Shown here: piece by piece, positions 1 through 64,000 of the stretch | Position numbering within the stretch: position 1 is the first letter of the stretch | Layout: each line of letters begins with the position of its first letter | From: an uncultured Rhodanobacteraceae bacterium | GTDB lineage: Bacteria > Pseudomonadota > Gammaproteobacteria > Xanthomonadales > SZUA-5 | Assembly (NCBI GenBank): GCA_937928755.1 | Contig: CALEZI010000117.1 | Location: 21,541 to 85,540, forward strand | Direction of reading: 5' to 3' | DNA length: 64,000 nucleotides | Position numbers and translations under genes: made by a program | Notes under the pieces: model-generated | What the model saw: only the letters and a program-made list of their open reading frames with translations | Told to the model about the DNA's origin: nothing | Databases searched by the model: none

Positions 1-1187
1 GCCTGATCCTGAGCCAGCGGCAGCAGCCGGTGGCCGAAACCCAGGCCGCATCCGGGGCGCTGGTGCCGGAACTGGCAAGCGCGCTCAACGATGTCAGCTC
101 GATCCGGATCAGCAAGGCGAAAGACGAGCTGATTGCGCACTTGAAGCGCGGCGAAAACGGCTGGACCGTGGCCAACCGCCACGACTATCCGGCCAACATC
201 GGCAAGATCCGCGAGTACCTGATCAAGCTGTCTGAAGCCAAGGTTCGCGAAGCCAAGACCAGCAAACCGGAAAACTACGCACGCCTGGGGGTCGAGGACC
301 TCGGCGCCGAGAGCGCCACTGGTCTCGGTGTCGAAGTGGGCGGGCTGAAGACGCCGGTCAAACTGATCGTCGGTGTCAGCTCTGGCGGCGGCTCCCCGGG
401 CACCTTCGTGCGTCGCGCTGCCGAAGCCGAGAGTTTCCTCGTCAGCGGCGACGTCATTCCGGACAAGGAAGGCGGCAACTGGCTGGCTCGCGAAATCTTG
501 AGCCTGCCCTCGGCTCAGGTGCGCGCCGTCGCGGTGACCGCGCCGGACAAATCGGTGCTGAAGATCGAAAAGTCTGACGCGAGCCAGGTCAACTACAGCG
601 TGTCGGGCATACCCAAAGGCCGCCAGTTGAGTTCCGAGTCGGTCGGCAATCTCACCGCAGCCGTGCTCGATGGACTCACTCTCGAAGACGTGCTGCCGGC
701 AGCAGATGCCAGCCCGGATGCCGCATCGACGTGGTCGGCGACTTACGCCGGTTACGATGGCCACGTGGTCGACGTGACACTGTGGGACAGCGACGGCAAG
801 AGCTGGGCGAAATTCGCCGCACGCGTCGACGAAGCTGCAGTGGACGCTTGGGTTGCGGCGGAGAAGGCCAAGGCTGATGCGGCGCGGGCTACGGCACAGG
901 CTGAAGCGGCGGCGAAATCGGCGGCGGCGGAGGACACGACTGCCGATGCAGCCCAGCCCAAGCCGGAATCGGGCGCAGCGACCGAGACCGTCGCCGACAG
1001 CGTGCCGGCAGCAGCGATTCCGGAGCCGTTCGACGCCGACAAGGCGCGCGCCGAGAAACTCGCCGAGCTGGAAAAACGCGTTGCCGAGTTGAATGCCCGC
1101 ACCAGTCCGTGGGCCTACGCCATTCCGACCTGGAAAGCCGCCAACATCAAGAAGAAGATGGACGATCTGCTGCAGCCAAAGAGCTGA
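1..1187 (+). CDS. DUF4340-like exported protein, 5'-partial (frame of ORF 30..1187 stays open to the window edge)
   Basis: The frame upstream of 30 reads LILSQRQQP with no stop, so the gene starts before the window. The body (GWTVANRHDYPAN..KIREYLIKLSEAKVRE..ENYARLGVED) resembles DUF4340 proteins as I recall them. The C-terminus is an Ala/Glu-rich low-complexity tail. Confidence 0.45.
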   Translation, partial: LILSQRQQPVAETQAASGALVPELASALNDVSSIRISKAKDELIAHLKRGENGWTVANRHDYPANIGKIREYLIKLSEAKVREAKTSKPENYARLGVEDLGAESATGLGVEVGGLKTPVKLIVGVSSGGGSPGTFVRRAAEAESFLVSGDVIPDKEGGNWLAREILSLPSAQVRAVAVTAPDKSVLKIEKSDASQVNYSVSGIPKGRQLSSESVGNLTAAVLDGLTLEDVLPAADASPDAASTWSATYAGYDGHVVDVTLWDSDGKSWAKFAARVDEAAVDAWVAAEKAKADAARATAQAEAAAKSAAAEDTTADAAQPKPESGAATETVADSVPAAAIPEPFDADKARAEKLAELEKRVAELNARTSPWAYAIPTWKAANIKKKMDDLLQPKS

Positions 1188-1258
1188 GCGAGGCACGCCG
1201 AGCCGAGCTCGGCGCTGCATGAATCGGCCTGCTGCTGCCTTCGGGCTTGCATGCGAGT

Positions 1259-1969
1259 TCAGTCGCCGATGGGCGTTGCCGCGACCAGGTTGATGTAGCG
1301 CGAAGGGGCCTGCTGCACATCGAGCGTCAATTGCAGGGACTGCCGGGTGCATTCGGCATCCCGGCCGGGAGCCACGCCCAGCGCCGCCAACACGGCGCCG
1401 GCGCCTGGCACGCCGTCGTAGTACAGAATCAGCTCCAACTCGAGACCCAACGCGTGACCAGCGTCCAGAGCAAAGTTGAATCGAACAGCGGCGCGACGCC
1501 AGCTGGTTGGCTCATGGCTGAGGCAGCGCGCGACGAACTTTTGGCGTCGGTACAGCAGTTGCCGTGCGGCGAGCCAGGATTCGAACGCCGATGACGAGCG
1601 ACGGTCGGGATCCCTGCCGCCCCATTGAATGTCGACGCGCGCACCCTGCACGTCGCCAAGGTCGATATATGCGCCCGACGGTGGCGCTTTGGCGTCGTTG
1701 CAGAGAAAGCGCCCGGGGTAACGCCTGTCGTCTGCCAGTTCGACGACAAAGCGCCTGGCGCAGAGCTTGTCCCGGGCGCGCAGCAATCGACCCTGGGCAT
1801 CGTAGTTCAAGTACAGCGAATGGGCGTTCGCGGTGTAGCCGCTGAGGTCGTTCGCGGTCAGTTCGAACACACCGGGCGGTTCACTGCGCAAATGAAATGG
1901 CGCCGCATCTGTTTGACTCATGCAAGCCAGTCCCCACAGCGAGATCGCCAATCGGGCGCAATTTTGCAT
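1259..1969 (-). CDS. hypothetical secreted protein
   Basis: 236-aa ORF with a signal-peptide-like N-terminus (MQNCARLAISLWGLACMSQTDAAP) and GC3-rich codons. I recognise no family. Confidence 0.4.
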   Translation of the reverse strand: MQNCARLAISLWGLACMSQTDAAPFHLRSEPPGVFELTANDLSGYTANAHSLYLNYDAQGRLLRARDKLCARRFVVELADDRRYPGRFLCNDAKAPPSGAYIDLGDVQGARVDIQWGGRDPDRRSSSAFESWLAARQLLYRRQKFVARCLSHEPTSWRRAAVRFNFALDAGHALGLELELILYYDGVPGAGAVLAALGVAPGRDAECTRQSLQLTLDVQQAPSRYINLVAATPIGD

Positions 1970-2169
1970 TCGAATTCCAGCAGTTCGTCAGGGGCCGAGC
2001 CATCGCATTCGCCGACGTGCTGCATTAGAAACGCCGCCCGGCCGGCAAATGCACGCAACGAGTTCCTTCCGTCCGCCTGTCGGTGACCGGTTTCAGTTCT
2101 CGAATACGCTGCCGAACACGGATCGGCGTCCGCCGCGCCCAGCCGCGCGGGGCGCAGGCAGCCGAAACA

Positions 2170-2457
2170 TCATGCGACGACGTCGAAGGACTCCAGCACC
2201 GGCGGTGCCAGCACCGCTGCGGCAATCCCGCCGAGGAAGGCCTGCGTGTGCGGCGCTGCCAGATGCGTCTCCATGTCGGCGCGACTGGCCCACTTCTCGA
2301 CGAACACGATGGTCTGCGGATCGCCGATCAACTGGTGGCCGTTGTATTCGATGCAGCCGGGCTCGCCGACGGTCTTCGCCACCATGTCGCGGCAGGCAGC
2401 GAGCACGCTGTCAAGCGCATCCGCGCGAACGCGCGCCTTGCCAAGAAAGATGACCAT
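2170..2457 (-). CDS. ABM (antibiotic biosynthesis monooxygenase / Dabb-fold) family small protein
   Basis: 95 aa. The pattern EPGCIEY....DPQTIVFVEKWASRADMETHLAAPH is typical of ABM-domain proteins. Confidence 0.6.
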   Translation of the reverse strand: MVIFLGKARVRADALDSVLAACRDMVAKTVGEPGCIEYNGHQLIGDPQTIVFVEKWASRADMETHLAAPHTQAFLGGIAAAVLAPPVLESFDVVA

Positions 2458-2633
2458 GCTGATTGCTCCTTTCGGTGTGTGAGCCGGCGACAGTGCGCTT
2501 TACGCATCGCGGGTGCGAGTCGGATGCACCACAGCTCGGAAACAAAGTGCCGTGCGCTGCTGCGAAAAGCGCCGCGCTCAATGCGTCGATCCGGAGATAA
2601 TCCCACCCATCCGAACCCGTGACGAGACCTTCC

Positions 2634-3956
2634 ATGTATCCGCAACGACCCCGCTTGATCGTCATCGGCGGCGGGTTCGCCGGTCTCTGGGCGGTACGCG
2701 CCCTGGCCCGCAGCGAGTTCGAAATCACGCTGATCGACCGCTGCAACCATCACCTGTTCCAGCCGCTGCTGTACCAGGTCGCCACTGGGGGCTTGTCGGC
2801 GCCGGCGATTGCCGCGCCGCTGCGGCACATCCTGCGCAAGCAGAAGAATGTGCGCGTGTTGATGGCCGAGGTCACGAGCATCGACCGCGACGCCCGCCGG
2901 GTGGGATTGGCCAGCGGAGATACCTTGGAGTTCGACTGGTTGCTGGTGGCCAGCGGCGCCACCCACGCGTATTTCGGCAACGAGAAATGGGCGCCCTGGG
3001 CGCCGGGACTGAAAACGCTCGACGATGCCATGTACATCCGCGCGCAGATCCTCGGCGCCTTCGAGCAGGCCGAATGCACCAGCGATCCCGATGTGCGCGC
3101 TGCGTGGCTCAATTTCGTCGTCGTCGGCGCCGGCCCCACCGGTGTCGAACTCGCCGGTACGCTGGCGGAAATTGCGCGGCACACGTTGAAGACCGAATTC
3201 CGCAGCATCGACCCGACCCGCGCGCGGGTGATGCTGGTCGAGGGCGGCCCTCGGGTGCTCAGCAGCTTCGATCCGGCCATGAGCGCGAAGGCGCAGATGC
3301 AACTGGAACGCCTCGGCGTCGAGGTGCGCACTGGCAAGCCAGTCAGTGCCATCGCCAACGATCACGTCATCGTCGGCGACGAGCGTATCGCCACCTACAC
3401 GGTGTTGTGGGCGGCCGGGGTGGCGGCCTCACCGCTGGGCGCCATGCTCGGCGCACCGCTGGACCGTGCCGGCCGGGTGCTGGTCGAGCCTGACCTCAGC
3501 CTGCCCGGCTACCCGCACATCTTCGTCGCCGGCGATCTGGCCAGCGTGAAGACCGAACGCCCGGTGCCGGGCACCGCGCCGGCCGCCAAGCAGATGGGCA
3601 AGCAGGTGGCAGCAGCGCTGCTGGCGCGCCGCGCCAATCGCCCTGCCCCGACCTTCGGCTACCGCGACTTCGGTTCGCTGGCGACCATCGGCCGCATGGC
3701 CGCGGTGATCCAGATGGGCCGCTTGCGCCTGTCCGGCCTGCCCGCCTGGTGGTTCTGGCTGGCCGCGCACGTGTTCTTCCTGATCGGATTCCGCAACCGC
3801 CTCGTGGTACTGATCGACTGGGCCTGGGCGTACTGGACCCATCAACGTTACGCGCGGATCATCGTGCGCGAAGTGCAGGCAGCCGGCCCCGATCCGCTGC
3901 TGGTTCCTCCTCCCGATGAGCGCGGAGAAGGTGGGGGCAAGACAGTGCCAGGATGA
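2634..3956 (+). CDS. ndh: type II NADH:quinone oxidoreductase (NDH-2)
   Basis: First dinucleotide fold RLIVIGGGFAGL, then HHLFQPLLYQVATGGLS, then a second fold NFVVVGAGPTGVELAG, and a C-terminal amphipathic/membrane segment. I chose the ATG at 2634. A GTG at 2619 is an alternative start. Confidence 0.85.
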   Translation: MYPQRPRLIVIGGGFAGLWAVRALARSEFEITLIDRCNHHLFQPLLYQVATGGLSAPAIAAPLRHILRKQKNVRVLMAEVTSIDRDARRVGLASGDTLEFDWLLVASGATHAYFGNEKWAPWAPGLKTLDDAMYIRAQILGAFEQAECTSDPDVRAAWLNFVVVGAGPTGVELAGTLAEIARHTLKTEFRSIDPTRARVMLVEGGPRVLSSFDPAMSAKAQMQLERLGVEVRTGKPVSAIANDHVIVGDERIATYTVLWAAGVAASPLGAMLGAPLDRAGRVLVEPDLSLPGYPHIFVAGDLASVKTERPVPGTAPAAKQMGKQVAAALLARRANRPAPTFGYRDFGSLATIGRMAAVIQMGRLRLSGLPAWWFWLAAHVFFLIGFRNRLVVLIDWAWAYWTHQRYARIIVREVQAAGPDPLLVPPPDERGEGGGKTVPG

Positions 3957-4139
3957 GCGGGCGCGCTGACGTGGCACTTGCACCGCAGAAGGGCCCCTCA
4001 CTTGCGGTGACTCGCAATCCCGTCGCCAACGGCCAGCCCGACGGGATGCTGGTTCGATCTTCCCGGCGCAATCGCGTTTGACCATCGCGATGGTCTTGCC
4101 GGCGTATGCTGCGTCCTCGTCCAGTGCGAGGAATCCGCC

Positions 4140-5018
4140 ATGCGCAATCCGATGCAGCGTCGATGCCTCGGCTTGTTGCTGGGCCTGACAGCGCTCGCCG
4201 CACACGCCGCGCAACCTGGCGACATCGTCGAGGTCTACGCCTACGGCAACTGGGGCACGGTCGGCAAGGTGGTGCGCGCCGACCAGTACGGCATTCTGGT
4301 GCTTTATCGCGGCGACGACGGCAGCTACAACGAGAGCACCGGGTTCACCCGCTACTTCGATCCCACGGATGTACGTCCGCTGGCATCGGCGGCGCAGGCT
4401 GCGGACAGCGGCGGTCAACGCAACGCGCCGGCCGCTCCCGCGAACGGCAATGATCCGCAACCCGCCACAGCCGGCGCCTTCAAGGTCGGCGACCGCGTGC
4501 AGGGCTGGAACATCGCCTGGTACGACGGTACCGTGGCCAAGGTGGGTGTCGGCAGTTACGCGGGTTATTACCTGATCAAACACGACGAGTATTCGCAGGA
4601 TTCGTATTACAGCGAGGCCAATGTGCGCCGGCTCGGCGATGCGCCCGCCGGCCGTCCCGGCAGCAGCGTTGTGGCGCCGACGCCGGATCCGGCGGCAGAG
4701 TCAGGTGGCGCTGCGACTGCCGCAGGCGGCCCGAAGGCCGGCACCTACGGCTGCGGTGTGTTTCTCAGCGGCCGCTACACGCCGACGCAGACCATCACGC
4801 TGGATGGCGGCCGCTACACCAGCAACCGCGGCGACGGCGGCAGCTATGCCTACGACGGGTCCAGCCTGCGCCTCGATTTCCGCGGCGGCATGCTGGCCGA
4901 TCAGGTGGGCCAGTACGAGCCGGACAACAACGCCATCATCCGCCTCACTCAGCGCAGCGACCTCAGCCAAAGCAGCTATACGCAGAAATGGCGCAGCCAG
5001 GTCTGCAGTCCACGCTGA
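4140..5018 (+). CDS. secreted hypothetical protein with two Tudor/SH3-like repeats
   Basis: Signal peptide MRNPMQRRCLGLLLGLTALAAHA. There are two GD.V......W..G.V.KV repeats (PGDIVEVYAYGNWGTVGKV and KVGDRVQGWNIAWYDGTVAKV). Confidence 0.5.
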   Translation: MRNPMQRRCLGLLLGLTALAAHAAQPGDIVEVYAYGNWGTVGKVVRADQYGILVLYRGDDGSYNESTGFTRYFDPTDVRPLASAAQAADSGGQRNAPAAPANGNDPQPATAGAFKVGDRVQGWNIAWYDGTVAKVGVGSYAGYYLIKHDEYSQDSYYSEANVRRLGDAPAGRPGSSVVAPTPDPAAESGGAATAAGGPKAGTYGCGVFLSGRYTPTQTITLDGGRYTSNRGDGGSYAYDGSSLRLDFRGGMLADQVGQYEPDNNAIIRLTQRSDLSQSSYTQKWRSQVCSPR

Positions 5019-5021
5019 GTC

Positions 5022-5951
5022 ATGCACCCGCGCAACCGCCACCAGGACCGCTACGATTTCGCACTGCTGACGCGTGCCTGGCCGCCGCTCAAGGCGCACC
5101 TGGTACGCACGCCGGACGGAGATTCGAGCATCGATTTCGCCGCACCGGCAGCCGTGCGTGCGCTCAATCGCGCGCTGCTGCAGAGCCAGTACGGCATCAC
5201 CGGGTGGCAATTCCCCGACGGTTATCTGTGTCCACCGATACCCGGGCGGGCCGACTATGTGCACGGCCTCGCCGACCTTCTGGCCGAGTGCAATGGCGGC
5301 GTCATCCCGCGCGGACCGGCGATTCGCGCGCTCGATATCGGTACCGGCGCCAGTTGCATCTACCCGCTGCTCGGTCACGCCGAATACGGCTGGAGCTTTG
5401 TCGGCTCGGAGGTCGACGCTGCTGCGCTTTGCGCCGCGCGGGAGATCGTTGCCGCCAATGCCGGCCTGGACAAGTCCATCGAATTGCGTCGGCAAGCCGA
5501 CCCTGGCTCGATCCTGAAGGGGGTGATCTTGCCCGGCGAACGCTTCGATGTGACGTTGTGCAATCCGCCGTTCCATGCCTCCGCCGCCGACGCCGCAAGC
5601 GCCAACGCCGAGAAGTGGCAGAAGCTTGGCCGCACTGCCGGGTCGCGCGCACGCCCGAAGCGCAACTTCGGTGGCCAGAGTCGGGAGTTGTGGTGTCGCG
5701 GCGGAGAAGTCGCCTTCGTGCGCCAGATCATCACCGAGAGTGCCGGACTGGCGACGTCGGCGTTCTGGTTCACCAGCCTGATCGCCAAGGCAGCCCATCT
5801 GGCGAGCCTCAAACAGCATTTGCAGAAAGTCGGCGCGCTCGACGTGCGCACGGTGACCATGGCGCAGGGGCAGAAGCAAAGTCGCTTTCTGGCCTGGAGT
5901 TTTCTCGATTCGGAGCAGCGCGCCTTGTGGAGGCGCGAGCACTGGGCCTGA
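5022..5951 (+). CDS. rlmF: 23S rRNA (adenine1618-N6)-methyltransferase
   Basis: HPRNRH..RYDF...DF..P.AV.ALN.ALL......W..PDGYLCPPIPGRADYVH.LADLL and the NPPFH catalytic motif match E. coli RlmF/YbiN as I remember it. Confidence 0.85.
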   Translation: MHPRNRHQDRYDFALLTRAWPPLKAHLVRTPDGDSSIDFAAPAAVRALNRALLQSQYGITGWQFPDGYLCPPIPGRADYVHGLADLLAECNGGVIPRGPAIRALDIGTGASCIYPLLGHAEYGWSFVGSEVDAAALCAAREIVAANAGLDKSIELRRQADPGSILKGVILPGERFDVTLCNPPFHASAADAASANAEKWQKLGRTAGSRARPKRNFGGQSRELWCRGGEVAFVRQIITESAGLATSAFWFTSLIAKAAHLASLKQHLQKVGALDVRTVTMAQGQKQSRFLAWSFLDSEQRALWRREHWA

Positions 5952-5952
5952 T

Positions 5953-6015
5953 GTGGGAGCGACCTTGCGTCGCGAGTTTCCACAGCCAAAGCTCGCGACA
6001 CAAGGTCGCTCCCAC
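5953..6015. repeat. REP-type palindrome (GTGGGAGCGACCTTGCGTCGCGA ... TCGCGACACAAGGTCGCTCCCAC)
   Basis: Imperfect inverted repeat directly after the rlmF stop. A near-identical copy lies at 24425-24487 and related copies at 9370-9433, 25284-25335 and 39805-39875. Confidence 0.8.
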
Positions 6016-6088
6016 CGGATTGTCACGGATGTCCAGCTTTGCCGCCGCGGTGTAGTTTCGCCTTTCCCGCAAGCGCCGCCGGAACCCG

Positions 6089-6979
6089 ATGACCCAGCCT
6101 CCCGACATCCTCTGCATCGGCTCGGTCCTCTGGGACACCATCGGCCGCGCCTCGGTGCACATGCAGCACGGGTCCGATGTACCCGGTCGCATCACGCGCC
6201 GGCCGGGTGGTGTGGCGATGAACATCGCGATGACCCTGGCGCGTTTCGGGCTGCGTCCGGCGCTGCTGTCGGCGATCGGTCGCGACGCGGACGGCGATGA
6301 ACTGGTCGCGGCGGCGCAGCGCATGGGGCTCGATTGCGATCACCTGTACCGCTCCGATGACCTGCCGACCGATCGTTACATGGCGGTCGAGGGTGCCAAT
6401 GGACTGATCGCCGCGATTGCCGACGCACATTCGCTGGAAGCCGCTGGCGACAAGATCCTGCGGCCGCTCGGCGATGGCCGGCTGGGCACTCTGGCTGAGC
6501 CATGGCCTGGCCCGGTGGCGCTTGACGGCAATCTGACCGAGGCATTGCTGGCGCAGATTGCACATTCGCCGCTTTTCGCAGCCGCCGATCTGCGCGTGGC
6601 GCCGGCCAGTCCCGGCAAGGCGGAGCGACTGCTGCCGCTGCTGGCGCGGGCGCAGTTGACGCTCTACGTGAACCTCGAGGAAGCGGGCATCCTGTGCCAG
6701 TGCAGCTTCGACCGTGCGCCGGACGCGGCGGCAGCGCTCATCGCGCGCGGCGCCAGTCGAGTGCTGGTCACCGACGGTCCGCGCCCGGCTGCGGACGCAA
6801 CCCGCGCGGGCGTCATCAGCCAGTCTCCACCGACGGTGCTGGAGACTCGTGTCACCGGGGCCGGCGATACCTTCATGGCCGCGCACTGGGTCGCCGAACG
6901 CCGCCACGCCAGTCGTGCCGAAGCGCTCGCTGCAGCGCTCGAAGCCGCAGCCCGGCATGTTTCCGGAGACAGTCCGTGA
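6089..6979 (+). CDS. psuK: PfkB-family carbohydrate kinase, probable pseudouridine kinase
   Basis: PfkB motifs are present (GGVAMNIA near the N-terminus, TGAGDTF near the C-terminus). A 4-nt GTGA stop/start overlap couples it to psuG. Confidence 0.65.
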   Translation: MTQPPDILCIGSVLWDTIGRASVHMQHGSDVPGRITRRPGGVAMNIAMTLARFGLRPALLSAIGRDADGDELVAAAQRMGLDCDHLYRSDDLPTDRYMAVEGANGLIAAIADAHSLEAAGDKILRPLGDGRLGTLAEPWPGPVALDGNLTEALLAQIAHSPLFAAADLRVAPASPGKAERLLPLLARAQLTLYVNLEEAGILCQCSFDRAPDAAAALIARGASRVLVTDGPRPAADATRAGVISQSPPTVLETRVTGAGDTFMAAHWVAERRHASRAEALAAALEAAARHVSGDSP

Positions 6980-7890
6980 GCCTGCCGCTCGAGTTCTCGC
7001 CCGAGGTTCGCGCCGCGCTGGATGCCGGCGCGCCGGTGGTCGCGCTGGAATCGACCATCATCACCCACGGCATGCCATTCCCGCAGAACCGCGACACCGC
7101 TCTGGCCGTAGAGGCGGAGGTGCGTGCGGCGGGCGCCACACCGGCAACCATCGCGGTGATGCATGGCCGTATCCACATTGGCCTCAGTGCCGATGCCCTC
7201 GATCGGCTGGTGATCGCACCTGATCCGTTGAAGCTGTCGCGCGCCGACCTCGCCGTATGTCTGGCGCAAGGTCGCGTTGGCGCGACAACGGTTGCCGCCA
7301 CCATGATCTGCGCACATCTGGCCGGCATCCCGGTGTTCGCAACCGGCGGCATCGGCGGCGTGCATCGCGGCGCCGAGACCAGCTTCGACGTCTCCGCCGA
7401 TCTTAACGAGCTGGCGGCAACACCAGTCAGCGTGGTCGCCGCCGGCGCCAAGGCGATCCTCGATCTGCCGAAGACGCTGGAGGTGCTGGAAACACTCGGC
7501 GTTCCGGTGATCGCGTTCGGGCAGGACGCATTCCCGGCCTTCTGGTCGCGGGATTCCGGCCATCGCGCGCCGCTGCGCCTCGACAGCGCCAACGCTATTG
7601 CCGCCGCGCATCTGATGCGCCGCCGGCTCGGTCTGCCCGGCGGCCAGCTGATTGCCAATCCGATACCGCCGGACGCTGAAATCCCGCGCAGCGAAATCGA
7701 TCCGACGATCACTGCCGCATTGATCGAAGCCAAAACGCAAGGGATCGCGGCAAAAGCGGTCACACCCTTCCTGCTCGGGCGCATCTTCGAGCTGACCATG
7801 GGCCGGTCGCTGACCGCCAACATCGCACTGGTGCGCAACAACGCACGGCTCGCGGCCGCAATCGCCATCGAGATCGTCCGGCAGCGTTGA
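6976..7890 (+). CDS. psuG: pseudouridine-5'-phosphate glycosidase
   Basis: VVALESTIITHGMPFPQN, ATTVAATMI.A.LAGI.VFATGGIGGVHRGAE.SFD.SADL.ELA and VVAAGAKAILDL match E. coli YeiN/PsuG. The track ORF (6694) is over-extended into psuK, and the GTG at 6976 fits the family's N-terminus. Confidence 0.9.
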   Translation: MSLPLEFSPEVRAALDAGAPVVALESTIITHGMPFPQNRDTALAVEAEVRAAGATPATIAVMHGRIHIGLSADALDRLVIAPDPLKLSRADLAVCLAQGRVGATTVAATMICAHLAGIPVFATGGIGGVHRGAETSFDVSADLNELAATPVSVVAAGAKAILDLPKTLEVLETLGVPVIAFGQDAFPAFWSRDSGHRAPLRLDSANAIAAAHLMRRRLGLPGGQLIANPIPPDAEIPRSEIDPTITAALIEAKTQGIAAKAVTPFLLGRIFELTMGRSLTANIALVRNNARLAAAIAIEIVRQR

Positions 7891-8048
7891 TCACCGGCAC
7901 TCAGGGGCAGCGCCGACGTCGGCGTTGAGGACGGGGATGCTGCTCAGGGCCGACCCGACACTTGCACATCCGCCGAGTCGCTGGCTTCGGTGCGCACATT
8001 GCGCGCACCAAACCGTCAGCGACTACGGAGTCTTTATTGGTCCGCAAA

Positions 8049-8180
8049 GGACCCTCTGAACAAGTCCCGCGACTCGTCATTGCGAGCGCAGCGAAGCAAT
8101 CCAGGCATTTGATTTTCAGAGCATTTCTGGATTGCCGCGTCGCTTCGCTCCTCGCAATGACGACTTGTTCAGAGGTTCCT
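8049..8180. repeat. MITE-like 132-bp palindromic element (CATTGCGAGCGCAGCGAAGCAATCCAG core)
   Basis: The left arm GGACCCTCTGAACAAGTC..TCGTCATTGCGAGCGCAGCGAAGCAATCCAG pairs with the right arm CTGGATTGCCGCGTCGCTTCGCTCCTCGCAATGACGACTTGTTCAGAGGTTCC. There is no coding potential. Confidence 0.7.
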
Positions 8181-8295
8181 GAAGGATGGAAGGGAAATTG
8201 ATTCAATGGCTTAGAGAATGTTCGTTGAGAGTCATGGTCGCCCCTGTCGGTGCGCTTGTTCGCGCATCAAACTGGTGGCGACCATGCGGTCTGCC

Positions 8296-8420
8296 TTTTT
8301 GTCCGCAAAGGACGCAAAGAGAGCCAAGAACCCAGGTGTTGATGTACTGCTTTCCTTTGCGTCCTTTGCGTCCTTTGCGTCCTTTGCGTCCTTTGCGTCC
8401 TTTGCGTCCTTTGCGGAAAA
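8296..8420. repeat. family-A k-mer-arm hairpin element, with 7 perfect tandem copies of TCCTTTGCG (8353-8415)
   Basis: The left arm TTTTTGTCCGCAAAGGACGCAAAGAGAGCCAAGAA has about 3 degenerate units. The right arm is (TCCTTTGCG)x7 followed by GAAAAA. The loop is about 20 nt. Confidence 0.85.
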
Positions 8421-8577
8421 AGCTTTTCTTTCAGATACTTGCGTATTGTCCGGCGAGAGTGGTCACTCGCACCGCTGAACATCCGTCCATGCGGCAGGTC
8501 AACAGATGTTCAACACGCATGCGGGTAAAATGTCGCCCATCGTTGTACTCACCTTGCCTCTTTCAGGAGTGGTCTCC

Positions 8578-9327
8578 ATGCGCCGTATCGTTCCGCTGCT
8601 CGTCGTCGCGACCGTCATGGCCGGTTGCGGCAGCAATGCCTCCGAGTCGGAAACTGCGCCGGTGGCTGCATCCGCCGCAAGCGCAGCCACGGCGCCTGCG
8701 AATGCGCCAGTCGGCGAAAACCTGACTGGCACGCTGCTGGAAAAGATTCCCGCGGCGCCCTACGTTTATCTGCGTCTGCAGACCGCCCGTGGCGAGATCT
8801 GGGCCGCAGTCTCCGATGCACCGGTTGACGTTGGCGCCGAGGTGACGGTTTACCAGTCGATGCGGATGGGCCAGTTCGCGTCGAAGACCCTGCAGCGGAC
8901 TTTCGAAGAGATCTATTTTGGATCGTTGACCGCTCCCGGCGCACCCGTCGCGGCCGGCAATCCGCATGCCGCCGTCGCGCAACCGACCGCGACCGCCGTC
9001 GACAAGGTCGAGGGAGCCAGCGGCGCCGATGCCCGCAATGTCGAGCAAACCTGGGCCGAGGGCGCCTCACTCTCGGGCAAGACGATCACCGTGCGCGGCA
9101 AGGTGGTCAAGTACAACCCCGGTGTGATGGGCAAGAACTGGATCCACCTGCAGGACGGCAGCGGCGACGCCGGCAAGGGCACCAACGATCTCACTGTGAC
9201 GTCCCTGGATGAAACGGCGATCGGCGATATCGTGACCGTCACCGGTACCGTTTCAGTCGACAAGGATTTCGGCGCTGGCTACCGCTACCCGATCATCGTC
9301 GAAGACGCCAAGGTGCTGAGACAGTAG
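8578..9327 (+). CDS. lipoprotein with OB-fold-like C-terminal region
   Basis: The ATG at 8578 is preceded by AGGAG. Lipobox signal MRRIVPLLVVATVMAGC. The C-terminal GKTITVRGKVVKYNPGVMGKNWIHLQDGSG is OB-fold-like. Confidence 0.55.
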   Translation: MRRIVPLLVVATVMAGCGSNASESETAPVAASAASAATAPANAPVGENLTGTLLEKIPAAPYVYLRLQTARGEIWAAVSDAPVDVGAEVTVYQSMRMGQFASKTLQRTFEEIYFGSLTAPGAPVAAGNPHAAVAQPTATAVDKVEGASGADARNVEQTWAEGASLSGKTITVRGKVVKYNPGVMGKNWIHLQDGSGDAGKGTNDLTVTSLDETAIGDIVTVTGTVSVDKDFGAGYRYPIIVEDAKVLRQ

Positions 9328-9369
9328 GTCAGGTTGCGCGCAGCGCGACCCGGACACTCGAACCCAACC

Positions 9370-9433
9370 GTGGGAGCGGACTTGTCCCGCGAGCAATGCG
9401 ACCTTGAAACTCGCGACCCAAAGTCGCTTCCAC
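9370..9433. repeat. REP-type palindrome (GTGGGAGCGGACTTGTCCCGCGA variant)
   Basis: Inverted repeat GTGGGAGCGGACTTGTCCCGCGAG ... CTCGCGACCCAAAGTCGCTTCCAC. Confidence 0.7.
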
Positions 9434-9772
9434 ACGCTCCCTGAGGGGGGCGCAGCCCATTCCTCCAACGCCGGCTGAACCGCCGACGCCGAATTCGCTG
9501 TATTTCGCACATTCATTGAAGACGCAACCGACCCGATTCGTGGATACTCCGCGACCGCGAAGCGTGTAGACCTGCAAAGGTGTGCGCATCCGCGCCACCT
9601 CGGCTTGAACGCCGCGTGCAAGGCGACGGCGAGCGCTCCGCGCAAGACCGACATGCGCGACCTTGACCGGTCGTACCGTTGTTTCCGAAAGATCGGCGCT
9701 GTTGCTGGGCGCGGCTTTTCGGGCCTCACGTTTCCAAGTTTTCTAAAAAACTTCCATTGAAGAGACCAGAAC

Positions 9773-11902
9773 ATGGCCAGGCAGAAAGAGCTCGCGCTGT
9801 ACCGCAACATCGGGATCATCGCGCACATCGACGCGGGAAAGACCACGACCACCGAGCGCGTGCTTTATTACACGGGTCGCAAGCACCAGATCATTGACGT
9901 CCACGACACCAAGGACGGCAAGAGCAGCACCACGACCGACTACCTGGAGCAGGAAAAGAAGCGCGGCATCACGATTCAGAGCGCCGCGGTCTCGACCGAG
10001 TGGAAGGGTTATCACGTCAACGTGATCGACACCCCGGGACACGTCGACTTCACCATCGAGGTGAATCGTTCCCTGCGCGTGCTCGACGGTGCCGTGGTGG
10101 TGTTCGACGGCGTTGCCGGCGTCGAACCGCAGACCGAGACCAACTGGCGCCTGGCCGACCAGTACGTCGTGCCGCGCATGTGCTACGTCAACAAGATGGA
10201 CCGCATCGGCGCCAACTTCGCCCATTGCGTGAAGGGCATTCGCGATCGCCTCGGCGCTACCGTGGTCATGTGTCAGGTGCCGCTGGGCAGCCAGGACGAA
10301 TTTGTCGGCATGGTCGACCTGGTCGCCGGTGCGGCCTACGTGTGGCACTCCAATGACAAGGACAGCCAGTGGGAAGTCATTCCGCTGGATCAGGTCCGTT
10401 CGCGCTTCAAGTTCACTGTGACCCGCGACGACGAGTACCTCGACAACCTGCAGAAGATGCGCGAAGAAATGATCGAGACCGCGCTCGCCATGGACGACGA
10501 TGCCTTCATGCACTACGTCGAAACCGGCGAGTTCGATGTCGCCAAGCTCAAGGAGTGCATCCGCACGGGAACGGTCGCTGGCAAGCTGGTGCCGGTGCTG
10601 TGCGGCTCCTCGTTCAAGAACAAGGGCGTGCAGCAATTGCTTGACGCAGTCGTCGACTACCTGCCCTACCCCGGCGAGAACGGCGGCATCTCGATGGTCG
10701 ACGAGGACGGCAACGTCCTCGGCAAGCAGGAAGTCCGCGACGACGCGCCGATCCGCGCGCTCGCGTTCAAGGTCATCAACGACCAGTTCGGCACGCTGAC
10801 CTTCACCCGCATCTACTCGGGCGTCATCAAGAAGGGCGACACCTTGATGAACGTCACGCGCGGCAAGAAGGAGCGCGTCGGTCGCATCGTGGAAGTCCAG
10901 GCGAATTCCACCAAGGACATCGAAGAGGCCCGCGCCGGCGACATCGTCGCTTTCGTGTCGATGAAGGACACCGAGACCGGCGACTCGCTGTGCGATCCGG
11001 CGCATCCGGTGCTGCTGGAGCGCATGCGCTTCCCGGACCCGGTGATCAGCGTCTCGGTCGAAGCCAAGACCCGCGACGACATCGACAAGATGTCGGCGGC
11101 GCTCTACAAGATGGCCAAGGCCGACCCGTCGCTGCGCCTGAATGTCGACCCGGAAACCGGCGAGACCGTGCTGCGCGGCATGGGCGAGCTGCACCTGGAA
11201 ATCACCATCGACCGCATGCGCACGGAACTCGGTGTCGAAGCCAACATGGGCAAGCCCAAGGTCAGCTTCCGCGAGGCCTTCGGCCGCACCGTCGAGCACA
11301 TCTACACGCACAAGAAGCAGACTGGCGGTTCGGGTCAGTACGCTGAAGTGAAGATGGTCTTCGAGCCGGGCGAACCGGGCACCGGTGTGGTGTTCGTCGA
11401 CGAGATCGTCGGCGGCCGCATCCCGCGCGAGTTCATTCCGTCGGTCGAGTTCGCGATCAAGACCGAGTCCAAGGCAGGCCAGATCGCCGGCTATGAAGTG
11501 CTCGATTTCAAGGCGCGCCTGATCGACGGCAAGTACCACGACGTCGACTCCTCGGCGCTGGCCTTCGAAATCGCCGGCCGCCATTGCTTCCGCGAAGCGC
11601 ACAAGATGAGCAAGCCCAAGCTGCTCGAACCGATGATGCGCATCGAGGTGGTGACCGAGTCCGAATTCCTCGGCGACGTCATCGGCGACATGAACCGCCG
11701 TCGTGGCCAGGTCATCGACCAGGGTACCAAGGGCACCGCAGCCTTCGTTCACGGCTTCGTGCCGCTGGCCGAGATGTTCGGCTACATCAACTATCTGCGT
11801 TCCGCCACCCGCGGCCGCGGCACCTTCTCGATGGAGTTCAACAACTACTCCGAAGTGCCGGCTGGCCTGGTCGACAAGTTGATGGAAAAAGAAGCGAAGT
11901 AA
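9773..11902 (+). CDS. EF-G family translational GTPase (stand-alone paralogue, not in an str operon context)
   Basis: G1 AHIDAGKTT, G3 DTPGHVDF and G4 NKMD are present, with full EF-G domain order through the C-terminal GRG.FSMEF. The region after G1 is atypical (VHDTKDGKSSTTTDYLEQEKKRGITI). Confidence 0.85.
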   Translation: MARQKELALYRNIGIIAHIDAGKTTTTERVLYYTGRKHQIIDVHDTKDGKSSTTTDYLEQEKKRGITIQSAAVSTEWKGYHVNVIDTPGHVDFTIEVNRSLRVLDGAVVVFDGVAGVEPQTETNWRLADQYVVPRMCYVNKMDRIGANFAHCVKGIRDRLGATVVMCQVPLGSQDEFVGMVDLVAGAAYVWHSNDKDSQWEVIPLDQVRSRFKFTVTRDDEYLDNLQKMREEMIETALAMDDDAFMHYVETGEFDVAKLKECIRTGTVAGKLVPVLCGSSFKNKGVQQLLDAVVDYLPYPGENGGISMVDEDGNVLGKQEVRDDAPIRALAFKVINDQFGTLTFTRIYSGVIKKGDTLMNVTRGKKERVGRIVEVQANSTKDIEEARAGDIVAFVSMKDTETGDSLCDPAHPVLLERMRFPDPVISVSVEAKTRDDIDKMSAALYKMAKADPSLRLNVDPETGETVLRGMGELHLEITIDRMRTELGVEANMGKPKVSFREAFGRTVEHIYTHKKQTGGSGQYAEVKMVFEPGEPGTGVVFVDEIVGGRIPREFIPSVEFAIKTESKAGQIAGYEVLDFKARLIDGKYHDVDSSALAFEIAGRHCFREAHKMSKPKLLEPMMRIEVVTESEFLGDVIGDMNRRRGQVIDQGTKGTAAFVHGFVPLAEMFGYINYLRSATRGRGTFSMEFNNYSEVPAGLVDKLMEKEAK

Positions 11903-11928
11903 CGCGCCGCACATTGCTGCACACTTGG

Positions 11929-11957
11929 ACGGCCGGGGAAACCCGGCCGTTTTTTTA
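11929..11957 (+). terminator. rho-independent terminator of the EF-G paralogue
   Basis: ACGGCCGGG-GAAA-CCCGGCCGT stem-loop followed by TTTTTTT, 27 nt after the stop codon. Confidence 0.8.
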
Positions 11958-12094
11958 TGGATGGCGCGGCTCCGGCGCGTGGCGAGCGCATGCACACCCC
12001 GCGGAATGCGAAGGCACAAATCGCGCATTCATGATGTCCATGTACCGTTGAACCGGCAGCGCGCAACTCGATTGCGCAGGAGTCCCCAGCGTCA

Positions 12095-12541
12095 ATGATC
12101 AACACGACAGGCCGCACCACGCTGCGAATCATCGCCACGCTGTGGGCGCTGCCGAACTCGCTCGTGGGTCTGGTCTATGGCGGCGTTGGACTTTGCTGCG
12201 GAGCGCGACACGAATGGGATGCGAGTGGCCGCATCCTGCGCTTTGTCGACATGCCGTCCTGGCTGATGCCGACAGCGATATCGCTCGGACATGTGCAAGT
12301 GTATGCCGGTGGTCGTTGCAAGCGAGCGGATGGCAGCCCGGCAGCGAACCGTTTCGGCGTTCCCGTGATGATCGAAGAAACCCTGCATACACGGCAGGCA
12401 GAAATTCTCGGCCCGTTGTACCTGCCACTGCATGGGCTTTGCATGCTTGTCTCGATCATCGCCGGTGGCGGCACGCACGATCGCAACCTGCTCGAAATCG
12501 GCCCCGAGCGCGGGCGAGGGCCGTGGCCATGGCAGGCCTGA
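12095..12541 (+). CDS. hypothetical protein
   Basis: 148-aa ORF with a hydrophobic N-terminal segment. I recognise no family, and coding status is not certain. Confidence 0.35.
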   Translation: MINTTGRTTLRIIATLWALPNSLVGLVYGGVGLCCGARHEWDASGRILRFVDMPSWLMPTAISLGHVQVYAGGRCKRADGSPAANRFGVPVMIEETLHTRQAEILGPLYLPLHGLCMLVSIIAGGGTHDRNLLEIGPERGRGPWPWQA

Positions 12542-12682
12542 CGGTAGGTTCAGACTTGTCCGTGCGCCGTTGGTTGACGTGAACGTGTTCAGACAAGTCT
12601 GGGCCCAGGAGCACAGCCACCCCTTGCAGCGACACCGGGCGCTCACGTAGCGTCGCGCATTCCCGCGCAATCGTAACCATTC

Positions 12683-13765
12683 ATGTCCGAACTTCGCCTG
12701 CCTGCCGAACTGAAATACGCCGCCGAATTGGCAGCGCTGGAAGCGAATGATGATGCGGCCCGACCGCCCCAGTGGCGGCTCAGCCCGAGGGCGGTCGAGA
12801 CCTATGTGATGGGCAGCGCCAAGCCGGTCGGCGGGGTTGCCATCACACCCAAGTATTACGGCGACCGCTCGCTGGTGCAGGTGGCCATCGCGACGTTGGC
12901 ATCGGACCGTGCACTGATGCTCGCAGGCGAGCCGGGCACGGCGAAAAGCTGGTTGTCCGAGCATCTGTCGGCGGCAATCTGCGGCACATCGTTGCTGACC
13001 GTACAGGGCACTGCCGGCACCAGCGAGGATCATCTGAAGTATGGCTGGAACTACGCATTGCTGATCGCCGAGGGTCCGAGCGAACGCGCGCTGGTGCCGT
13101 CACCGGTGTTGCGCGCGATGCGCCAGGGCAAGATCGCACGGGTCGAGGAAATCACCCGCACCAGTCCGGAGGTGCAGGACGCCTTGATTTCGATCCTGTC
13201 CGAGAAGCAGATCGCGGTGCCGGAGTTGAATGAAACCGTCAGCGCACAGCGCGGATTCTCGATCATCGCCACCGCCAACACGCGCGACCGCGGCGTCAAC
13301 GAGATGAGTGCCGCACTGAAACGGCGTTTCAACTTTGTCACCGTGCCGGTGGTGGATGACCTCGACCAGGAGATCCGCATCGTGCAGCAGCGTGAAGCGC
13401 AGTTGCGCAGCGACTATCAGGTCGGCGCGCCGCCACCGGACGATTTGACCCGGCTGTTGGTCACGGTCTTCCAGGAGTTGCGTGGCGGTGCCACCAAGGA
13501 CGGCAAGACCAAGGTGCGCGCGCCGAACGGCGTGCTGTCGACGGCAGAAGCCATCAGCGTGCTGTTCAACAGCGGCATCCTGGCGCAAAGCTTCGGCGAC
13601 GGCACGGTCAACGGCGCCGATCTGGCGCGTGCACTCACCGGCGCGCTGGCCAAGGAAGGCGTCGAGGATCTGAAAGTGCTGCGCGAGTACCTGGAGACCG
13701 TCGCCAAAGCACGCAGCGGCGCCTGGAAGGGATTTTACGCGGCGGCCAAGCAGGCGCTCACTTGA
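12683..13765 (+). CDS. AAA+ ATPase of the AAA_5 / MoxR-CbbQ-NorQ-dynein-like class (YehL-like)
   Basis: Walker A LAGEPGTAKS, Walker B-like KIARVEEI, sensor-1 IIATAN, and arginine-rich SAALKRRF. Confidence 0.8.
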   Translation: MSELRLPAELKYAAELAALEANDDAARPPQWRLSPRAVETYVMGSAKPVGGVAITPKYYGDRSLVQVAIATLASDRALMLAGEPGTAKSWLSEHLSAAICGTSLLTVQGTAGTSEDHLKYGWNYALLIAEGPSERALVPSPVLRAMRQGKIARVEEITRTSPEVQDALISILSEKQIAVPELNETVSAQRGFSIIATANTRDRGVNEMSAALKRRFNFVTVPVVDDLDQEIRIVQQREAQLRSDYQVGAPPPDDLTRLLVTVFQELRGGATKDGKTKVRAPNGVLSTAEAISVLFNSGILAQSFGDGTVNGADLARALTGALAKEGVEDLKVLREYLETVAKARSGAWKGFYAAAKQALT

Positions 13766-13822
13766 ATCTCCTGGACTCGCCATTGCGAGATCCCATTCCC
13801 GACCTGGAAATGAACACAGGCC

Positions 13823-13972
13823 GTGAACCGCTCATCCTGAGCAGAGCGTCCGCTTCATCAGGACGCGGCGTCGAAGGACGAGCAAGAGCCTCCAATTCGC
13901 CTCATTCACGGCCTGCCCTTCGACGCCGCATCCCGGTGGAGCCGGGATGCTCTGCTCAGGGCGAACGGTGCC
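13823..13972. repeat. MITE-like nested inverted repeat (GTGAACCGCTCATCCTGAGCA ... TGCTCAGGGCGAACGG)
   Basis: The outer arms pair, and the inner GCGTCGAAGGACGAG pairs with CCTTCGACGCCGC. A second copy lies at 21321-21478. Confidence 0.7.
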
Positions 13973-14022
13973 TTGTGGATTTCAATGGCGGGTATGAAAC
14001 CAACCCGTAGACTCCCTGACCC

Positions 14023-16377
14023 ATGAACCTCACCGGCGTGCATCTGTTCCCGGTGCGACATCACTCGCCGCGGGCGGCGATGTGCCTGCGGGCGCTGCTC
14101 GATGAGGTACGTCCGTCGCTGGTGTTGATCGAGGGACCGAGCGATGCCGATGCGTTGATCCCGGTTCTCACCGCGGCAGATTCGATTCCGCCGATTGCGA
14201 TCCTGGCCTATCGCACCGATGGCACGCCGCAGAGCGCGATGTGGCCGTTCGCGCGCTATTCGCCGGAGTACCAGGCCTTGCTGTGGGCGCGTGACCACGG
14301 GGTGACGGCGCGCTTCATCGACTGGCCGTCGGGTGTGGCATTGGCAGCCGACCTGCCGTGCGCGCCGGTTGCGGCGAGCGTGCCCGACGAGACGCCCGAC
14401 GACGCCGTCGAAGAGTCTTTCGAAGCAGACCGTGTGGAGCCTGCAAGTGAAGAGGAAGCGCAGGCGCCCCCGGTCGATCGCCATCAGGCGCTCGCTGAAC
14501 GCTTCGACTTGCGTCATTTCGACGAATTCTGGGACGCTTACTTCGAGACGCCGATCTACCAGCCGGAGTCCTTCCGTACCGCGCTCAACGCGTTCGCCGA
14601 GTGGGTCGCACCAGCCGCAGGACGCGACACCGAGAGTGCGCTGCGTGATCGCATCATGGGCCAGGCGATCGCCGATGCGGTGAACGCCGGCACGCCTCCG
14701 GAGCGCATTGTTGCCGTGCTCGGCGCTGCGCACGTGGCGGCGCTGCTGCGCGGCGATCCAGCGCCCGACGCCAACGTACCGACCGCATTGCCGACAGCGC
14801 TGGCGGTGGTGCCCTACTCCTATCCACGCCTGTCCGAACAGAGTGGCTATGGCGCTGGCAACCGCGCGCCGTGGTACTACGAGCGCGTGTTCGAAGGCGC
14901 CAACGATTTTGCCCGCGCATCGTTGGTGGTGTTGATCGAGTTCGCCGGCAACATGCGCGCGCGCGGATTTTCGGTGTCGCTGGCGGATGTGATCGAGGCC
15001 TATCGACTGGCGCTGACGCTCGCTGATATTCGCGGTAAATCGGCACCCGGCGTCGACGAACTCGCCGAAGCCGCGCAAGCCACATTGACGCGCGGCGAAG
15101 CGGCGCCGATCCGCGAGTTCCTCAACCCGCTGATGATCGGACGGCGCATCGGCAAGCTCGGCGCCAGCGCCGGTCGCAACTCGCTGCAACTCGAGTTTGC
15201 GCAAGGGCTGGCCACCTACGGCCTGCCGCAGGTCGACGAGCCGGAAACCGTGTCGCTGCGCCTGGCCGACGCCACCCAGGCCGGCGCCAGCCTGTTCCTG
15301 CATCGCTTGCGCGTCGCCGACGTGCCCTACGCCAGCTACGCCGGTTCACAATCGGTGGTCACGCGCGGCCGCGCCAGCGACGACGAAGCTGGCGGCTACA
15401 GCGCATTGAGCCGTATGCGCGAGCATTGGGACGTGCAATGGACGCCGGCGACCGAAGTCGCGCTGGCCGAACGCGTGATCTACGGCGAGCGCTTTTCCGA
15501 GGTCTGCGAGCGACGTCTGAACGAGGCCATCGGCAGCGCCGCACACGCGGCCGATGCCACCCGCTTGCTGATCGACGCGGTGCTCACCGATGCCACCCAG
15601 GCCACCGCGCGTGCGCTGGACGCCACCGAACGTCTGAGCAGTCTGGACGACGACGTCGGCAGCCTGAGTCAGGCGGCGCGCACGCTGGCCGCGCTGAAGA
15701 GCTACGGCAGCTCGCGTCCGGCGCTGACGCAGATCGCCGGCACCATCGAACGTTTGCTGGTCGGCACCTTCACTCGCGCGATGCTGCGCCTCGCCATCGC
15801 CAGCCGCGGCGATGTCGAAGCGACGCAGGACGCGCGCGCAGCGATGCGCGTGCTCAACGAACTGGCGTTGTCGCAAGCGCTGCTCGACCGCGGCGCCTGG
15901 ATGCAGACGCTGACACAAATTGCCGGCGACGAAGCCCTGGAGGCAACCGCCAGCGGCGTTGCCGCGGCCTTGTTGTACCTGGCGCGCGAGTTGCACGAAA
16001 ACGATCTGCGCGGCCTGCTCGAGCGCCGCCTCGGCGATGTCATCCGCCCGGCCCGCGCGGCCGATTTTCTCGCCGGTTTTTTCGAGGTCAACGCGCTGGT
16101 ACTGCTGAAGAACCGCGAGATCGTCGCTGCGATGAGCGGCTTTCTGTCAGCGCTGCCCGCCGAGCACTTCCGCGATGCGCTACCCGCGCTGCGCCGAGCA
16201 TTTGCCTTGCTCGGCGCCAGCGAGCGGCGTTTCCTGCTGGAACATCTGGTCGGCCTGCACGGGCGCGCCGCGCCAGCGGTTGCCGCGCAGGTGCTCACCG
16301 CAGCAGACCAGCAGTCGCTGACCGATCTCTCGGCCACGCTGGGACAGGCGCTCGACGATCTGGATGATTTGCTGTGA
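14023..16377 (+). CDS. large DUF5682-like protein (YehM-like)
   Basis: 784 aa. I recognise the N-terminal VHLFPVRHHSPRAA...LIEGPSDA as DUF5682/YehM-type. The rest is helical with no other known domain. Confidence 0.6.
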   Translation: MNLTGVHLFPVRHHSPRAAMCLRALLDEVRPSLVLIEGPSDADALIPVLTAADSIPPIAILAYRTDGTPQSAMWPFARYSPEYQALLWARDHGVTARFIDWPSGVALAADLPCAPVAASVPDETPDDAVEESFEADRVEPASEEEAQAPPVDRHQALAERFDLRHFDEFWDAYFETPIYQPESFRTALNAFAEWVAPAAGRDTESALRDRIMGQAIADAVNAGTPPERIVAVLGAAHVAALLRGDPAPDANVPTALPTALAVVPYSYPRLSEQSGYGAGNRAPWYYERVFEGANDFARASLVVLIEFAGNMRARGFSVSLADVIEAYRLALTLADIRGKSAPGVDELAEAAQATLTRGEAAPIREFLNPLMIGRRIGKLGASAGRNSLQLEFAQGLATYGLPQVDEPETVSLRLADATQAGASLFLHRLRVADVPYASYAGSQSVVTRGRASDDEAGGYSALSRMREHWDVQWTPATEVALAERVIYGERFSEVCERRLNEAIGSAAHAADATRLLIDAVLTDATQATARALDATERLSSLDDDVGSLSQAARTLAALKSYGSSRPALTQIAGTIERLLVGTFTRAMLRLAIASRGDVEATQDARAAMRVLNELALSQALLDRGAWMQTLTQIAGDEALEATASGVAAALLYLARELHENDLRGLLERRLGDVIRPARAADFLAGFFEVNALVLLKNREIVAAMSGFLSALPAEHFRDALPALRRAFALLGASERRFLLEHLVGLHGRAAPAVAAQVLTAADQQSLTDLSATLGQALDDLDDLL

Positions 16378-16446
16378 GCCGGCGTATTCGCTTCCAACAC
16401 TGTGCTGATCTGCACCTCGAACTGAGCGGCAATCTCGGGGGACTGG

Positions 16447-16582
16447 TTTTTTGTCCGCAAAGGACGCAAAGAACGCAAAGGAGAGCAAAGGCGTCAGGGG
16501 TGCGGCGCATGAACATCGAGCCCCAAAACGCTAACTTTCGCATGGCTTTCTTTGCGTCCTTTGCGTTCTTTGCGAACAAAGA
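16447..16582. repeat. family-A k-mer-arm hairpin element
   Basis: GTCCGCAAAGGACGCAAAGAACGCAAAGGAGAGCAAAGG ... CTTTCTTTGCGTCCTTTGCGTTCTTTGCGAAC, with a loop of about 55 nt. Confidence 0.85.
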
Positions 16583-16608
16583 CTCCTGCCCAATGAACAG
16601 CGAGAAGC

Positions 16609-17802
16609 ATGATGGAGCCTGAAGCCGCCGCCGCCCTGCTGCGCTGGCGACTGGTGCTCGGGGCTGAGGCCGAGCGTGCTGAGCCCTTGCTGGGTTTGAG
16701 CGCGCTGTGCGCACAGTGCGGGCCCGCGGCGGAAGACGTGGTGGCGATGACCGAGGCCGAACTTGAAGCGCTCGATGACACGCTCGACTTTGTCTACGGC
16801 GCCGGTCGCAAGAGTGGGCTGACTGCCTATCTGCCGCGCTGGCTGGAGCGCGTGCGCGGCTTCTTCACCGCCGATGTCGTCGCGTTGGTGCAGAAGGATG
16901 CAATCGAGAAGAAGGGGCTGACGCGCCTGCTGTTCGAGCCGGAGACCCTGCCGTACCTGGAGAAGAATGCCGATCTGGTCGCCACGCTGCTGTCGGCGCG
17001 CGCGCTGGTGCCGGACGAGGCGAAGGAAATCGCGCGGGGTATCGTGCGCGAGGTGGTCGAGCAGTTGCGCAAGAAGCTGGAGACGGCGACGCGTACGGCG
17101 CTGATCGGCGCGGTCAAGCGCCATTCGCGCAGCCCGTTCAAGGTCGCCCGCAATCTCGACTGGAAGCGCACCGTGCAGCGCAATCTGCACACCTACGACC
17201 ACAACAAGCGTCGGTTGGTGCCGGAGTCTTTCCACTTCCTCGCCAACCGGCGCAAGCGCCACGAATGGGAGGTGGCGATCCTGGTCGACCAGTCCGGTTC
17301 GATGGCGGTCAGCGTGGTCTACAGCGCGATCATGGCGGCGATCTTCGCCTCCATCGACGTGCTGAAGACGCGTCTGGCCTACTTCAACCACGACACCGTG
17401 GTCGACATGACACCGCATCTGGTGGATCCGGTCGAAGTGCTGTTCAGCGCGCAACTTGGCGGCGCAGAGAACTACAACCTGGCGCTCGATTACGCCAAGG
17501 AACATTTCCTCGAGCGCCCGGACAAGACCTTGGTGCTGCTGATTACCGATCTCTATCACACGGCCGGCAACAACGAGCGTTTTCTGTTGCAGGTGCAGGA
17601 GATGATCGACTCCAAGGTCAAGTTCATGGTCCTGCTCAAGCTCTCAGACGCCGGCCAGCCCAGTTACGACCATGACCTGGCAAAGAAACTGGTCGCCCTG
17701 GGCGCCCATTGTTTCGGCGCCTCACCCAAACAACTGGTGGAGATCGTCGAACGCATCATGAAGAACCAGCCCTACGATCACCTGGCGCAAAACCCGAAAT
17801 GA
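16609..17802 (+). CDS. VWA (MIDAS) domain protein (YehP-like / CoxE-type)
   Basis: MIDAS-type motif EVAILVDQSGSM in the C-terminal half, followed by a Rossmann-like alternation. The N-terminal helical region is of the kind seen in AAA-partner VWA proteins. Confidence 0.75.
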   Translation: MMEPEAAAALLRWRLVLGAEAERAEPLLGLSALCAQCGPAAEDVVAMTEAELEALDDTLDFVYGAGRKSGLTAYLPRWLERVRGFFTADVVALVQKDAIEKKGLTRLLFEPETLPYLEKNADLVATLLSARALVPDEAKEIARGIVREVVEQLRKKLETATRTALIGAVKRHSRSPFKVARNLDWKRTVQRNLHTYDHNKRRLVPESFHFLANRRKRHEWEVAILVDQSGSMAVSVVYSAIMAAIFASIDVLKTRLAYFNHDTVVDMTPHLVDPVEVLFSAQLGGAENYNLALDYAKEHFLERPDKTLVLLITDLYHTAGNNERFLLQVQEMIDSKVKFMVLLKLSDAGQPSYDHDLAKKLVALGAHCFGASPKQLVEIVERIMKNQPYDHLAQNPK

Positions 17803-17824
17803 ATCCGGCGTCGTTCCGCCGCTT

Positions 17825-18293
17825 TTGTAGGCCGCTGTGCCGCGTAGCGGCTCACCGGCGCAGCGATCAAAGCGCCGGTGAGCGCGATGAAACTGCGCAC
17901 ACGCGGCCTACAAAAGAACTTGCGCGTACACCCGTGAACCACAGCTCTGGTAGACCGCTGTGCCGCGTAGCGGCTCACCGGCGCAGCGACCAAAGCGCCG
18001 GTGAGCGCGATGAAGCTGCGCACACGCGGCCTACAAGAGCACTTGCGCATACACCCGTGAACCACAGCTCTGGTAGACCGCTGTGCCGCGTAGCGGCTCA
18101 CCGGCGCAGCGACCAAAGCGCCGGTGAGCGCGATGAAGCTGCGCACACGCGGCCTACAAGAGCACTTGCGCATACACCCGTGAACCATCGCTCTGGTAGG
18201 CCGCTGTGCCGCGTAGCGGCTCACCGGCGCTTTCCCTGCGGTCGTGACCAAAGCGCCGGTGAGTGCGATGGAGCTGCGCACACGCGGCCTACA
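17825..18293. repeat. tandem array, about 3.8 copies of a 123-bp unit, each unit a nested hairpin
   Basis: Units start at 17825, 17948, 18071 and 18194. Units 2 and 3 differ at only about 2 positions. Each has an inner stem GCTCACCGGCGC/GCGCCGGTGAGC and outer GTAGGCCGC...GCGGCCTAC. Unit 4 carries a small indel. Confidence 0.9.
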
Positions 18294-18328
18294 TTCGAAT
18301 CCACGACTTTTCGACCAAGGTCAACCCG

Positions 18329-21226
18329 ATGTCTGACATCCCGAATCTCCCCGTGAACCAGCTCAAGCTGGTCGTCAGCGACGCCCAGGAACTGGCCAAG
18401 GGCATGTCGATTGCCGACAAGGGCGGCATCCGCCATCTGGCGCGACATGGCAACAAGCTTTACGCCGAGGCCGATGGCAGCGGCGCGACGCCGTACAAGG
18501 CGCAGATCGTGCACGACGACAAGGGCTGGCGCGGACGCTGTTCGTGCATGGCAGCGCGCAGTCGGCCCTTCTGCAAGCACGCCGCCGCGCTGCTGGTGGC
18601 CTGGTCGCGCGACCCGGCTGCGTTCGCGGTGGCCGAGGCGCCGCCGGCGGTCGCAACTGGCGAACCCGGCAGCGAGGCCAAACGCGCCAAGCCGAAGACC
18701 GGCAAGGTCGATGCCAATGCGCTGATGCGCCAGGGCATCGAGCAGACCCTGAACCTGGTGCGTGAACTGGCGTTGTCTGGCATCAGCACGATCAGCGCCG
18801 AGCGTGTGGCGCAGATCCGCGCGCTGGCAGAAACCCTGCGCGCCGAACGCCTGCGCCGGATCAGCGCGCGGCTGCTGGAACTGGCCGGGCTGCTGGATAC
18901 CGCGGTCGCCGACTTCGGCCTGCTCGACTCAGAAGCTTACGCCGCAGCACTCACCGACATCAGCCTGAGCGCGCGACGAGTCAGCCGTCATCTGGACGGC
19001 AGCGATCCGCTCAAACCGGAATACGTCGAGACGCTGATCGGCAAGACCTGGACCAAAAAAGACCGTGCCGACGCGGGCAAGCTCGATCTGATCGAGTACG
19101 CCTTCATCCACGAGATCACCGCCGACGACTACGTCATCCGCGAGAGTCGTTTCGTCGACCTGGCGAGCGGTACGCACTACAGCGAGAAACAGATCCTGCC
19201 GGCCTTCCTGGCCAAGCGCACGGCGCCCAAGCGCAGTTACGCCGGATTCGTGTTGCGCGGCGCCGGCGGCGGGCGTTATCCGGGTTTCGCGCCGCTGCGC
19301 CTCGACCTTGCCGAGGAGGGTCGATTCGATGAACCGGCGGCTGGCGATTTCGCGGGCGTGCTCGCCAATGCGCTGCCGAGCGTAAGCGCGGCGCTTGCGA
19401 CGCTCGCCGAGGCGCGCAAGGACGTGTTCGGCGCCGACAGCGTGCCGGTAGCCATTCGCCTGGATTCGCTGTACGCCGAGGGCGAGCGCCTGTTTGCCGT
19501 GGATGGCGGCGGCGACAGTCTGTTGATCGGCGGCGGTACGGACACCGTGATGGCGGTGACTCAGGCGCTGACCCAGGCCGAGCTCAAGTGCGTGCTCGGC
19601 GATCTGCTGCTGCTTGGCGCGATGCCATGCCTGAATCCCCTGGCGCTGGTCATCGAACGCGCCGGGCAGGTGGAATTGGTGCCGCTGCCTGTCGTCGACC
19701 AGACCACGTTGCTGCGTCAACGCAAGCTCAAGCGCGTGGGCAAGCGCGAACGCTGGATCGACAGCGCGCGTGAGTTGGGTGTGAACGCTGCGGCGCTCGT
19801 TCTCGGCGAAGTGCGCGAGGAACTTGCCGATACCTTGAGCGAAGGCCTGAGTGCCTTGGGAACACGACGCGCTGACGGCATGGTCAGTCGACTGCAGGGA
19901 TTGGGCCTGGCGAAGCCGGCGGCCTTGCTCGCCGAAGTCGCCCAGCGCGCAGATCCGGCAGAGAAACTCGACGACGTGCTGCGTCTGCTGCAGGTGCTCG
20001 GCATCGGCCTGACGCGCCTCGCGGCCAGCAAGAAGATCGACCGTTCCACACTGGTGCGCTCGCCGCTGCACCCGGCCATCGAGGTACTGCCGCCGGATGT
20101 GCATCTGGAGCCCGCCGATCTGCTGGCCGAACTGGGATCGAGCCGATTGCAGGGTCACAGTCGCGCAATCGCCATCGATCGCGCACTGGCCGCTTACGAC
20201 TCCGATACGCTCGCGCAACTGGCGCCAATGCTGTTCGCCGATGGCAGTGTCTGCGGGTTGGTCGTCGGGCGTTATGCGGCGCATCCGGAGCTGGCCATGG
20301 AACTGGCGCAACACGCGCTGAGCGCCAATCCGTCGCGCATTCGCCGCTGGACCGTCGAGTCCGCGTACGCCGACCAGGCGCGTGTTGCCAAGTTGACCGC
20401 GATCCTGCTGCTGCAAACACTGGCAACGCCAGCGGCGCGCGAGGTGTTGCGTCAGTTCCGCGATCAGCGACGTCCGGATCCCGCGCTCAAGGCGATGGCC
20501 AACTGGGCGCTCGAACCCGCGCATGCGCCGGAAGTCCGCCCGGAGTTGCTTGCCGGGCTGAATGCCCCCAACCGCGACGAGCGCATCCAGTACCTGCAAA
20601 AGATCGGCCAGAACGGCGCGATCGCCGCAATCCATTCGGTACGCCTGGTTGCCGCCAGCGACGCCAGCATGCCGGTGCGCTACAGCGCCTGGGCGACGCT
20701 GGCGCTGCTGCTCGACGTCGGTGTCGTGCCGATGCTGATCGGCAAGCTGCAGGACCGCCGCAATGACGACGACGCGGCGCGCGAAGCGGCGCACGCGCTC
20801 GGTCTGCTCGGCGACAGTCGCGCGATCGGTCCACTGCTGGCGGCATTCACCGAAGCTTTCAAGCCGGCGATCATCGCCGACAGCTTGCGCGCCATTGGGC
20901 CCGCTGTGCTGCCCGCACTGGTCGACCATGTCGATCGTCAGCCCGAACTGGCGGAGCGCAAGGTCGCGCAGGAACTGGTCATCGGTGTCGGCGCGGAGCT
21001 GTCGCGCGATTTTCTCGCCGCGCGGCTGCAGCAGGTACCGCAAGGTGACCTCGTGGCGTGCGCGCAGCGCTATCTCAAGCTGGCCAGCGGTGCGACCCAG
21101 TTGAAGCTTTGGGTTGCCGATGCCGTCGAGGCACGCGTGACGGCAGACGGCGCCGAAGTCCCGGCCGAGCTCAAGAAGATCCTGAGTCGGGCGCGTGTTC
21201 CACCCAAGGCACGTGCGAAAGCGTAG
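18329..21226 (+). CDS. SWIM zinc-finger protein with long helical body and C-terminal HEAT/PBS-lyase-like repeats (YehQ-like, extended)
   Basis: SWIM motif CSCMAARSRPFCKHAAALL. The C-terminal repeats include AAREAAHALGLLGDSRAIGPLL. I chose the ATG at 18329 because the track start (18263) lies inside the tandem repeat. Confidence 0.7.
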   Translation: MSDIPNLPVNQLKLVVSDAQELAKGMSIADKGGIRHLARHGNKLYAEADGSGATPYKAQIVHDDKGWRGRCSCMAARSRPFCKHAAALLVAWSRDPAAFAVAEAPPAVATGEPGSEAKRAKPKTGKVDANALMRQGIEQTLNLVRELALSGISTISAERVAQIRALAETLRAERLRRISARLLELAGLLDTAVADFGLLDSEAYAAALTDISLSARRVSRHLDGSDPLKPEYVETLIGKTWTKKDRADAGKLDLIEYAFIHEITADDYVIRESRFVDLASGTHYSEKQILPAFLAKRTAPKRSYAGFVLRGAGGGRYPGFAPLRLDLAEEGRFDEPAAGDFAGVLANALPSVSAALATLAEARKDVFGADSVPVAIRLDSLYAEGERLFAVDGGGDSLLIGGGTDTVMAVTQALTQAELKCVLGDLLLLGAMPCLNPLALVIERAGQVELVPLPVVDQTTLLRQRKLKRVGKRERWIDSARELGVNAAALVLGEVREELADTLSEGLSALGTRRADGMVSRLQGLGLAKPAALLAEVAQRADPAEKLDDVLRLLQVLGIGLTRLAASKKIDRSTLVRSPLHPAIEVLPPDVHLEPADLLAELGSSRLQGHSRAIAIDRALAAYDSDTLAQLAPMLFADGSVCGLVVGRYAAHPELAMELAQHALSANPSRIRRWTVESAYADQARVAKLTAILLLQTLATPAAREVLRQFRDQRRPDPALKAMANWALEPAHAPEVRPELLAGLNAPNRDERIQYLQKIGQNGAIAAIHSVRLVAASDASMPVRYSAWATLALLLDVGVVPMLIGKLQDRRNDDDAAREAAHALGLLGDSRAIGPLLAAFTEAFKPAIIADSLRAIGPAVLPALVDHVDRQPELAERKVAQELVIGVGAELSRDFLAARLQQVPQGDLVACAQRYLKLASGATQLKLWVADAVEARVTADGAEVPAELKKILSRARVPPKARAKA

Positions 21227-21320
21227 CAGTGCCCACTGGCCATCAACCGCCAAATCGTCATTGCGAATCAGCCTTGGCGATTGTGGCAAACGCTCCATCC
21301 GCGCAGCGCATCCAGCGACA

Positions 21321-21478
21321 TTGAACCCGCTCATCCTGAGCAAGGCATCCAACGCTCCATCAGGATGCGTCGTCGAAGGACGAGCAGGGCCTCCAGGACG
21401 TCGCACACCGATCGCCCCGCGGCACCCTTCGACGCCGCATCCCGATGAAGCCGGGATGCCCTGCTCAGGGTGAACGGC
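21321..21478. repeat. MITE-like nested inverted repeat, second copy of the 13823-13972 family
   Basis: TTGAACCCGCTCATCCTGAGCAAGGCATCC ... GGGATGCCCTGCTCAGGGTGAACGG, with the same inner GTCGAAGGACGAG/CTTCGACGCCGC pair. Confidence 0.7.
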
Positions 21479-21544
21479 TCACAAATTCAATAACTTACGA
21501 TATCGGCTCTTGGAGAGCTGAGCTTACTCGGCTGGGAGAGCGAC

Positions 21545-23170
21545 TCAAGTCCCCGGCTGCAAATACGCCACCGGCGCGAACAGCAGGCGTTCGCGACGAC
21601 GTGGGTCGAGCTCCACGCGGGTCTCGGTGTCGAAAATCATCGCCGGGCGTTGCGCGAGTTCGAACTGCGGCCACTGCGGTAATCCTCGGACGTTCGGATC
21701 GCCCGTGCGCGCAAATGCCAGCAGCGCATCGCTCATCCGGTCGGCGAGTGCCTGGGCGGAAACGTCACCGGCGGTGTACGGGCTTGCATCCACCGTGTTG
21801 AACAAGAGCGGGATGTCGACCATGTGCGGCGCGCCCCAGCGGCCGCCGTCGAGCGGTGACTGCCAGTGCACGTAATAGGTCCAGGTCGGCGCGCCCTGTT
21901 CGGCACGGCGTTCGGCTTCGATCAACATGCCGCGCCAGGAACGCGCCGCGGTGGTGATGGAAAAGAACAACTCGCTCGGTGAGGCCCGTGGATACCAGCG
22001 GCGATAATGCTCGACGATCGCTTCGGCGCTGAGTGGCCCCATGAACTGCGCGATGTGCTGCTTGAGCTTGTCCGGCAGGCCAATCCAATCGAGTTCAAAC
22101 GTGGTGGGATCGGCCACCCCGATCAGGCTGGTGGTCTCCTGCAGTGTGTTGCCGAGCACCATCGGGATGTGGCGGGACTGGGCCGGCGCGTCCGGAGAAA
22201 ACGGGTCGCGCGGCAGTGCCTTGCCATCGACGACTGGCGTCCAGACGCCGCCCTGCATGGCCTGCAGTACCTGCGTCAGCGGCATCGTTTCGATCTCTCG
22301 CACACGGTCAGGCGACAACTGCAGCGCCGCCAGCACCGCCTGCGCGGTCTCTCGGCCATGCGCCCGCGTGCGCCCGGTCACTTGCTGCCCGCTCATGGTC
22401 CAGACGCGGTGGAACAATCCTCTTGCCGCAGGCATGGCCATCAATGTTGCGCACTTGGCGCCGCCGCCGGACTGACCGAAAAGGGTCACCGACGCCGGAT
22501 CGCCACCAAACGTGGCGATGTTGTCGCGCACCCAGGTCAGGGCCAGCACCAGATCCAGCATGCCGGCATTGCCCGACTCGGCGTAGCGCTCGGCATCGAA
22601 ATCGGCCAGATACAGGAAACCGAAACCACCGATCCGGTGGTGCAGCGTCACTACCACGACATCGCCGCGTCGACTCAACGCTGCGCCGTCATACAGCGGC
22701 TCGCTGACGGCCCCATGGCTGTAACCGCCACCGTGGAAGTAGACCAGCACGGGGCGCTTTGGCGTATCCTCCAGTCCCGCCGTCCACACGTTGAGACGCA
22801 AGCAGTCTTCGCTGATCGTCGCCGGATCGATCGCTGAGGTCTGTGGGCACGCCGGTCCGTACTCGACGGCATCGCGGATTCCGGTCCACGGCGGCGCCGG
22901 CAGCGGCGCACGGAACCGACGGTTTGAGGTATCGGCGCCGTAGGGAATGCCCTTGAAGCTGTGGATGCCGTCCGATTCGACGCCGCGCAACAGTCCGCTT
23001 CTCGTTTCCACCAATACGCTGCCAGCTTCTTCCGTGTGCAGGAGCGCGCTTGCGCGCGATGGCCTTTGAAGGCCCTCGCTCGCAGGTGGCGAATCCTTCA
23101 TGGACTCCCGCTCGCTGCCGCAAGCCGCGAGCACCCATACCACCAGCAACAACGACCGTCGAGACCTCAC
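21545..23170 (-). CDS. type-B carboxylesterase/lipase family lipoprotein
   Basis: Nucleophile elbow FGQSGGG and oxyanion region YFHGGGY. Lipobox signal LLLVVWVLAAC. A GTGA overlap links it to the upstream gene. Confidence 0.85.
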   Translation of the reverse strand: MRSRRSLLLVVWVLAACGSERESMKDSPPASEGLQRPSRASALLHTEEAGSVLVETRSGLLRGVESDGIHSFKGIPYGADTSNRRFRAPLPAPPWTGIRDAVEYGPACPQTSAIDPATISEDCLRLNVWTAGLEDTPKRPVLVYFHGGGYSHGAVSEPLYDGAALSRRGDVVVVTLHHRIGGFGFLYLADFDAERYAESGNAGMLDLVLALTWVRDNIATFGGDPASVTLFGQSGGGAKCATLMAMPAARGLFHRVWTMSGQQVTGRTRAHGRETAQAVLAALQLSPDRVREIETMPLTQVLQAMQGGVWTPVVDGKALPRDPFSPDAPAQSRHIPMVLGNTLQETTSLIGVADPTTFELDWIGLPDKLKQHIAQFMGPLSAEAIVEHYRRWYPRASPSELFFSITTAARSWRGMLIEAERRAEQGAPTWTYYVHWQSPLDGGRWGAPHMVDIPLLFNTVDASPYTAGDVSAQALADRMSDALLAFARTGDPNVRGLPQWPQFELAQRPAMIFDTETRVELDPRRRERLLFAPVAYLQPGT

Positions 23171-24345
23171 GGCGCCGGCGCCGCGGCCTTTGGCGCCTGC
23201 GCGTACACGATCAGGATCGCCAGATCCTCACGACCCACTTGGCGCAGGCTGTGACTGGAACCATCGCGCGTCAGGATTGCCATCCCCGGTACCACCGCGT
23301 GCGCCTTGCCATCCAGCGTCAGCTCGCCGCGTCCGCTGAGCACGTAATAGACCTCATCCTTGCCATGCGCATGCAGACCAATCGACGCGCCCTGGTGCAA
23401 CACGCGCCGGCGCACTGCGAATCCGAAGCCCGGCGCGTCCTTGAAGAACGGCGACGCCACGGTGATGCCATCGCCTCCGTGGGGCGCGATCTGCACCTGC
23501 GCGATGCGCTCGGCGTGCTCGATCAAGGAGGGCAGCGGCTGGCCAGCGTGGCGCTGGCGCTGGTCGGCCGGCACGCCGCAATCCACGTCGCGCGTGGCAA
23601 TCGATGCCGGCAACAACTTCTGCGCGATCAGATCGCCGACCACCAGACAGGCGACAGCGATGGCGCCACGATGGTGAAAATGGGTGTCATCGGCGAGCCC
23701 GACGACCGGGTCATGCAAAAAGTAGGCTTTCGACGCTTCCGGGCCGAGCGCTTCGATCCAGTCCATGCTGCGCTGCGCCAGATCGATCAATGCCACCTTG
23801 TCCGCGGCGGCCACGTCGCGCACCGCCGCGGCGTATGCGCCGTGCGTGTCGACCGCACGGCCCTGTTCGTCAAAGGTTCCGCGCGCCACAGGCGTCAGCA
23901 GCACCGGCGTCGCTCCCGCAGCCCGTGCGGCACTGACGAATCGCCGCAGGCCAGCTGGAAAATCGACCGTGGCATCGGCGTAGCGCGCCGGATCCTCGGC
24001 CTTCTGATCGTTGTGGCCGAACTGAATCAGCAGCAGATCGCCGGCGCGCAGCTCCGCCATGGTGGTGTCGAAATGGCCGAGCGTCCGATAGTCGCGCGTG
24101 CTGCGCCCGGACACGGCACGATTGAGAATTTCGACGTCGTCGGTGACGAAACTGCCCAGCGCCTGACCCCAACCGGTACGCGGATAGCGCGCCTGCGGAT
24201 ACTCACTCGCCGTGGAATCGCCGACGATGACGATGCGCGGCGCGCCGTGGGCGTTGGCGGCGAGCGACAGACTCGCCACGACCAAGACGAGCGACCGACC
24301 CGATCGAAGCAAGCGCTGCAGTCTACCCATCGTCAGCGTTGGCAT
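23167..24345 (-). CDS. SGNH/GDSL esterase (rhamnogalacturonan-acetylesterase-like) fused to a C-terminal cupin domain
   Basis: Signal peptide, block I IVIVGDSTASEY, block III FGHNDQK. The C-terminal cupin motif is GLHAHGKDEVYYVLSGRG...PGMAILTRDGSSHSL. Confidence 0.7.
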   Translation of the reverse strand: MPTLTMGRLQRLLRSGRSLVLVVASLSLAANAHGAPRIVIVGDSTASEYPQARYPRTGWGQALGSFVTDDVEILNRAVSGRSTRDYRTLGHFDTTMAELRAGDLLLIQFGHNDQKAEDPARYADATVDFPAGLRRFVSAARAAGATPVLLTPVARGTFDEQGRAVDTHGAYAAAVRDVAAADKVALIDLAQRSMDWIEALGPEASKAYFLHDPVVGLADDTHFHHRGAIAVACLVVGDLIAQKLLPASIATRDVDCGVPADQRQRHAGQPLPSLIEHAERIAQVQIAPHGGDGITVASPFFKDAPGFGFAVRRRVLHQGASIGLHAHGKDEVYYVLSGRGELTLDGKAHAVVPGMAILTRDGSSHSLRQVGREDLAILIVYAQAPKAAAPAP

Positions 24346-24424
24346 TTCCCTGCACTCTCCGTCCGAGCCTTCGGCACATTGTAGCGACAACCTGTCTACC
24401 GGTGTCATTCAATGGTGCGGACCT

Positions 24425-24487
24425 GTGGGAGCGACCTTGCGTCGCGCGCTCTCACTTTCAGCGCTCGCGACACAAGGTCGCTCCCAC
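24425..24487. repeat. REP-type palindrome, near-identical to 5953-6015
   Basis: GTGGGAGCGACCTTGCGTCGCGCG ... GCTCGCGACACAAGGTCGCTCCCAC. Confidence 0.8.
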
Positions 24488-24621
24488 ATGGGCCATTGCG
24501 CGAACAAGCGCCGCAGCAGGGATGACCGGACCACTCAAGGATCTCCAACCGCGACACCCGAGCGCCGTTGGTCGTGTCACCATATCCGCCCGTCCCGATC
24601 GCCTGCCGAAGGAATCACCCG

Positions 24622-25275
24622 ATGAATCCGACTGCAATTTCGCGCCGCCAGATGCTGCAAGGGAGCCTGGGCACCATTGCCCTGGTCGCCACCAGCCCAC
24701 TGTTGTCCGAGACCCGTGGGGCAACGCCGTCGCAGACCGAGGGTCCGTTCTTCCCGACCCGCGACCAGGCCGACAAGGACATCGACATGACGCTGATCGA
24801 GGGTCATGCCGAGCATGCCCTTGGCGAGGTGGTCGAGATCAGCGGCCAGGTGTTGGCCGAGGACGGCACGCCGATCGCCAATGCACTGGTGGACGTCTGG
24901 CAAGCCAACAGCCACGGCCGTTACGCGCATGAACGCGACACCAATACGGCGCCGCTGGACCCGAACTTCCAGGGTTGGGCGCAGTTCACGACGGATGCGC
25001 AGGGCCGCTATCGGGTCAAGACGATCAAACCGGGTGCCTATCCGGTCGACAAGGGCTGGTCACGACCACCGCACATCCACTTCAAGGTGGCGCTGCGCGG
25101 CTATCACGAGCTGACCACGCAGATGTATTTCGCCGGCGACTCGCTGAACGACATAGACCGTTTGTTGCAGGCGTTGTCCGCCGATGAGCGCAGTCGCGTC
25201 GTCGTTGCCTTTTCAGCTGCAGCGGAGAAAAGCGCGCCGCACGGTCAGTTCGATCTGGTGCTGCGCAAAGTTTGA
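24622..25275 (+). CDS. intradiol ring-cleavage dioxygenase family protein with Tat signal
   Basis: Twin-arginine signal SRRQMLQGSLGTIALVA. TEGPFFP, ALVDVWQANSHGRY, and PPHIHFKV with the Y/H iron ligand pattern. Confidence 0.75.
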   Translation: MNPTAISRRQMLQGSLGTIALVATSPLLSETRGATPSQTEGPFFPTRDQADKDIDMTLIEGHAEHALGEVVEISGQVLAEDGTPIANALVDVWQANSHGRYAHERDTNTAPLDPNFQGWAQFTTDAQGRYRVKTIKPGAYPVDKGWSRPPHIHFKVALRGYHELTTQMYFAGDSLNDIDRLLQALSADERSRVVVAFSAAAEKSAPHGQFDLVLRKV

Positions 25276-25283
25276 CGCCCGCT

Positions 25284-25335
25284 GTGGGAGCGGGTTTATC
25301 CCGCGAAAGCTGTCGCGGAGTAAATCCGCTCCCAC
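25284..25335. repeat. REP-type palindrome (GTGGGAGCGGGTTTATCCCGCGA variant)
   Basis: Inverted repeat immediately after the dioxygenase stop codon. Confidence 0.75.
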
Positions 25336-25404
25336 TTGAAAATCAAGGCCTTACGGCATATTCGAAAAGAGTCCGTGCCTTGTTCGCGCAACGAACATCT
25401 TGAG

Positions 25405-25484
25405 GTAGGTCACCTTGGCCGCGTGGCGGCCTACGTGATAACGCCGACTGTCACGTAGTCTGCTGCGCAGACAACGTGACCTAC
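25405..25484. repeat. 80-bp nested palindrome (GTAGGTCAC...CTACGTGA..TCACGTAG...GTGACCTAC), copy 1
   Basis: Two nested stems, with the outer arm GTAGGTCAC pairing GTGACCTAC. It sits 28 nt downstream of the iorB-like stop. Confidence 0.8.
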
Positions 25485-25512
25485 TTTCAACATCACCGGC
25501 TCGCAAAGATTC

Positions 25513-27837
25513 CTACGACCCCAGCGTCCACCTCTGCGCCGCAAACGGCATGCTGCGCAGACGTTTGCCGGTTGCCGCGAACAGCGCATTGGCGAGCGCC
25601 GGCGCTGCGGTTGGAATGCCCATCTCGCCGGCACCTGAGGGAGCACGCTCGCTGTCGATGATTTCGACTTCGACATCCGGTGCGGCGGCCAACTGCAGCA
25701 ACGGATAGGTGTCGAAGTTGCCCTCGACGACGCGGCCCTTGTCGATGTGGATTTCGAGCGCTTGTGCGGTGCTGATGCCATCGATGGTGCCGCCCATCAT
25801 CTGGGCATCGATGCCCAGGCGATTGATTGGCCGGCCGACGTCGACCACGCAGACGCAGCGCTCGATCCGGTAGGCACCGCCCTCGCCCGCCGAGACTTCC
25901 ATGGCATGAGCGGCGTAACCGCCAAAAGTGAAGTGCGCGGCGATCCCCAGTCCGCGGCCTTTGGGCATTTCACGACCCCAACCGATGTTCTTCGCAGCGC
26001 GCCGCAGCACTTCACTCAAACGACCGGTCTCGAACATCGGGCCGCCGTGGCCGGAATACGGGATCTGCCGCGGCTTGCCGAGCAGTTCGAGCCGGAACGC
26101 CACTGGATCCTTTCCCGCAGCATGGGCGACTTCGTCGACGAAGCTCTGCACAGCAAACGCGTTGGCGGTGTGCGCGGGTGCGCGCCAGGAGCCGCGGGTC
26201 ATGCCGGACTTCACGCCAAACCATTCCATGCGCAGGTTCGGCAGCAACGCGGCCGGAAAATCGTCCGGATACAGTTCCGCCGCCCACATCTGGTCCTCGG
26301 GCATGTTCGGCCGCCGGTAATACTTGCTGGCGCTCGCCAGCCGATGCGCCCATCCGGTGACCTGCTGATCCTGGTCGAGAGTCGCCAGCATATGGTGATG
26401 GCCAAACGGGCGGAAATAATCGTGGCGCAGATCGTCCTCGCGCGTCCACAACAGCCGGATCGGGCGCTTGCTCAACTGCGACAGCAACACGGCCTCGGCG
26501 ACGAAGTCGTTGCTCAGGCGTCGACCAAAACCGCCGCCGACGCGGGTCATCTGCACCTCGATGTTGAAGCGGTCGACTCCGGTGATCTGGTTGGCCAAAC
26601 GCGAGGCACCGGCCGGTTGCTGCATCGGGGCGATGATGCGCACGCGATCCGCCTCGACATGCACGCAGGCATTTTGCGGCTCCAGCGGGCAGTGCGACAC
26701 GAACGGCACGCGATAGACCGCTTCGACCACCCGTGCGGCGCGATTGCGCGCGGCATCGAAGTCACCATCCTCGCGACAGCGAAAGCCCTTGCCCTTCAGC
26801 AACTCGGTGCACTGGGCGTCGAGCGCGGCGCTCGATTCGTCGCGCCAGGGTCCGTCGCTCCAGACGATCTTGAGTGCTGCGCGACCCTTCAGTGCCGACC
26901 ACGTGTCATCGGCCAGCACCGCCACGCCGGGCGCCAGATTGGCGATGATCGGCTCGCCGGATTTCGGTCCGGGAAGGGCAAGAACCTCGCGCACGCCGGG
27001 GATTTTCAGCGCTGCGCTGGCGTCGAAGGACACCAGCTCGCCGTCGAAATTCGGACATCGCGCGACCACCGCGACCAGCGCATCGGGCATGCGCGCATCG
27101 ATCCCGAACTGCGCCTTGCCAGTGACGATTTCGCGCAGCGCAACTTGCGGCTGGGCGCTGCCGATCAACCGGTAGTCCTTGGGCGCCTTGGTGGCCACAT
27201 CTTCGGTCGGCCAGGCTGCCCGGGCGGCCGCGCCGATCAGTGCCGCATAGTTGACGCGTCGACCGTCGCTGTGAATCACCGCTCCGGATTCGGTACGCAG
27301 ATTGTCGACGGCGGCGTTCCAGTGCGACGCGGCCGCGTGCAGCAACACCCAGCGCACGCGCGCGCCGACCTGACGCAGATCGGTCCATGCGTCCGGAATC
27401 GAGGTGCTGCCGCCGGCACCCTGCGGGCCGTATTTCCAGGTCACGCCGGGTTCGGCGTCGATCCTGACGATGCCGAACGGCAACTGTTCGACCTTCACCT
27501 TCGACCAGTCGGCATCCATCTCCTCGGCGATGATCATCGGCAACGAGGTGTTGACGCCCTGCCCGATCTCCGGCGCGCGCGCACCGATATGCGTGGTGCC
27601 GTCCTGATCGATGCGGATGAACAGGCCGATTGCGTTCGTTTGTCGTGGGTCCAGACTTGTCTGGACGCTTGTCGCTTCCGCACGTAGCACTCGCGGCACC
27701 AGACTCGCCGAAATCAGCAGCGCGCCGGTCGCCGTCAGCGTGGCGCGGATGAAATCGCGGCGGGTCAGGCCGGCCTGCACCGCTGTACCCCCATCGAACA
27801 GCGCCGGGCCCCAGTCATCGCGATCGAGCCTGCTCAT
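25513..27837 (-). CDS. molybdopterin-dependent oxidoreductase large subunit (aldehyde oxidase/xanthine dehydrogenase family, IorB-like), Tat-exported
   Basis: Tat signal [18 protein letters not shown] and the two-domain a/b hammerhead-like body typical of IorB-type subunits. The ATG at 27837 overlaps the small-subunit stop (ATGA). Confidence 0.85.
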
Positions 27838-28298
27838 GCGGACCCTCCCGACCGCGCCATCAGGGCAGCGCGCTTGATCGCCCGACGGATGCGCGGATAG
27901 GTGCCGCAGCGACAAAGGTTGGTCAGAGTATCGATGTCGGCGTCGGTCGGTTCAGGCTGGCGTTTCAGCAGGTCCACCGCCGCCATGATCTGGCCGGCCT
28001 GGCAATAGCCGCACTGAGGCACGTCCTCGGCGATCCACGCCTGCTGCACGACATGCAGCGAGTCGCCGGCAAGGCCCTCGATGGTCAGGACGTTTCGACT
28101 CTCGGCGGCGCTGATCGGAAAGCTGCATGAGCGCACGGCAGCGCCATCCACATGCACCGTACAGGCGCCGCACAGGCCGATTCCGCAACCGTACTTGCTG
28201 CCGGTCAGCCCGGCGTGATCACGCAGATACCACAGCAGCGGCATGCTGGCGTCGCCGTCGAAGGTCGCTTGCTTGCCGTTCAAGGTGAACCGGATCAT
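27834..28298 (-). CDS. (2Fe-2S)-binding small subunit (IorA-like)
   Basis: [11 protein letters not shown] and [10 protein letters not shown]....CRCGTY, the two [2Fe-2S] motifs of xanthine-dehydrogenase-family small subunits. Confidence 0.9.
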
Positions 28299-28424
28299 GG
28301 TCGGCCCTCGCGATGGCGAAGACCGATCGTAGCGCCGCCCGGTGGCGGGCGCACCGGTCGGAGGTCATGTGGGAGTCCCGGTCGCCCCTGTCGATGCGCT
28401 TATTCGCGCAAAGAACACACGGAA

Positions 28425-28504
28425 GTAGGTCACGTTGCCTGCGCAGCAGGCTACGTGACGCTGTCCATTGTCACGTAGCCCGCTGCGCAGGCAACGTGAC
28501 CTAC
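28425..28504. repeat. 80-bp nested palindrome, copy 2 (same family as 25405-25484)
   Basis: GTAGGTCACGTTGCCTGCGCAGCAGGCTACGTGACGCTGTCCATTGTCACGTAGCCCGCTGCGCAGGCAACGTGACCTAC. It sits upstream of the iorA-like start. Confidence 0.8.
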
Positions 28505-28565
28505 AAATAAATACTCTACAATCAAACGTTTAGAGGATGTTCTGTGAAAGGCGGAACAGCCAATA

Positions 28566-28676
28566 GTCCGCAAAGGACTCAAGGGACGCAAAGAAAGCAC
28601 AATCGTGGATGCGTTCAGCCGGAGCGATTCCCGTTCAACACTTCCCTTTGCGTCCTGTGTGTCGTGCGGACAAAAA
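28566..28676. repeat. family-A k-mer-arm hairpin element (degenerate copy)
   Basis: AGTCCGCAAAGGACTCAAGGGACGCAAAGAAAGC ... CCCTTTGCGTCCTGTGTGTCGTGCGGAC. Confidence 0.7.
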
Positions 28677-28775
28677 GAAGGGGAACGATATCGCCACTGG
28701 TCGAGTTGGCGACGCGTTCCCCGGGTAGACACCCAGCGCGCGACTGGAACAATCCAGTCGCGCGCCGGGAAACGC

Positions 28776-31613
28776 TTACGGCGTGAAGTTCAAGCGTGCC
28801 ACCTCACCAGCCACTGCAGCATCACGTCCGATCACCAGCGGCTTGTAGGCATTCACCAGCCAACGTGGCAACTGGCTGATGTACGCCGGGCTCAGCAGCG
28901 AACCACTCTGGCCACCCGGATAGATCTGCTGGGCGCTGATCGGGGTGCTCATGCTGCCGACGAAACGTCGCACCGGGCCACCGGTGAACATGAAACCGTT
29001 GAGTGTGTTGGCACGGACGCTGACATCGGAGTCGTCGACCACCTCGTAGTTGCCCGGACGAGCGACGCCGGGCAGGTTGGGCCCCAGATTGGTGATCGGG
29101 AACGGATTGTTGCCCGGGATGTTGAAGGGCTCGCCGAGTGGGTGACGGAACACCTTGCGGTGCAGCTTGCCCCAGCGGTAAGCGTCCTGATTGGTCGACT
29201 GCCCGAACGCCGGCGCGAATTCGGCGCTGGCGAGCAGATTCAGGCCATCCTTGAGGCTCTTCAGCAGCAGGAAGTCGCGCGCGGCCTCCGGATTGGGTGC
29301 GCCTGCAACCACGAAGAAGTCGAGCCCCGATGCACCTTTGCCACGCGCGGTCGGGAAAGTATCCAACAGGTTCTTGATCGCACGCAGGCTCTCTTCGTTG
29401 CTCGGAAGCTGCGACGACAACCCCACCCGCGCCAATGTCGCATCCAGCACGTTGCGAACGGTCTGGTTACGCCAGAAGGTGTACAACGTGGTCGCCACCG
29501 AGTTGGCTACCTCGGCCGCCGAGGGTTCGGGTAGATTGGCCGGGTTGTCGCCCGGATCGTAACCTTCGCGGATGCCGGTCGGCGTGGTGAGGTTCCAGTC
29601 GCGGATGCGTGTGACTGCCTCGACCACTGCCGGGTCGGCGCCCAGTGCCGCCAGTTGCGACCACGCGCCGCTGGCACCGGCGTTGGCGAATGCACTGAGC
29701 AGTGCCGGACGCAACAACTCGGCGTCGAGCGGCTGGTTGTTGGCCTGCCACTGGCGCATGTCGGCGAGCGACACCTTGACGTCGGCATCCAGCTTGGCGC
29801 GGATCAAGCGGTCGACGCGGCCCATGCGGAAATCCGCATATCCCGCATTCAGGTAATACAGACCTCCACCCGCGCGGGTCTGGTTCAGCGCGTTGTTGTC
29901 GCTGGTGGTTCCCACCGGGTCGTTGTTGGCGTTGGCAATGTAACCACTGGCCGGATTGGTCGCATTCGGCATCTCGGCGATCGGCAACAACTGGAAGGGC
30001 GTGGCCTGATTTGCCTGCGAAGTGGTGCGCGGCAACCAGTCGTGCTTGAGTGCGCCCGTTCCATCGCGGACCAGGAACGGGGGAATGTTGCCGTCGGCAC
30101 GGCCGAGCGTCTGCAGGTCGGTGCGCAACGGCAGCTCGCCGGGCGCCGTGTAGGCGATATTGCCATCGACATCGGCATAGGCGAAGTTCTGGCTGGCGCC
30201 GTCGAAGAAGGTCAGTGCCTCGCGGAACTCGGCCAGGTTCTGCGCCCGCGCGATGCGCCGGTAGGCCTCCAGTTCTTGCGTCGGACCCCAGCCGGTATAG
30301 GCGAAGCTGATGCCGGTATCGCCGGTGATCGAGACCACCGGGCCGTTGTTGCGCCGCGGCACGATGATGGTCACGCCACCGTTGGTGTAACCGATCGAAC
30401 TCACCCGGGAGACGTTGTCGTTCACCTGATCGCCGAGCGAATTGGCGAAATAGCTCTGGAAAATCCAGACCACCGGCTCGGCCACGCCACTGTGGATGGT
30501 GTGCGTCGGCAGTCCATAGGTATTCAGGCGGAATTTCTCGGAGAAGGCATCCGTCATGTCCATCGGATTGACCGTCTGCCCCCAGCAATGGCGCGTGGTG
30601 CAACCAAGCAGGATGTTCGGCGTCCCAGGTACCGAGACCCCCACCACGTCCATCGGCTGCGCAAATTGCGGGTCGGTGGACACCACGTGGGCCTCGTTCC
30701 ACAGCGCCGGCATGTCCATCGACAAGTGCGGGTCGTTGGCGAGAATCGCCTTGCCGTCGACGGTCTTGCTGCCACTGATCAACCACCAGTTGCTGCCGCC
30801 GCGCTTGGCGTTGAGCTGCATCGTCGGCGCCAGCCACGGATTGTCCTTGACCGCCTCGACATGCTGACGTGCCGCTTCCAGCGTCTGCGGATCGATCATC
30901 GGGATATTGCTTGTGTCCATGCCCGACTTGTCGGCCTCGGTGACGCCGATGCCGGCGAGGAAGCCCGGAACAGTCACCCGACCGTCGACCGGCTTCACGC
31001 GACTCAAATCCTCGAAAAACAGCCGGTTGCCATCGAAGCCGGCGGCTGCACCCGCCTGCTGATAGGCGCCCAGACGCACGGTCAGGCCGGTGTCGTTGTC
31101 GAAACCGAGCTGCCAGGCGAGGAATTTGCCGATCGCAAAGGTATCGACCGGCGACCACGGCTCGGCGCGCGTCAGTTCCAGGGCCGAATACTCGACCGGC
31201 AGGGGATTGCTGCGCAGCCAGGCGTTGACGCCATTGGCATAGGCCTGGGTGATGCCGCGCAGTTTGGCGTTGGTTTCGACATAGGTCGCCCAGGCCGCAC
31301 GGCGGATACCGAGCGTACGCAACTGCACGTCGTTGGCGAGCGCGGCAGGTCCAACCAATTCGGCATAGGTGCCACTGGCGACGCGGCGCAGGAAATCCAT
31401 CTGGAAGAAGCGGTCGCGCGCGTGACTGTAGCCGAGCAGGTAGGCGGCATCCTCGTCACTCGCGGCGAGCACCGTCGGCACGCCCTCCGCGTCGTACGAG
31501 ATCGATCCCGGCGCCTTCAGGCCGGGCGCGGAAATGGACTGGGCGGATGCCAGCGAAGCACCTCCCAGAAGGGCGACAACGAGCGCGGCAACCAGCGGCT
31601 TTTTGATCATCAC
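28776..31613 (-). CDS. penicillin acylase / acyl-homoserine-lactone acylase family Ntn-hydrolase, secreted
   Basis: Signal peptide. GYSHARDRFFQMD near the N-terminus and the internal RGGSNWW site typical of the Ser-nucleophile autoprocessing junction. Confidence 0.8.
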   Translation of the reverse strand: MMIKKPLVAALVVALLGGASLASAQSISAPGLKAPGSISYDAEGVPTVLAASDEDAAYLLGYSHARDRFFQMDFLRRVASGTYAELVGPAALANDVQLRTLGIRRAAWATYVETNAKLRGITQAYANGVNAWLRSNPLPVEYSALELTRAEPWSPVDTFAIGKFLAWQLGFDNDTGLTVRLGAYQQAGAAAGFDGNRLFFEDLSRVKPVDGRVTVPGFLAGIGVTEADKSGMDTSNIPMIDPQTLEAARQHVEAVKDNPWLAPTMQLNAKRGGSNWWLISGSKTVDGKAILANDPHLSMDMPALWNEAHVVSTDPQFAQPMDVVGVSVPGTPNILLGCTTRHCWGQTVNPMDMTDAFSEKFRLNTYGLPTHTIHSGVAEPVVWIFQSYFANSLGDQVNDNVSRVSSIGYTNGGVTIIVPRRNNGPVVSITGDTGISFAYTGWGPTQELEAYRRIARAQNLAEFREALTFFDGASQNFAYADVDGNIAYTAPGELPLRTDLQTLGRADGNIPPFLVRDGTGALKHDWLPRTTSQANQATPFQLLPIAEMPNATNPASGYIANANNDPVGTTSDNNALNQTRAGGGLYYLNAGYADFRMGRVDRLIRAKLDADVKVSLADMRQWQANNQPLDAELLRPALLSAFANAGASGAWSQLAALGADPAVVEAVTRIRDWNLTTPTGIREGYDPGDNPANLPEPSAAEVANSVATTLYTFWRNQTVRNVLDATLARVGLSSQLPSNEESLRAIKNLLDTFPTARGKGASGLDFFVVAGAPNPEAARDFLLLKSLKDGLNLLASAEFAPAFGQSTNQDAYRWGKLHRKVFRHPLGEPFNIPGNNPFPITNLGPNLPGVARPGNYEVVDDSDVSVRANTLNGFMFTGGPVRRFVGSMSTPISAQQIYPGGQSGSLLSPAYISQLPRWLVNAYKPLVIGRDAAVAGEVARLNFTP

Positions 31614-31705
31614 GGCACCTCCTCAGAGAAAACACCCGGAGCATCCTACGAGCAGCGTCCGAGTGCACGTTGCGCTGCGTCAATACGGTTACTTGCCCGA
31701 CTTGT

Positions 31706-32524
31706 TCAATCCCGACTGCGCGGTCCGATCGGCGTCTCCGGTACCGGATAGCCGGCCGCGGTGAACACTTCGACGATCTTGCGATTGGTGTCGAAATACA
31801 CCTGCCAGTAGTTGTCCGTGTGGGTGTACGGCCGCACACACAATTTTGGTCCCTCGGGCGTGAACTCCAATATGTCGATTTCCGGTGCCGGATTGCTGCA
31901 CACGTTGGCGATCGATGCGATGACCGGCTTCAGGCGGGCGATGGCATCGATCGGATCCACGCTGTTGGCGATCTTTGCCACGCAGTCGACGCGCCGATGC
32001 GGCAGCACGCTGAAGTTCTGGATGTTGTCGGCGAAGATCTTGTTGTTGCCCACCACCACGACGGTATTGTCCGGGGTCACGATGGTGGTCGCGAACAGTC
32101 CGAGCTCGCGCACGGTGCCAAGCGTGCCGCCGGCGCAGATGAAATCGCCCACGTTGTACGGGCGCAGCACCTGCATGAAGATGCCGGCGGCGAAACTGCC
32201 GAGCATGCCGCTCCACGCCGCGCCGATCGCCAGTCCGGCGCCGGCCAGCAAAGCGGCGAACGAGGTCGTCTTGACCCCGAACATCTCCATCAGCGCGAGG
32301 ATCAACACGATGTTGAGCAACACCGAGACGATCGACCGCAGGTAATTGATCAGCGTGACATCGAGCTTCTTCGCGCGCTCCATCACCGCGCCCATGGCGC
32401 GTACCGCCATGCCGATCAACCAGCGACCGACCACCCAGGCAACGATGGCACCGAGAATCTTGAGACCGATATCGACGCCCTGTGTGCTCAAGTAGGCCCA
32501 CGCGCCCTGCAATGTGTCGTTCAT
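31706..32524 (-). CDS. MscS-family mechanosensitive channel
   Basis: Three N-terminal TM helices, then GAAWSGMLGSFAAGIFM..RPY.VGDFI....GTV.E.GLF.T.....DN......NN.I. I chose the ATG at 32524, so the upstream part of the track ORF is non-coding leader. Confidence 0.8.
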   Translation of the reverse strand: MNDTLQGAWAYLSTQGVDIGLKILGAIVAWVVGRWLIGMAVRAMGAVMERAKKLDVTLINYLRSIVSVLLNIVLILALMEMFGVKTTSFAALLAGAGLAIGAAWSGMLGSFAAGIFMQVLRPYNVGDFICAGGTLGTVRELGLFATTIVTPDNTVVVVGNNKIFADNIQNFSVLPHRRVDCVAKIANSVDPIDAIARLKPVIASIANVCSNPAPEIDILEFTPEGPKLCVRPYTHTDNYWQVYFDTNRKIVEVFTAAGYPVPETPIGPRSRD

Positions 32525-32619
32525 GGCGGTCCTCGCGATTGTCAGTGATGTCGGCTCACGTTCTGCTGCGGTGTTCCCACAATTTGCGTTGAGCCCGTCG
32601 GCATAGCCGCCGGGCGTTC

Positions 32620-32745
32620 GACCGATCGCGCGGCATGCCGCGCAAACTTGATCGGTCTCACTTTCGCGATAACCTTGCCCGGCCCGCAACAAGTTGCGTG
32701 CGTTCAAGCCGGCGCGCGGCATGCCGCGCCAGCGGCCGGCTTTCA
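32620..32745. repeat. twin hairpins, each centred on the perfect 16-bp palindrome GCGCGGCATGCCGCGC (32628-32643 and 32714-32729)
   Basis: Both cores are flanked by further pairing (GACCGATC/GATCGGTC and AAGCCGGC/GCCGGCTT). They lie between the tail-fibre-like gene stop and the mscS-family start. Confidence 0.6.
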
Positions 32746-32883
32746 CCCTTCACGCGCCTTGCCTGGCGATGAAATCGATCGGAACTTTCTTCAAGTTACT
32801 TCTTGGACACCACACTAACGACTGCGCATGCGCGAAGCAATCGCGACATGCCGATAGTGGAACGCGGCGCCATCAGTGCAGTG

Positions 32884-35304
32884 TCACGGCGTCAGGCGCA
32901 CCTTGAGCAGCACCAAATCCAGTTGTGCCTGCATCGCCTGAATTTCGCGACGCAAAGTCGCGAGTTCTGCGCTCTGCGCGGCATCGGCGGGGTTGAGACC
33001 CACCAGCGCCCGAACGATTTGTGGACCGTCCCGCGTGCTGGCGCTCCAGGCACGACCGACGACGAGCGGCAGATCATCATACGCAAGCTCGCTGATCGGC
33101 ACGGCGCGCGCGCGGCCGCCACCGGCGGCGACCAGAAAATCACCGGCAGCGACATGGCCGACCACACGCACATCGACCTGGCCGATGAAGGCGATCAGTG
33201 CGTGCGTCGCGCGCCGGCTCTCGCCGGGATCGTTGCCGCTGATCGCCGGATTGCTCGATACGACCGCCAATTGCTGGGCACCGAGGATATCGAGACCGAC
33301 CATGCCATCTCGGATGCCGACGACGCTGCCCGGCGGCAATCCGGCGTTTGCATCGGCTTTCGGCAGGTACTCGGCGTAGTCACCGCCGCTGCTGTTGAAG
33401 ACAACGCCGCCGGAGCCGTTGCCCTCGACCGAACCGATCGCCGCGGCGCTGCCGTTCTGGAAGGTCAGGAAATTGTTGGAGGTCGTCGGCAGCGGGACGT
33501 TGACGCGGATCGCCAGCCCGTCCGGCGTCACGCCGCCGGATTGCGCGGCGTTGTTGCGGATCAGCGCCGCATGTCCGTTGCGCTCGGCCACCACATCGAA
33601 AGCGGTGATCGGATCGTTGGTATTGAAGCCAAACCCACCGCCGGCACGGATCAGGAACTGGTTGTCGCCGGAAGAAACGAAGTCGGTAGCGGTGCTGTCG
33701 GCCCACACAAAGGTGCCGGCATCGCCCAGGGCGTCTCCCGACAACGCGACGTCCTGGCAACCGAATCGCGGCAGACCCGAAGAAGTGCCAGGGCGCACTT
33801 TCGCGCTGCGTCCGGCGGCCAGCGAATAGGACCCGCCGGCGCAATTGTCGGAGCCGCCCGGGACCATGCTCAACCCGCCGCTGGCAGAGTTGATGTTGCC
33901 TCCGGCGACCGTGCTCCAGGGGCCACTGGCGGTGTTGACGCCACCACCGCCGACGACGCTGCGGCTGCCAACTGCCTGGTTGGCCTCGCCGCCGGAAACC
34001 GTGTCGTGGTCCGCGGCAGCGGTGTTGGCGAAGCCGCCGCTCACCACACTGCGTTGTCCGGTAGCGGCGTTGCCGGCGCCACCGGCGACGGCGCTGTTTT
34101 CGCCGCTTGCGCCATTGTTCGTGCCACCGGCAACAGTGCTGCCGGTCGCGCTGGCGCTATTACTGTCGCCACCGCCGACGCTGGCGAATGGCGCGCTCAG
34201 CGGATCCTCGCCGAGATCGCCAGCGCGATGGCCAAATCCACCGGCGATGGTGCCGTAGTGATCGCTGACCACGTGCGCGCGCTCGCCGGTGTAGCTGGGG
34301 TCGCTGTCGCCAGCCGGCACTCCGCCGCCAGAAATGGTGGCACCGCGCACGCTTGCGGGCGCAATCGTGTTGGCCGAACTGCCGAAGCGTATGTTGGCGG
34401 TCGCGCCGCCGGCTGGCCCGGTCAGAACCACACTCTGCAGCGAGGCCACGGTGGTGTTGTTGACGCGCAAGTTCAACGGCTGATTGTCGACGGTGCCGAG
34501 GAATGCAGACGCCGGATTGCCGGAATTGCCGCTCAACGACCAGGCCGGCGTCGCCACCGCCACGCAAACCGCGGCACCATCCGCCGCAATCGACTGCAGG
34601 TACTGGCCTGCCGGGCAACTCAACGGGCTGGCTGCGGTACGTCGCTGCACGCTCGCGTCGCTGCCGAGGGTGAGCGTGCGCGCGGCGATGCTGCCGGTGA
34701 TGCCACCGCCGCCGGTTACGGCGGTCACGCCGGTGTCGGCATCGCTGGCGCAATTCACGTTGCCGGTGGCCTGCACGCCCTGCATGAACTGGCCAGCGGC
34801 GCAGTTGCCGCTGACCCGCACCTGCACCTGGGCCGGGTTGATCTCGGCACTGCCGACGGTGCCGTTGACGATGCTGGTTGCATTCACCGAGTCCGGTCCG
34901 GCGACCAGCGCCAGATCGGCGCTGATCGCCTTGCTCGCATACGGCACCTCGCGCACATTGGTGCGCGGGTTCAGCGTGGTGTAGGCGCCGGTCGAGGCGC
35001 CATCGCGGATGCGGACTTCGAGCCAGCGCTGGTCGCTGGCGGAAAACGGCGACGGCAACCCGAAGTTCAGGTCGCGGTTGAGCAATCCCCCGGTCAACGC
35101 CAGGTCGGCGACCACCACGGTCTGGCCGACCTGGGCTCCTGCAGCGGACTGGTTGAACAGGCGGAATTCGAGATCGAAGACGCCATTCGCCGGCACCCCT
35201 GCCACGCGCAACTGACCCTGGTAGCTGAGCGTGCCGTCCACGCTTTGCGCCCGGGCGCCGCATGCCAGCGCAAACAGCGCCAGCCCAAGCAACCGCTGCC
35301 GCAT
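32884..35304 (-). CDS. secreted tail-fibre-like protein with YadA-head-like GG..N.ASG repeats and a Peptidase_G2/IMC-like C-terminal region
   Basis: The ATG at 35304 follows GAGGAG. Signal peptide MRQRLLGLALFALACGARAQS. The N-terminal YQGQL...NG.FDLEF.LF....WLEVRI module is common in 'tail fiber domain' proteins. There are about 8 repeats of S.VAGG..N.A.G, then GGDYAEYL...AVVSSNPAISGN, then a terminal coiled coil. Confidence 0.65.
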   Translation of the reverse strand: MRQRLLGLALFALACGARAQSVDGTLSYQGQLRVAGVPANGVFDLEFRLFNQSAAGAQVGQTVVVADLALTGGLLNRDLNFGLPSPFSASDQRWLEVRIRDGASTGAYTTLNPRTNVREVPYASKAISADLALVAGPDSVNATSIVNGTVGSAEINPAQVQVRVSGNCAAGQFMQGVQATGNVNCASDADTGVTAVTGGGGITGSIAARTLTLGSDASVQRRTAASPLSCPAGQYLQSIAADGAAVCVAVATPAWSLSGNSGNPASAFLGTVDNQPLNLRVNNTTVASLQSVVLTGPAGGATANIRFGSSANTIAPASVRGATISGGGVPAGDSDPSYTGERAHVVSDHYGTIAGGFGHRAGDLGEDPLSAPFASVGGGDSNSASATGSTVAGGTNNGASGENSAVAGGAGNAATGQRSVVSGGFANTAAADHDTVSGGEANQAVGSRSVVGGGGVNTASGPWSTVAGGNINSASGGLSMVPGGSDNCAGGSYSLAAGRSAKVRPGTSSGLPRFGCQDVALSGDALGDAGTFVWADSTATDFVSSGDNQFLIRAGGGFGFNTNDPITAFDVVAERNGHAALIRNNAAQSGGVTPDGLAIRVNVPLPTTSNNFLTFQNGSAAAIGSVEGNGSGGVVFNSSGGDYAEYLPKADANAGLPPGSVVGIRDGMVGLDILGAQQLAVVSSNPAISGNDPGESRRATHALIAFIGQVDVRVVGHVAAGDFLVAAGGGRARAVPISELAYDDLPLVVGRAWSASTRDGPQIVRALVGLNPADAAQSAELATLRREIQAMQAQLDLVLLKVRLTP

Positions 35305-35315
35305 CGGAGTTCTCC

Positions 35316-35585
35316 TCATTGCTCGAAGCCGTTGGCGAACAACGCATCGGGCGGGATTTCGACACCTGCCCAGAAACCGCCGGCCAATTCGAAGCTGCCA
35401 CCGGTCATCGGCGGACTGGCCTCGAACTGCCCAAGTGTATGGTCGACGAGGACACTGGCGCCGGCAGCGCTCCCGCTGCCCCCTTTCAAGGTCGACCAAC
35501 GCAGGTCATAGGAGCCACCCTGCTGCGCCGACAAGGGTGCGCCGACCACCAGTAGAAGAACCCAGCGCAAACGGCCAGCAGGCAT
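35316..35585 (-). CDS. small secreted protein (89 aa) with GG.Y.L / GGFW beta-hairpin-like repeats
   Basis: Signal peptide MPAGRLRWVLLLVVGAPLSAQQ. GGSYDLRWSTLKGG....GGSFELAGGFWAG. The stop codon abuts or overlaps the start region of the downstream large gene. Confidence 0.5.
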   Translation of the reverse strand: MPAGRLRWVLLLVVGAPLSAQQGGSYDLRWSTLKGGSGSAAGASVLVDHTLGQFEASPPMTGGSFELAGGFWAGVEIPPDALFANGFEQ

Positions 35586-35748
35586 GCGGCACCCGGAGGA
35601 AGCGACCCGATGAATGATGGTACGGGTTAAACCGCTCCAGCGGGCCAGCGCGGTCGCAGATTTTCTCTGCGGCGGGTTCTCCGGCCGGCCCGATGCAGCG
35701 AGGTCAACGTGGACAGGGTCAGCACGCCAAGCCTCGACCAGCAGGACC

Positions 35749-36741
35749 TCAACCGTAATCCAGCGGTTTCGCCGGACCGCGAAACACGCTGTAGGTGTAA
35801 GCCGAATAGCCGAGGATCATCGGCAGCGTCACAGCCACCCCGAACAGGATGATCCACAGCGATCCGCTCGCCGCCGCCGCCTGATGGATGGTGATGCGAT
35901 CGACCACCAGATACGGGTACAGGCTGTAGGCGAGACCTGCGAAAGCACTGGTGAACAATCCGACCGCGCAGGCGAAGGGCAGCTTCGGCGCACCGCTGAT
36001 GCCACCTGACAACCGGCGCAGGGATCGATCTGCCAACAACACCAGCGCCACGCTGGCCAGGGGTATCGGCATCAGCAACAGAAAGTTGGGCAGCGCGAAC
36101 CACTTGTCGAAGATCCGCGCACTGACCAGCGGCGTGGCGATCGACACCCCGGCAATGCCGAACGCGGTCAACCACAACGCCACGCGCGCCCAGCGCACCG
36201 CCTTCGCCTGCAGTTCGCCGCCGGTCTTCAGCATCAACCAGGTGGCGCCAAGCAGGCTGTAGCCCGCCAGCAGGCAGACACCGATGAAACCGGCGAAGGT
36301 GAAATTGGCGAGGCTCCACTCGAAGCCCAGAATGTAGGCGCCGAGCATGAAGCCCTGCGACAGCGCGGCGAGCGCCGAACCGGCGAAGAATGCGCGGTCC
36401 CACAGATGCTTGTGTTGCGCGCGCGCCTTGACGCGGAAGTCGAAAGCCACCCCGCGCAGGATCAGCGCAATCAGCATCAGCGTGACCGGCATGTAGAGCG
36501 CGCCGAGAATGACGCCATGAGCAACCGGAAAGGCGATCAGCAGGATGCCGACACCGAGCACCAGCCAGGTTTCGTTGGCATCCCAGAACGGTCCGATCGA
36601 CGCGATCATCAGGTCCTTCTGCGCCTCGTCGGCGCCGGGCAGAAGGATGCCCACGCCAAGGTCGAAGCCATCCAGGATCACGTAGGCGAACATCGCCACG
36701 CCCATCAGTGCCATGAAGATTTCCGGCAACCAGGCGCTCAT
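35749..36741 (-). CDS. cydB: cytochrome bd-type quinol oxidase subunit II
   Basis: N-terminal FAYVILDGFDLGVGIL...IGPFWDANETWLV is diagnostic. A 4-nt overlap links it to subunit I. Confidence 0.9.
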   Translation of the reverse strand: MSAWLPEIFMALMGVAMFAYVILDGFDLGVGILLPGADEAQKDLMIASIGPFWDANETWLVLGVGILLIAFPVAHGVILGALYMPVTLMLIALILRGVAFDFRVKARAQHKHLWDRAFFAGSALAALSQGFMLGAYILGFEWSLANFTFAGFIGVCLLAGYSLLGATWLMLKTGGELQAKAVRWARVALWLTAFGIAGVSIATPLVSARIFDKWFALPNFLLLMPIPLASVALVLLADRSLRRLSGGISGAPKLPFACAVGLFTSAFAGLAYSLYPYLVVDRITIHQAAAASGSLWIILFGVAVTLPMILGYSAYTYSVFRGPAKPLDYG

Positions 36742-38087
36742 GGCGTCACCGCCTGCAGCGACGGCGCCACGGCGGGCTGGTCATGACCTTGCATCGCCTT
36801 GCGCATCAAGTGAAACAACACGCTGATGAAGGCCAGCAGCAGAACCGCGTACACCATCAGGTACAAGGCGAGGCTGATGCCGATCATCGACGCTGGCACG
36901 CTGGAAGCGGCGTCCGCGGTCGCCAGGGTGCCGTAGACCAGCCAAGGCTGGCGCCCGATCTCGGTGACGTACCAACCGGCGAGCGTCGCCACCCAACCGG
37001 AAAAGGTCATCGCCACCAGCGCGTGCGCCAACCACGGTCGCGGCTCGCGACCCCGGCGCAACTGCCAGGTCGCAAGCCAGCTCAGCGCCAGCATCAACAT
37101 GCCGATACCGACCATCAGGCGAAAGCCGAAGAACAGCGGAGCCACCGGCGGATGATGTTCGAAATCGTTCAGCCCGCGCACCACCCCATCGGCATCGTGG
37201 GTCAGGATCAAGCTGGCCAGCTTCGGCACGGCGATCTCGAAATGGTTGCTGCGCGTCGCTTCGTCCGGCCACGCGAACAAACGCAGCGCAGCGCCCTGCT
37301 CCGTTTCCCAGATGCCTTCCATCGCCGCCACCTTGGCCGGCTGGTGCTCGAGCGTATTCAAGCCATGCAGATCGCCGGCGAGGATCTGCAAGGGAATCAG
37401 CAGCGCCGCGAGACGCACGCCGGTACCCAGCGTAACGCGCACTTCTTCGCCGCGATCGCCCTTCAGCCAGCGCCATGCCGACAAGCCCGCGATGAGAAAC
37501 GCCACGGTCAGGCCCGATGCCAGCAGCATGTGCGTCAGGCGGTACGGCATTGACGGATTGAACACGATGGCCAGCCAGTCGGTAGGGTGCGCCTGACCCG
37601 CGATCATTTCGAAGCCAACCGGCGTGTGCATCCACGAATTCAGCACCAGGATCCAGAACGCCGACAAGGTGGTGCCGAACGCGACCAGAAAGGTCGCCAG
37701 CGTGTGCACGCGGTCGGACACCCGGTTCTGGCCATACAGCATGATTCCGAGAAACGCCGCTTCGAGGAAAAAAGCAGTCAGCACTTCGTAGCCCAGCAAC
37801 GGCCCGGCAATGTTGCCGACGCTTTCCATGAAACCCGGCCAGTTGGTGCCGAACTGGAAGCTCATGGTGATGCCGCTGACCACGCCGAGCGCGAATGCCA
37901 GCGCAAACACCTTGACCCAGGTGCGATAGGCCGCCTGCCATTTGGGATCGCCGCTGCGGCGCCAGCGCAACTTGAAGTACAGCAACACCCAGCCAAGCGC
38001 GATGGTGATGGTCGGAAACAGGATGTGGAAGCTGATGTTCGCGGCAAACTGGATGCGCGCGAGGATCAGTGAGTCGATGCTGTCCAT
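36738..38087 (-). CDS. cydA: cytochrome bd-type quinol oxidase subunit I (short Q-loop, CioA-like length)
   Basis: LARIQFA..ISFHILFP..TIALG, GNIAGPLLGYEVLTAFFLEA and EIGRQPW. At 449 aa it resembles the cyanide-insensitive CioA form. Confidence 0.9.
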   Translation of the reverse strand: MDSIDSLILARIQFAANISFHILFPTITIALGWVLLYFKLRWRRSGDPKWQAAYRTWVKVFALAFALGVVSGITMSFQFGTNWPGFMESVGNIAGPLLGYEVLTAFFLEAAFLGIMLYGQNRVSDRVHTLATFLVAFGTTLSAFWILVLNSWMHTPVGFEMIAGQAHPTDWLAIVFNPSMPYRLTHMLLASGLTVAFLIAGLSAWRWLKGDRGEEVRVTLGTGVRLAALLIPLQILAGDLHGLNTLEHQPAKVAAMEGIWETEQGAALRLFAWPDEATRSNHFEIAVPKLASLILTHDADGVVRGLNDFEHHPPVAPLFFGFRLMVGIGMLMLALSWLATWQLRRGREPRPWLAHALVAMTFSGWVATLAGWYVTEIGRQPWLVYGTLATADAASSVPASMIGISLALYLMVYAVLLLAFISVLFHLMRKAMQGHDQPAVAPSLQAVTP

Positions 38088-38200
38088 GTTCCGGTTCTTC
38101 TCCTCACAATCATCCGACGGGACGAAGCTCTTGAGGGAGCGACGTGCACGTCGCGACCGATCGCCCGCCGGGGGCCGTGGTCGCGACGTTCACGTCGGTC

Positions 38201-38800
38201 CTACAAAATCGAGCTGTTCTTTGCGATTTGCCGATTGTCCAGCGTCGTGTCGGGTACCCTGCCCCCGAACACTCGCTCCTTCATCTCCAGCAACTTGACC
38301 ACCTTGCCGCCGAGCGCCATCAGCGACTGCAGGGTTTCCGGTGACAGCTTGCGTACCTCGGCGAACCAGTCGGTGATCTGCTCGATCAACTCGTGCATGC
38401 GCCGCATGCGCTCCTGCGCGTAGACGTCCTCCGGGGAACCGGCCGTCTCCAGCAAGGCATCGCGCAGCATCGACAGCGTTGGATCGACCTCGCGCCGCTG
38501 GCGTTCCTCGGCGAGCGTGCGGAAGATCTGCCACACATCCTCGGGCGCGCTGAAAAAGTCGCGACGATCGCTCGGCCGATGTTCCAGCTTGACCAGACGC
38601 CAGGATTGCAGCTCTTTCAAGCCCATGCTGACGTTGGAGCGCGACACGCCGAGGCGCTCGACGATGTCGTCGGCGGTCAGCGCATCGCGACTGATGTAGA
38701 GCACGGCGTAGATCTGCCCAACCGTTCGATTGATTCCCCAACGGCTGCCCATCTCACCGAAGTGCAGCACAAAGGACTGGCTCAGCGGATGCAGGTTCAT
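38201..38800 (-). CDS. GbsR/MarR-type winged-helix transcriptional regulator
   Basis: GINRTVGQIYAVLYIS...LTADDIVERLGVSRSNVSMGLKELQSWRLV matches the GbsR-family wHTH as I recall it. It is co-directional with and upstream of cydAB. Confidence 0.7.
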   Translation of the reverse strand: MNLHPLSQSFVLHFGEMGSRWGINRTVGQIYAVLYISRDALTADDIVERLGVSRSNVSMGLKELQSWRLVKLEHRPSDRRDFFSAPEDVWQIFRTLAEERQRREVDPTLSMLRDALLETAGSPEDVYAQERMRRMHELIEQITDWFAEVRKLSPETLQSLMALGGKVVKLLEMKERVFGGRVPDTTLDNRQIAKNSSIL

Positions 38801-38813
38801 ACCTTTCCCGTAA

Positions 38814-38831
38814 TTTCAGTAATTACTGAAA
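38814..38831. promoter_or_regulatory. perfect 18-bp palindrome TTTCAGTAATTACTGAAA, candidate operator
   Basis: It lies 13 nt upstream of the regulator's ATG (38800) in an AT-rich patch, which is a typical autoregulatory operator position. Confidence 0.5.
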
Positions 38832-38840
38832 CTTCGGAAT

Positions 38841-38859
38841 GAATAATGCGAATCATTGC
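38841..38859. promoter_or_regulatory. Fur-box-like sequence GAATAATGCGAATCATTGC
   Basis: About 13 of 18 positions match the GATAATGATAATCATTATC consensus by eye. It lies upstream of the palindrome in the regulator-cydAB promoter region. Confidence 0.3.
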
Positions 38860-38945
38860 GTGAACGGTTCGTGGATGACCTTCGCGACTCACGTCTTCGA
38901 CGTGCGTGCCGCAGATCGAACTATCCGGCAGTTTGGTGAGCCGTT

Positions 38946-39080
38946 TTCTTGTCCGCCAAGGACGTAAAGAACGCAAAGGAAGTCAAGGGCTTGCTCGGAG
39001 ATGCCGGCCAGTTGGCACTTGCTGACAACCGTTGTCTTTCTGCTCTCCTTTGCGTCCTTTGCGTCCTTTGCGGACCAAAG
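38946..39080. repeat. family-A k-mer-arm hairpin element
   Basis: GTCCGCCAAGGACGTAAAGAACGCAAAGGAAGTCAAGGG ... CTCCTTTGCGTCCTTTGCGTCCTTTGCGGAC, with a loop of about 50 nt. Confidence 0.85.
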
Positions 39081-39090
39081 CCTTTGACCC

Positions 39091-39774
39091 CTACCCGCCC
39101 GCCCAGCGCCGAAGCAGGTTGTGGTAAGTGCCCGTCAGAGCCACGACGCGTGAGTCGTCACCCGGCAAGTCGAGGCGCAATTGCTGGATGGTCTGGTCGA
39201 GGTCGAAAAGCAGCGCGCGTTCACCCGGATCGCGGACCAGGCTCTGGATCCAGAAGAAGGCAGCGTTGCGCGCGCCGCGGATCACCGGCGTAACCCGGTG
39301 CAGACTCGACGACGGATACAGCACCATCGACCCGGCCGACAACTTGACCGCCTGCGCACCGAAATCGGTCTCGATGGTCAGTTCGCCGCCGTCGTACTCG
39401 TCAGGTTCGCTGAGGAACACGGTTGCCGACACGTCGGTGCGCAGCAACTCGGGATCGTCGCCGTAGCGCATCAGCGAGCCATCGACATGGATGCCGAAAT
39501 GTCCGCCGTCGCGATAGCGGTTGAACCGCGGCGGATAGATCCGGTGCGGCAGCGCTGCGGAAATCACCCGCGGATGGGAATTCACCGCGCGCAGCAGCTG
39601 CGCACGCAGCGCGCGGCCGGTCGGACAGGCGTCGTCGACCTGTTCATTGGACTTGACCAGGCCGGACAGGCTGCCGGAGGTCACGCGTCCATCGATCCAG
39701 TCGGCATTGGTGAGGTGCTGGCGAAAATGGGCGACCGCCTCGGCGTCCAGCAGGTCGTCGATGATGATCAGCAT
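39091..39774 (-). CDS. piuC: Fe(II)/2-oxoglutarate-dependent PKHD-type hydroxylase (PiuC/YbiX family)
   Basis: N-terminal [12 protein letters not shown].....L....W.DG..T.G matches YbiX/PiuC. The HVD...H iron triad is present (FGIHVDG..., [10 protein letters not shown]). It lies downstream of a TonB-dependent receptor, as in fiu-ybiX and piuA-piuC. Confidence 0.85.
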
Positions 39775-39804
39775 GCGTGAACCCCCGCGTTCACCCGCTT
39801 CACT

Positions 39805-39875
39805 GTGGGAGCGGGTTCACCCCGCGATTTTTGCGTAAACCTGGCCAGAAGCTCGCGGGATGAACCCGCTCCCAC
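39805..39875. repeat. REP-type palindrome (GTGGGAGCGGGTTCACCCCGCGA variant)
   Basis: GTGGGAGCGGGTTCACCCCGCGA ... TCGCGGGATGAACCCGCTCCCAC, between the receptor stop and the piuC start. Confidence 0.75.
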
Positions 39876-39901
39876 AAGAGCAACCACAATCAACAGCCCG
39901 T

Positions 39902-42247
39902 TCAGAACTCCGCGCTGAAAGTGAGTTGCGCATTCCTTGCATCGCCGATGTAGGTGAACGAGCCGCTGCGGTAGGCCGCGAGATAGTAGTCGCGATCGAA
40001 CAGGTTGCCGACATTGAGCCTGGCCTTGAGCGTCTCGGTGAATTCGTAGTTGGCGAAAACGTCGACCGTGGTGTAACCGGGAATGCGGTAACTGTACTCG
40101 CCGGCGGCATTGAATCCGGCCGCGGTGTCGGGTTGGCCGGCATACATCTCGCTCGAATAGGTCACCGAGCTGCCCAGCGAGAACTTCGGCGTCGCCTGGT
40201 AGCGCAACTGGAGGAAGGCCTGGTCGTCGGCGAAGTTGCTGAGCACCTTGCCGACCTGATTGGCGACGAACGCCTCGAGAACCTCCGATTCCATCATCGT
40301 TGCCGAGAACTGCGCGCTCCACTTTTCCGTGAGATTGCCCGACAGGCCGAACTCGATGCCGCGCACGCGATTCTTGCCGGTGTTCAGCGTGCCCAACTGC
40401 GAGTAGGCGTCGCCGACGCTTTCCATGACGTCGTCCTTGGTGATCTGGAACACCGCCGCGGTCGCCAGAAGTTTCTCGCCCATCAGATTCCACTTGCTGC
40501 CAAGTTCGATGTTCTGCACGCGCTCCGGCTGGCTCAACACCACCTGATCCGGCGATCCGCACAACCCACCGTATCCGCAACTGCCGCCGACATCGGATTC
40601 CCCACCGTTGATGTCGCTGGCACTGGCCCACGCGAGATAGACATTGCCGACCTCGTTGATGCGCCAGGTGAGGCTGGCATTGCCGTTCCACAAATCGTCC
40701 GAATAGTCGTAGCGAGTGAGCGTTCCGGTGCCGCTGCGCAAGGTGTTCTGGTAGTCGAAGTCGTCCCAGCGCACGCCGATGCTCGCGCTCAGACGGTCGC
40801 TGATGTCGAAGCTGTCCATTGCGTAGAACGACCAGGTCTCGATGCGATAGTCGGAATCGAAGTTGCCGCGCACGATGTCTCGCTGCAGCAGCGAGCCTAT
40901 GTTGGGGACCACTGCGCCACTGCCATCGAGCAAACAGAAGTTCGGGCTGCCACCACCCCCGCCGGTCAGACAATTGCGCGCGCCATTGTTGACGACCGAG
41001 TAGACGCCGTTGAGTACGTCCAGATCCGAGTACTCGGCGCCGAATACGAGGCTGTGGTTGCGCCCGGCAAACACCGCGTCCTTGATGAGATTCAACTGGT
41101 CGACGAAATAGTCGACCTCCTGCCAACCCTGATGCGTCGACAGGGTCACCGTCGGCACCGCGCCAGCGGGATCATTGGCATTACGCGTGCCGCCGCGCGC
41201 ACCGGTCAGCACGTAGCCGTTCTCGGTCGAACCAAAGCGCGCGGCATTCTCGACGCGCCAGCCGTCGTTGCCCTCGAACTCGGTGCGTAACGTGGCAATG
41301 TTGACCGTCGACTCGAGGAAATCTTCCTTCTGCTGGTACACCGGCAGGTCGTCGACCGGATTCCCGCCGTTGGCTTCGATGTAGGTGCCGAGATCGGCGC
41401 TGCCGTCGGCATCGAGGAAATAGTAGTCGGCGGTCAGTGCGAGGCGGTCTGTCGGTCGCCACAGGTACGACAGTGCCGCGCCGTCGCGCTGGCGCTCGGC
41501 TGGCGCACGATCGGGGACTTCTTCGTCGGCGTGCAACAGATTGGCGCGCAGCGCGGCACGCTCGCCCAACGAAAGGTTGCTGTCGAGTGCAACCCGCACA
41601 TGATTGTCCGTGCCAAGGCCGACATCCACGCGGTTGAAGCTGTAGTCGCTGCTGGCGCGCTTGCTGATGCTGTTGATGATGCCGCCCGACGATCCACGCC
41701 CGGCAAAGCTCGATGACGGACCCTTGGTGATCTCCACCTGTTCGACGGCAAAACTCTCGCGCGTGGTCATTCCGGGGTCGCGCAGGCTGTCGATGAACAC
41801 GTCCGAGCGCGCCTCCTGACCACGAATCACGTAGCGGTCGCCGAAGGCATTGCCGTTCTCGCCGGTACCGATGGTGATTCCCGGCTGGCCACCGACGATC
41901 GCGCGCAGATCGGTTCGCCCGGACTCGCGGATCTGCGTTTGCGTCAACACGCTGATGGTGGCCGGAGTTTCGGCCAGCGTTTCGGTGCGCCGACGGTCTC
42001 CGGAAACACGCGCCTTGTAAGGCGCGCCCTTCTCTGCGTACGGGTTGGTGTCGAGCGTGCGGTCCTCGATCTGCAGCGTGTCGAGCACCAATTCTTCTTC
42101 GCCCTCCGACGGCGTCTGTTGCGCAGCGACAGCGCCGGCCAGCGACAGCGACACGCCGAGCGCCAGGGCGCCGCGAACGACCGGTGTGCGCAGGGACAGC
42201 GGGCGCCGGAGGTTGGTCGTTACGGGTACTTCAGTCAGGACGGGCAT
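39902..42247 (-). CDS. TonB-dependent outer-membrane receptor (catecholate-siderophore Fiu/PiuA-like)
   Basis: Signal peptide, TonB box/plug (LDTLQIED...), and a long beta-barrel ending in the canonical ...AQLTFSAEF terminal Phe. Confidence 0.9.
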   Translation of the reverse strand: MPVLTEVPVTTNLRRPLSLRTPVVRGALALGVSLSLAGAVAAQQTPSEGEEELVLDTLQIEDRTLDTNPYAEKGAPYKARVSGDRRRTETLAETPATISVLTQTQIRESGRTDLRAIVGGQPGITIGTGENGNAFGDRYVIRGQEARSDVFIDSLRDPGMTTRESFAVEQVEITKGPSSSFAGRGSSGGIINSISKRASSDYSFNRVDVGLGTDNHVRVALDSNLSLGERAALRANLLHADEEVPDRAPAERQRDGAALSYLWRPTDRLALTADYYFLDADGSADLGTYIEANGGNPVDDLPVYQQKEDFLESTVNIATLRTEFEGNDGWRVENAARFGSTENGYVLTGARGGTRNANDPAGAVPTVTLSTHQGWQEVDYFVDQLNLIKDAVFAGRNHSLVFGAEYSDLDVLNGVYSVVNNGARNCLTGGGGGSPNFCLLDGSGAVVPNIGSLLQRDIVRGNFDSDYRIETWSFYAMDSFDISDRLSASIGVRWDDFDYQNTLRSGTGTLTRYDYSDDLWNGNASLTWRINEVGNVYLAWASASDINGGESDVGGSCGYGGLCGSPDQVVLSQPERVQNIELGSKWNLMGEKLLATAAVFQITKDDVMESVGDAYSQLGTLNTGKNRVRGIEFGLSGNLTEKWSAQFSATMMESEVLEAFVANQVGKVLSNFADDQAFLQLRYQATPKFSLGSSVTYSSEMYAGQPDTAAGFNAAGEYSYRIPGYTTVDVFANYEFTETLKARLNVGNLFDRDYYLAAYRSGSFTYIGDARNAQLTFSAEF

Positions 42248-42259
42248 GCAGGCTCCGGG

Positions 42260-43084
42260 TCAACGGGTAATCAGCGAGTACTCGATCGGCACGGTGACCG
42301 TCAGGCGGTCGACACCGAGCGAGTCGGGGATGGGGGGCAGCGGATCGGCACTGCGCAGGACCTGCAACGCCGCTGTTTCGAGGATTTCGAAGCCGGCGCC
42401 GCGAGCGATGCTGGCCGCCAGCACGTGCCCTTCGCGATTGAGCGAGAAGCGCACATGCACGGTGCCGCGCGCACGCTGTTTGCGCGCCTCCGGCGGATAG
42501 CTGCGGTGCTGCAGCAGCGCTGCCATCAGCGCGCGCATGTAGGCGGCGCGATCGCTGCGAATCTGCTCCGTAGCACCATGCACCGATTGTTCTGCGACTG
42601 CAGCTTTGTCCTCGGTGCTTGCTTGCGGCGACGTCGTCGCCGGCGGCAACACAGTTTGTAGTGAAACTGGCGCCGGCAATTCGGTCGCCACGACTACCGC
42701 GGCCGGTGGCGTCCTCGCTGGCGCCTTCACGAGCGATGGAACCCGCAGGCGCTCGGGCAGCGGCATCGGCGGCAATGGCGGCGGCTGCGGCGGACTGGGC
42801 AACGGATCCAGTTCAACGAACAGCGTCATTCGATCGACATCGCGAAGCGCTGTTGCCTGTGCGTGGGGCTGCCGCCACGGCGCTGCGTTGTCGTCCGGCA
42901 GCGCCAACACTCCGACGCCGACGATGTGCCCGGTGAAAACCACAGCCAGCGATGCAACCCGCCACCCGTCGAGCCCTCCTGCGCGACTGGGCGTGAGCCA
43001 ACGCGACCGTGATCGCGACCGGTACGGCGCGGCAGCGTCTGCGGTCGCGATTGCCGCGTCTGAAAGGTCGGGTGCGGTCAGCAT
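42260..43084 (-). CDS. tonB: TonB-family energy transducer
   Basis: A Pro-rich spacer (PPQPPPLPPMPLPE) and a C-terminal TonB domain (YPPEARKQRARGTVHVRFSLNREG.V......G.GFE.L..AA...L). I chose the ATG at 43084. The track start at 43108 is a TTG. Confidence 0.75.
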   Translation of the reverse strand: MLTAPDLSDAAIATADAAAPYRSRSRSRWLTPSRAGGLDGWRVASLAVVFTGHIVGVGVLALPDDNAAPWRQPHAQATALRDVDRMTLFVELDPLPSPPQPPPLPPMPLPERLRVPSLVKAPARTPPAAVVVATELPAPVSLQTVLPPATTSPQASTEDKAAVAEQSVHGATEQIRSDRAAYMRALMAALLQHRSYPPEARKQRARGTVHVRFSLNREGHVLAASIARGAGFEILETAALQVLRSADPLPPIPDSLGVDRLTVTVPIEYSLITR

Positions 43085-43110
43085 GCTCAGGATTAAATCA
43101 CAAGACAAAG

Positions 43111-43129
43111 CTAAATGCTAATGATTCGT
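43111..43129. promoter_or_regulatory. weak Fur-box-like sequence CTAAATGCTAATGATTCGT
   Basis: It sits in an AT-rich patch 27-45 nt upstream of the tonB ATG. About 11 of 19 positions match the Fur consensus by eye, and the position fits an iron-uptake operon. Confidence 0.3.
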
Positions 43130-43240
43130 ACTTCACTTATTTGCACAAAATGAATGCCCTCCTTGCTCAAAGGGCTACGTGCCGGGCCTGCAGTGCGTCG
43201 GGCGACGCCTCAACCGGAAGCCCACCTGCGTCGTGGCGAC

Positions 43241-43594
43241 TCAGGCCTCCAGAAGGATGTCGAAGCCGCCAAAGATCATGCGCTTGCCATCGAACGGCAT
43301 GCTCGTCCCAAAGTTCTGCATGCGCGGGTCCTCGTGCGCGTGCTGCATGCCCGCGTCGCGGGTCGCCTTGTCCGGCCAGCGCACCCACGAAAACACCACG
43401 ACCTCGCCCTCTTCGAGTTTCACGGCCAGCGGAAAGGACGTCAGCTTGCCTTCGGGCACGTCCTCGCCCCAACACTCCACCACCTGCAGCGCGCCGTGGT
43501 CCTTGAAAACCTCGGCCGCCAGTTCTGCCAGCTTGAGGTATTGATCGCGATTGGCCGCGGGAACTGCCAGCACGTATCCGTCTACATAAGCCAT
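43241..43594 (-). CDS. DUF1428 family protein
   Basis: MAYVDGYVLAVP..N...Y..LA...A.VFK.HGAL..VE.WG.DVP.G..T.F ... FDGKRMI.GGF matches DUF1428/YbaA-like proteins as I recall them. Confidence 0.7.
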   Translation of the reverse strand: MAYVDGYVLAVPAANRDQYLKLAELAAEVFKDHGALQVVECWGEDVPEGKLTSFPLAVKLEEGEVVVFSWVRWPDKATRDAGMQHAHEDPRMQNFGTSMPFDGKRMIFGGFDILLEA

Positions 43595-43892
43595 GCGTTA
43601 ATCCTCCGGGTTGGTCCGGGTGGGAACCTGGGTGACACCCGCGCGGCAGCAGGCTTTGCGGCCGCGACGGCAAATTGGCGTTGAAACAATGACGGTTTCC
43701 CACGCTGCACGCCACTGTTGAGGCCTCACGAGCTTGCCTGCCGCGTCAATCGCGGCATGGAACCGCTGGTCTGCGCACTTTGCATTCGATGTTCGCCCCG
43801 GGTCTGGACCCGCGCAGGAAGCGTGTGGAGGCTCACTGCGTTCAGCCCTGGTCTGGTGTAACTTGCGTCGATCCGAGCGGGGAGACCTCCTG

Positions 43893-45980
43893 ATGCGTTT
43901 CTTGTCCATACCTTTGATTGCTCTCGCGCTTTGTTGCGGGATGGCGCTGTCCGTCGCGGCGCAATCGGAGCGCGACCCGGAGCCGGAACAGCCCGCCGTC
44001 GAAGCGCTGGAGATGGTTGAGGCTCCGATCACGGATACGCCGCTGCCGCTCGATGCAGCGGCAGTAGCGGCGCCGCCGACCGCCGACGCGACCACCAGTG
44101 CTGCATTCGACGGCATGGCCGCGGCGATTCCGGACGAGACCGCCCTCGCCGAAATCAGCGACCAGCGCGAGTTGCAGGCCTACATCGATGGTCTGGTCGC
44201 GAGCCTGCAGCGCGAGCACGGGCTCTCCGCCCTGACCTTGTCGGTGGTCAAGGACGATGCGCTGTGGATTGCCCGCGGCTATGGACAGGCGGATCTGGGC
44301 AGCAAACGTCCGGTGGTCGCCGACACCACCCTGTTCCGCATCGGCTCGGTCTCCAAGACCTTCATCTGGACCGCGGTGATGATGCTGGTGGAACGCGGCC
44401 AGATCGACCTCGATGCAGACGTCAACAGCTACCTGAAAACCGTGCGCATCGCAGACGCTTTCGGCGTACCGGTGACCATGCGCCAATTGATGCATCACCG
44501 CGCTGGTTTCGAGGACAGCATGCGGCTCTTTGCAGTGAGCGACGATGATCCGCGCGCGCTGGCCGACCTGCTGACGGAGCAACAGCCAAAGCGCGTTTAC
44601 GCGCCAGGTCTGCGCACGTCCTACTCCAACTGGGGATCGGCCCTGGCAGCGCAGATCGTCGCCGATGTCAGCGGCAAGCCTTATGGCGAGTACCTGCGCG
44701 GCGAAATCCTCGATCCGCTTGGCATGCATGCCACCAATTTCCTCGCACCGTCGAAGCTGGATGAAGCGCAACGCGCCAACCTGGCCGGCGGCTACAAGAA
44801 CGGCAAGGGCGCCCTTGCCGCACAGGGCTACATGCAAATCGGCGCCTACTGGCCAGCCGGCGGAATCGCCTCGACGGCCACCGAGATGGCGCGCTGGATG
44901 CGTTTTCACCTCAACGGCGGCGAACTCGAAGGCGTGCGCCTGATGCGCGCCGAGACCCACGCGCAAATGTGGACACGCGCATATGACGACCGCCCGGGCG
45001 CACCCGACCTCGCGCATGGATTCCAGGACCGAAGTTATCGTGGTCTGCGCGTGCTCGGCCACGGCGGCGCCACCGCAGCGTTCTACACCAACATGGTGCT
45101 GGTACCGGAGCTTGGCCTCGGTGTGTTCGTGTCGCAGAACAGCCGGCAGACACGGTTGCCGGTGAACCAGCTCCCCGACCAGATCATCGACCATCTCCAC
45201 GGTTTAGCCTATCAGGCAGCCTTGGAAGTGGGATCGACCGAGCCCGGAACGCTCGCCGAGCTGGCGGGCAGCTATCTGCAGAATCGCCGGGTGTTTTCCA
45301 GTTTCGCGGCGGTGTTGGGACTGAATTCGGTTGGCGCGGTCGCGCCACTCTCGCCCGACGCGCTGCTGGTGACGCTGAACGACCAGACCAGGCAATACCA
45401 ACGCGTCGACCAGCAGCGCGACCTGTTCGAAGCCGCCGATGGCAGCCGCATCGGCTTCGTGCGCGAGGGTGGGCGCGTGGTCGCGCTGGCCGACAGCAGC
45501 GGCGTACATACGCTGGAAAAGGTCAATCTGCTCAGCGCGCCGAGCACTGCGCTCGGTGCCGGCGGCGCTGCAGTGTTGCTGGCGCTGACCAGCCTGCTCG
45601 GATTCTGGTGGCGACTCGGTCGCGGCGCCGCATACGGCAAGGGTTACGCCGCCGGCTTCGCGGCGTTCGTGACTCTGATCAGTTCACTGTGCGTGCTCGG
45701 CTTCGCCGTGGCTGCGGGTTTGATGGTGATGGAGCTTTCGAAACTCGACCTGTCGACGATGGCCGGCAACTACCCGACGCCGATGATGCTGTACACCAGC
45801 TACGGCGGCTGGGCCGTGGCCGGTGCGGCGGGCGCCATGCTGATCGCACTGATCCCGGCATGGGTCGCGACCGGCTGGGGCCTGTGGCGACGTCTGCACT
45901 ACAGCGTCTTTACGCTGACGCTGGCGCTCGCTGCATTCCTGCTTTGGCAGTGGCGGGTGTTCGGCGCGCCCGTGTACTGA
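43893..45980 (+). CDS. beta-lactamase-fold serine hydrolase with C-terminal multi-TM anchor
   Basis: Signal peptide MRFLSIPLIALALCCGMALSVAAQ and the SxxK motif FRIGSVSKTF. There are about 4 predicted TM helices in the last ~170 aa. Confidence 0.75.
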   Translation: MRFLSIPLIALALCCGMALSVAAQSERDPEPEQPAVEALEMVEAPITDTPLPLDAAAVAAPPTADATTSAAFDGMAAAIPDETALAEISDQRELQAYIDGLVASLQREHGLSALTLSVVKDDALWIARGYGQADLGSKRPVVADTTLFRIGSVSKTFIWTAVMMLVERGQIDLDADVNSYLKTVRIADAFGVPVTMRQLMHHRAGFEDSMRLFAVSDDDPRALADLLTEQQPKRVYAPGLRTSYSNWGSALAAQIVADVSGKPYGEYLRGEILDPLGMHATNFLAPSKLDEAQRANLAGGYKNGKGALAAQGYMQIGAYWPAGGIASTATEMARWMRFHLNGGELEGVRLMRAETHAQMWTRAYDDRPGAPDLAHGFQDRSYRGLRVLGHGGATAAFYTNMVLVPELGLGVFVSQNSRQTRLPVNQLPDQIIDHLHGLAYQAALEVGSTEPGTLAELAGSYLQNRRVFSSFAAVLGLNSVGAVAPLSPDALLVTLNDQTRQYQRVDQQRDLFEAADGSRIGFVREGGRVVALADSSGVHTLEKVNLLSAPSTALGAGGAAVLLALTSLLGFWWRLGRGAAYGKGYAAGFAAFVTLISSLCVLGFAVAAGLMVMELSKLDLSTMAGNYPTPMMLYTSYGGWAVAGAAGAMLIALIPAWVATGWGLWRRLHYSVFTLTLALAAFLLWQWRVFGAPVY

Positions 45981-46136
45981 GCGCCGGGCGCCCGACGGCG
46001 CCCGCAACCGCCGACGGTGTCTGCTTTAGCTGCCGAACTGCTCAGGTGCCGGCAATCGCCTTTGCGCGGTCGCCGCACCGACCTTCGAGCACTCTCCATC
46101 CTAACTGCACATTCGGGCAGTAGGCTGTGTCGCAGG

Positions 46137-47822
46137 ATGAGATTCGGAAGCCCGACCATGCGCTCCCCCTTGCTGCCGCTTGCGCTGACGCTGCTCGCGT
46201 CATTCACCTTCGCCGCAACATCCGTGTGCGCCCAGGGTGGCCCGCCGCCACTGCCGCCACTCGGTCCGCCACCTGTTCCTGCAGAAAATCCGCAGACCGC
46301 GGCGAAGATCGCGCTTGGCCAGGCGCTGTTCTGGGATGAGCAACTGTCGATCACCGGCACGGTCGCCTGCGGCACCTGCCACATGCCGCGCGCCGGCGGC
46401 AACGAGCCGCGCACCGCACAGCCGAACGCCGCCAGCGTGCATCCCGGCGCGGACCAGTTGTTCGGCAGCGCCGACGATATCGTCGGTTCGATCGGCGTGG
46501 CCGTACACGACGCCAGCGGCCTGTACCAACGCCATCCTTTGTTCGGAATGGCGCCGCAGGTGGGCACTCGCCAGTCGCAATCGGCGATCAATTCGGCGTA
46601 TCCGCCGACCTTGTTCTGGGACGGTCGCGCTGGCGGCACCTTTCTCGATCCCGACACGCAGGCGCCAGTGATCGCCGTCGGCGGCGCCCTGGAGAATCAG
46701 GCGCTCGGTCCGGTGGTCAACAATGTCGAGATGGCGCATTCCGGCCGCACCCTGTCTGACGTTGCAGCGCGTATCGCCGACGTGCGCCGCTTGCGCCTGT
46801 CGCCGAGCATTCCGCCGGCACTGTCGGACTGGATCGCCAACCGCGACTATCCTGCCCTGTTCGCCGAGGTGTTCGGCAGCGCCGAGATCAGTTCGGCACG
46901 GATCGCGCTGGCGGTCGCCAGCTACCAACGCTCGCTGGTCGCCAATCAGACGCCTCACGACCTGCAGAGCGCCGGTCAACCAGCGATGACCCAGGCCGAA
47001 ATCGCCGGTCGCCAGGCATTCCTGCAGGCCGGCTGCGCGCGCTGCCACGGTGGCCCACTGCTCAGCGACAACAATTTCCACTACATCGGCGCGCGACCAC
47101 AGGGCGCTGATCCGGGCCGATTCGCGGTAACCGGCAACAACGCCGACCGTGGGCGCATGCGCACGCCGCCGCTGCGCAACGTCGAACTGTCACCGCCGTA
47201 CATGGCCGATGGCCGCTTGCGCACGCTCGAAGAAGTGGTCGACTTCTACAACCGCGGTGGCGACTTCACGGCGCCGAACAAGGACCCCCGCATCGTGCCG
47301 CTGGGCCTGACGCCGCAACAGCGCGCCGCCATCGTCAGCTTCCTGCGGCGGCCGCTCACCGATGTGCGCGCGCAGAACGAAACCGGACCGTTCGAACGCC
47401 CGATGCTGCTCAGCGAGTCGCCGTTCGCGCCGCAGCCTGCGACCGCAGGAACGCCAGGACAGGGAGGTATCGCACCGCGGCTGATCGCCATCGAACCGCC
47501 ACTCGCCGGCAGCAGCGAGTTCACCATCGGCGTCGACCTTGGCCGGGCATCTGCGAGCGCTCGCGCGCTGCTGGCGTTGACCGACCCTACCGAAGCGACC
47601 GCATCGGCGCTGTTGCAGCGGAACTTCACGCTCGCCGCGGATGGCAGCGCCTCGCTGAACCTGGATCTTCCGAATGACGAGGACCTTCGCGACCTGACCC
47701 TGTACCTGCGGGTGTTTGTCGAAGACCCGGCAGCGAGCGGCGGTTGGTCGTCGAGCAACAGCGTCCGTTTCCAGTTGCTCGAGATCAACGACGCCTTGTT
47801 CGCGCATGGATTCGAGGATTGA
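46137..47822 (+). CDS. di-haem cytochrome c peroxidase (CCP/MauG) family protein with a C-terminal extension
   Basis: Signal peptide. Haem motifs CGTCHMP and CARCHGG. PPLRNVELSPPYMADGRLRTLEEVVDFYNRGG is typical of CCP/MauG. An extra ~170-aa C-terminal region ends in ALFAHGFED. Confidence 0.8.
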   Translation: MRFGSPTMRSPLLPLALTLLASFTFAATSVCAQGGPPPLPPLGPPPVPAENPQTAAKIALGQALFWDEQLSITGTVACGTCHMPRAGGNEPRTAQPNAASVHPGADQLFGSADDIVGSIGVAVHDASGLYQRHPLFGMAPQVGTRQSQSAINSAYPPTLFWDGRAGGTFLDPDTQAPVIAVGGALENQALGPVVNNVEMAHSGRTLSDVAARIADVRRLRLSPSIPPALSDWIANRDYPALFAEVFGSAEISSARIALAVASYQRSLVANQTPHDLQSAGQPAMTQAEIAGRQAFLQAGCARCHGGPLLSDNNFHYIGARPQGADPGRFAVTGNNADRGRMRTPPLRNVELSPPYMADGRLRTLEEVVDFYNRGGDFTAPNKDPRIVPLGLTPQQRAAIVSFLRRPLTDVRAQNETGPFERPMLLSESPFAPQPATAGTPGQGGIAPRLIAIEPPLAGSSEFTIGVDLGRASASARALLALTDPTEATASALLQRNFTLAADGSASLNLDLPNDEDLRDLTLYLRVFVEDPAASGGWSSSNSVRFQLLEINDALFAHGFED

Positions 47823-47921
47823 CACATGAAACCCGGCAACGATGAGCGCCGGTTCGCGCTGCGCCGTTGACGCGAACTCGCGACAAGCGATGGTCGTGCT
47901 GGCGGCAGGAATCCAGGAAAC

Positions 47922-49430
47922 TCAGCCGCAGGGTCGCCACAGGACATACGGGCCGTGGTCGCGGAACAGCCCCAAGCGCCACAACATTGGCGACGGCACC
48001 GGACGCGGCACCAGATCGGGAGACACCGATCGCCCCTGCGCATCGATCCATTCACCTGGGCAATAGCCGGCACCCCGCAACTTGTCGTCGAGATCGTCGA
48101 CCAGCACCCAGGTGCCGGTCGAATCGATCGCGCGAATCACGACATCCGGAGCGAATCGCTTGAGCCACAGGAGCACCTGGTCCCCGCCATCGCCTGGGTA
48201 GGAGCGCACCATGCGCAGGCCATGGGAACGGCCGCTCTCGTAGAAATCCCAGCTGTAATCGGCCACGGCGGTACCAGCGGGCAGTTCACTCAACCAGGTC
48301 TGTCGGGGTGCGATGCGGACCTCGTTGACCAGGGCAAACCCGACTCGCAACACCATCAGCGCGATCGCAACGCCTACCGCAACCACCAGGTACCGCCGCC
48401 AGGCGTCGACCTGAAGCGAACTTCGACTCTGTCCTATCAGCAACGCCGTCGCAGCGACGCAGTACATCAGCAGGTAGGGAATGCGAAACGGATAAAAGCC
48501 ACTGGCGAAAATCAGGCAAATGCCGGTGAACAGCATCAGCGCCACCCAACGCGGGCGAATCAACATCAGGGCAACAAAGCCCGGAAGCACCAGGAACAGA
48601 CTGACCGCCAGCAACGACGGAATACTGCGCAGCGAGTCCCACGAGGTCCACGCCGTGAACAACGGATTCGACGCGTGAGCCTGCCGCACCGACCAGATAT
48701 GAGCAATGTCGATGGTCGCCAGTACCACCAGTATTGGCACTCCGAGAAATGCCGCCGACGCCTTGCCCGGAGCGGCGCCGCTGCGTCGCAGGCGAATCCA
48801 GTTCCACAGCCAGTGCGATGCCAGCAGCGGACCGAGCAGCACTGCGCTGATCCAGACCGAAGGCGCAAACGCGCATGCGGCATAACCGATGGCGACCAGC
48901 GTCCAGCCCGGGCGCGCCGCGAGCACCCGCGCGCCGCCAATGTCGGCAAGCAACAGGCCGCCGATCGCAAAAAACAGCGCCAGGGCGTCTGGTCGCCCCA
49001 GCACGACCGACTGGGCCAGCGTCGGATCCAACAGGACCGCTGCAGCCAGCAGCAGCGCCAAGCCGGTTCCCAAGCCGTGGTTCCTGGCCAACCGAAAGAT
49101 TGCTGCGGCCACCAGCATCATTGCCAGAATGCTCAGCCAGCGGAAGGCGACCACGCTTGCGCTCAGCCGAAACAGCAACTCGGACAGGATCGGACCGAAC
49201 CAGGCGACGATCCTGAGCGAGGTGCCGTCGGCGAACATGTACATCGAATGGGTCGTCGATGGATCGAGCAATACCCGGCCCCATTCGATCAACCAGATCT
49301 CGTCGATGAATACGCGCGTTCGCCACGCCAACCAGCCGGCAACGCACAGATAAAGCGCGCCGCCGAGCCCGATCGGCAGCGACCACCGTGGCGAATCTGG
49401 CGCCGGCGGCGCCCAGGTGCCTGCCGTCAC
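47922..49430 (-). CDS. polytopic membrane protein, GT-C-like (ArnT/PMT_2-like) glycosyltransferase candidate
   Basis: The GTG at 49430 is preceded by GGAGGA. There are about 11-12 hydrophobic helices, a DE pair in the first loop (VFIDEIW), and a C-terminal soluble domain. The longer track ORF (to 49862) would overlap the pmm gene. Confidence 0.55.
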   Translation of the reverse strand: MTAGTWAPPAPDSPRWSLPIGLGGALYLCVAGWLAWRTRVFIDEIWLIEWGRVLLDPSTTHSMYMFADGTSLRIVAWFGPILSELLFRLSASVVAFRWLSILAMMLVAAAIFRLARNHGLGTGLALLLAAAVLLDPTLAQSVVLGRPDALALFFAIGGLLLADIGGARVLAARPGWTLVAIGYAACAFAPSVWISAVLLGPLLASHWLWNWIRLRRSGAAPGKASAAFLGVPILVVLATIDIAHIWSVRQAHASNPLFTAWTSWDSLRSIPSLLAVSLFLVLPGFVALMLIRPRWVALMLFTGICLIFASGFYPFRIPYLLMYCVAATALLIGQSRSSLQVDAWRRYLVVAVGVAIALMVLRVGFALVNEVRIAPRQTWLSELPAGTAVADYSWDFYESGRSHGLRMVRSYPGDGGDQVLLWLKRFAPDVVIRAIDSTGTWVLVDDLDDKLRGAGYCPGEWIDAQGRSVSPDLVPRPVPSPMLWRLGLFRDHGPYVLWRPCG

Positions 49431-49485
49431 TGATCCTCCCGCGCGTTCATCCGCTCGCGCTTGCGCAGCCCGAGCCCGTGAGCCC

Positions 49486-50874
49486 TCAGTGCCCCGCCCC
49501 GACGTGCGCATCCGGCTTGACCGCCAGGACCTGCGCCATGAACTGCGCCTGGATGCGCGCCAGTGCCTCCGGCGTGTGGCCTTCGAAGCGCAGTACCAGC
49601 ACCGGGGTGGTGTTGGAGGCGCGCACCAATCCAAATCCGTCGGCGAATTCGGCACGCAAGCCATCGATGGTGATGACTTCCAGGGCACCCTCGAACGTCG
49701 CCGTCTGGCGCAGCTTCTCCACCAGCGCGTGATGCTCACCCTCGGCGCACGAGATGTTGAGTTCCGGGGTGCTGAAGCTGGTCGGCAATGCGTCGAGCAC
49801 GGCGCTCGGATCCGCTGATCGACTGAGGATTTCGAGCAGGCGCCCGGCGGTGTAAGTGGCATCGTCGAAGCCGTACCAGCGCTCCGAGAAAAAGATGTGG
49901 CCGCTCATTTCGCCGGCCAGCGGTGCGCCGGTTTCCTTAAGGCGCGCCTTGATCAGCGAGTGCCCGGTCTTGTACATCTCTGGAACGCCACCCGCCTCGC
50001 GAATTGCCAATGCCAGGCGCTGACTGCACTTGACGTCGAAAATGATGCGACCTCCGGGCACCCGCGACAGCACGTCGCGCGCAAACAGCACCAACTGGCG
50101 ATCGGGGAAAATGTTGTTGCCCTGGCGCGTCACCACCCCGAGGCGGTCGCCGTCGCCATCGAAGGCCAGACCCAGATCGGCGCCGCCGGCCGCGACCGCC
50201 GCGATCAGGTCGACCAGGTTTTCCGGCTTGGACGGGTCGGGATGGTGATTGGGGAAATCGCCGTCGACCTCCGAGTACAGTTCGGTCACCTCGCAGCCGA
50301 GCGCGCGCAGGATGCCGGGCGCAGACGCTCCCGGGATGCCGTTGCCGGAATCAACCACGATCTTCAGTGGGCGCGCCAGTTGGATGTCGCCGACGATGCG
50401 CGCGGTGTATTCGGCAAGCACATCGAGCTGCGTGTGGCCGCCCTGCCCGCTGGCATAGTCCTCGGTTTCGATGCGCGCGCGCAGGCCCTGGATGTCGTCG
50501 CCATAGATCGCCTTTCCGGCCAGCACCATCTTGAAGCCGTTGTAATCCTTGGGATTGTGGCTGCCGGTCACCTGGATGCCGCTGCGACAACCGATGTCGC
50601 CGCGAGTGGCCGCTACGTAGTACAGCATCGGCGTGGTTACCGCACCGAGCTCGATCACGTCGATGCCGCTGGCGCGCAGGCCCTTGATCAGCGCCGCGCT
50701 CAGGGACGGGCCAGATATGCGCCCGTCACGGCCGATGGCCACTGCGCGTTCGCCGAGCTTGAGCGCTTCGGTGCCGAATGCGCGCCCGAGATGCTCGGCG
50801 AAAGTTTCGTCGATCGTCTTGCCGACTACGCCACGAATGTCGTAAGCCTTGAAGATGGAAGCGTTGACGTGCAT
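49486..50874 (-). CDS. algC: phosphomannomutase/phosphoglucomutase
   Basis: FKAYDIRGVVG, the active-site TGSHNP.DYNGFK, metal-binding FDGDGDR, GEMSGH, and the C-terminal RASNTTPVLVLRFE. Colinear with P. aeruginosa AlgC. Confidence 0.9.
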   Translation of the reverse strand: MHVNASIFKAYDIRGVVGKTIDETFAEHLGRAFGTEALKLGERAVAIGRDGRISGPSLSAALIKGLRASGIDVIELGAVTTPMLYYVAATRGDIGCRSGIQVTGSHNPKDYNGFKMVLAGKAIYGDDIQGLRARIETEDYASGQGGHTQLDVLAEYTARIVGDIQLARPLKIVVDSGNGIPGASAPGILRALGCEVTELYSEVDGDFPNHHPDPSKPENLVDLIAAVAAGGADLGLAFDGDGDRLGVVTRQGNNIFPDRQLVLFARDVLSRVPGGRIIFDVKCSQRLALAIREAGGVPEMYKTGHSLIKARLKETGAPLAGEMSGHIFFSERWYGFDDATYTAGRLLEILSRSADPSAVLDALPTSFSTPELNISCAEGEHHALVEKLRQTATFEGALEVITIDGLRAEFADGFGLVRASNTTPVLVLRFEGHTPEALARIQAQFMAQVLAVKPDAHVGAGH

Positions 50875-51024
50875 GAGTATCCCCTGATGGGCATGTTCGA
50901 TGGTCGTCGATACTAGCGGCTGTGTTGGCGAGCCCCGTGACAGCGGACAAACTGCGCCGGGGCGGTGACCGGGAAGCAGAAGCTCGCGACTCAAGATCGC
51001 CGCCACAGATTGCCAACAGGAATC

Positions 51025-52803
51025 TCAACGTACGACGCCAGAGACTGCACCTTCGAAACCATCCGAAAACATCGGTGCGGCGTAGCGGACATCCAGAAAT
51101 GGCCGCGCGCTGCCGAGCACTTCGGCAATGCCGCGGTGCTGCAGCACGCTGCCGGTGACGCTGCGCGAACGGAGGGTTCCGTCGGGCTGCAACTCGTCCA
51201 CCACATCGACCGTTTCGGCAAATTCGGCGGGCGCCAGCAGCGCATCGCCATCCTTGAAGGCGACGCGATGAACGCCGGCATCCACCGTCGTGAACGCGAG
51301 CCGGAACTGGGTCAGCCCACTGCGGTTGATCGCCGCCAGCCCCGCAGGCGTCAGATCGACCCGCCAGGCGTAGTACTCGGCAGCCGCGCTTCCGACGAAA
51401 CAGCCGACATCCTGTGCATCGGCATCGGCCGTGGCGTCGCCGGGCTCGACTTCCGGCGCACCGAAGCTTCCAGTGGCCACATCGAGACGCGGCGGGCCGA
51501 GATTGCCGGCGGTGATCGGATTGGTTCCGCTGCGCGATTCCTGCAGCAGGTAGAGGCTCGCCGAGACGATCTCGGCGCCATCGGGAACGGCGCTGGTATC
51601 GATGGACACGATGCCGCGGGTCAGGCGCACACCGTCGTCGCCGACGATCACCGCGTTGGTGCCGCTGGCGACGCCGTCGGCCCAGCCGTCGAAGGCCCCG
51701 CCCTGCGATGGCAGGCTGGCCGAAATCTCACCACGAAACCGCGGAAAAAAGTGGGTTTCCGCCTGTACGCCGACCTTGTAGAGATAACCCTCGGCATCGA
51801 GATGGATTGGATCGGCCGAGATTCCCGAGTTCAGGCGAAAGTTCTCGCGCAGACTCGGTCGCGCCGGATTGCCGGCCGGGAACGGCAAGTAGGCGGGCGC
51901 CAGTTGCCCCGGTCGCGGCAGGATGCCGGCGGCTGTCTGGCCATCGCCGTAGTAGTGGTGCATCTCGCCGACGCCGTGATCGAAGGCCAGTCGCGGATCG
52001 CCGTTGGTCCAGGCCATGCGCCGCGTTTCGACATCCAGATTCATCGCATTGATCTCGGCGTCGGTCACCAGCGCATTGGCGGGATCGCGGCTGAGGTCGT
52101 TGCGCTTGGGGCAGGCGTAGATCCAGCACCACAGCGGCGACACGTTGAAATTGGGGTATTCGTAACTGGAAATGATGACGTCGATCTGCGGGCGGACGTT
52201 GACGAACGACTGCGCGATTGCGTCGCTGTGCTGCAACACGCGAGCGAACAGCGCCTCTTCCGCTCCCGGCACGTCGAGGTCCATGTCCTTGTACCAGCCG
52301 CCACCCGACCTGCCCGCCAGAATGTCATTGCCGCCGATGCTGAGAACCACGCTGTCGATGCTGGGAAGCGCCTGCAATTCGGATACCACGTTTGCCGCCC
52401 ACGGATAACTGGCGCCATTGACCCACTCGCGCGCCTCGCTGCCTGATATCGCGTACTCGGGACCGCTGTAACCGGGCCCGGGATTGCTGCCGAGCGAGCG
52501 ACTGACAGCGCGTTTGTCGGCATGCCCGAACTTGTCGAAGACCTCGTTGTGCGCATCGTCGTCCCACATGAACTGCGCCCAGCTGTCGCCGGCGATCAGC
52601 ACGCGTGGAAGCGGCGCGGTAACTGCGCATGCCCCCGCTATGGCCGTCGGCCGCTGGGCACGTTCGCGAACGCCCGAGTAGTTCCACGGATAGGTCCCGC
52701 CGCGCACCGCCGGCGCACTGACGGATGCATCGGTCGCTGCCACCGGGTTGGCCGATGCCAGCGCAATCACCACCAGCAAACACCGATGTGCGGTCAGGGA
52801 CAT
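51025..52803 (-). CDS. secreted SGNH/GDSL-family hydrolase with a large C-terminal domain
   Basis: Signal peptide MSLTAHRCLLVVIALASA, block I VLIAGDSWAQF, block III SIGGNDIL. An alternative start lies at 52830. Confidence 0.65.
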   Translation of the reverse strand: MSLTAHRCLLVVIALASANPVAATDASVSAPAVRGGTYPWNYSGVRERAQRPTAIAGACAVTAPLPRVLIAGDSWAQFMWDDDAHNEVFDKFGHADKRAVSRSLGSNPGPGYSGPEYAISGSEAREWVNGASYPWAANVVSELQALPSIDSVVLSIGGNDILAGRSGGGWYKDMDLDVPGAEEALFARVLQHSDAIAQSFVNVRPQIDVIISSYEYPNFNVSPLWCWIYACPKRNDLSRDPANALVTDAEINAMNLDVETRRMAWTNGDPRLAFDHGVGEMHHYYGDGQTAAGILPRPGQLAPAYLPFPAGNPARPSLRENFRLNSGISADPIHLDAEGYLYKVGVQAETHFFPRFRGEISASLPSQGGAFDGWADGVASGTNAVIVGDDGVRLTRGIVSIDTSAVPDGAEIVSASLYLLQESRSGTNPITAGNLGPPRLDVATGSFGAPEVEPGDATADADAQDVGCFVGSAAAEYYAWRVDLTPAGLAAINRSGLTQFRLAFTTVDAGVHRVAFKDGDALLAPAEFAETVDVVDELQPDGTLRSRSVTGSVLQHRGIAEVLGSARPFLDVRYAAPMFSDGFEGAVSGVVR

Positions 52804-52864
52804 CAGGCGGGATCTCGCGCAAATCGGCACCCGAGCATAACAACGTTGACCGTTTCGCCTGCCG

Positions 52865-53902
52865 TCAATGGCGCTTCAACACCCGCGGCTCGATCTCCAG
52901 CTCCACCCCGAAACGCGCCTGCACATCGACCTGGATGCGTCGCGCCAGCGCCAGGATGTCGCGACCGCTGGCGTTCCCGTAGTTGACCAGCACCAGCGCG
53001 TGCTGCTGGTGCACGCCGGCATCGCCGTCGCGGAAACCCTTCCAGCCGCAAGACTCGATCAGCCAGCCGGCAGCGAGCTTGGCCTGTCCGCGTCCAGCCG
53101 GATACAGCGGCAGGCCGGGGTATTCGGCCTTGAGCCCTTCCACGCGGTCGAGCGACAGCAGCGGATTCTTGAAAAAGCTGCCGGCATTGCCGAGCGTCGC
53201 CGGATCCGGCAGCTTGCGACGACGGATTGCGGCCACCGCGTGGAAGACGTCGACCGGCGCCGGCCTCGATACATCCATCGCCCGCAGTTCTTCACGCAAG
53301 CCGGCGTAATCGAGCCGCAATTCCGGCGTGCCGGACAGCGCAAATTCGACGGCCACGATCAGATGGCGTCCGTTTTCGTGCTTGAAGCGACTGTCGCGGT
53401 AGCTGAATCCGCAATCGGCGGCCTCGATGCGAACGAAGCGTCGCTCGACGCGATCGAACGCTTCGACCGCGACAACGAAACGCTCGAGCTCGACCCCGTA
53501 GGCGCCGATGTTCTGGATTGGCGCCGCGCCGACATTGCCGGGAATCAGCGCCAGGTTTTCCAGGCCGAACGCGCCGCGATCGAGCGTGGCGCCGACGAAC
53601 GCGTGCCAGTTCTCGCCGGCTGCGGCGCGCACCCGGATCCACCCGTCATCGCCCTGCCCGCGCCATTCAATGCCGCGCAATTGCGGCTGCAGCACCAGCG
53701 CATCGAGGTCGTCGACGATCAACACGTTGCTGCCGCCGCCGAGCACCTCCACTGGCAGACCCTCGCGATCGGCGTAGTCGAGTGCCGCCATCAGGCCTTC
53801 ATGCGAATCGATCCGCGCCAGCGCCCGCGCACGCGCCGCGACACCGAAACTGTTCAGCGGTCGCAGGTCGGCGTTGGGGGTGAGCGTGAAGGGTCTGGTC
53901 AT
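52865..53902 (-). CDS. murB: UDP-N-acetylenolpyruvoylglucosamine reductase
   Basis: L..LNSFG....A, the FAD-binding LGGGSN.L, GAAPIQNIGAYGVE, and the C-terminal GSFFKNP motifs of MurB. Confidence 0.9.
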   Translation of the reverse strand: MTRPFTLTPNADLRPLNSFGVAARARALARIDSHEGLMAALDYADREGLPVEVLGGGSNVLIVDDLDALVLQPQLRGIEWRGQGDDGWIRVRAAAGENWHAFVGATLDRGAFGLENLALIPGNVGAAPIQNIGAYGVELERFVVAVEAFDRVERRFVRIEAADCGFSYRDSRFKHENGRHLIVAVEFALSGTPELRLDYAGLREELRAMDVSRPAPVDVFHAVAAIRRRKLPDPATLGNAGSFFKNPLLSLDRVEGLKAEYPGLPLYPAGRGQAKLAAGWLIESCGWKGFRDGDAGVHQQHALVLVNYGNASGRDILALARRIQVDVQARFGVELEIEPRVLKRH

Positions 53903-53944
53903 CGCTCGTCGCTGTTCCGGGCGAATGCTGAAGAGGAGCAATCC

Positions 53945-54068
53945 TTATCCGCAAAAGACGCAAAAGACGCAAAGGACGCAAAGAAAGCAGGAACGCGAAC
54001 AGTGGCCATGTAACTTTCCCTGCTCCCCTTTGCGTCCTTTGCGTCCTTTGCGTCCTTTGCGGACAAAA
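53945..54068. repeat. family-A k-mer-arm hairpin element (best-preserved copy)
   Basis: ATCCGCAAAAGACGCAAAAGACGCAAAGGACGCAAAGAAAGCAGG ... CCTGCTCCCCTTTGCGTCCTTTGCGTCCTTTGCGTCCTTTGCGGAC, with a loop of about 28 nt. Confidence 0.9.
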
Positions 54069-54112
54069 CAGAAGGGTCGACGAGCGATCAACGCGCGGGT
54101 CTGCTCGCGTAC

Positions 54113-55138
54113 CTACCCACGCGCCCGCAGCGCCTCGACGCATTCGCCGATCAGCTCCGGGCCGCGGTAGATCATGCCGCTGTAGAACTGCACCAGTTGC
54201 GCTCCGGCATCGAACTTGGCCGCCGCGTCGACGCCGCTCAGGATGCCGCCAACGCCGACGATCGGCACGCGTGCGCCGATGCGTTCGTGCATGCCGCGTT
54301 GTACCTCGGTGGAGCGCGCCATCAGCGGCCTGCCCGACAGGCCGCCGGCTTCGCTCGCCAACGGGTGCCCAGCGATGACGTGGCGATCGATGGTGGTGTT
54401 GGTGCAGATCAGCCCGTCGATGCCGGAAGCCAGCAGCACCTCGGCGATGCCATCCATCTCGTTCATGGTCAGGTCGGGCGCGATCTTCAGCAACATCGGC
54501 TTGCGCTTTCCGTGCACGCCGGCCAGGCGCTCCTGGGCCTCGCGCAAGGTGCCGATGAAGCGCGCCAGCGCCTTTTCCTCCTGCAGGTCGCGCAGGCCTT
54601 CGGTATTCGGCGACGAGATGTTCACGGTGATATAGGTCGCCAGCGGATACACGCGCTGCAGGCACGCAAGGTAGTCATCGACTGCACGCTGGTTCGGCGT
54701 GTCCTTGTTGCGACCGATGTTGATGCCAAGTACGCCCTGGAAGCGGCTGCACTCGATGTTGCGTACCAGCGCATCCACTCCCTGATTGTTGAATCCGAGG
54801 CGATTGATCACCGCCTGGCGATCCGGCAGACGGAACATGCGTGGCTTGGCGTTTCCCGGCTGCGGGCGCGGCGTGATCGTGCCGACTTCGATGAAGCCGA
54901 AGCCGAGCGACCCCAGCGCATCGATGTGCGCCGCATTCTTGTCGAGCCCCGCTGCCAATCCGACCGGGTTCGGGAAATCGATGCCGAATACGCGTGTCGG
55001 CAAAGGCTGCGGGCGCGTGGCGAGCAACGGGTTCAAGCCGCTGCGGTAAGCCAGTTCGATCGCCTTCAGGCCCAACTCGTGAGCACGCTCGGCGTCGAGG
55101 GCGAACAACAACGGCTGCGCGAGGCGATAGAGCGACAT
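54113..55138 (-). CDS. pyrD: dihydroorotate dehydrogenase (quinone), class 2
   Basis: [40 protein letters not shown], and GGLSG.P, colinear with E. coli PyrD. ATG at 55138. Confidence 0.9.
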
Positions 55139-55143
55139 CGCGA

Positions 55144-55668
55144 TCAGTTGCCCAAAGGCTTGGCGTAGACCTCGAACCACAGGTCCTGACGCTTGGGAAG
55201 TCCGAATCGTTCGTCGCCGTAGGGAAACGGTGCACGCTCGCCGGTCGCCGTGTAACCGCGCCGCTGATAAAAGGCGATCAGCTCGCTACGCGTCCAGATC
55301 ACCGTCATGCGCACGCTGCCCACCTTCCAGCTTGCCGCAAGGCGCTCACATTCGCGCAGGATGGCATCGCCGATGCCCTGTCCCTGCAGGCCAGGTCGCA
55401 CCGCGAACATGCCGAAGTACGCCGCATCGCCCTGCCGCTCCAGATTGGCGCAGCCCAGCAACTCGCCATCGCGCTCCGCCAGCACGATGACCGAGCCATC
55501 CTTGTCGATGGTGGCGCGCAGCCCATCGCAATCCGTCCGCTGGCCATCGAGCAGATCGGCCTCGGTGGTCCAGCCCTGGCGACTGGCGTCGCCGCGATAA
55601 GCGGACTCGACCAGTTCCAGCAGGGCGGGAATGTCGTCGTGCGTGGCGGGGCGGAAGGCGAGGGTCAT
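55144..55668 (-). CDS. GNAT-family N-acetyltransferase
   Basis: The acetyl-CoA motif A is present ([17 protein letters not shown]), and at 174 aa the size fits the family. ATG at 55668. Confidence 0.75.
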
Positions 55669-55718
55669 GGGAGTGGGGTTGGTTCGGTGCGGACGGAGGT
55701 GGCGGGTGGCGGGGGGAA

Positions 55719-55830
55719 GTGAAACGTTAAATGTCAAACGTCAAACGTCAATTGAAAAGCACGGCGGGCAGCGCTTTTCGTTTCACGTTTCACGTTTCAC
55801 GTTTCACACCTTTCACCTTTCACGTTTCAC
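55719..55830. repeat. k-mer-arm hairpin element, type B (7-mer GTGAAAC/GTCAAAC arms)
   Basis: Left arm GTGAAACGTTAAATGTCAAACGTCAAACGTCAATTGAAAAGC, a 12-nt loop, and right arm GCTTTTC(GTTTCAC)x4 ACCTTTCACCTTTCACGTTTCAC. The right arm overlaps the last codons and the stop of ispG. Confidence 0.8.
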
Positions 55831-57091
55831 CAATGCTTGCCTCACGACTTCCGATCACCGGGTACTTCGCCGCCACGTATGCCTCGATCATCCCCACAAA
55901 CTCCTCGCTGATGCGCTCGCCGCGCAGGGTCGCCACCTTGACGCCATCGATGAACACCGGGGCCGCGGGACTTTCGCCGGTGCCGGGCAAGCTGATGCCG
56001 ATATTCGCCTGTTTGCTCTCGCCGGGCCCGTTGACGATGCAGCCCATCACCGCGAGGGTCAAATCCTCCACGCCGCGATGCCGCAGGCGCCATTCGGGCA
56101 TGCGCGCGCGCACATGGTCTTGCACCGTCTTGGCCAGTTCCTGGAAGAAGCTGCTGGTGGTGCGGCCGCAACCCGGGCAGGCGGTGACCATCGGCGTGAA
56201 CGCGCGCAGTCCCATGGTCTGCAACAACTCCTGGGCGACGATCACTTCGGTGCTGCGGCTTTCGCCGGGCTCGGGCGTCAGCGAAATGCGGATGGTGTCG
56301 CCGATGCCTTCCTGCAGCAGCACCGCCAGCGCCGCGGTGGAGGCGACAATGCCCTTGCTGCCCATGCCGGCCTCGGTCAGGCCAAGGTGCAAGGGATAAT
56401 CGCTGCGACGCGCCAGCTCACGGTAAACGGCGATCAGCTCCTGCACCCCGCTGACCTTGCACGAGATGACGATCCGATTGGCCGGCAGGCCGATTTCCTC
56501 GGCCTTCGCCGCGCTCAGCAGTGCCGACTGGATCAGCGCCTCGCGCCCGACCGCTGGCGCATCGAGCGGATGCGATGCCTGGGCATTGTGATCCATCAGG
56601 CGCGTCAGCAGGGCCTGATCCAGGCTGCCCCAGTTGGCACCGATCCGCACCGGCTTGTCGTATCGGCAGGCCTGTTCGACGATTGTCGCAAACTGCGTAT
56701 CGCGCTTCTGCCCGAAGCCGACGTTGCCCGGATTGATCCGGTACTTTCCGAGCGCCTGGGCGCAATCCGGATAGCGCGTCAACAAGGTGTGCCCGTTGTA
56801 ATGAAAATCGCCGATCAGCGGCACCGATACCGACATCCGATCAAGCTTCTCGCGGATGCGCGGTACGGCAGCGGCAGCCTCGTCGGTATTGACCGTGATC
56901 CGAACCAGTTCCGAGCCGGCACGCCACAACTGCGCGACCTGGCGCGTCGTCGCATCGACGTCGGCGGTGTCGGTATTGGTCATCGACTGCACGACGACCG
57001 GCGCGCCGCCGCCGACCTGCGTCGAGCCGATCTGCACGGCGACGGTATGGCGGCGGGGATGGGAGCCGTACGAGGGTAGCGAAGAAGTCAT
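55820..57091 (-). CDS. ispG: 4-hydroxy-3-methylbut-2-en-1-yl diphosphate synthase
   Basis: [16 protein letters not shown]......[13 protein letters not shown], the cluster ligands CPGCGRT, and [12 protein letters not shown] at 57091. Confidence 0.9.
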
Positions 57092-57095
57092 TTTT

Positions 57096-57292
57096 GAGAA
57101 GCGGGGCAAGGGGCAGGGGGCAAGGGAAATGGCGCAAAGCTTCGTTTGCAGCGTTGTCGCGGACCGGAGGCTCTGAACGGCACGTGCCCCGCGCAAGGTC
57201 TCAGGCTTGGCGCCCGAAATCGCACGCCGCGACGGTGCCCGTGCATGGCGCAACGGCTGGTCCCCTGCCCCCTGCCCCCTGCCCCGCTCTTC
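57096..57292. repeat. k-mer-arm hairpin element, type C (7-mer GGGGCAG/GGGGCAA arms)
   Basis: The 32-nt arm GAGAAGCGGGGCAAGGGGCAGGGGGCAAGGGA (57096-57127) pairs with TCCCCTGCCCCCTGCCCCCTGCCCCGCTCTTC (57261-57292). The arms are 28/32 complementary, with a 133-nt loop. Confidence 0.8.
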
Positions 57293-57356
57293 ACAGCCTC
57301 GACCTCGTCAACTGAAGTTCCACGCGCGCCTTGATGTCTACCGCGCGCATCACCCC

Positions 57357-59090
57357 TCACACCGTCGACCAGATCTCGTCGAGTTCAGCCGCAGGCGGCG
57401 CTTCCGGTGCCTCGAGCGAGCGACCGGAAATCGGCATGTTGCCGTAGCGGAATTGTTTGTAGGCTCCGGTGTTTTCCAGCAGCTCGAGTGCTTCCAGCGG
57501 CTCGGACAACACGCGAACTTCCATGCCGGTTGAATCGGGCAGACGCAACAACTCAAGGCCGCCGGTCGAATCCAGGATCGATGGAGCCAGCAAGGTCGGA
57601 TGCTGGCTGCCGTCGATCGCCAGTGGCGCCAGCAACAGACCGCGCAGGATCACGCGGCTGGTATGCGCCTCACCGGTGGCGCGAACGGCAACGGCCTCGA
57701 CACGACGGCTGAGCAACTGAACGCCGGCTTCCAGGCTGTCGTTGTTGCCGCCCTTGAGCCAGCGCAGAACTCCAACCATCCAGTCCGGCTGGTCGTCCGC
57801 GTCCTGCGCCGGCGTCGACAATGCCACCAGTTCTCCGACCTTGGCCTTCAGTCCATCGGCGTTCTCCCAGAACAACCGGTAGCCGCCAAGGCTCTGATCG
57901 ACGACGCGCACACGCAGCGGCAACGGCACTGCAGCATCCGAACTGGATTGCGCCCAAGCCGCAGAGCGGTCGCGATCGCTGAGCGTGACCCCGCCGCCCA
58001 GTTCCGATACGAATTCGTTGAAATCGCGCTGTTCGGCAGCCAGGTAGTGCACCGCATGCAGGCCTATGCAGGTGTTCATCAGGTGATTTGCGGGCAGCCG
58101 CGGATGACCCCGTTCGCCGCTGAAACTCCACGCCACGCTGAGTTTTTCGACCACCTCGCCGGACACCTCCGGCCCTTGGCCCAGGCGACCACGCACCGCG
58201 ATCGGGGCGTCGATCGCCGGCAGCACCCGCAACTGATTCTGCAGCGACTGTACCAAACCGCTGCTGTCCAGACGCCAGTAGGGGCCGTCGATCTCCGCGC
58301 GCGGCGACATCGGCGGCGCATCCGAGCGCGGATCGATGACGAACGACCCGATCGCGCCCTTGTGATCGATCTTGCAGTGCGTCGACCAGATCTTGGCGGC
58401 CGCCTCGATGTCGACGATCTCTTTCTGCGTCAGTCGGTACGGATTGCCGATGAAGGTCAGCAGCGTCTGCAGATAGACGCTTTCCGGCGTCAGCGTGATG
58501 CCGGGCACCTGCGGGTCGGTGATTGCCTTGTCCGACAACTGCGCCTCATAGGCAAATCCGGCGAGCCGATGCAGCAAGCCCCAAACGCCAGCCGGAATTT
58601 CGCTGTAGGCGATGTAGCACTTGCTCAGCAATTGCGAGCAATGACTGAGTGCGCGCACCAGCGCCAGCGCCGTGCTGCGGCCGCGCAGGAAAGGCACGCT
58701 GCCGCGCGGGGCGCAATAGTCGTGCACGCAGATCGCGAAACCGAGCGCCAGCTCGCGATGGAAGTCGCGCATCACCGCGCCGATCTGGCGCTTCTGCAGC
58801 GGCAACGGCAACGGCTGTCCGAGCACGTGACGTTCCATGCTGGAAATCACCACCGCCACCGGGTGACGCATCTGCTCGAGTATCTCGACGCGCTGGTTGG
58901 GCTCGACATCCAGCTGGTTGAGTTCCTTCAAGCCGTTGTAGAGCAGGCGGGCGGTGGCGCCGCTGTTGGCCATCGGCAGCGCCTCGATCCACGCCTTGAC
59001 GGCCTTGCCAGTCGTCGGAAACGCATCACGACCGGGTCGCTCGCGCCTGGGAAGTGCCCCCCTGAGCAACTCGAACGCGCTTTCGGCCAT
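57357..59090 (-). CDS. hypothetical 577-aa protein with a C-terminal PilZ-like beta-barrel (possible c-di-GMP receptor)
   Basis: ATG at 59090. The C-terminal third contains LRVRVVDQSLGGYRLFW...GELVAL....WMVGVLRW, which resembles the D.S..G strand pattern of PilZ domains. A canonical RxxxR is not obvious. Confidence 0.5.
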   Translation of the reverse strand: MAESAFELLRGALPRRERPGRDAFPTTGKAVKAWIEALPMANSGATARLLYNGLKELNQLDVEPNQRVEILEQMRHPVAVVISSMERHVLGQPLPLPLQKRQIGAVMRDFHRELALGFAICVHDYCAPRGSVPFLRGRSTALALVRALSHCSQLLSKCYIAYSEIPAGVWGLLHRLAGFAYEAQLSDKAITDPQVPGITLTPESVYLQTLLTFIGNPYRLTQKEIVDIEAAAKIWSTHCKIDHKGAIGSFVIDPRSDAPPMSPRAEIDGPYWRLDSSGLVQSLQNQLRVLPAIDAPIAVRGRLGQGPEVSGEVVEKLSVAWSFSGERGHPRLPANHLMNTCIGLHAVHYLAAEQRDFNEFVSELGGGVTLSDRDRSAAWAQSSSDAAVPLPLRVRVVDQSLGGYRLFWENADGLKAKVGELVALSTPAQDADDQPDWMVGVLRWLKGGNNDSLEAGVQLLSRRVEAVAVRATGEAHTSRVILRGLLLAPLAIDGSQHPTLLAPSILDSTGGLELLRLPDSTGMEVRVLSEPLEALELLENTGAYKQFRYGNMPISGRSLEAPEAPPAAELDEIWSTV

Positions 59091-59171
59091 AGGTCCAACT
59101 CCCTTCCCCTGGGCCGTGCATGATAACCCGCCGGCGACCCACCTCGAAGTTTTTGCGGTCAATGCGCGTGG

Positions 59172-59217
59172 CCCGATTGCGGCCGACCCGGTTGCATACC
59201 TACACTCCGCAATCGGG
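59172..59217. promoter_or_regulatory. 11-bp perfect inverted repeat CCCGATTGCGG-N24-CCGCAATCGGG in the divergent promoter region
   Basis: Located 24 nt upstream of the ATG at 59241, between the divergently transcribed 57357-59090 and 59241-61640 genes. Confidence 0.3.
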
Positions 59218-59240
59218 GATCAGCCACAGGCGGAACAACG

Positions 59241-61640
59241 ATGTCGGACATCGTCGAAATCGCAATCGTCGGCTCGGGGCCGGGCGGCATCAGTGCCGCT
59301 GCTCGTGCCGCCGAACTCAAAGTGTCGCACGTGTTGCTGGAAGCTGCGCCGCACCTGTCGAACACGATCTTCCGCTATCAGAAAGGCAAACACGTGATGG
59401 CCGAGCCCGAGGCTCTGCCGTTGCGCTCGCCGCTGACCTTCAGCGCCGGCAGTCGCGAATCGATCCTCGAGGCCTGGGACCAGGGCGTCGCCAGCCTCGC
59501 GGTGAACGTGCGCCATGGCGCAGAGATCACGGCGATCAAGAAGCTGGATGACCACTTCGAACTCAGCATCGGCCGCAAGGACAAGCTGCTGGCGCGCAAT
59601 GTGGTACTCGGCATCGGCCTGCAGGGCAACATCCGCAAACTGGGCGTACCCGGCGACGACGCGCCCTTTGTCCAGTACACCCTCGACGATCCAGACGAAT
59701 ACGAAGGCGAGACCATCATCGTGGTCGGCGCCGGCGACGCCGCGATCGAAAACGCCGTGGCGCTGGCCAGGCAGAATCAGGTCGTGGTGGTCAACCGCCG
59801 CGAGGAATTCGCACGCGCCAAGGAAGGCAACCTGCGCGCCATCAGCAAGGCCATCGAGGACGGCGTGATCGAGTGTTACTTCGGCGCTGCGCCAGAACGC
59901 GTCGACAAACTCTCGGTCGGCCGCAAGCCGGGTCGACTGATCCTGAACACGCCCAAGGGCCGCGCCCAGGTGCTCTGCGACCGCATCATCGGTCGCCTCG
60001 GCGCCAACCCGCCGCGCGCCTTCGTCGAGGCCTGCGGCGTGGTGTTTCCGAATGCCGATCCATCGGCAGTGCCGGCGATCAGCGCCAAGTACGAGAGCAA
60101 CGTGCCCGGCCTCTACATCGTCGGCGCCCTCGGCGGTTATCCGCTGATCAAGCAGGCGATGAACCAGGGCTATGAGGTGGTCGAGTACATCCTCGGCCGC
60201 AGCGTGGAGCCCGCCGACGAGCCACTGCTGCGCGCCAAGTTCCAGAGCATGCCAGGCTTCAGCTCAGTCGGCGCGGCGCTGGAGAAGGTGCAGTCGGCGG
60301 TGCCCTTGCTGGCGACCATCACGCCGCTGCAGTTGCGCGAATTCATGATCGATTCGGATATCCGCACACCGAAATCCGGGGAGATTCTGTTCAAGCGCAA
60401 CGACTACACCAACAGCTTCTACTGCATCGTTGCGGGACAGGTCGAGATTCTGGTCGACGAGGCGGCAGGCAAGCGCGTGGCACTCGGCCCCGGCGAGTTT
60501 TTCGGTGAGATGAGCCTAATCTCGGGGCGTCGTCGCAGCGCCACGGTTTTCGCTGGCGCCAACTGCGTGCTGATCGAAACCCCGCGACGGTCGATGACCA
60601 AACTGATCAACTCGGTCGACGCGGTCAAGAAGCTGGTCGACCGCACCTTCGTCGAACGTGCCATCCGCGCGCGCTTTGGCGACGAGGCGACCGTCGCGCA
60701 GATCAAGGAGGTGGTATCGGGCGCCTCGCTGCAGCGCTTCAAGGCCGGCGAGGTCCTGTTCCGCGAGGGCGACGACGGCGATTGTCTGCACCTCGTTCGC
60801 GTCGGATCGTTGACCATTTCCAGGTCGATCGGCGGTCGCGACATCGTCCTGTCCTACGTACCCGCCGGCAACTACGTCGGCGAAATGGCGATCATCGGCG
60901 GCAGCAAGCGTTCGGCGACGGCGAAGGCTGCGGTCGCGACCGAGACCATTCGCGTCGAGCGCGACGCATTTCGCAAGCTGCTCGGTCAGAATCCGCTGTT
61001 GCGCGCGAAGCTGGCGCAGGAGGTCAAACAACGCACCGCCGAGAACATCACCATGCAGGCGGCCGCCTCGGGCGGCGACATCATTTCCTTCCTCGTCGGA
61101 CAGGGCCTCGGCGAGGCCACCGACGTGCTGTTGATCGACGAGTCCTTGTGCGTGCGCTGCGACAACTGCGAGAAGGCCTGCGCCGAAACCCACGGCGGCA
61201 CCTCGCGACTGGATCGAGAAGCCGGGCCGACCTTTGCCAACGTGCACGTGCCGACCTCCTGCCGACACTGCGAGCACCCGCACTGCATGAAGGATTGCCC
61301 GGCGGACGCCATTCACCGCGCACCCAACGGCGAGGTCTACATTGCCGACAACTGCATCGGCTGCGGCAATTGCGAACGCAACTGCCCGTATGGCGTCATC
61401 CACATGTCGGCCAAACCGAAGAAGAAGCCGGGACTGCTGCAATGGTTGTTGCTCGGTGCCGGCCCTGGCCCCGGCGAGTCGCCTTATGACCCCGACAGCC
61501 ACGAAAAGAAAGCGGTCAAGTGCGATATGTGCAAGGACATCAAGGGTGGTGCCTCATGCGTGCGCGCCTGCCCGACCGGCGCGGCGATCCGCATCAGCCC
61601 GGAACAACTGCCTGAATACGCCTTTGCTCGGGGGCCGTGA
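59241..61640 (+). CDS. multidomain redox/signalling protein: FAD/NAD(P)-binding reductase + two cNMP-binding domains + 4x[4Fe-4S] ferredoxin domain
   Basis: IAIVGSGPGGISAA and IIVVGAGDAAIENA dinucleotide folds. Two CAP-type cNMP motifs (FFGEMSLISGRRRSATV, YVGEMAIIGGSKRSATA). Four Cys clusters (CVRCDNCEKAC, CRHCEHPHCMKDCP, CIGCGNCERNCP, CDMC...CVRACP). Confidence 0.8.
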   Translation: MSDIVEIAIVGSGPGGISAAARAAELKVSHVLLEAAPHLSNTIFRYQKGKHVMAEPEALPLRSPLTFSAGSRESILEAWDQGVASLAVNVRHGAEITAIKKLDDHFELSIGRKDKLLARNVVLGIGLQGNIRKLGVPGDDAPFVQYTLDDPDEYEGETIIVVGAGDAAIENAVALARQNQVVVVNRREEFARAKEGNLRAISKAIEDGVIECYFGAAPERVDKLSVGRKPGRLILNTPKGRAQVLCDRIIGRLGANPPRAFVEACGVVFPNADPSAVPAISAKYESNVPGLYIVGALGGYPLIKQAMNQGYEVVEYILGRSVEPADEPLLRAKFQSMPGFSSVGAALEKVQSAVPLLATITPLQLREFMIDSDIRTPKSGEILFKRNDYTNSFYCIVAGQVEILVDEAAGKRVALGPGEFFGEMSLISGRRRSATVFAGANCVLIETPRRSMTKLINSVDAVKKLVDRTFVERAIRARFGDEATVAQIKEVVSGASLQRFKAGEVLFREGDDGDCLHLVRVGSLTISRSIGGRDIVLSYVPAGNYVGEMAIIGGSKRSATAKAAVATETIRVERDAFRKLLGQNPLLRAKLAQEVKQRTAENITMQAAASGGDIISFLVGQGLGEATDVLLIDESLCVRCDNCEKACAETHGGTSRLDREAGPTFANVHVPTSCRHCEHPHCMKDCPADAIHRAPNGEVYIADNCIGCGNCERNCPYGVIHMSAKPKKKPGLLQWLLLGAGPGPGESPYDPDSHEKKAVKCDMCKDIKGGASCVRACPTGAAIRISPEQLPEYAFARGP

Positions 61641-62536
61641 CGATGCATGACTCGATTCTCGATTACCGCGGCTTCCGCTACCTCTGGGTGGCGCTGATCC
61701 TGTCGATCGGATCGATCGTCGCCTATGTCTGGCATGACCCGATAGGCGTGCCCAATGGCGGGTCCTGGCTCGGCTACACGCTCGGCACCATCGGCGCCCT
61801 GCTGATCTTGTGGCTGCTCTGGTTCGGTATCCGCAAGCGCCGTTATTCCGGCGGCAGCGGCACCGCTCGCGGCTGGTTGTCGGCGCATGTATACCTCGGC
61901 ACCACGCTGATCCTGATCGCGTTCCTGCATGCCGGCTTCCAAGTCGGCTGGAACATCCACACGCTGGCGCTGGTCTTGATGCTGCTGGTGATCTTCAGCG
62001 GCTTTTTCGGCGTTTATGCGTACTTGCGCTATCCCGCGATGATGACGCGCAATCGCGCCGACACCACGCGCGACGCGATGCTCGCCGAGATTCGCGAACT
62101 CGACCAGCAGACCCTGCAGCTCGCCGACAAGGTCGACAAGAGCATCCACGACGCCATTCTGAGCTCGATTCAGCACACCCAACTCGGCGGTGGTGTCTGG
62201 ACGCAACTGAGTGCGCGCGACGACTCCGGATTGGCTCTGGCCAAGCTCAAGGAAGCCGTACTCAAGTCGGAAACCGGGGAAAAGTCATCGAAATCCGGTC
62301 AGACCATGGTGATGATGGTCGATTTCCTCGCCAACCAGGCCACCGATGCACAATCGGAAAACCTGCGCAGACTGATCGATCTGGTCTCGCGCAAGCGCGC
62401 CCTGGCAGCGCGCGTCGCGCGCGACATCCAACTCCAGGCGCTGATGGAAATCTGGCTCTACATCCATGTCCCGCTGTCGCTCGGATTGCTCGGTGCGCTG
62501 ACGGCGCATGTGGTGGCGGTGTTTTTTTATTGGTGA
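61637..62536 (+). CDS. integral membrane protein with conserved His residues in TM helices (possible haem-b electron-transfer subunit)
   Basis: An ATGA overlap links it to the upstream gene. Four N-terminal TM helices contain WLSAHVYLG, IAFLHAGF and NIHTLAL, followed by a soluble helical segment and a C-terminal TM helix. Confidence 0.6.
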   Translation: MTMHDSILDYRGFRYLWVALILSIGSIVAYVWHDPIGVPNGGSWLGYTLGTIGALLILWLLWFGIRKRRYSGGSGTARGWLSAHVYLGTTLILIAFLHAGFQVGWNIHTLALVLMLLVIFSGFFGVYAYLRYPAMMTRNRADTTRDAMLAEIRELDQQTLQLADKVDKSIHDAILSSIQHTQLGGGVWTQLSARDDSGLALAKLKEAVLKSETGEKSSKSGQTMVMMVDFLANQATDAQSENLRRLIDLVSRKRALAARVARDIQLQALMEIWLYIHVPLSLGLLGALTAHVVAVFFYW

Positions 62537-62537
62537 T

Positions 62538-62660
62538 GAAGCGGGAAAAGGGGAAATGGAAAATGGAAAAGGGAAAGGCAACAGCAATGCGCGGGCGCAA
62601 GTCGCACTCTTCGCACCTCCTTTTTCCTTTTTCCTTTTTCCTTTTTCCCCTTCCCCGCCC
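62538..62660. repeat. k-mer-arm hairpin element, type D (7-mer GGAAAAN / CCTTTTT arms)
   Basis: Left arm GAAGCGGGAAAAGGGGAAATGGAAAATGGAAAAGGGAAAGG, and right arm CCTCC(TTTTTCC)x4-like run ending CCCCTTCCCCGCCC. It shares the terminal GAAGCGGG motif with type C. Confidence 0.8.
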
Positions 62661-62684
62661 TGACTCGGCCGAGGATCGCGCGCC

Positions 62685-64000
62685 ATGAAATGGTTCATTC
62701 GCCGCGTCATCAAGAAGGGCAAAGGCAGCCTGCAGTTCGAGGAAGAAATTCACTTCGGCGAGACGCTGACCGTTGGCCGTGCCGCCAATCAGGCCATTTT
62801 CATCAACGACCTGCGTGCCGCACTGGAGCATGCCCGCGTCGTCGCGCTGGGTAACGGTCGTTATCGTGTCGAGTCGCTGGTCGCCTCCGGAATACGCATC
62901 GATGGTCGCTTCGAGCACGCCGCGACGGCCACTTCCGGCTGCACCCTCGAAATTGGCAACGTGCGCATCACGCTGGTGGACCCGCCTGCCGACTTTGAAG
63001 CTGCGGTGGAAGTCGGGTTGGTCGACAAGGCTGAAGTCGCCGCGCGCGAAATATCCGAAGCGCTGCCGCAGTCATTGGCCGAAGCGGGACTTGGCAAACG
63101 CAAGCTGGCTTGGACTTTGCTGCTGCTGACGCTCGCATTCGGGCTGTTGTTGCCCGTTGCCGCGCATTTCGTCCCCACCTTCCGAGCGATCACCAAGGAC
63201 GTTCCAGCCGTCGGACTCAACGCTTGGGACAGTGGTCCACTGGCAGCCGCCCACCACACCATGGCGAACGATTGCCAGAGTTGCCACGGCGAGCCGTTCA
63301 ACGTGGTCGCCGACGACAAATGCATCGTCTGTCATGCGGGCACTGCCGCGCATGCGGATCCGGTGAAATATCCGTTGCCGGACATCGCCGATGCCCGCTG
63401 CGCACATTGCCATCGCGATCACAACGGCGACGACGGCCTGGTGCGCGCCGATCAGGAACTCTGCAGCGACTGCCATCGCAACCTGAGCGAACGCGTCAAC
63501 GGCGACACACTGCTGGTCGATGTGTCCGATTTCGGCAGCAACCACCCGCAATTCAAGATTCTGCTGCCGGCGTGGGATGCGCAGGGACGGTATCAGCCGG
63601 AACGGGTCAGCATGGACCAGATTCCGTTGACCGAACGCTCCGGCCTCAAGTTCCCGCATTCAAAACATCTGCCTGCCGCAGGCTTGAAGACTCCCGATGG
63701 CGTGCGCGTGCTCGACTGCGTCGATTGCCACAAACCCGAGCCGGGCGGTGCGCTGATCGCGCCGATCAATTTCGAACTGCACTGCCAGTCGTGCCATCGC
63801 ATTGATTTCGACCTGCGCATGCCGGACCGCCAGGTGCCGCACGGGAATGCCGCCGAAGTGCAGTACATGCTCGACGAGTTCTATTCCAAGGTCGCGCTGG
63901 AAGGCGGATACGACGACGTTCAGGCACCGGTGACGGTGCGCCAGCGCAGGCGCCCTGGCGAGGCGCCGCCCAATGCTCAGGAGCAACGCGAAGCACTGGC
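62685..64000 (+). CDS. FHA-like domain / single TM helix / multihaem c-type cytochrome, 3'-partial (not in the supplied ORF track)
   Basis: I translated from the ATG at 62685 and found no stop to the window end (438 codons). N-terminal LTVGRAANQAIFINDLRAALEHARVV..GNGRYRVE...GIRIDGR....LEIGNVRITL is FHA-like. TM helix WTLLLLTLAFGLLLPVAA. Six CxxCH motifs follow: CQSCH, CIVCH, CAHCH, CSDCH, CVDCH, CQSCH. Confidence 0.75.
   Translation, partial: MKWFIRRVIKKGKGSLQFEEEIHFGETLTVGRAANQAIFINDLRAALEHARVVALGNGRYRVESLVASGIRIDGRFEHAATATSGCTLEIGNVRITLVDPPADFEAAVEVGLVDKAEVAAREISEALPQSLAEAGLGKRKLAWTLLLLTLAFGLLLPVAAHFVPTFRAITKDVPAVGLNAWDSGPLAAAHHTMANDCQSCHGEPFNVVADDKCIVCHAGTAAHADPVKYPLPDIADARCAHCHRDHNGDDGLVRADQELCSDCHRNLSERVNGDTLLVDVSDFGSNHPQFKILLPAWDAQGRYQPERVSMDQIPLTERSGLKFPHSKHLPAAGLKTPDGVRVLDCVDCHKPEPGGALIAPINFELHCQSCHRIDFDLRMPDRQVPHGNAAEVQYMLDEFYSKVALEGGYDDVQAPVTVRQRRRPGEAPPNAQEQREAL

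Follow-up and report, generated by a model that had tools for sequence, protein, structure and literature searches.

The open reading frame that starts at the ATG at position 62685 (+ strand) and runs off the end of the window, the whole 64,000-nt stretch analysed here, represents the first 438 of the 570 codons of a gene for a decahaem c-type cytochrome that is anchored in the inner membrane and has an N-terminal cytoplasmic FHA-fold domain. Its gene neighbourhood, which the first-pass annotation of this DNA had left aside, is the main clue to function. It points to a regulated transmembrane electron conduit that would take electrons of NAD(P)H to the cell surface, with the FHA domain as an accessory, a reading to which we assign a probability of roughly 0.6.

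A membrane-anchored decahaem cytochrome with an FHA fold

Translation from the ATG, which follows a Shine–Dalgarno-like GAGGA (62671–62675, + strand) by 9 nt, reproduces the 438 stop-free codons up to position 64000 noted in the first-pass annotation. Its explanation for the absence of this frame from the supplied track, that only closed frames were listed, is also correct, as frames running off the source sequence were omitted. Over 12,001 bases (52000–64000), the window is 100% identical in DNA to metagenome contig L085, which supplied the full-length sequence that had been recommended as a check. On this contig the gene extends 397 bases past the window, ending at L085:12755, and encodes 570 amino acids with four further CXXCH motifs, ten in total. 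The intact 570-codon gene, free of stops and frameshifts, rules out a pseudogene or frameshifted remnant. The frame is not a chance one, because the identical contig continues it and more than 100 homologues share the ten motif positions.

The N-terminal domain (amino acids 1–112; 62685..63020, + strand) had been assigned to the FHA family from its strand pattern, and structure prediction bears out this fold. The AF2 model has a pLDDT of 92.9 and 11 strands arranged as an FHA β-sandwich. All 50 of the best 50 Foldseek matches listed from the PDB are FHA domains with probability 1.0; 41 of these 50 have E ≤ 0.001, the best being 5.9e-6, and a family profile searched against the PDB matches the GarA/OdhI FHA domain at E = 2.4e-5. 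The profile search proposed in the first-pass annotation gives a divided answer: the window protein scores below the Pfam FHA (PF00498) gathering cut-off of 20.7 bits (14.3 bits for the full frame, 16.6 for the domain alone), whereas all 27 relatives match this family at E ≤ 1, with a best value of 7.1e-7. Precomputed PF00498 matches are present in many distant family members. Weak matches to Pfam Yop-YscD_cpl occur in 25 of the 27 relatives, and some lineages have a PilZ-FHA variant of the cytoplasmic part.

The FHA domain is followed by a helix (amino acids 115–124) and a juxtamembrane linker (63021..63110, + strand) with conserved E117, P128 and L131 and a basic GKRK patch, a motif that persists in orthologues lacking the FHA domain. 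A single transmembrane helix (amino acids ~143–163; 63111..63173, + strand) is predicted next, with its N terminus inside and C terminus outside. It contains the helix picked out at first reading, WTLLLLTLAFGLLLPVAA (amino acids 143–160), and the Kyte–Doolittle maximum of 2.31 falls at amino acid 145. The same hydropathy analysis reveals no second hydrophobic segment and no N-terminal signal-like segment in the window protein. H161, a nearly invariant histidine, lies where the helix reaches the periplasm. The proposed topology, with a cytoplasmic N terminus, one transmembrane helix and a periplasmic multihaem part, is supported across the family by the positive-inside rule: lysine and arginine are biased to the N-terminal side in 210 of 256 members and to the opposite side in 5. 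Ccm-dependent haem attachment is an established periplasmic process, and this site of attachment together with the positive-inside bias leads us to infer a periplasmic haem domain.

The haem domain itself (63174..64000, + strand, within the window) carries the first six of the ten CXXCH motifs, all read correctly in the first-pass annotation, at amino acids 197, 213, 239, 260, 345 and 367 (63273–63287, 63321–63335, 63399–63413, 63462–63476, 63717–63731 and 63783–63797, + strand). Its Pfam Cytochrom_c3_2 (PF14537) score of 28.9 bits exceeds the cut-off of 25. Of 150 cluster representatives, 145 have ten CXXCH motifs at constant positions, as do nearly all full-length proteins among 120 close homologues. 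Members with about 30% identity retain the ten motifs and ten further invariant histidines, a pattern that fits bis-histidine ligation, which the ten haems probably share.

A conserved operon and a proposed path for electrons

The cytochrome gene is the third in a series. Gene 1 (59241..61640, + strand) encodes a 799-amino-acid cytoplasmic flavo-iron-sulfur protein, with Pfam matches to cNMP_binding (6.6e-39), Pyr_redox_3 (1.3e-26) and Fer4 families. Its TrxR-like FAD/NAD(P)H domain, with GSGPGG at amino acid 11 and GAGDAA at amino acid 163, lacks a redox CxxC on motif reading. The protein also has two cNMP-binding domains, each with its phosphate-binding cassette intact, and four [4Fe-4S] cysteine motifs at amino acids 637, 674, 705 and 761. 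Further upstream, the + strand frames at 55631–57079 and 57600–59123 were considered as additional genes and rejected as shadow frames; they have no Pfam matches, and the genes called there on the identical contig lie on the − strand and encode GcpE/IspG and a FimW_N protein.

Gene 2 (61643..62536, + strand) encodes a 297-amino-acid inner-membrane protein, 100% identical to P0121, with five predicted transmembrane helices and a cytoplasmic helical insert of ~135 amino acids between TM4 and TM5. Two pairs of membrane histidines, each spaced 14 residues apart (H84/H98 in TM3 and H277/H291 in TM5, counting from the GTG at 61637), show no variation across 74 sequences or in the distant loci L088–L091, and their membrane depths match. 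Based on this histidine pattern, the protein is a candidate dihaem cytochrome b. Weak matches to Pfam Ni_hydr_CYTB, of the cytochrome b561 family, are seen in 34 of 38 homologues (best 7.3e-6), and the window protein reaches 14 bits, below the cut-off of 30.1. Pfam Ferric_reduct gives no match, and one homologue in UniRef is labelled ‘ferric reductase like transmembrane component’. No sequence match to gene 2 was found in the PDB; its AF2 model is poor, and a fold search was uninformative.

Between genes 2 and 3 lies a purine/pyrimidine hairpin (62541..62658, + strand) with (CCTTTTT)x4 in its 3′ arm and a minimum free energy of −61.4 kcal/mol (z = −3.07 against shuffled sequences). This inverted repeat is unique in the window and occurs at the same site in the closest relatives only. 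Beyond the window, the cytochrome gene is followed by genes for an HbpS-like lipoprotein, a ~600-amino-acid protein and a ~1,290-amino-acid decahaem/LVIVD protein with ten CXXCH motifs; these downstream proteins carry signal peptides or a lipobox.

The order oxidoreductase, membrane protein, cytochrome is found at nearly all loci with sufficient flanking sequence, and it is kept even in lineages with about 30% identity and GC contents of 46–70%. Among 92 loci, the HbpS-like gene is found downstream in 73, the ~600-amino-acid gene in 67 and the LVIVD-decahaem gene in 59. Cytochrome orthologues without the FHA domain keep all six operon genes; the domain is therefore accessory and dispensable for the module.

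In the conduit that we favour, NAD(P)H would reduce FAD and then the four [4Fe-4S] clusters of the gene 1 protein, with the two cNMP domains acting as a gate. The membrane would be crossed through two b-haems held by the four invariant histidines of the five-helix gene 2 protein, after which electrons would move along the ten c-haems of the FHA-bearing cytochrome. They could then pass to the secreted ~1,290-amino-acid decahaem/β-propeller protein, with participation of the HbpS-like lipoprotein and the ~600-amino-acid protein, possibly an outer-membrane one. The favourable direction would be outward, from the cytoplasm to the periplasm or cell surface. For this model, we infer haem b binding, formation of a complex and a partner for the FHA domain.

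A more far-reaching version of the conduit, which we put forward tentatively, sees the six-gene module as a long wire of about twenty c-haems that is independent of quinones and gated by second messengers. Export would be controlled by the cNMP domains on the flavoprotein and by the FHA or PilZ-FHA part of the cytochrome, so that cAMP/cGMP, c-di-GMP or phosphorylation would act as the switch.

Alternative roles of the FHA domain and the cytochrome

One alternative assigns the membrane anchor a familiar task: the cytochrome would be a quinol dehydrogenase of the CymA/NrfH type, or a quinone reductase, and the neighbouring membrane and iron-sulfur proteins would be unrelated or scaffolds. Its layout of one transmembrane helix and a periplasmic multihaem domain, with the nearly invariant H161 where the helix meets the periplasm, is what such an enzyme would have, and this hypothesis is preferred in a preprint on Ferrigenium (bioRxiv 10.64898/2026.01.22.701106). 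However, searches of Pfam and NCBIfam with the cytochrome at E ≤ 1 gave neither a NapC/NirT nor an NrfH match, and its close, deeply conserved linkage to the four-histidine membrane protein and the NAD(P)H/iron-sulfur protein better fits a quinone-independent path. We consider a quinol dehydrogenase unlikely.

The first-pass annotation had proposed instead that the FHA domain couples Ser/Thr-kinase signalling in a hard-wired manner to electron transfer. The domain would then be a working phosphothreonine reader, and a Hanks-type kinase and a PP2C phosphatase would act through it as an on/off switch for the cytochrome or its complex. The fold is a true FHA fold, and the residues that the annotation had listed as retained, in VGRAAN (amino acids 30–35) and ALEHA (amino acids 46–50), are indeed conserved. 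Gly31 and Arg32, the GR pair of the β3–β4 loop, and His49 of the β4–β5 loop are invariant in the clade, and among 142 diverse representatives G31 is kept in 141, the phosphate-binding R32 in 130 and H49 in 113. The domain's closest relatives of known structure, GarA, OdhI and EmbR, belong to kinase pathways. In other lineages it is recognized as FHA by Pfam and labelled pSer/pThr-binding FHA protein by JGI. One distant locus (L091) has a gene for a PP2C phosphatase and one for a double-FHA protein directly upstream in the same orientation.

Against such a reader stand the two contact positions, already recognized at first reading as altered. The canonical phosphothreonine-contacting serine (SxxH) is Ala46 in the window protein, and this alanine is invariant in the clade; across the 142 representatives the position is occupied mainly by alanine (76), proline (15) and leucine (12), with serine in only 9. 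The canonical asparagine of the NG motif is Ser68, and elsewhere mostly alanine, serine or glycine (A47/S24/G22/T11/N7), which leaves asparagine in 7 of 142. The search for signalling partners that the annotation had recommended returned little: a motif scan found no Hanks-kinase signature in window frames of at least 200 amino acids, and tblastn with the PP2C and tandem-FHA protein identified such neighbours in 1 of 92 related loci. Together with the score below the Pfam cut-off and the FHA-less orthologues that run the same operon, the degenerate site and the rarity of linked kinase or phosphatase genes leave the hard-wired coupling unsupported, and we regard phosphothreonine reading as having a low probability.

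The FHA module is probably phospho-independent. Unphosphorylated GarA and OdhI bind their target enzymes without phosphothreonine, and FHA docking in our conduit model is patterned on these proteins and on YscD of type III secretion. By this analogy, the domain most likely docks onto or regulates a cytoplasmic partner with no need for phosphothreonine; the partner would be either the flavo-iron-sulfur subunit or the gene 2 protein through its cytoplasmic insert. The flavoprotein as an obligatory partner is weakened by its distribution: FHA-less loci keep it, and its gene is missing nearby in some FHA-bearing loci (L022, L034, L035, L040, L045 and L061).

Inward flow, in which an extracellular or periplasmic donor would feed cytoplasmic NAD(P)+ as in a reverse-electron-flow device of lithotrophs, is very improbable. 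In its favour, the Fe(II) oxidiser Ferrigenium expresses a similar cluster, and a flavoprotein that binds NAD(P) could in principle work in both directions. Against it, on bioenergetic grounds, the membrane potential would oppose the dihaem-b route and passing electrons from haem c to NAD(P)+ would be uphill; most named hosts are Lysobacterales such as Dokdonella, Tahibacter and Rudaea, which are presumably heterotrophs.

Family distribution and comparison with known systems

The cytochrome family comprises 1,390 clusters at 50% identity (E ≤ 1e-30) and spans Gamma- and Alphaproteobacteria; cultured genera include Tahibacter, Dokdonella, Pseudomarimonas and Sphingomonas. Existing database labels read ‘cytochrome c3 family’ or ‘FHA domain-containing protein’, and none of the operon proteins fits a curated NCBIfam model. 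In the literature on FHA-multihaem, FHA-decahaem and LVIVD-multihaem proteins, the Ferrigenium preprint contains the only relevant description that we found; papers on Tenderiales and Gallionellaceae proved not relevant. The fusion, which the first-pass annotation had called unusual, is thus uncharacterised but common, and it had already been labelled in databases and flagged in the preprint of May 2026.

That preprint describes ‘NHC’ of Ferrigenium straubiae, an FHA–transmembrane–nonahaem protein, with a five-helix protein lacking database motifs and a [4Fe-4S] protein as neighbours, and reports no signal peptides (bioRxiv 10.64898/2026.01.22.701106, section 6.3.2). The cluster belongs to a betaproteobacterial Fe(II) oxidiser, lies next to nirK and is expressed; for this organism the authors favour inward flow to quinone (bioRxiv 10.64898/2026.01.22.701106). 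NHC resembles the window protein in its cytosolic FHA domain, single transmembrane helix, periplasmic multihaem part and three-gene neighbourhood, and on the basis of this description the two would be homologous, although nine haems are reported there and ten are found here. The preprint mentions neither the histidines conserved in the membrane protein nor the cNMP and FAD parts of the iron-sulfur protein, and it reports neither the family size nor the LVIVD-decahaem genes further downstream. The four-histidine pattern in a membrane protein described as motif-less thus provides a testable lead.

Like CymA and NrfH of the NapC/NirT family, the cytochrome has an inner-membrane anchor of one helix and a periplasmic multihaem domain that would feed periplasmic partners; those proteins are tetrahaem, with the helix at the extreme N terminus and no cytoplasmic domain, whereas here the helix follows a 140-amino-acid cytoplasmic domain and precedes ten haems. 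The combination of a periplasmic cytochrome c, a membrane cytochrome b and an iron-sulfur protein recalls the logic by which Hmc, Tmc, Nhc, DsrMKJOP and Cbc/CbcL of sulfate reducers and Geobacter move electrons across the inner membrane. The subunits of those complexes are unrelated to the ones described here, in which the iron-sulfur part shares a polypeptide with an NAD(P)H flavoprotein and its cNMP domains, and the cytochrome c crosses the membrane by its own helix and bears the FHA domain. Scores against the NCBIfam models for HmcA (13–16 bits, cut-off 400) and the nine-haem cytochrome (14.8 bits, cut-off 640) do not support homology.

The order of cytoplasmic FHA domain, single transmembrane helix and periplasmic domain is that of YscD, EscD and PrgH, but the window gene has no secretion-system context, and its periplasmic part is a haem wire and not the ring-building domain of YscD. 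GarA and OdhI provide the best sequence and structure matches of the FHA domain; they are soluble regulators, unlike the window protein. The NADPH oxidases and ferric reductases (NOX and FRE) share the proposed route, in which FAD hands electrons from NAD(P)H to a transmembrane pair of b-haems bound by two histidine pairs with ~13–14 residues between partners, and the export of electrons. In the module described here, two different polypeptides serve as flavoprotein and haem b protein, with four iron-sulfur clusters between them, and c-haems lengthen the chain.

The transmembrane electron conduits of Shewanella, Geobacter and sulfate reducers have been studied in depth. Compared with these, the present module would draw directly on NAD(P)H and has three kinds of cytoplasmic signalling domain, and it is spread over well over a thousand sequence clusters. 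If the conduit model is true, regulated export of reducing power would be common in organisms not regarded as electroactive, and the FHA-multihaem fusion flagged in iron oxidisers would gain a function. Should the tentative long-wire version also hold, the module would represent a new class of regulated extracellular electron transfer, widespread in aerobic Proteobacteria of soil and water.

An intact decahaem cytochrome from a large family

The open reading frame (ORF) that opens at the ATG at 62685, with a GAGGA 9 nt upstream, runs stop-free for 438 codons to the window edge. It is missing from the ORF track of the first-pass annotation because the listing omits ORFs that leave the source. 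Our translation confirms that observation and contains the motifs quoted in the annotation: VGRAAN, ALEHA, the helix WTLLLLTLAFGLLLPVAA (aa 143–160) and six CXXCH (aa 197, 213, 239, 260, 345 and 367). The full-length sequence is provided by metagenome contig L085, which is 100% identical to window positions 52000–64000 over 12,001 bases. There, the gene ends at a stop after 570 aa and adds four further CXXCH; the FHA-cytochrome protein is intact and decahaem.

A close-homologue search returned more than 388 matches. The best 120 of these are 47–90% identical and 555–615 aa long, save one 436-aa truncated entry. They belong to Lysobacterales, among them Dokdonella, Rudaea and Pseudomarimonas, and are labelled ‘cytochrome c3 family protein’, or ‘FHA domain-containing protein’ in UniRef. 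Searching 1.84 billion cluster representatives with a profile yielded 4,832 matches at E ≤ 1e-3 and 1,390 at ≤ 1e-30; nearly all of the best 150 cover the full length, and 145 of the 150 carry ten CXXCH. Members with approximately 30% identity retain ten CXXCH and ten further histidines as invariant residues, a pattern consistent with ten bis-His haems. Named distant members belong to Pseudomonadales, Alcanivoracaceae, Woeseiaceae, Arenicella and Sphingomonas sp. ERG5, some with the JGI label ‘Cytochrome c3/FHA domain’. These numbers and existing annotations show that the FHA–multihaem fusion is common and already labelled in databases, although uncharacterised. Our literature search on this type of protein found one relevant paper, a May 2026 preprint on Ferrigenium straubiae, which describes FHA domains as previously unreported with multihaem cytochromes and leaves the protein's function open (bioRxiv 10.64898/2026.01.22.701106). 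The cytochrome thus belongs to a large, named, uncharacterised family that was flagged earlier by this preprint.

An FHA fold, probably cytoplasmic, with an altered binding site

Taken alone, the window protein reaches 14–17 bits with the Pfam FHA model, short of its cut-off of 20.7 bits. Nevertheless, the fold assignment is sound: all 27 relatives tested match Pfam FHA (best 7e-7) and 25 of them the related Yop-YscD_cpl, a profile of the domain matches PDB entries for the GarA, OdhI and Rv1747 FHA domains (best 2.4e-5), and an AlphaFold model of the N-terminal domain (pLDDT 92.9) has eleven strands, with all 50 Foldseek matches listed from the PDB being FHA domains.

The binding site, as read from the residues, is not canonical. 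Gly31, Arg32 and His49 are invariant, the serine of SxxH is replaced by an invariant Ala46, and the asparagine of NG is replaced by Ala or Ser. A wider count over 142 representatives of 50%-identity clusters extends the altered S..H and NG positions, first noted in the single protein, to the whole family: position 46 reads A76/P15/L12/S9/G6, position 68 reads A47/S24/G22/T11/N7, and G31 and R32 are retained in 141 and 130 representatives, respectively.

The protein has a single hydrophobic segment (Kyte–Doolittle 2.31 at aa 145), and no signal-like segment was seen at its N-terminus. Of 256 family members, 210 carry more lysine and arginine in the flank on the N-terminal side of the helix than in that on the C-terminal side, and only 5 show the opposite. 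Covalent haem attachment happens in the periplasm; together, these features would place the FHA domain inside and the haems outside, as the first-pass annotation had proposed.

A six-gene module

Two genes lie upstream on the same strand. Gene 1 (59241–61640) encodes a 799-aa cytoplasmic flavo-iron-sulfur protein with a thioredoxin-reductase-like FAD/NAD(P)H domain that lacks a redox disulfide, two cNMP-binding domains whose phosphate-binding cassettes are intact, and sixteen cysteines forming four [4Fe-4S] motifs. Gene 2 (61643–62536) encodes a 297-aa membrane protein. Nearly all of 80 GTDB loci with sufficient flanking sequence share the order gene 1–gene 2–cytochrome, as do distant lineages of 46–70% GC. 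A few Rhodanobacteraceae and Rudaea loci (L022, L034, L035, L040, L045, L061 and L067) encode the FHA-cytochrome, usually together with the membrane protein, but show no flavo-iron-sulfur gene within the fetched flank. In locus L091, from a 46%-GC lineage, genes for a PP2C phosphatase and a tandem-FHA protein (4580–6541) directly precede the flavoprotein gene; on this contig, which has 5x coverage, the gene for the membrane protein falls into two ORFs.

Further upstream, + strand ORFs at 55631–57079 and 57600–59123 were rejected as shadow ORFs, the real genes being GcpE/IspG (about 55820–57091) and a FimW_N-domain protein (about 57357–59090) on the − strand; both shadow ORFs still match relatives in tblastn. 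Elsewhere, AT skew peaks of 0.25 (36001–38000) and 0.21 (48001–50000) exceed the rest of the window and coincide with large − strand ORFs at 36738–38087 and 47922–49862. Between genes 2 and 3, the cytochrome gene, lies a strong purine/pyrimidine hairpin (62541–62658; four CCTTTTT units, MFE −61.4 kcal/mol, z −3.07). The window contains no other copy. Only the closest relatives have the hairpin at the same site, and related locus L005 has a second copy elsewhere (3126–3202); a small RNA hairpin, mobile or regulatory, within the operon is one possible reading.

Three conserved genes follow just past the window end (L085:14218–20894; L001, a related locus, 13216–20765). They encode a lipoprotein with three HbpS-like (GlcG) domains (73 of 92 loci), a secreted protein of approximately 600 aa with a weak porin-like match (67 of 92), and a secreted protein of approximately 1,290 aa that combines ten CXXCH with LVIVD propeller repeats (59 of 92). 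The last is better conserved than the FHA-cytochrome, being 63–76% identical across lineages even where the latter falls to approximately 50% or less. Some loci adjoin ccm genes, Cytochrome_C554-like proteins or type II secretion genes.

The gene 2 protein has five predicted helices and a helical insert of approximately 135 aa, which the positive-inside rule would place in the cytoplasm. His84/His98 (TM3) and His277/His291 (TM5) are each 14 residues apart at matching depths, and none of the four varies across 74 sequences and the distant loci. Among 38 homologues, 34 weakly match the dihaem cytochrome b561 family (best 7e-6) and 7 match DUF4405. The window's own protein scores below the b561-family cut-off, its structure model is poor and a fold search was empty; binding of two b-haems is therefore a well-motivated inference.

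Proposed electron path and probable role of the FHA domain

In the proposed path, NAD(P)H would reduce the FAD of the gene 1 protein, which would pass electrons to the four iron-sulfur clusters in the cytoplasm; two b-haems would carry them across the membrane to the ten c-haems of the anchored cytochrome and then to the second decahaem protein, further out. Redox potential and membrane potential would both favour outward flow.

The evidence argues against a place for the FHA domain in this redox core, because FHA-less orthologues retain all six genes, a PilZ–FHA variant exists and linkage to kinases or phosphatases is rare. The FHA-less proteins (460–506 aa, for example in Arenicella sp.; L092:10001–11482 and L093:10001–11383) begin approximately 20 residues ahead of the TM helix and retain the juxtamembrane motif, in loci adjoining type II secretion genes and Cytochrome_C554-like proteins. 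In the 694-aa metagenome family member P0375, a PilZ domain whose c-di-GMP motifs (REKER...NISRGG) are intact precedes the FHA domain. PP2C and tandem-FHA genes occur upstream of the operon in 1 of 92 loci, and no kinase-motif ORF was found among window ORFs of at least 200 aa. The first-pass interpretation holds for architecture and topology, but not for coupling of Ser/Thr-kinase signalling to electron transfer. Phospho-dependent use of the domain is possible in some lineages. We read the FHA domain as a probable accessory cytoplasmic docking or regulatory module, most likely working without phosphothreonine; YscD-type proteins and unphosphorylated GarA/OdhI offer a precedent.

New here are the full six-gene module, the gene 1 cofactor inventory, the four histidines that mark the gene 2 protein, the loss of phosphothreonine-contacting residues throughout the family, and the FHA-less and PilZ–FHA variants. 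In Ferrigenium straubiae, the FHA–multihaem gene adjoins a five-TM protein without recognisable motif and a [4Fe-4S] protein (bioRxiv 10.64898/2026.01.22.701106), a neighbourhood that, compared by description rather than by alignment, is like genes 1–3 of the window. As a whole, the operon is akin to transmembrane conduits built from multihaem, cytochrome b and iron-sulfur proteins.
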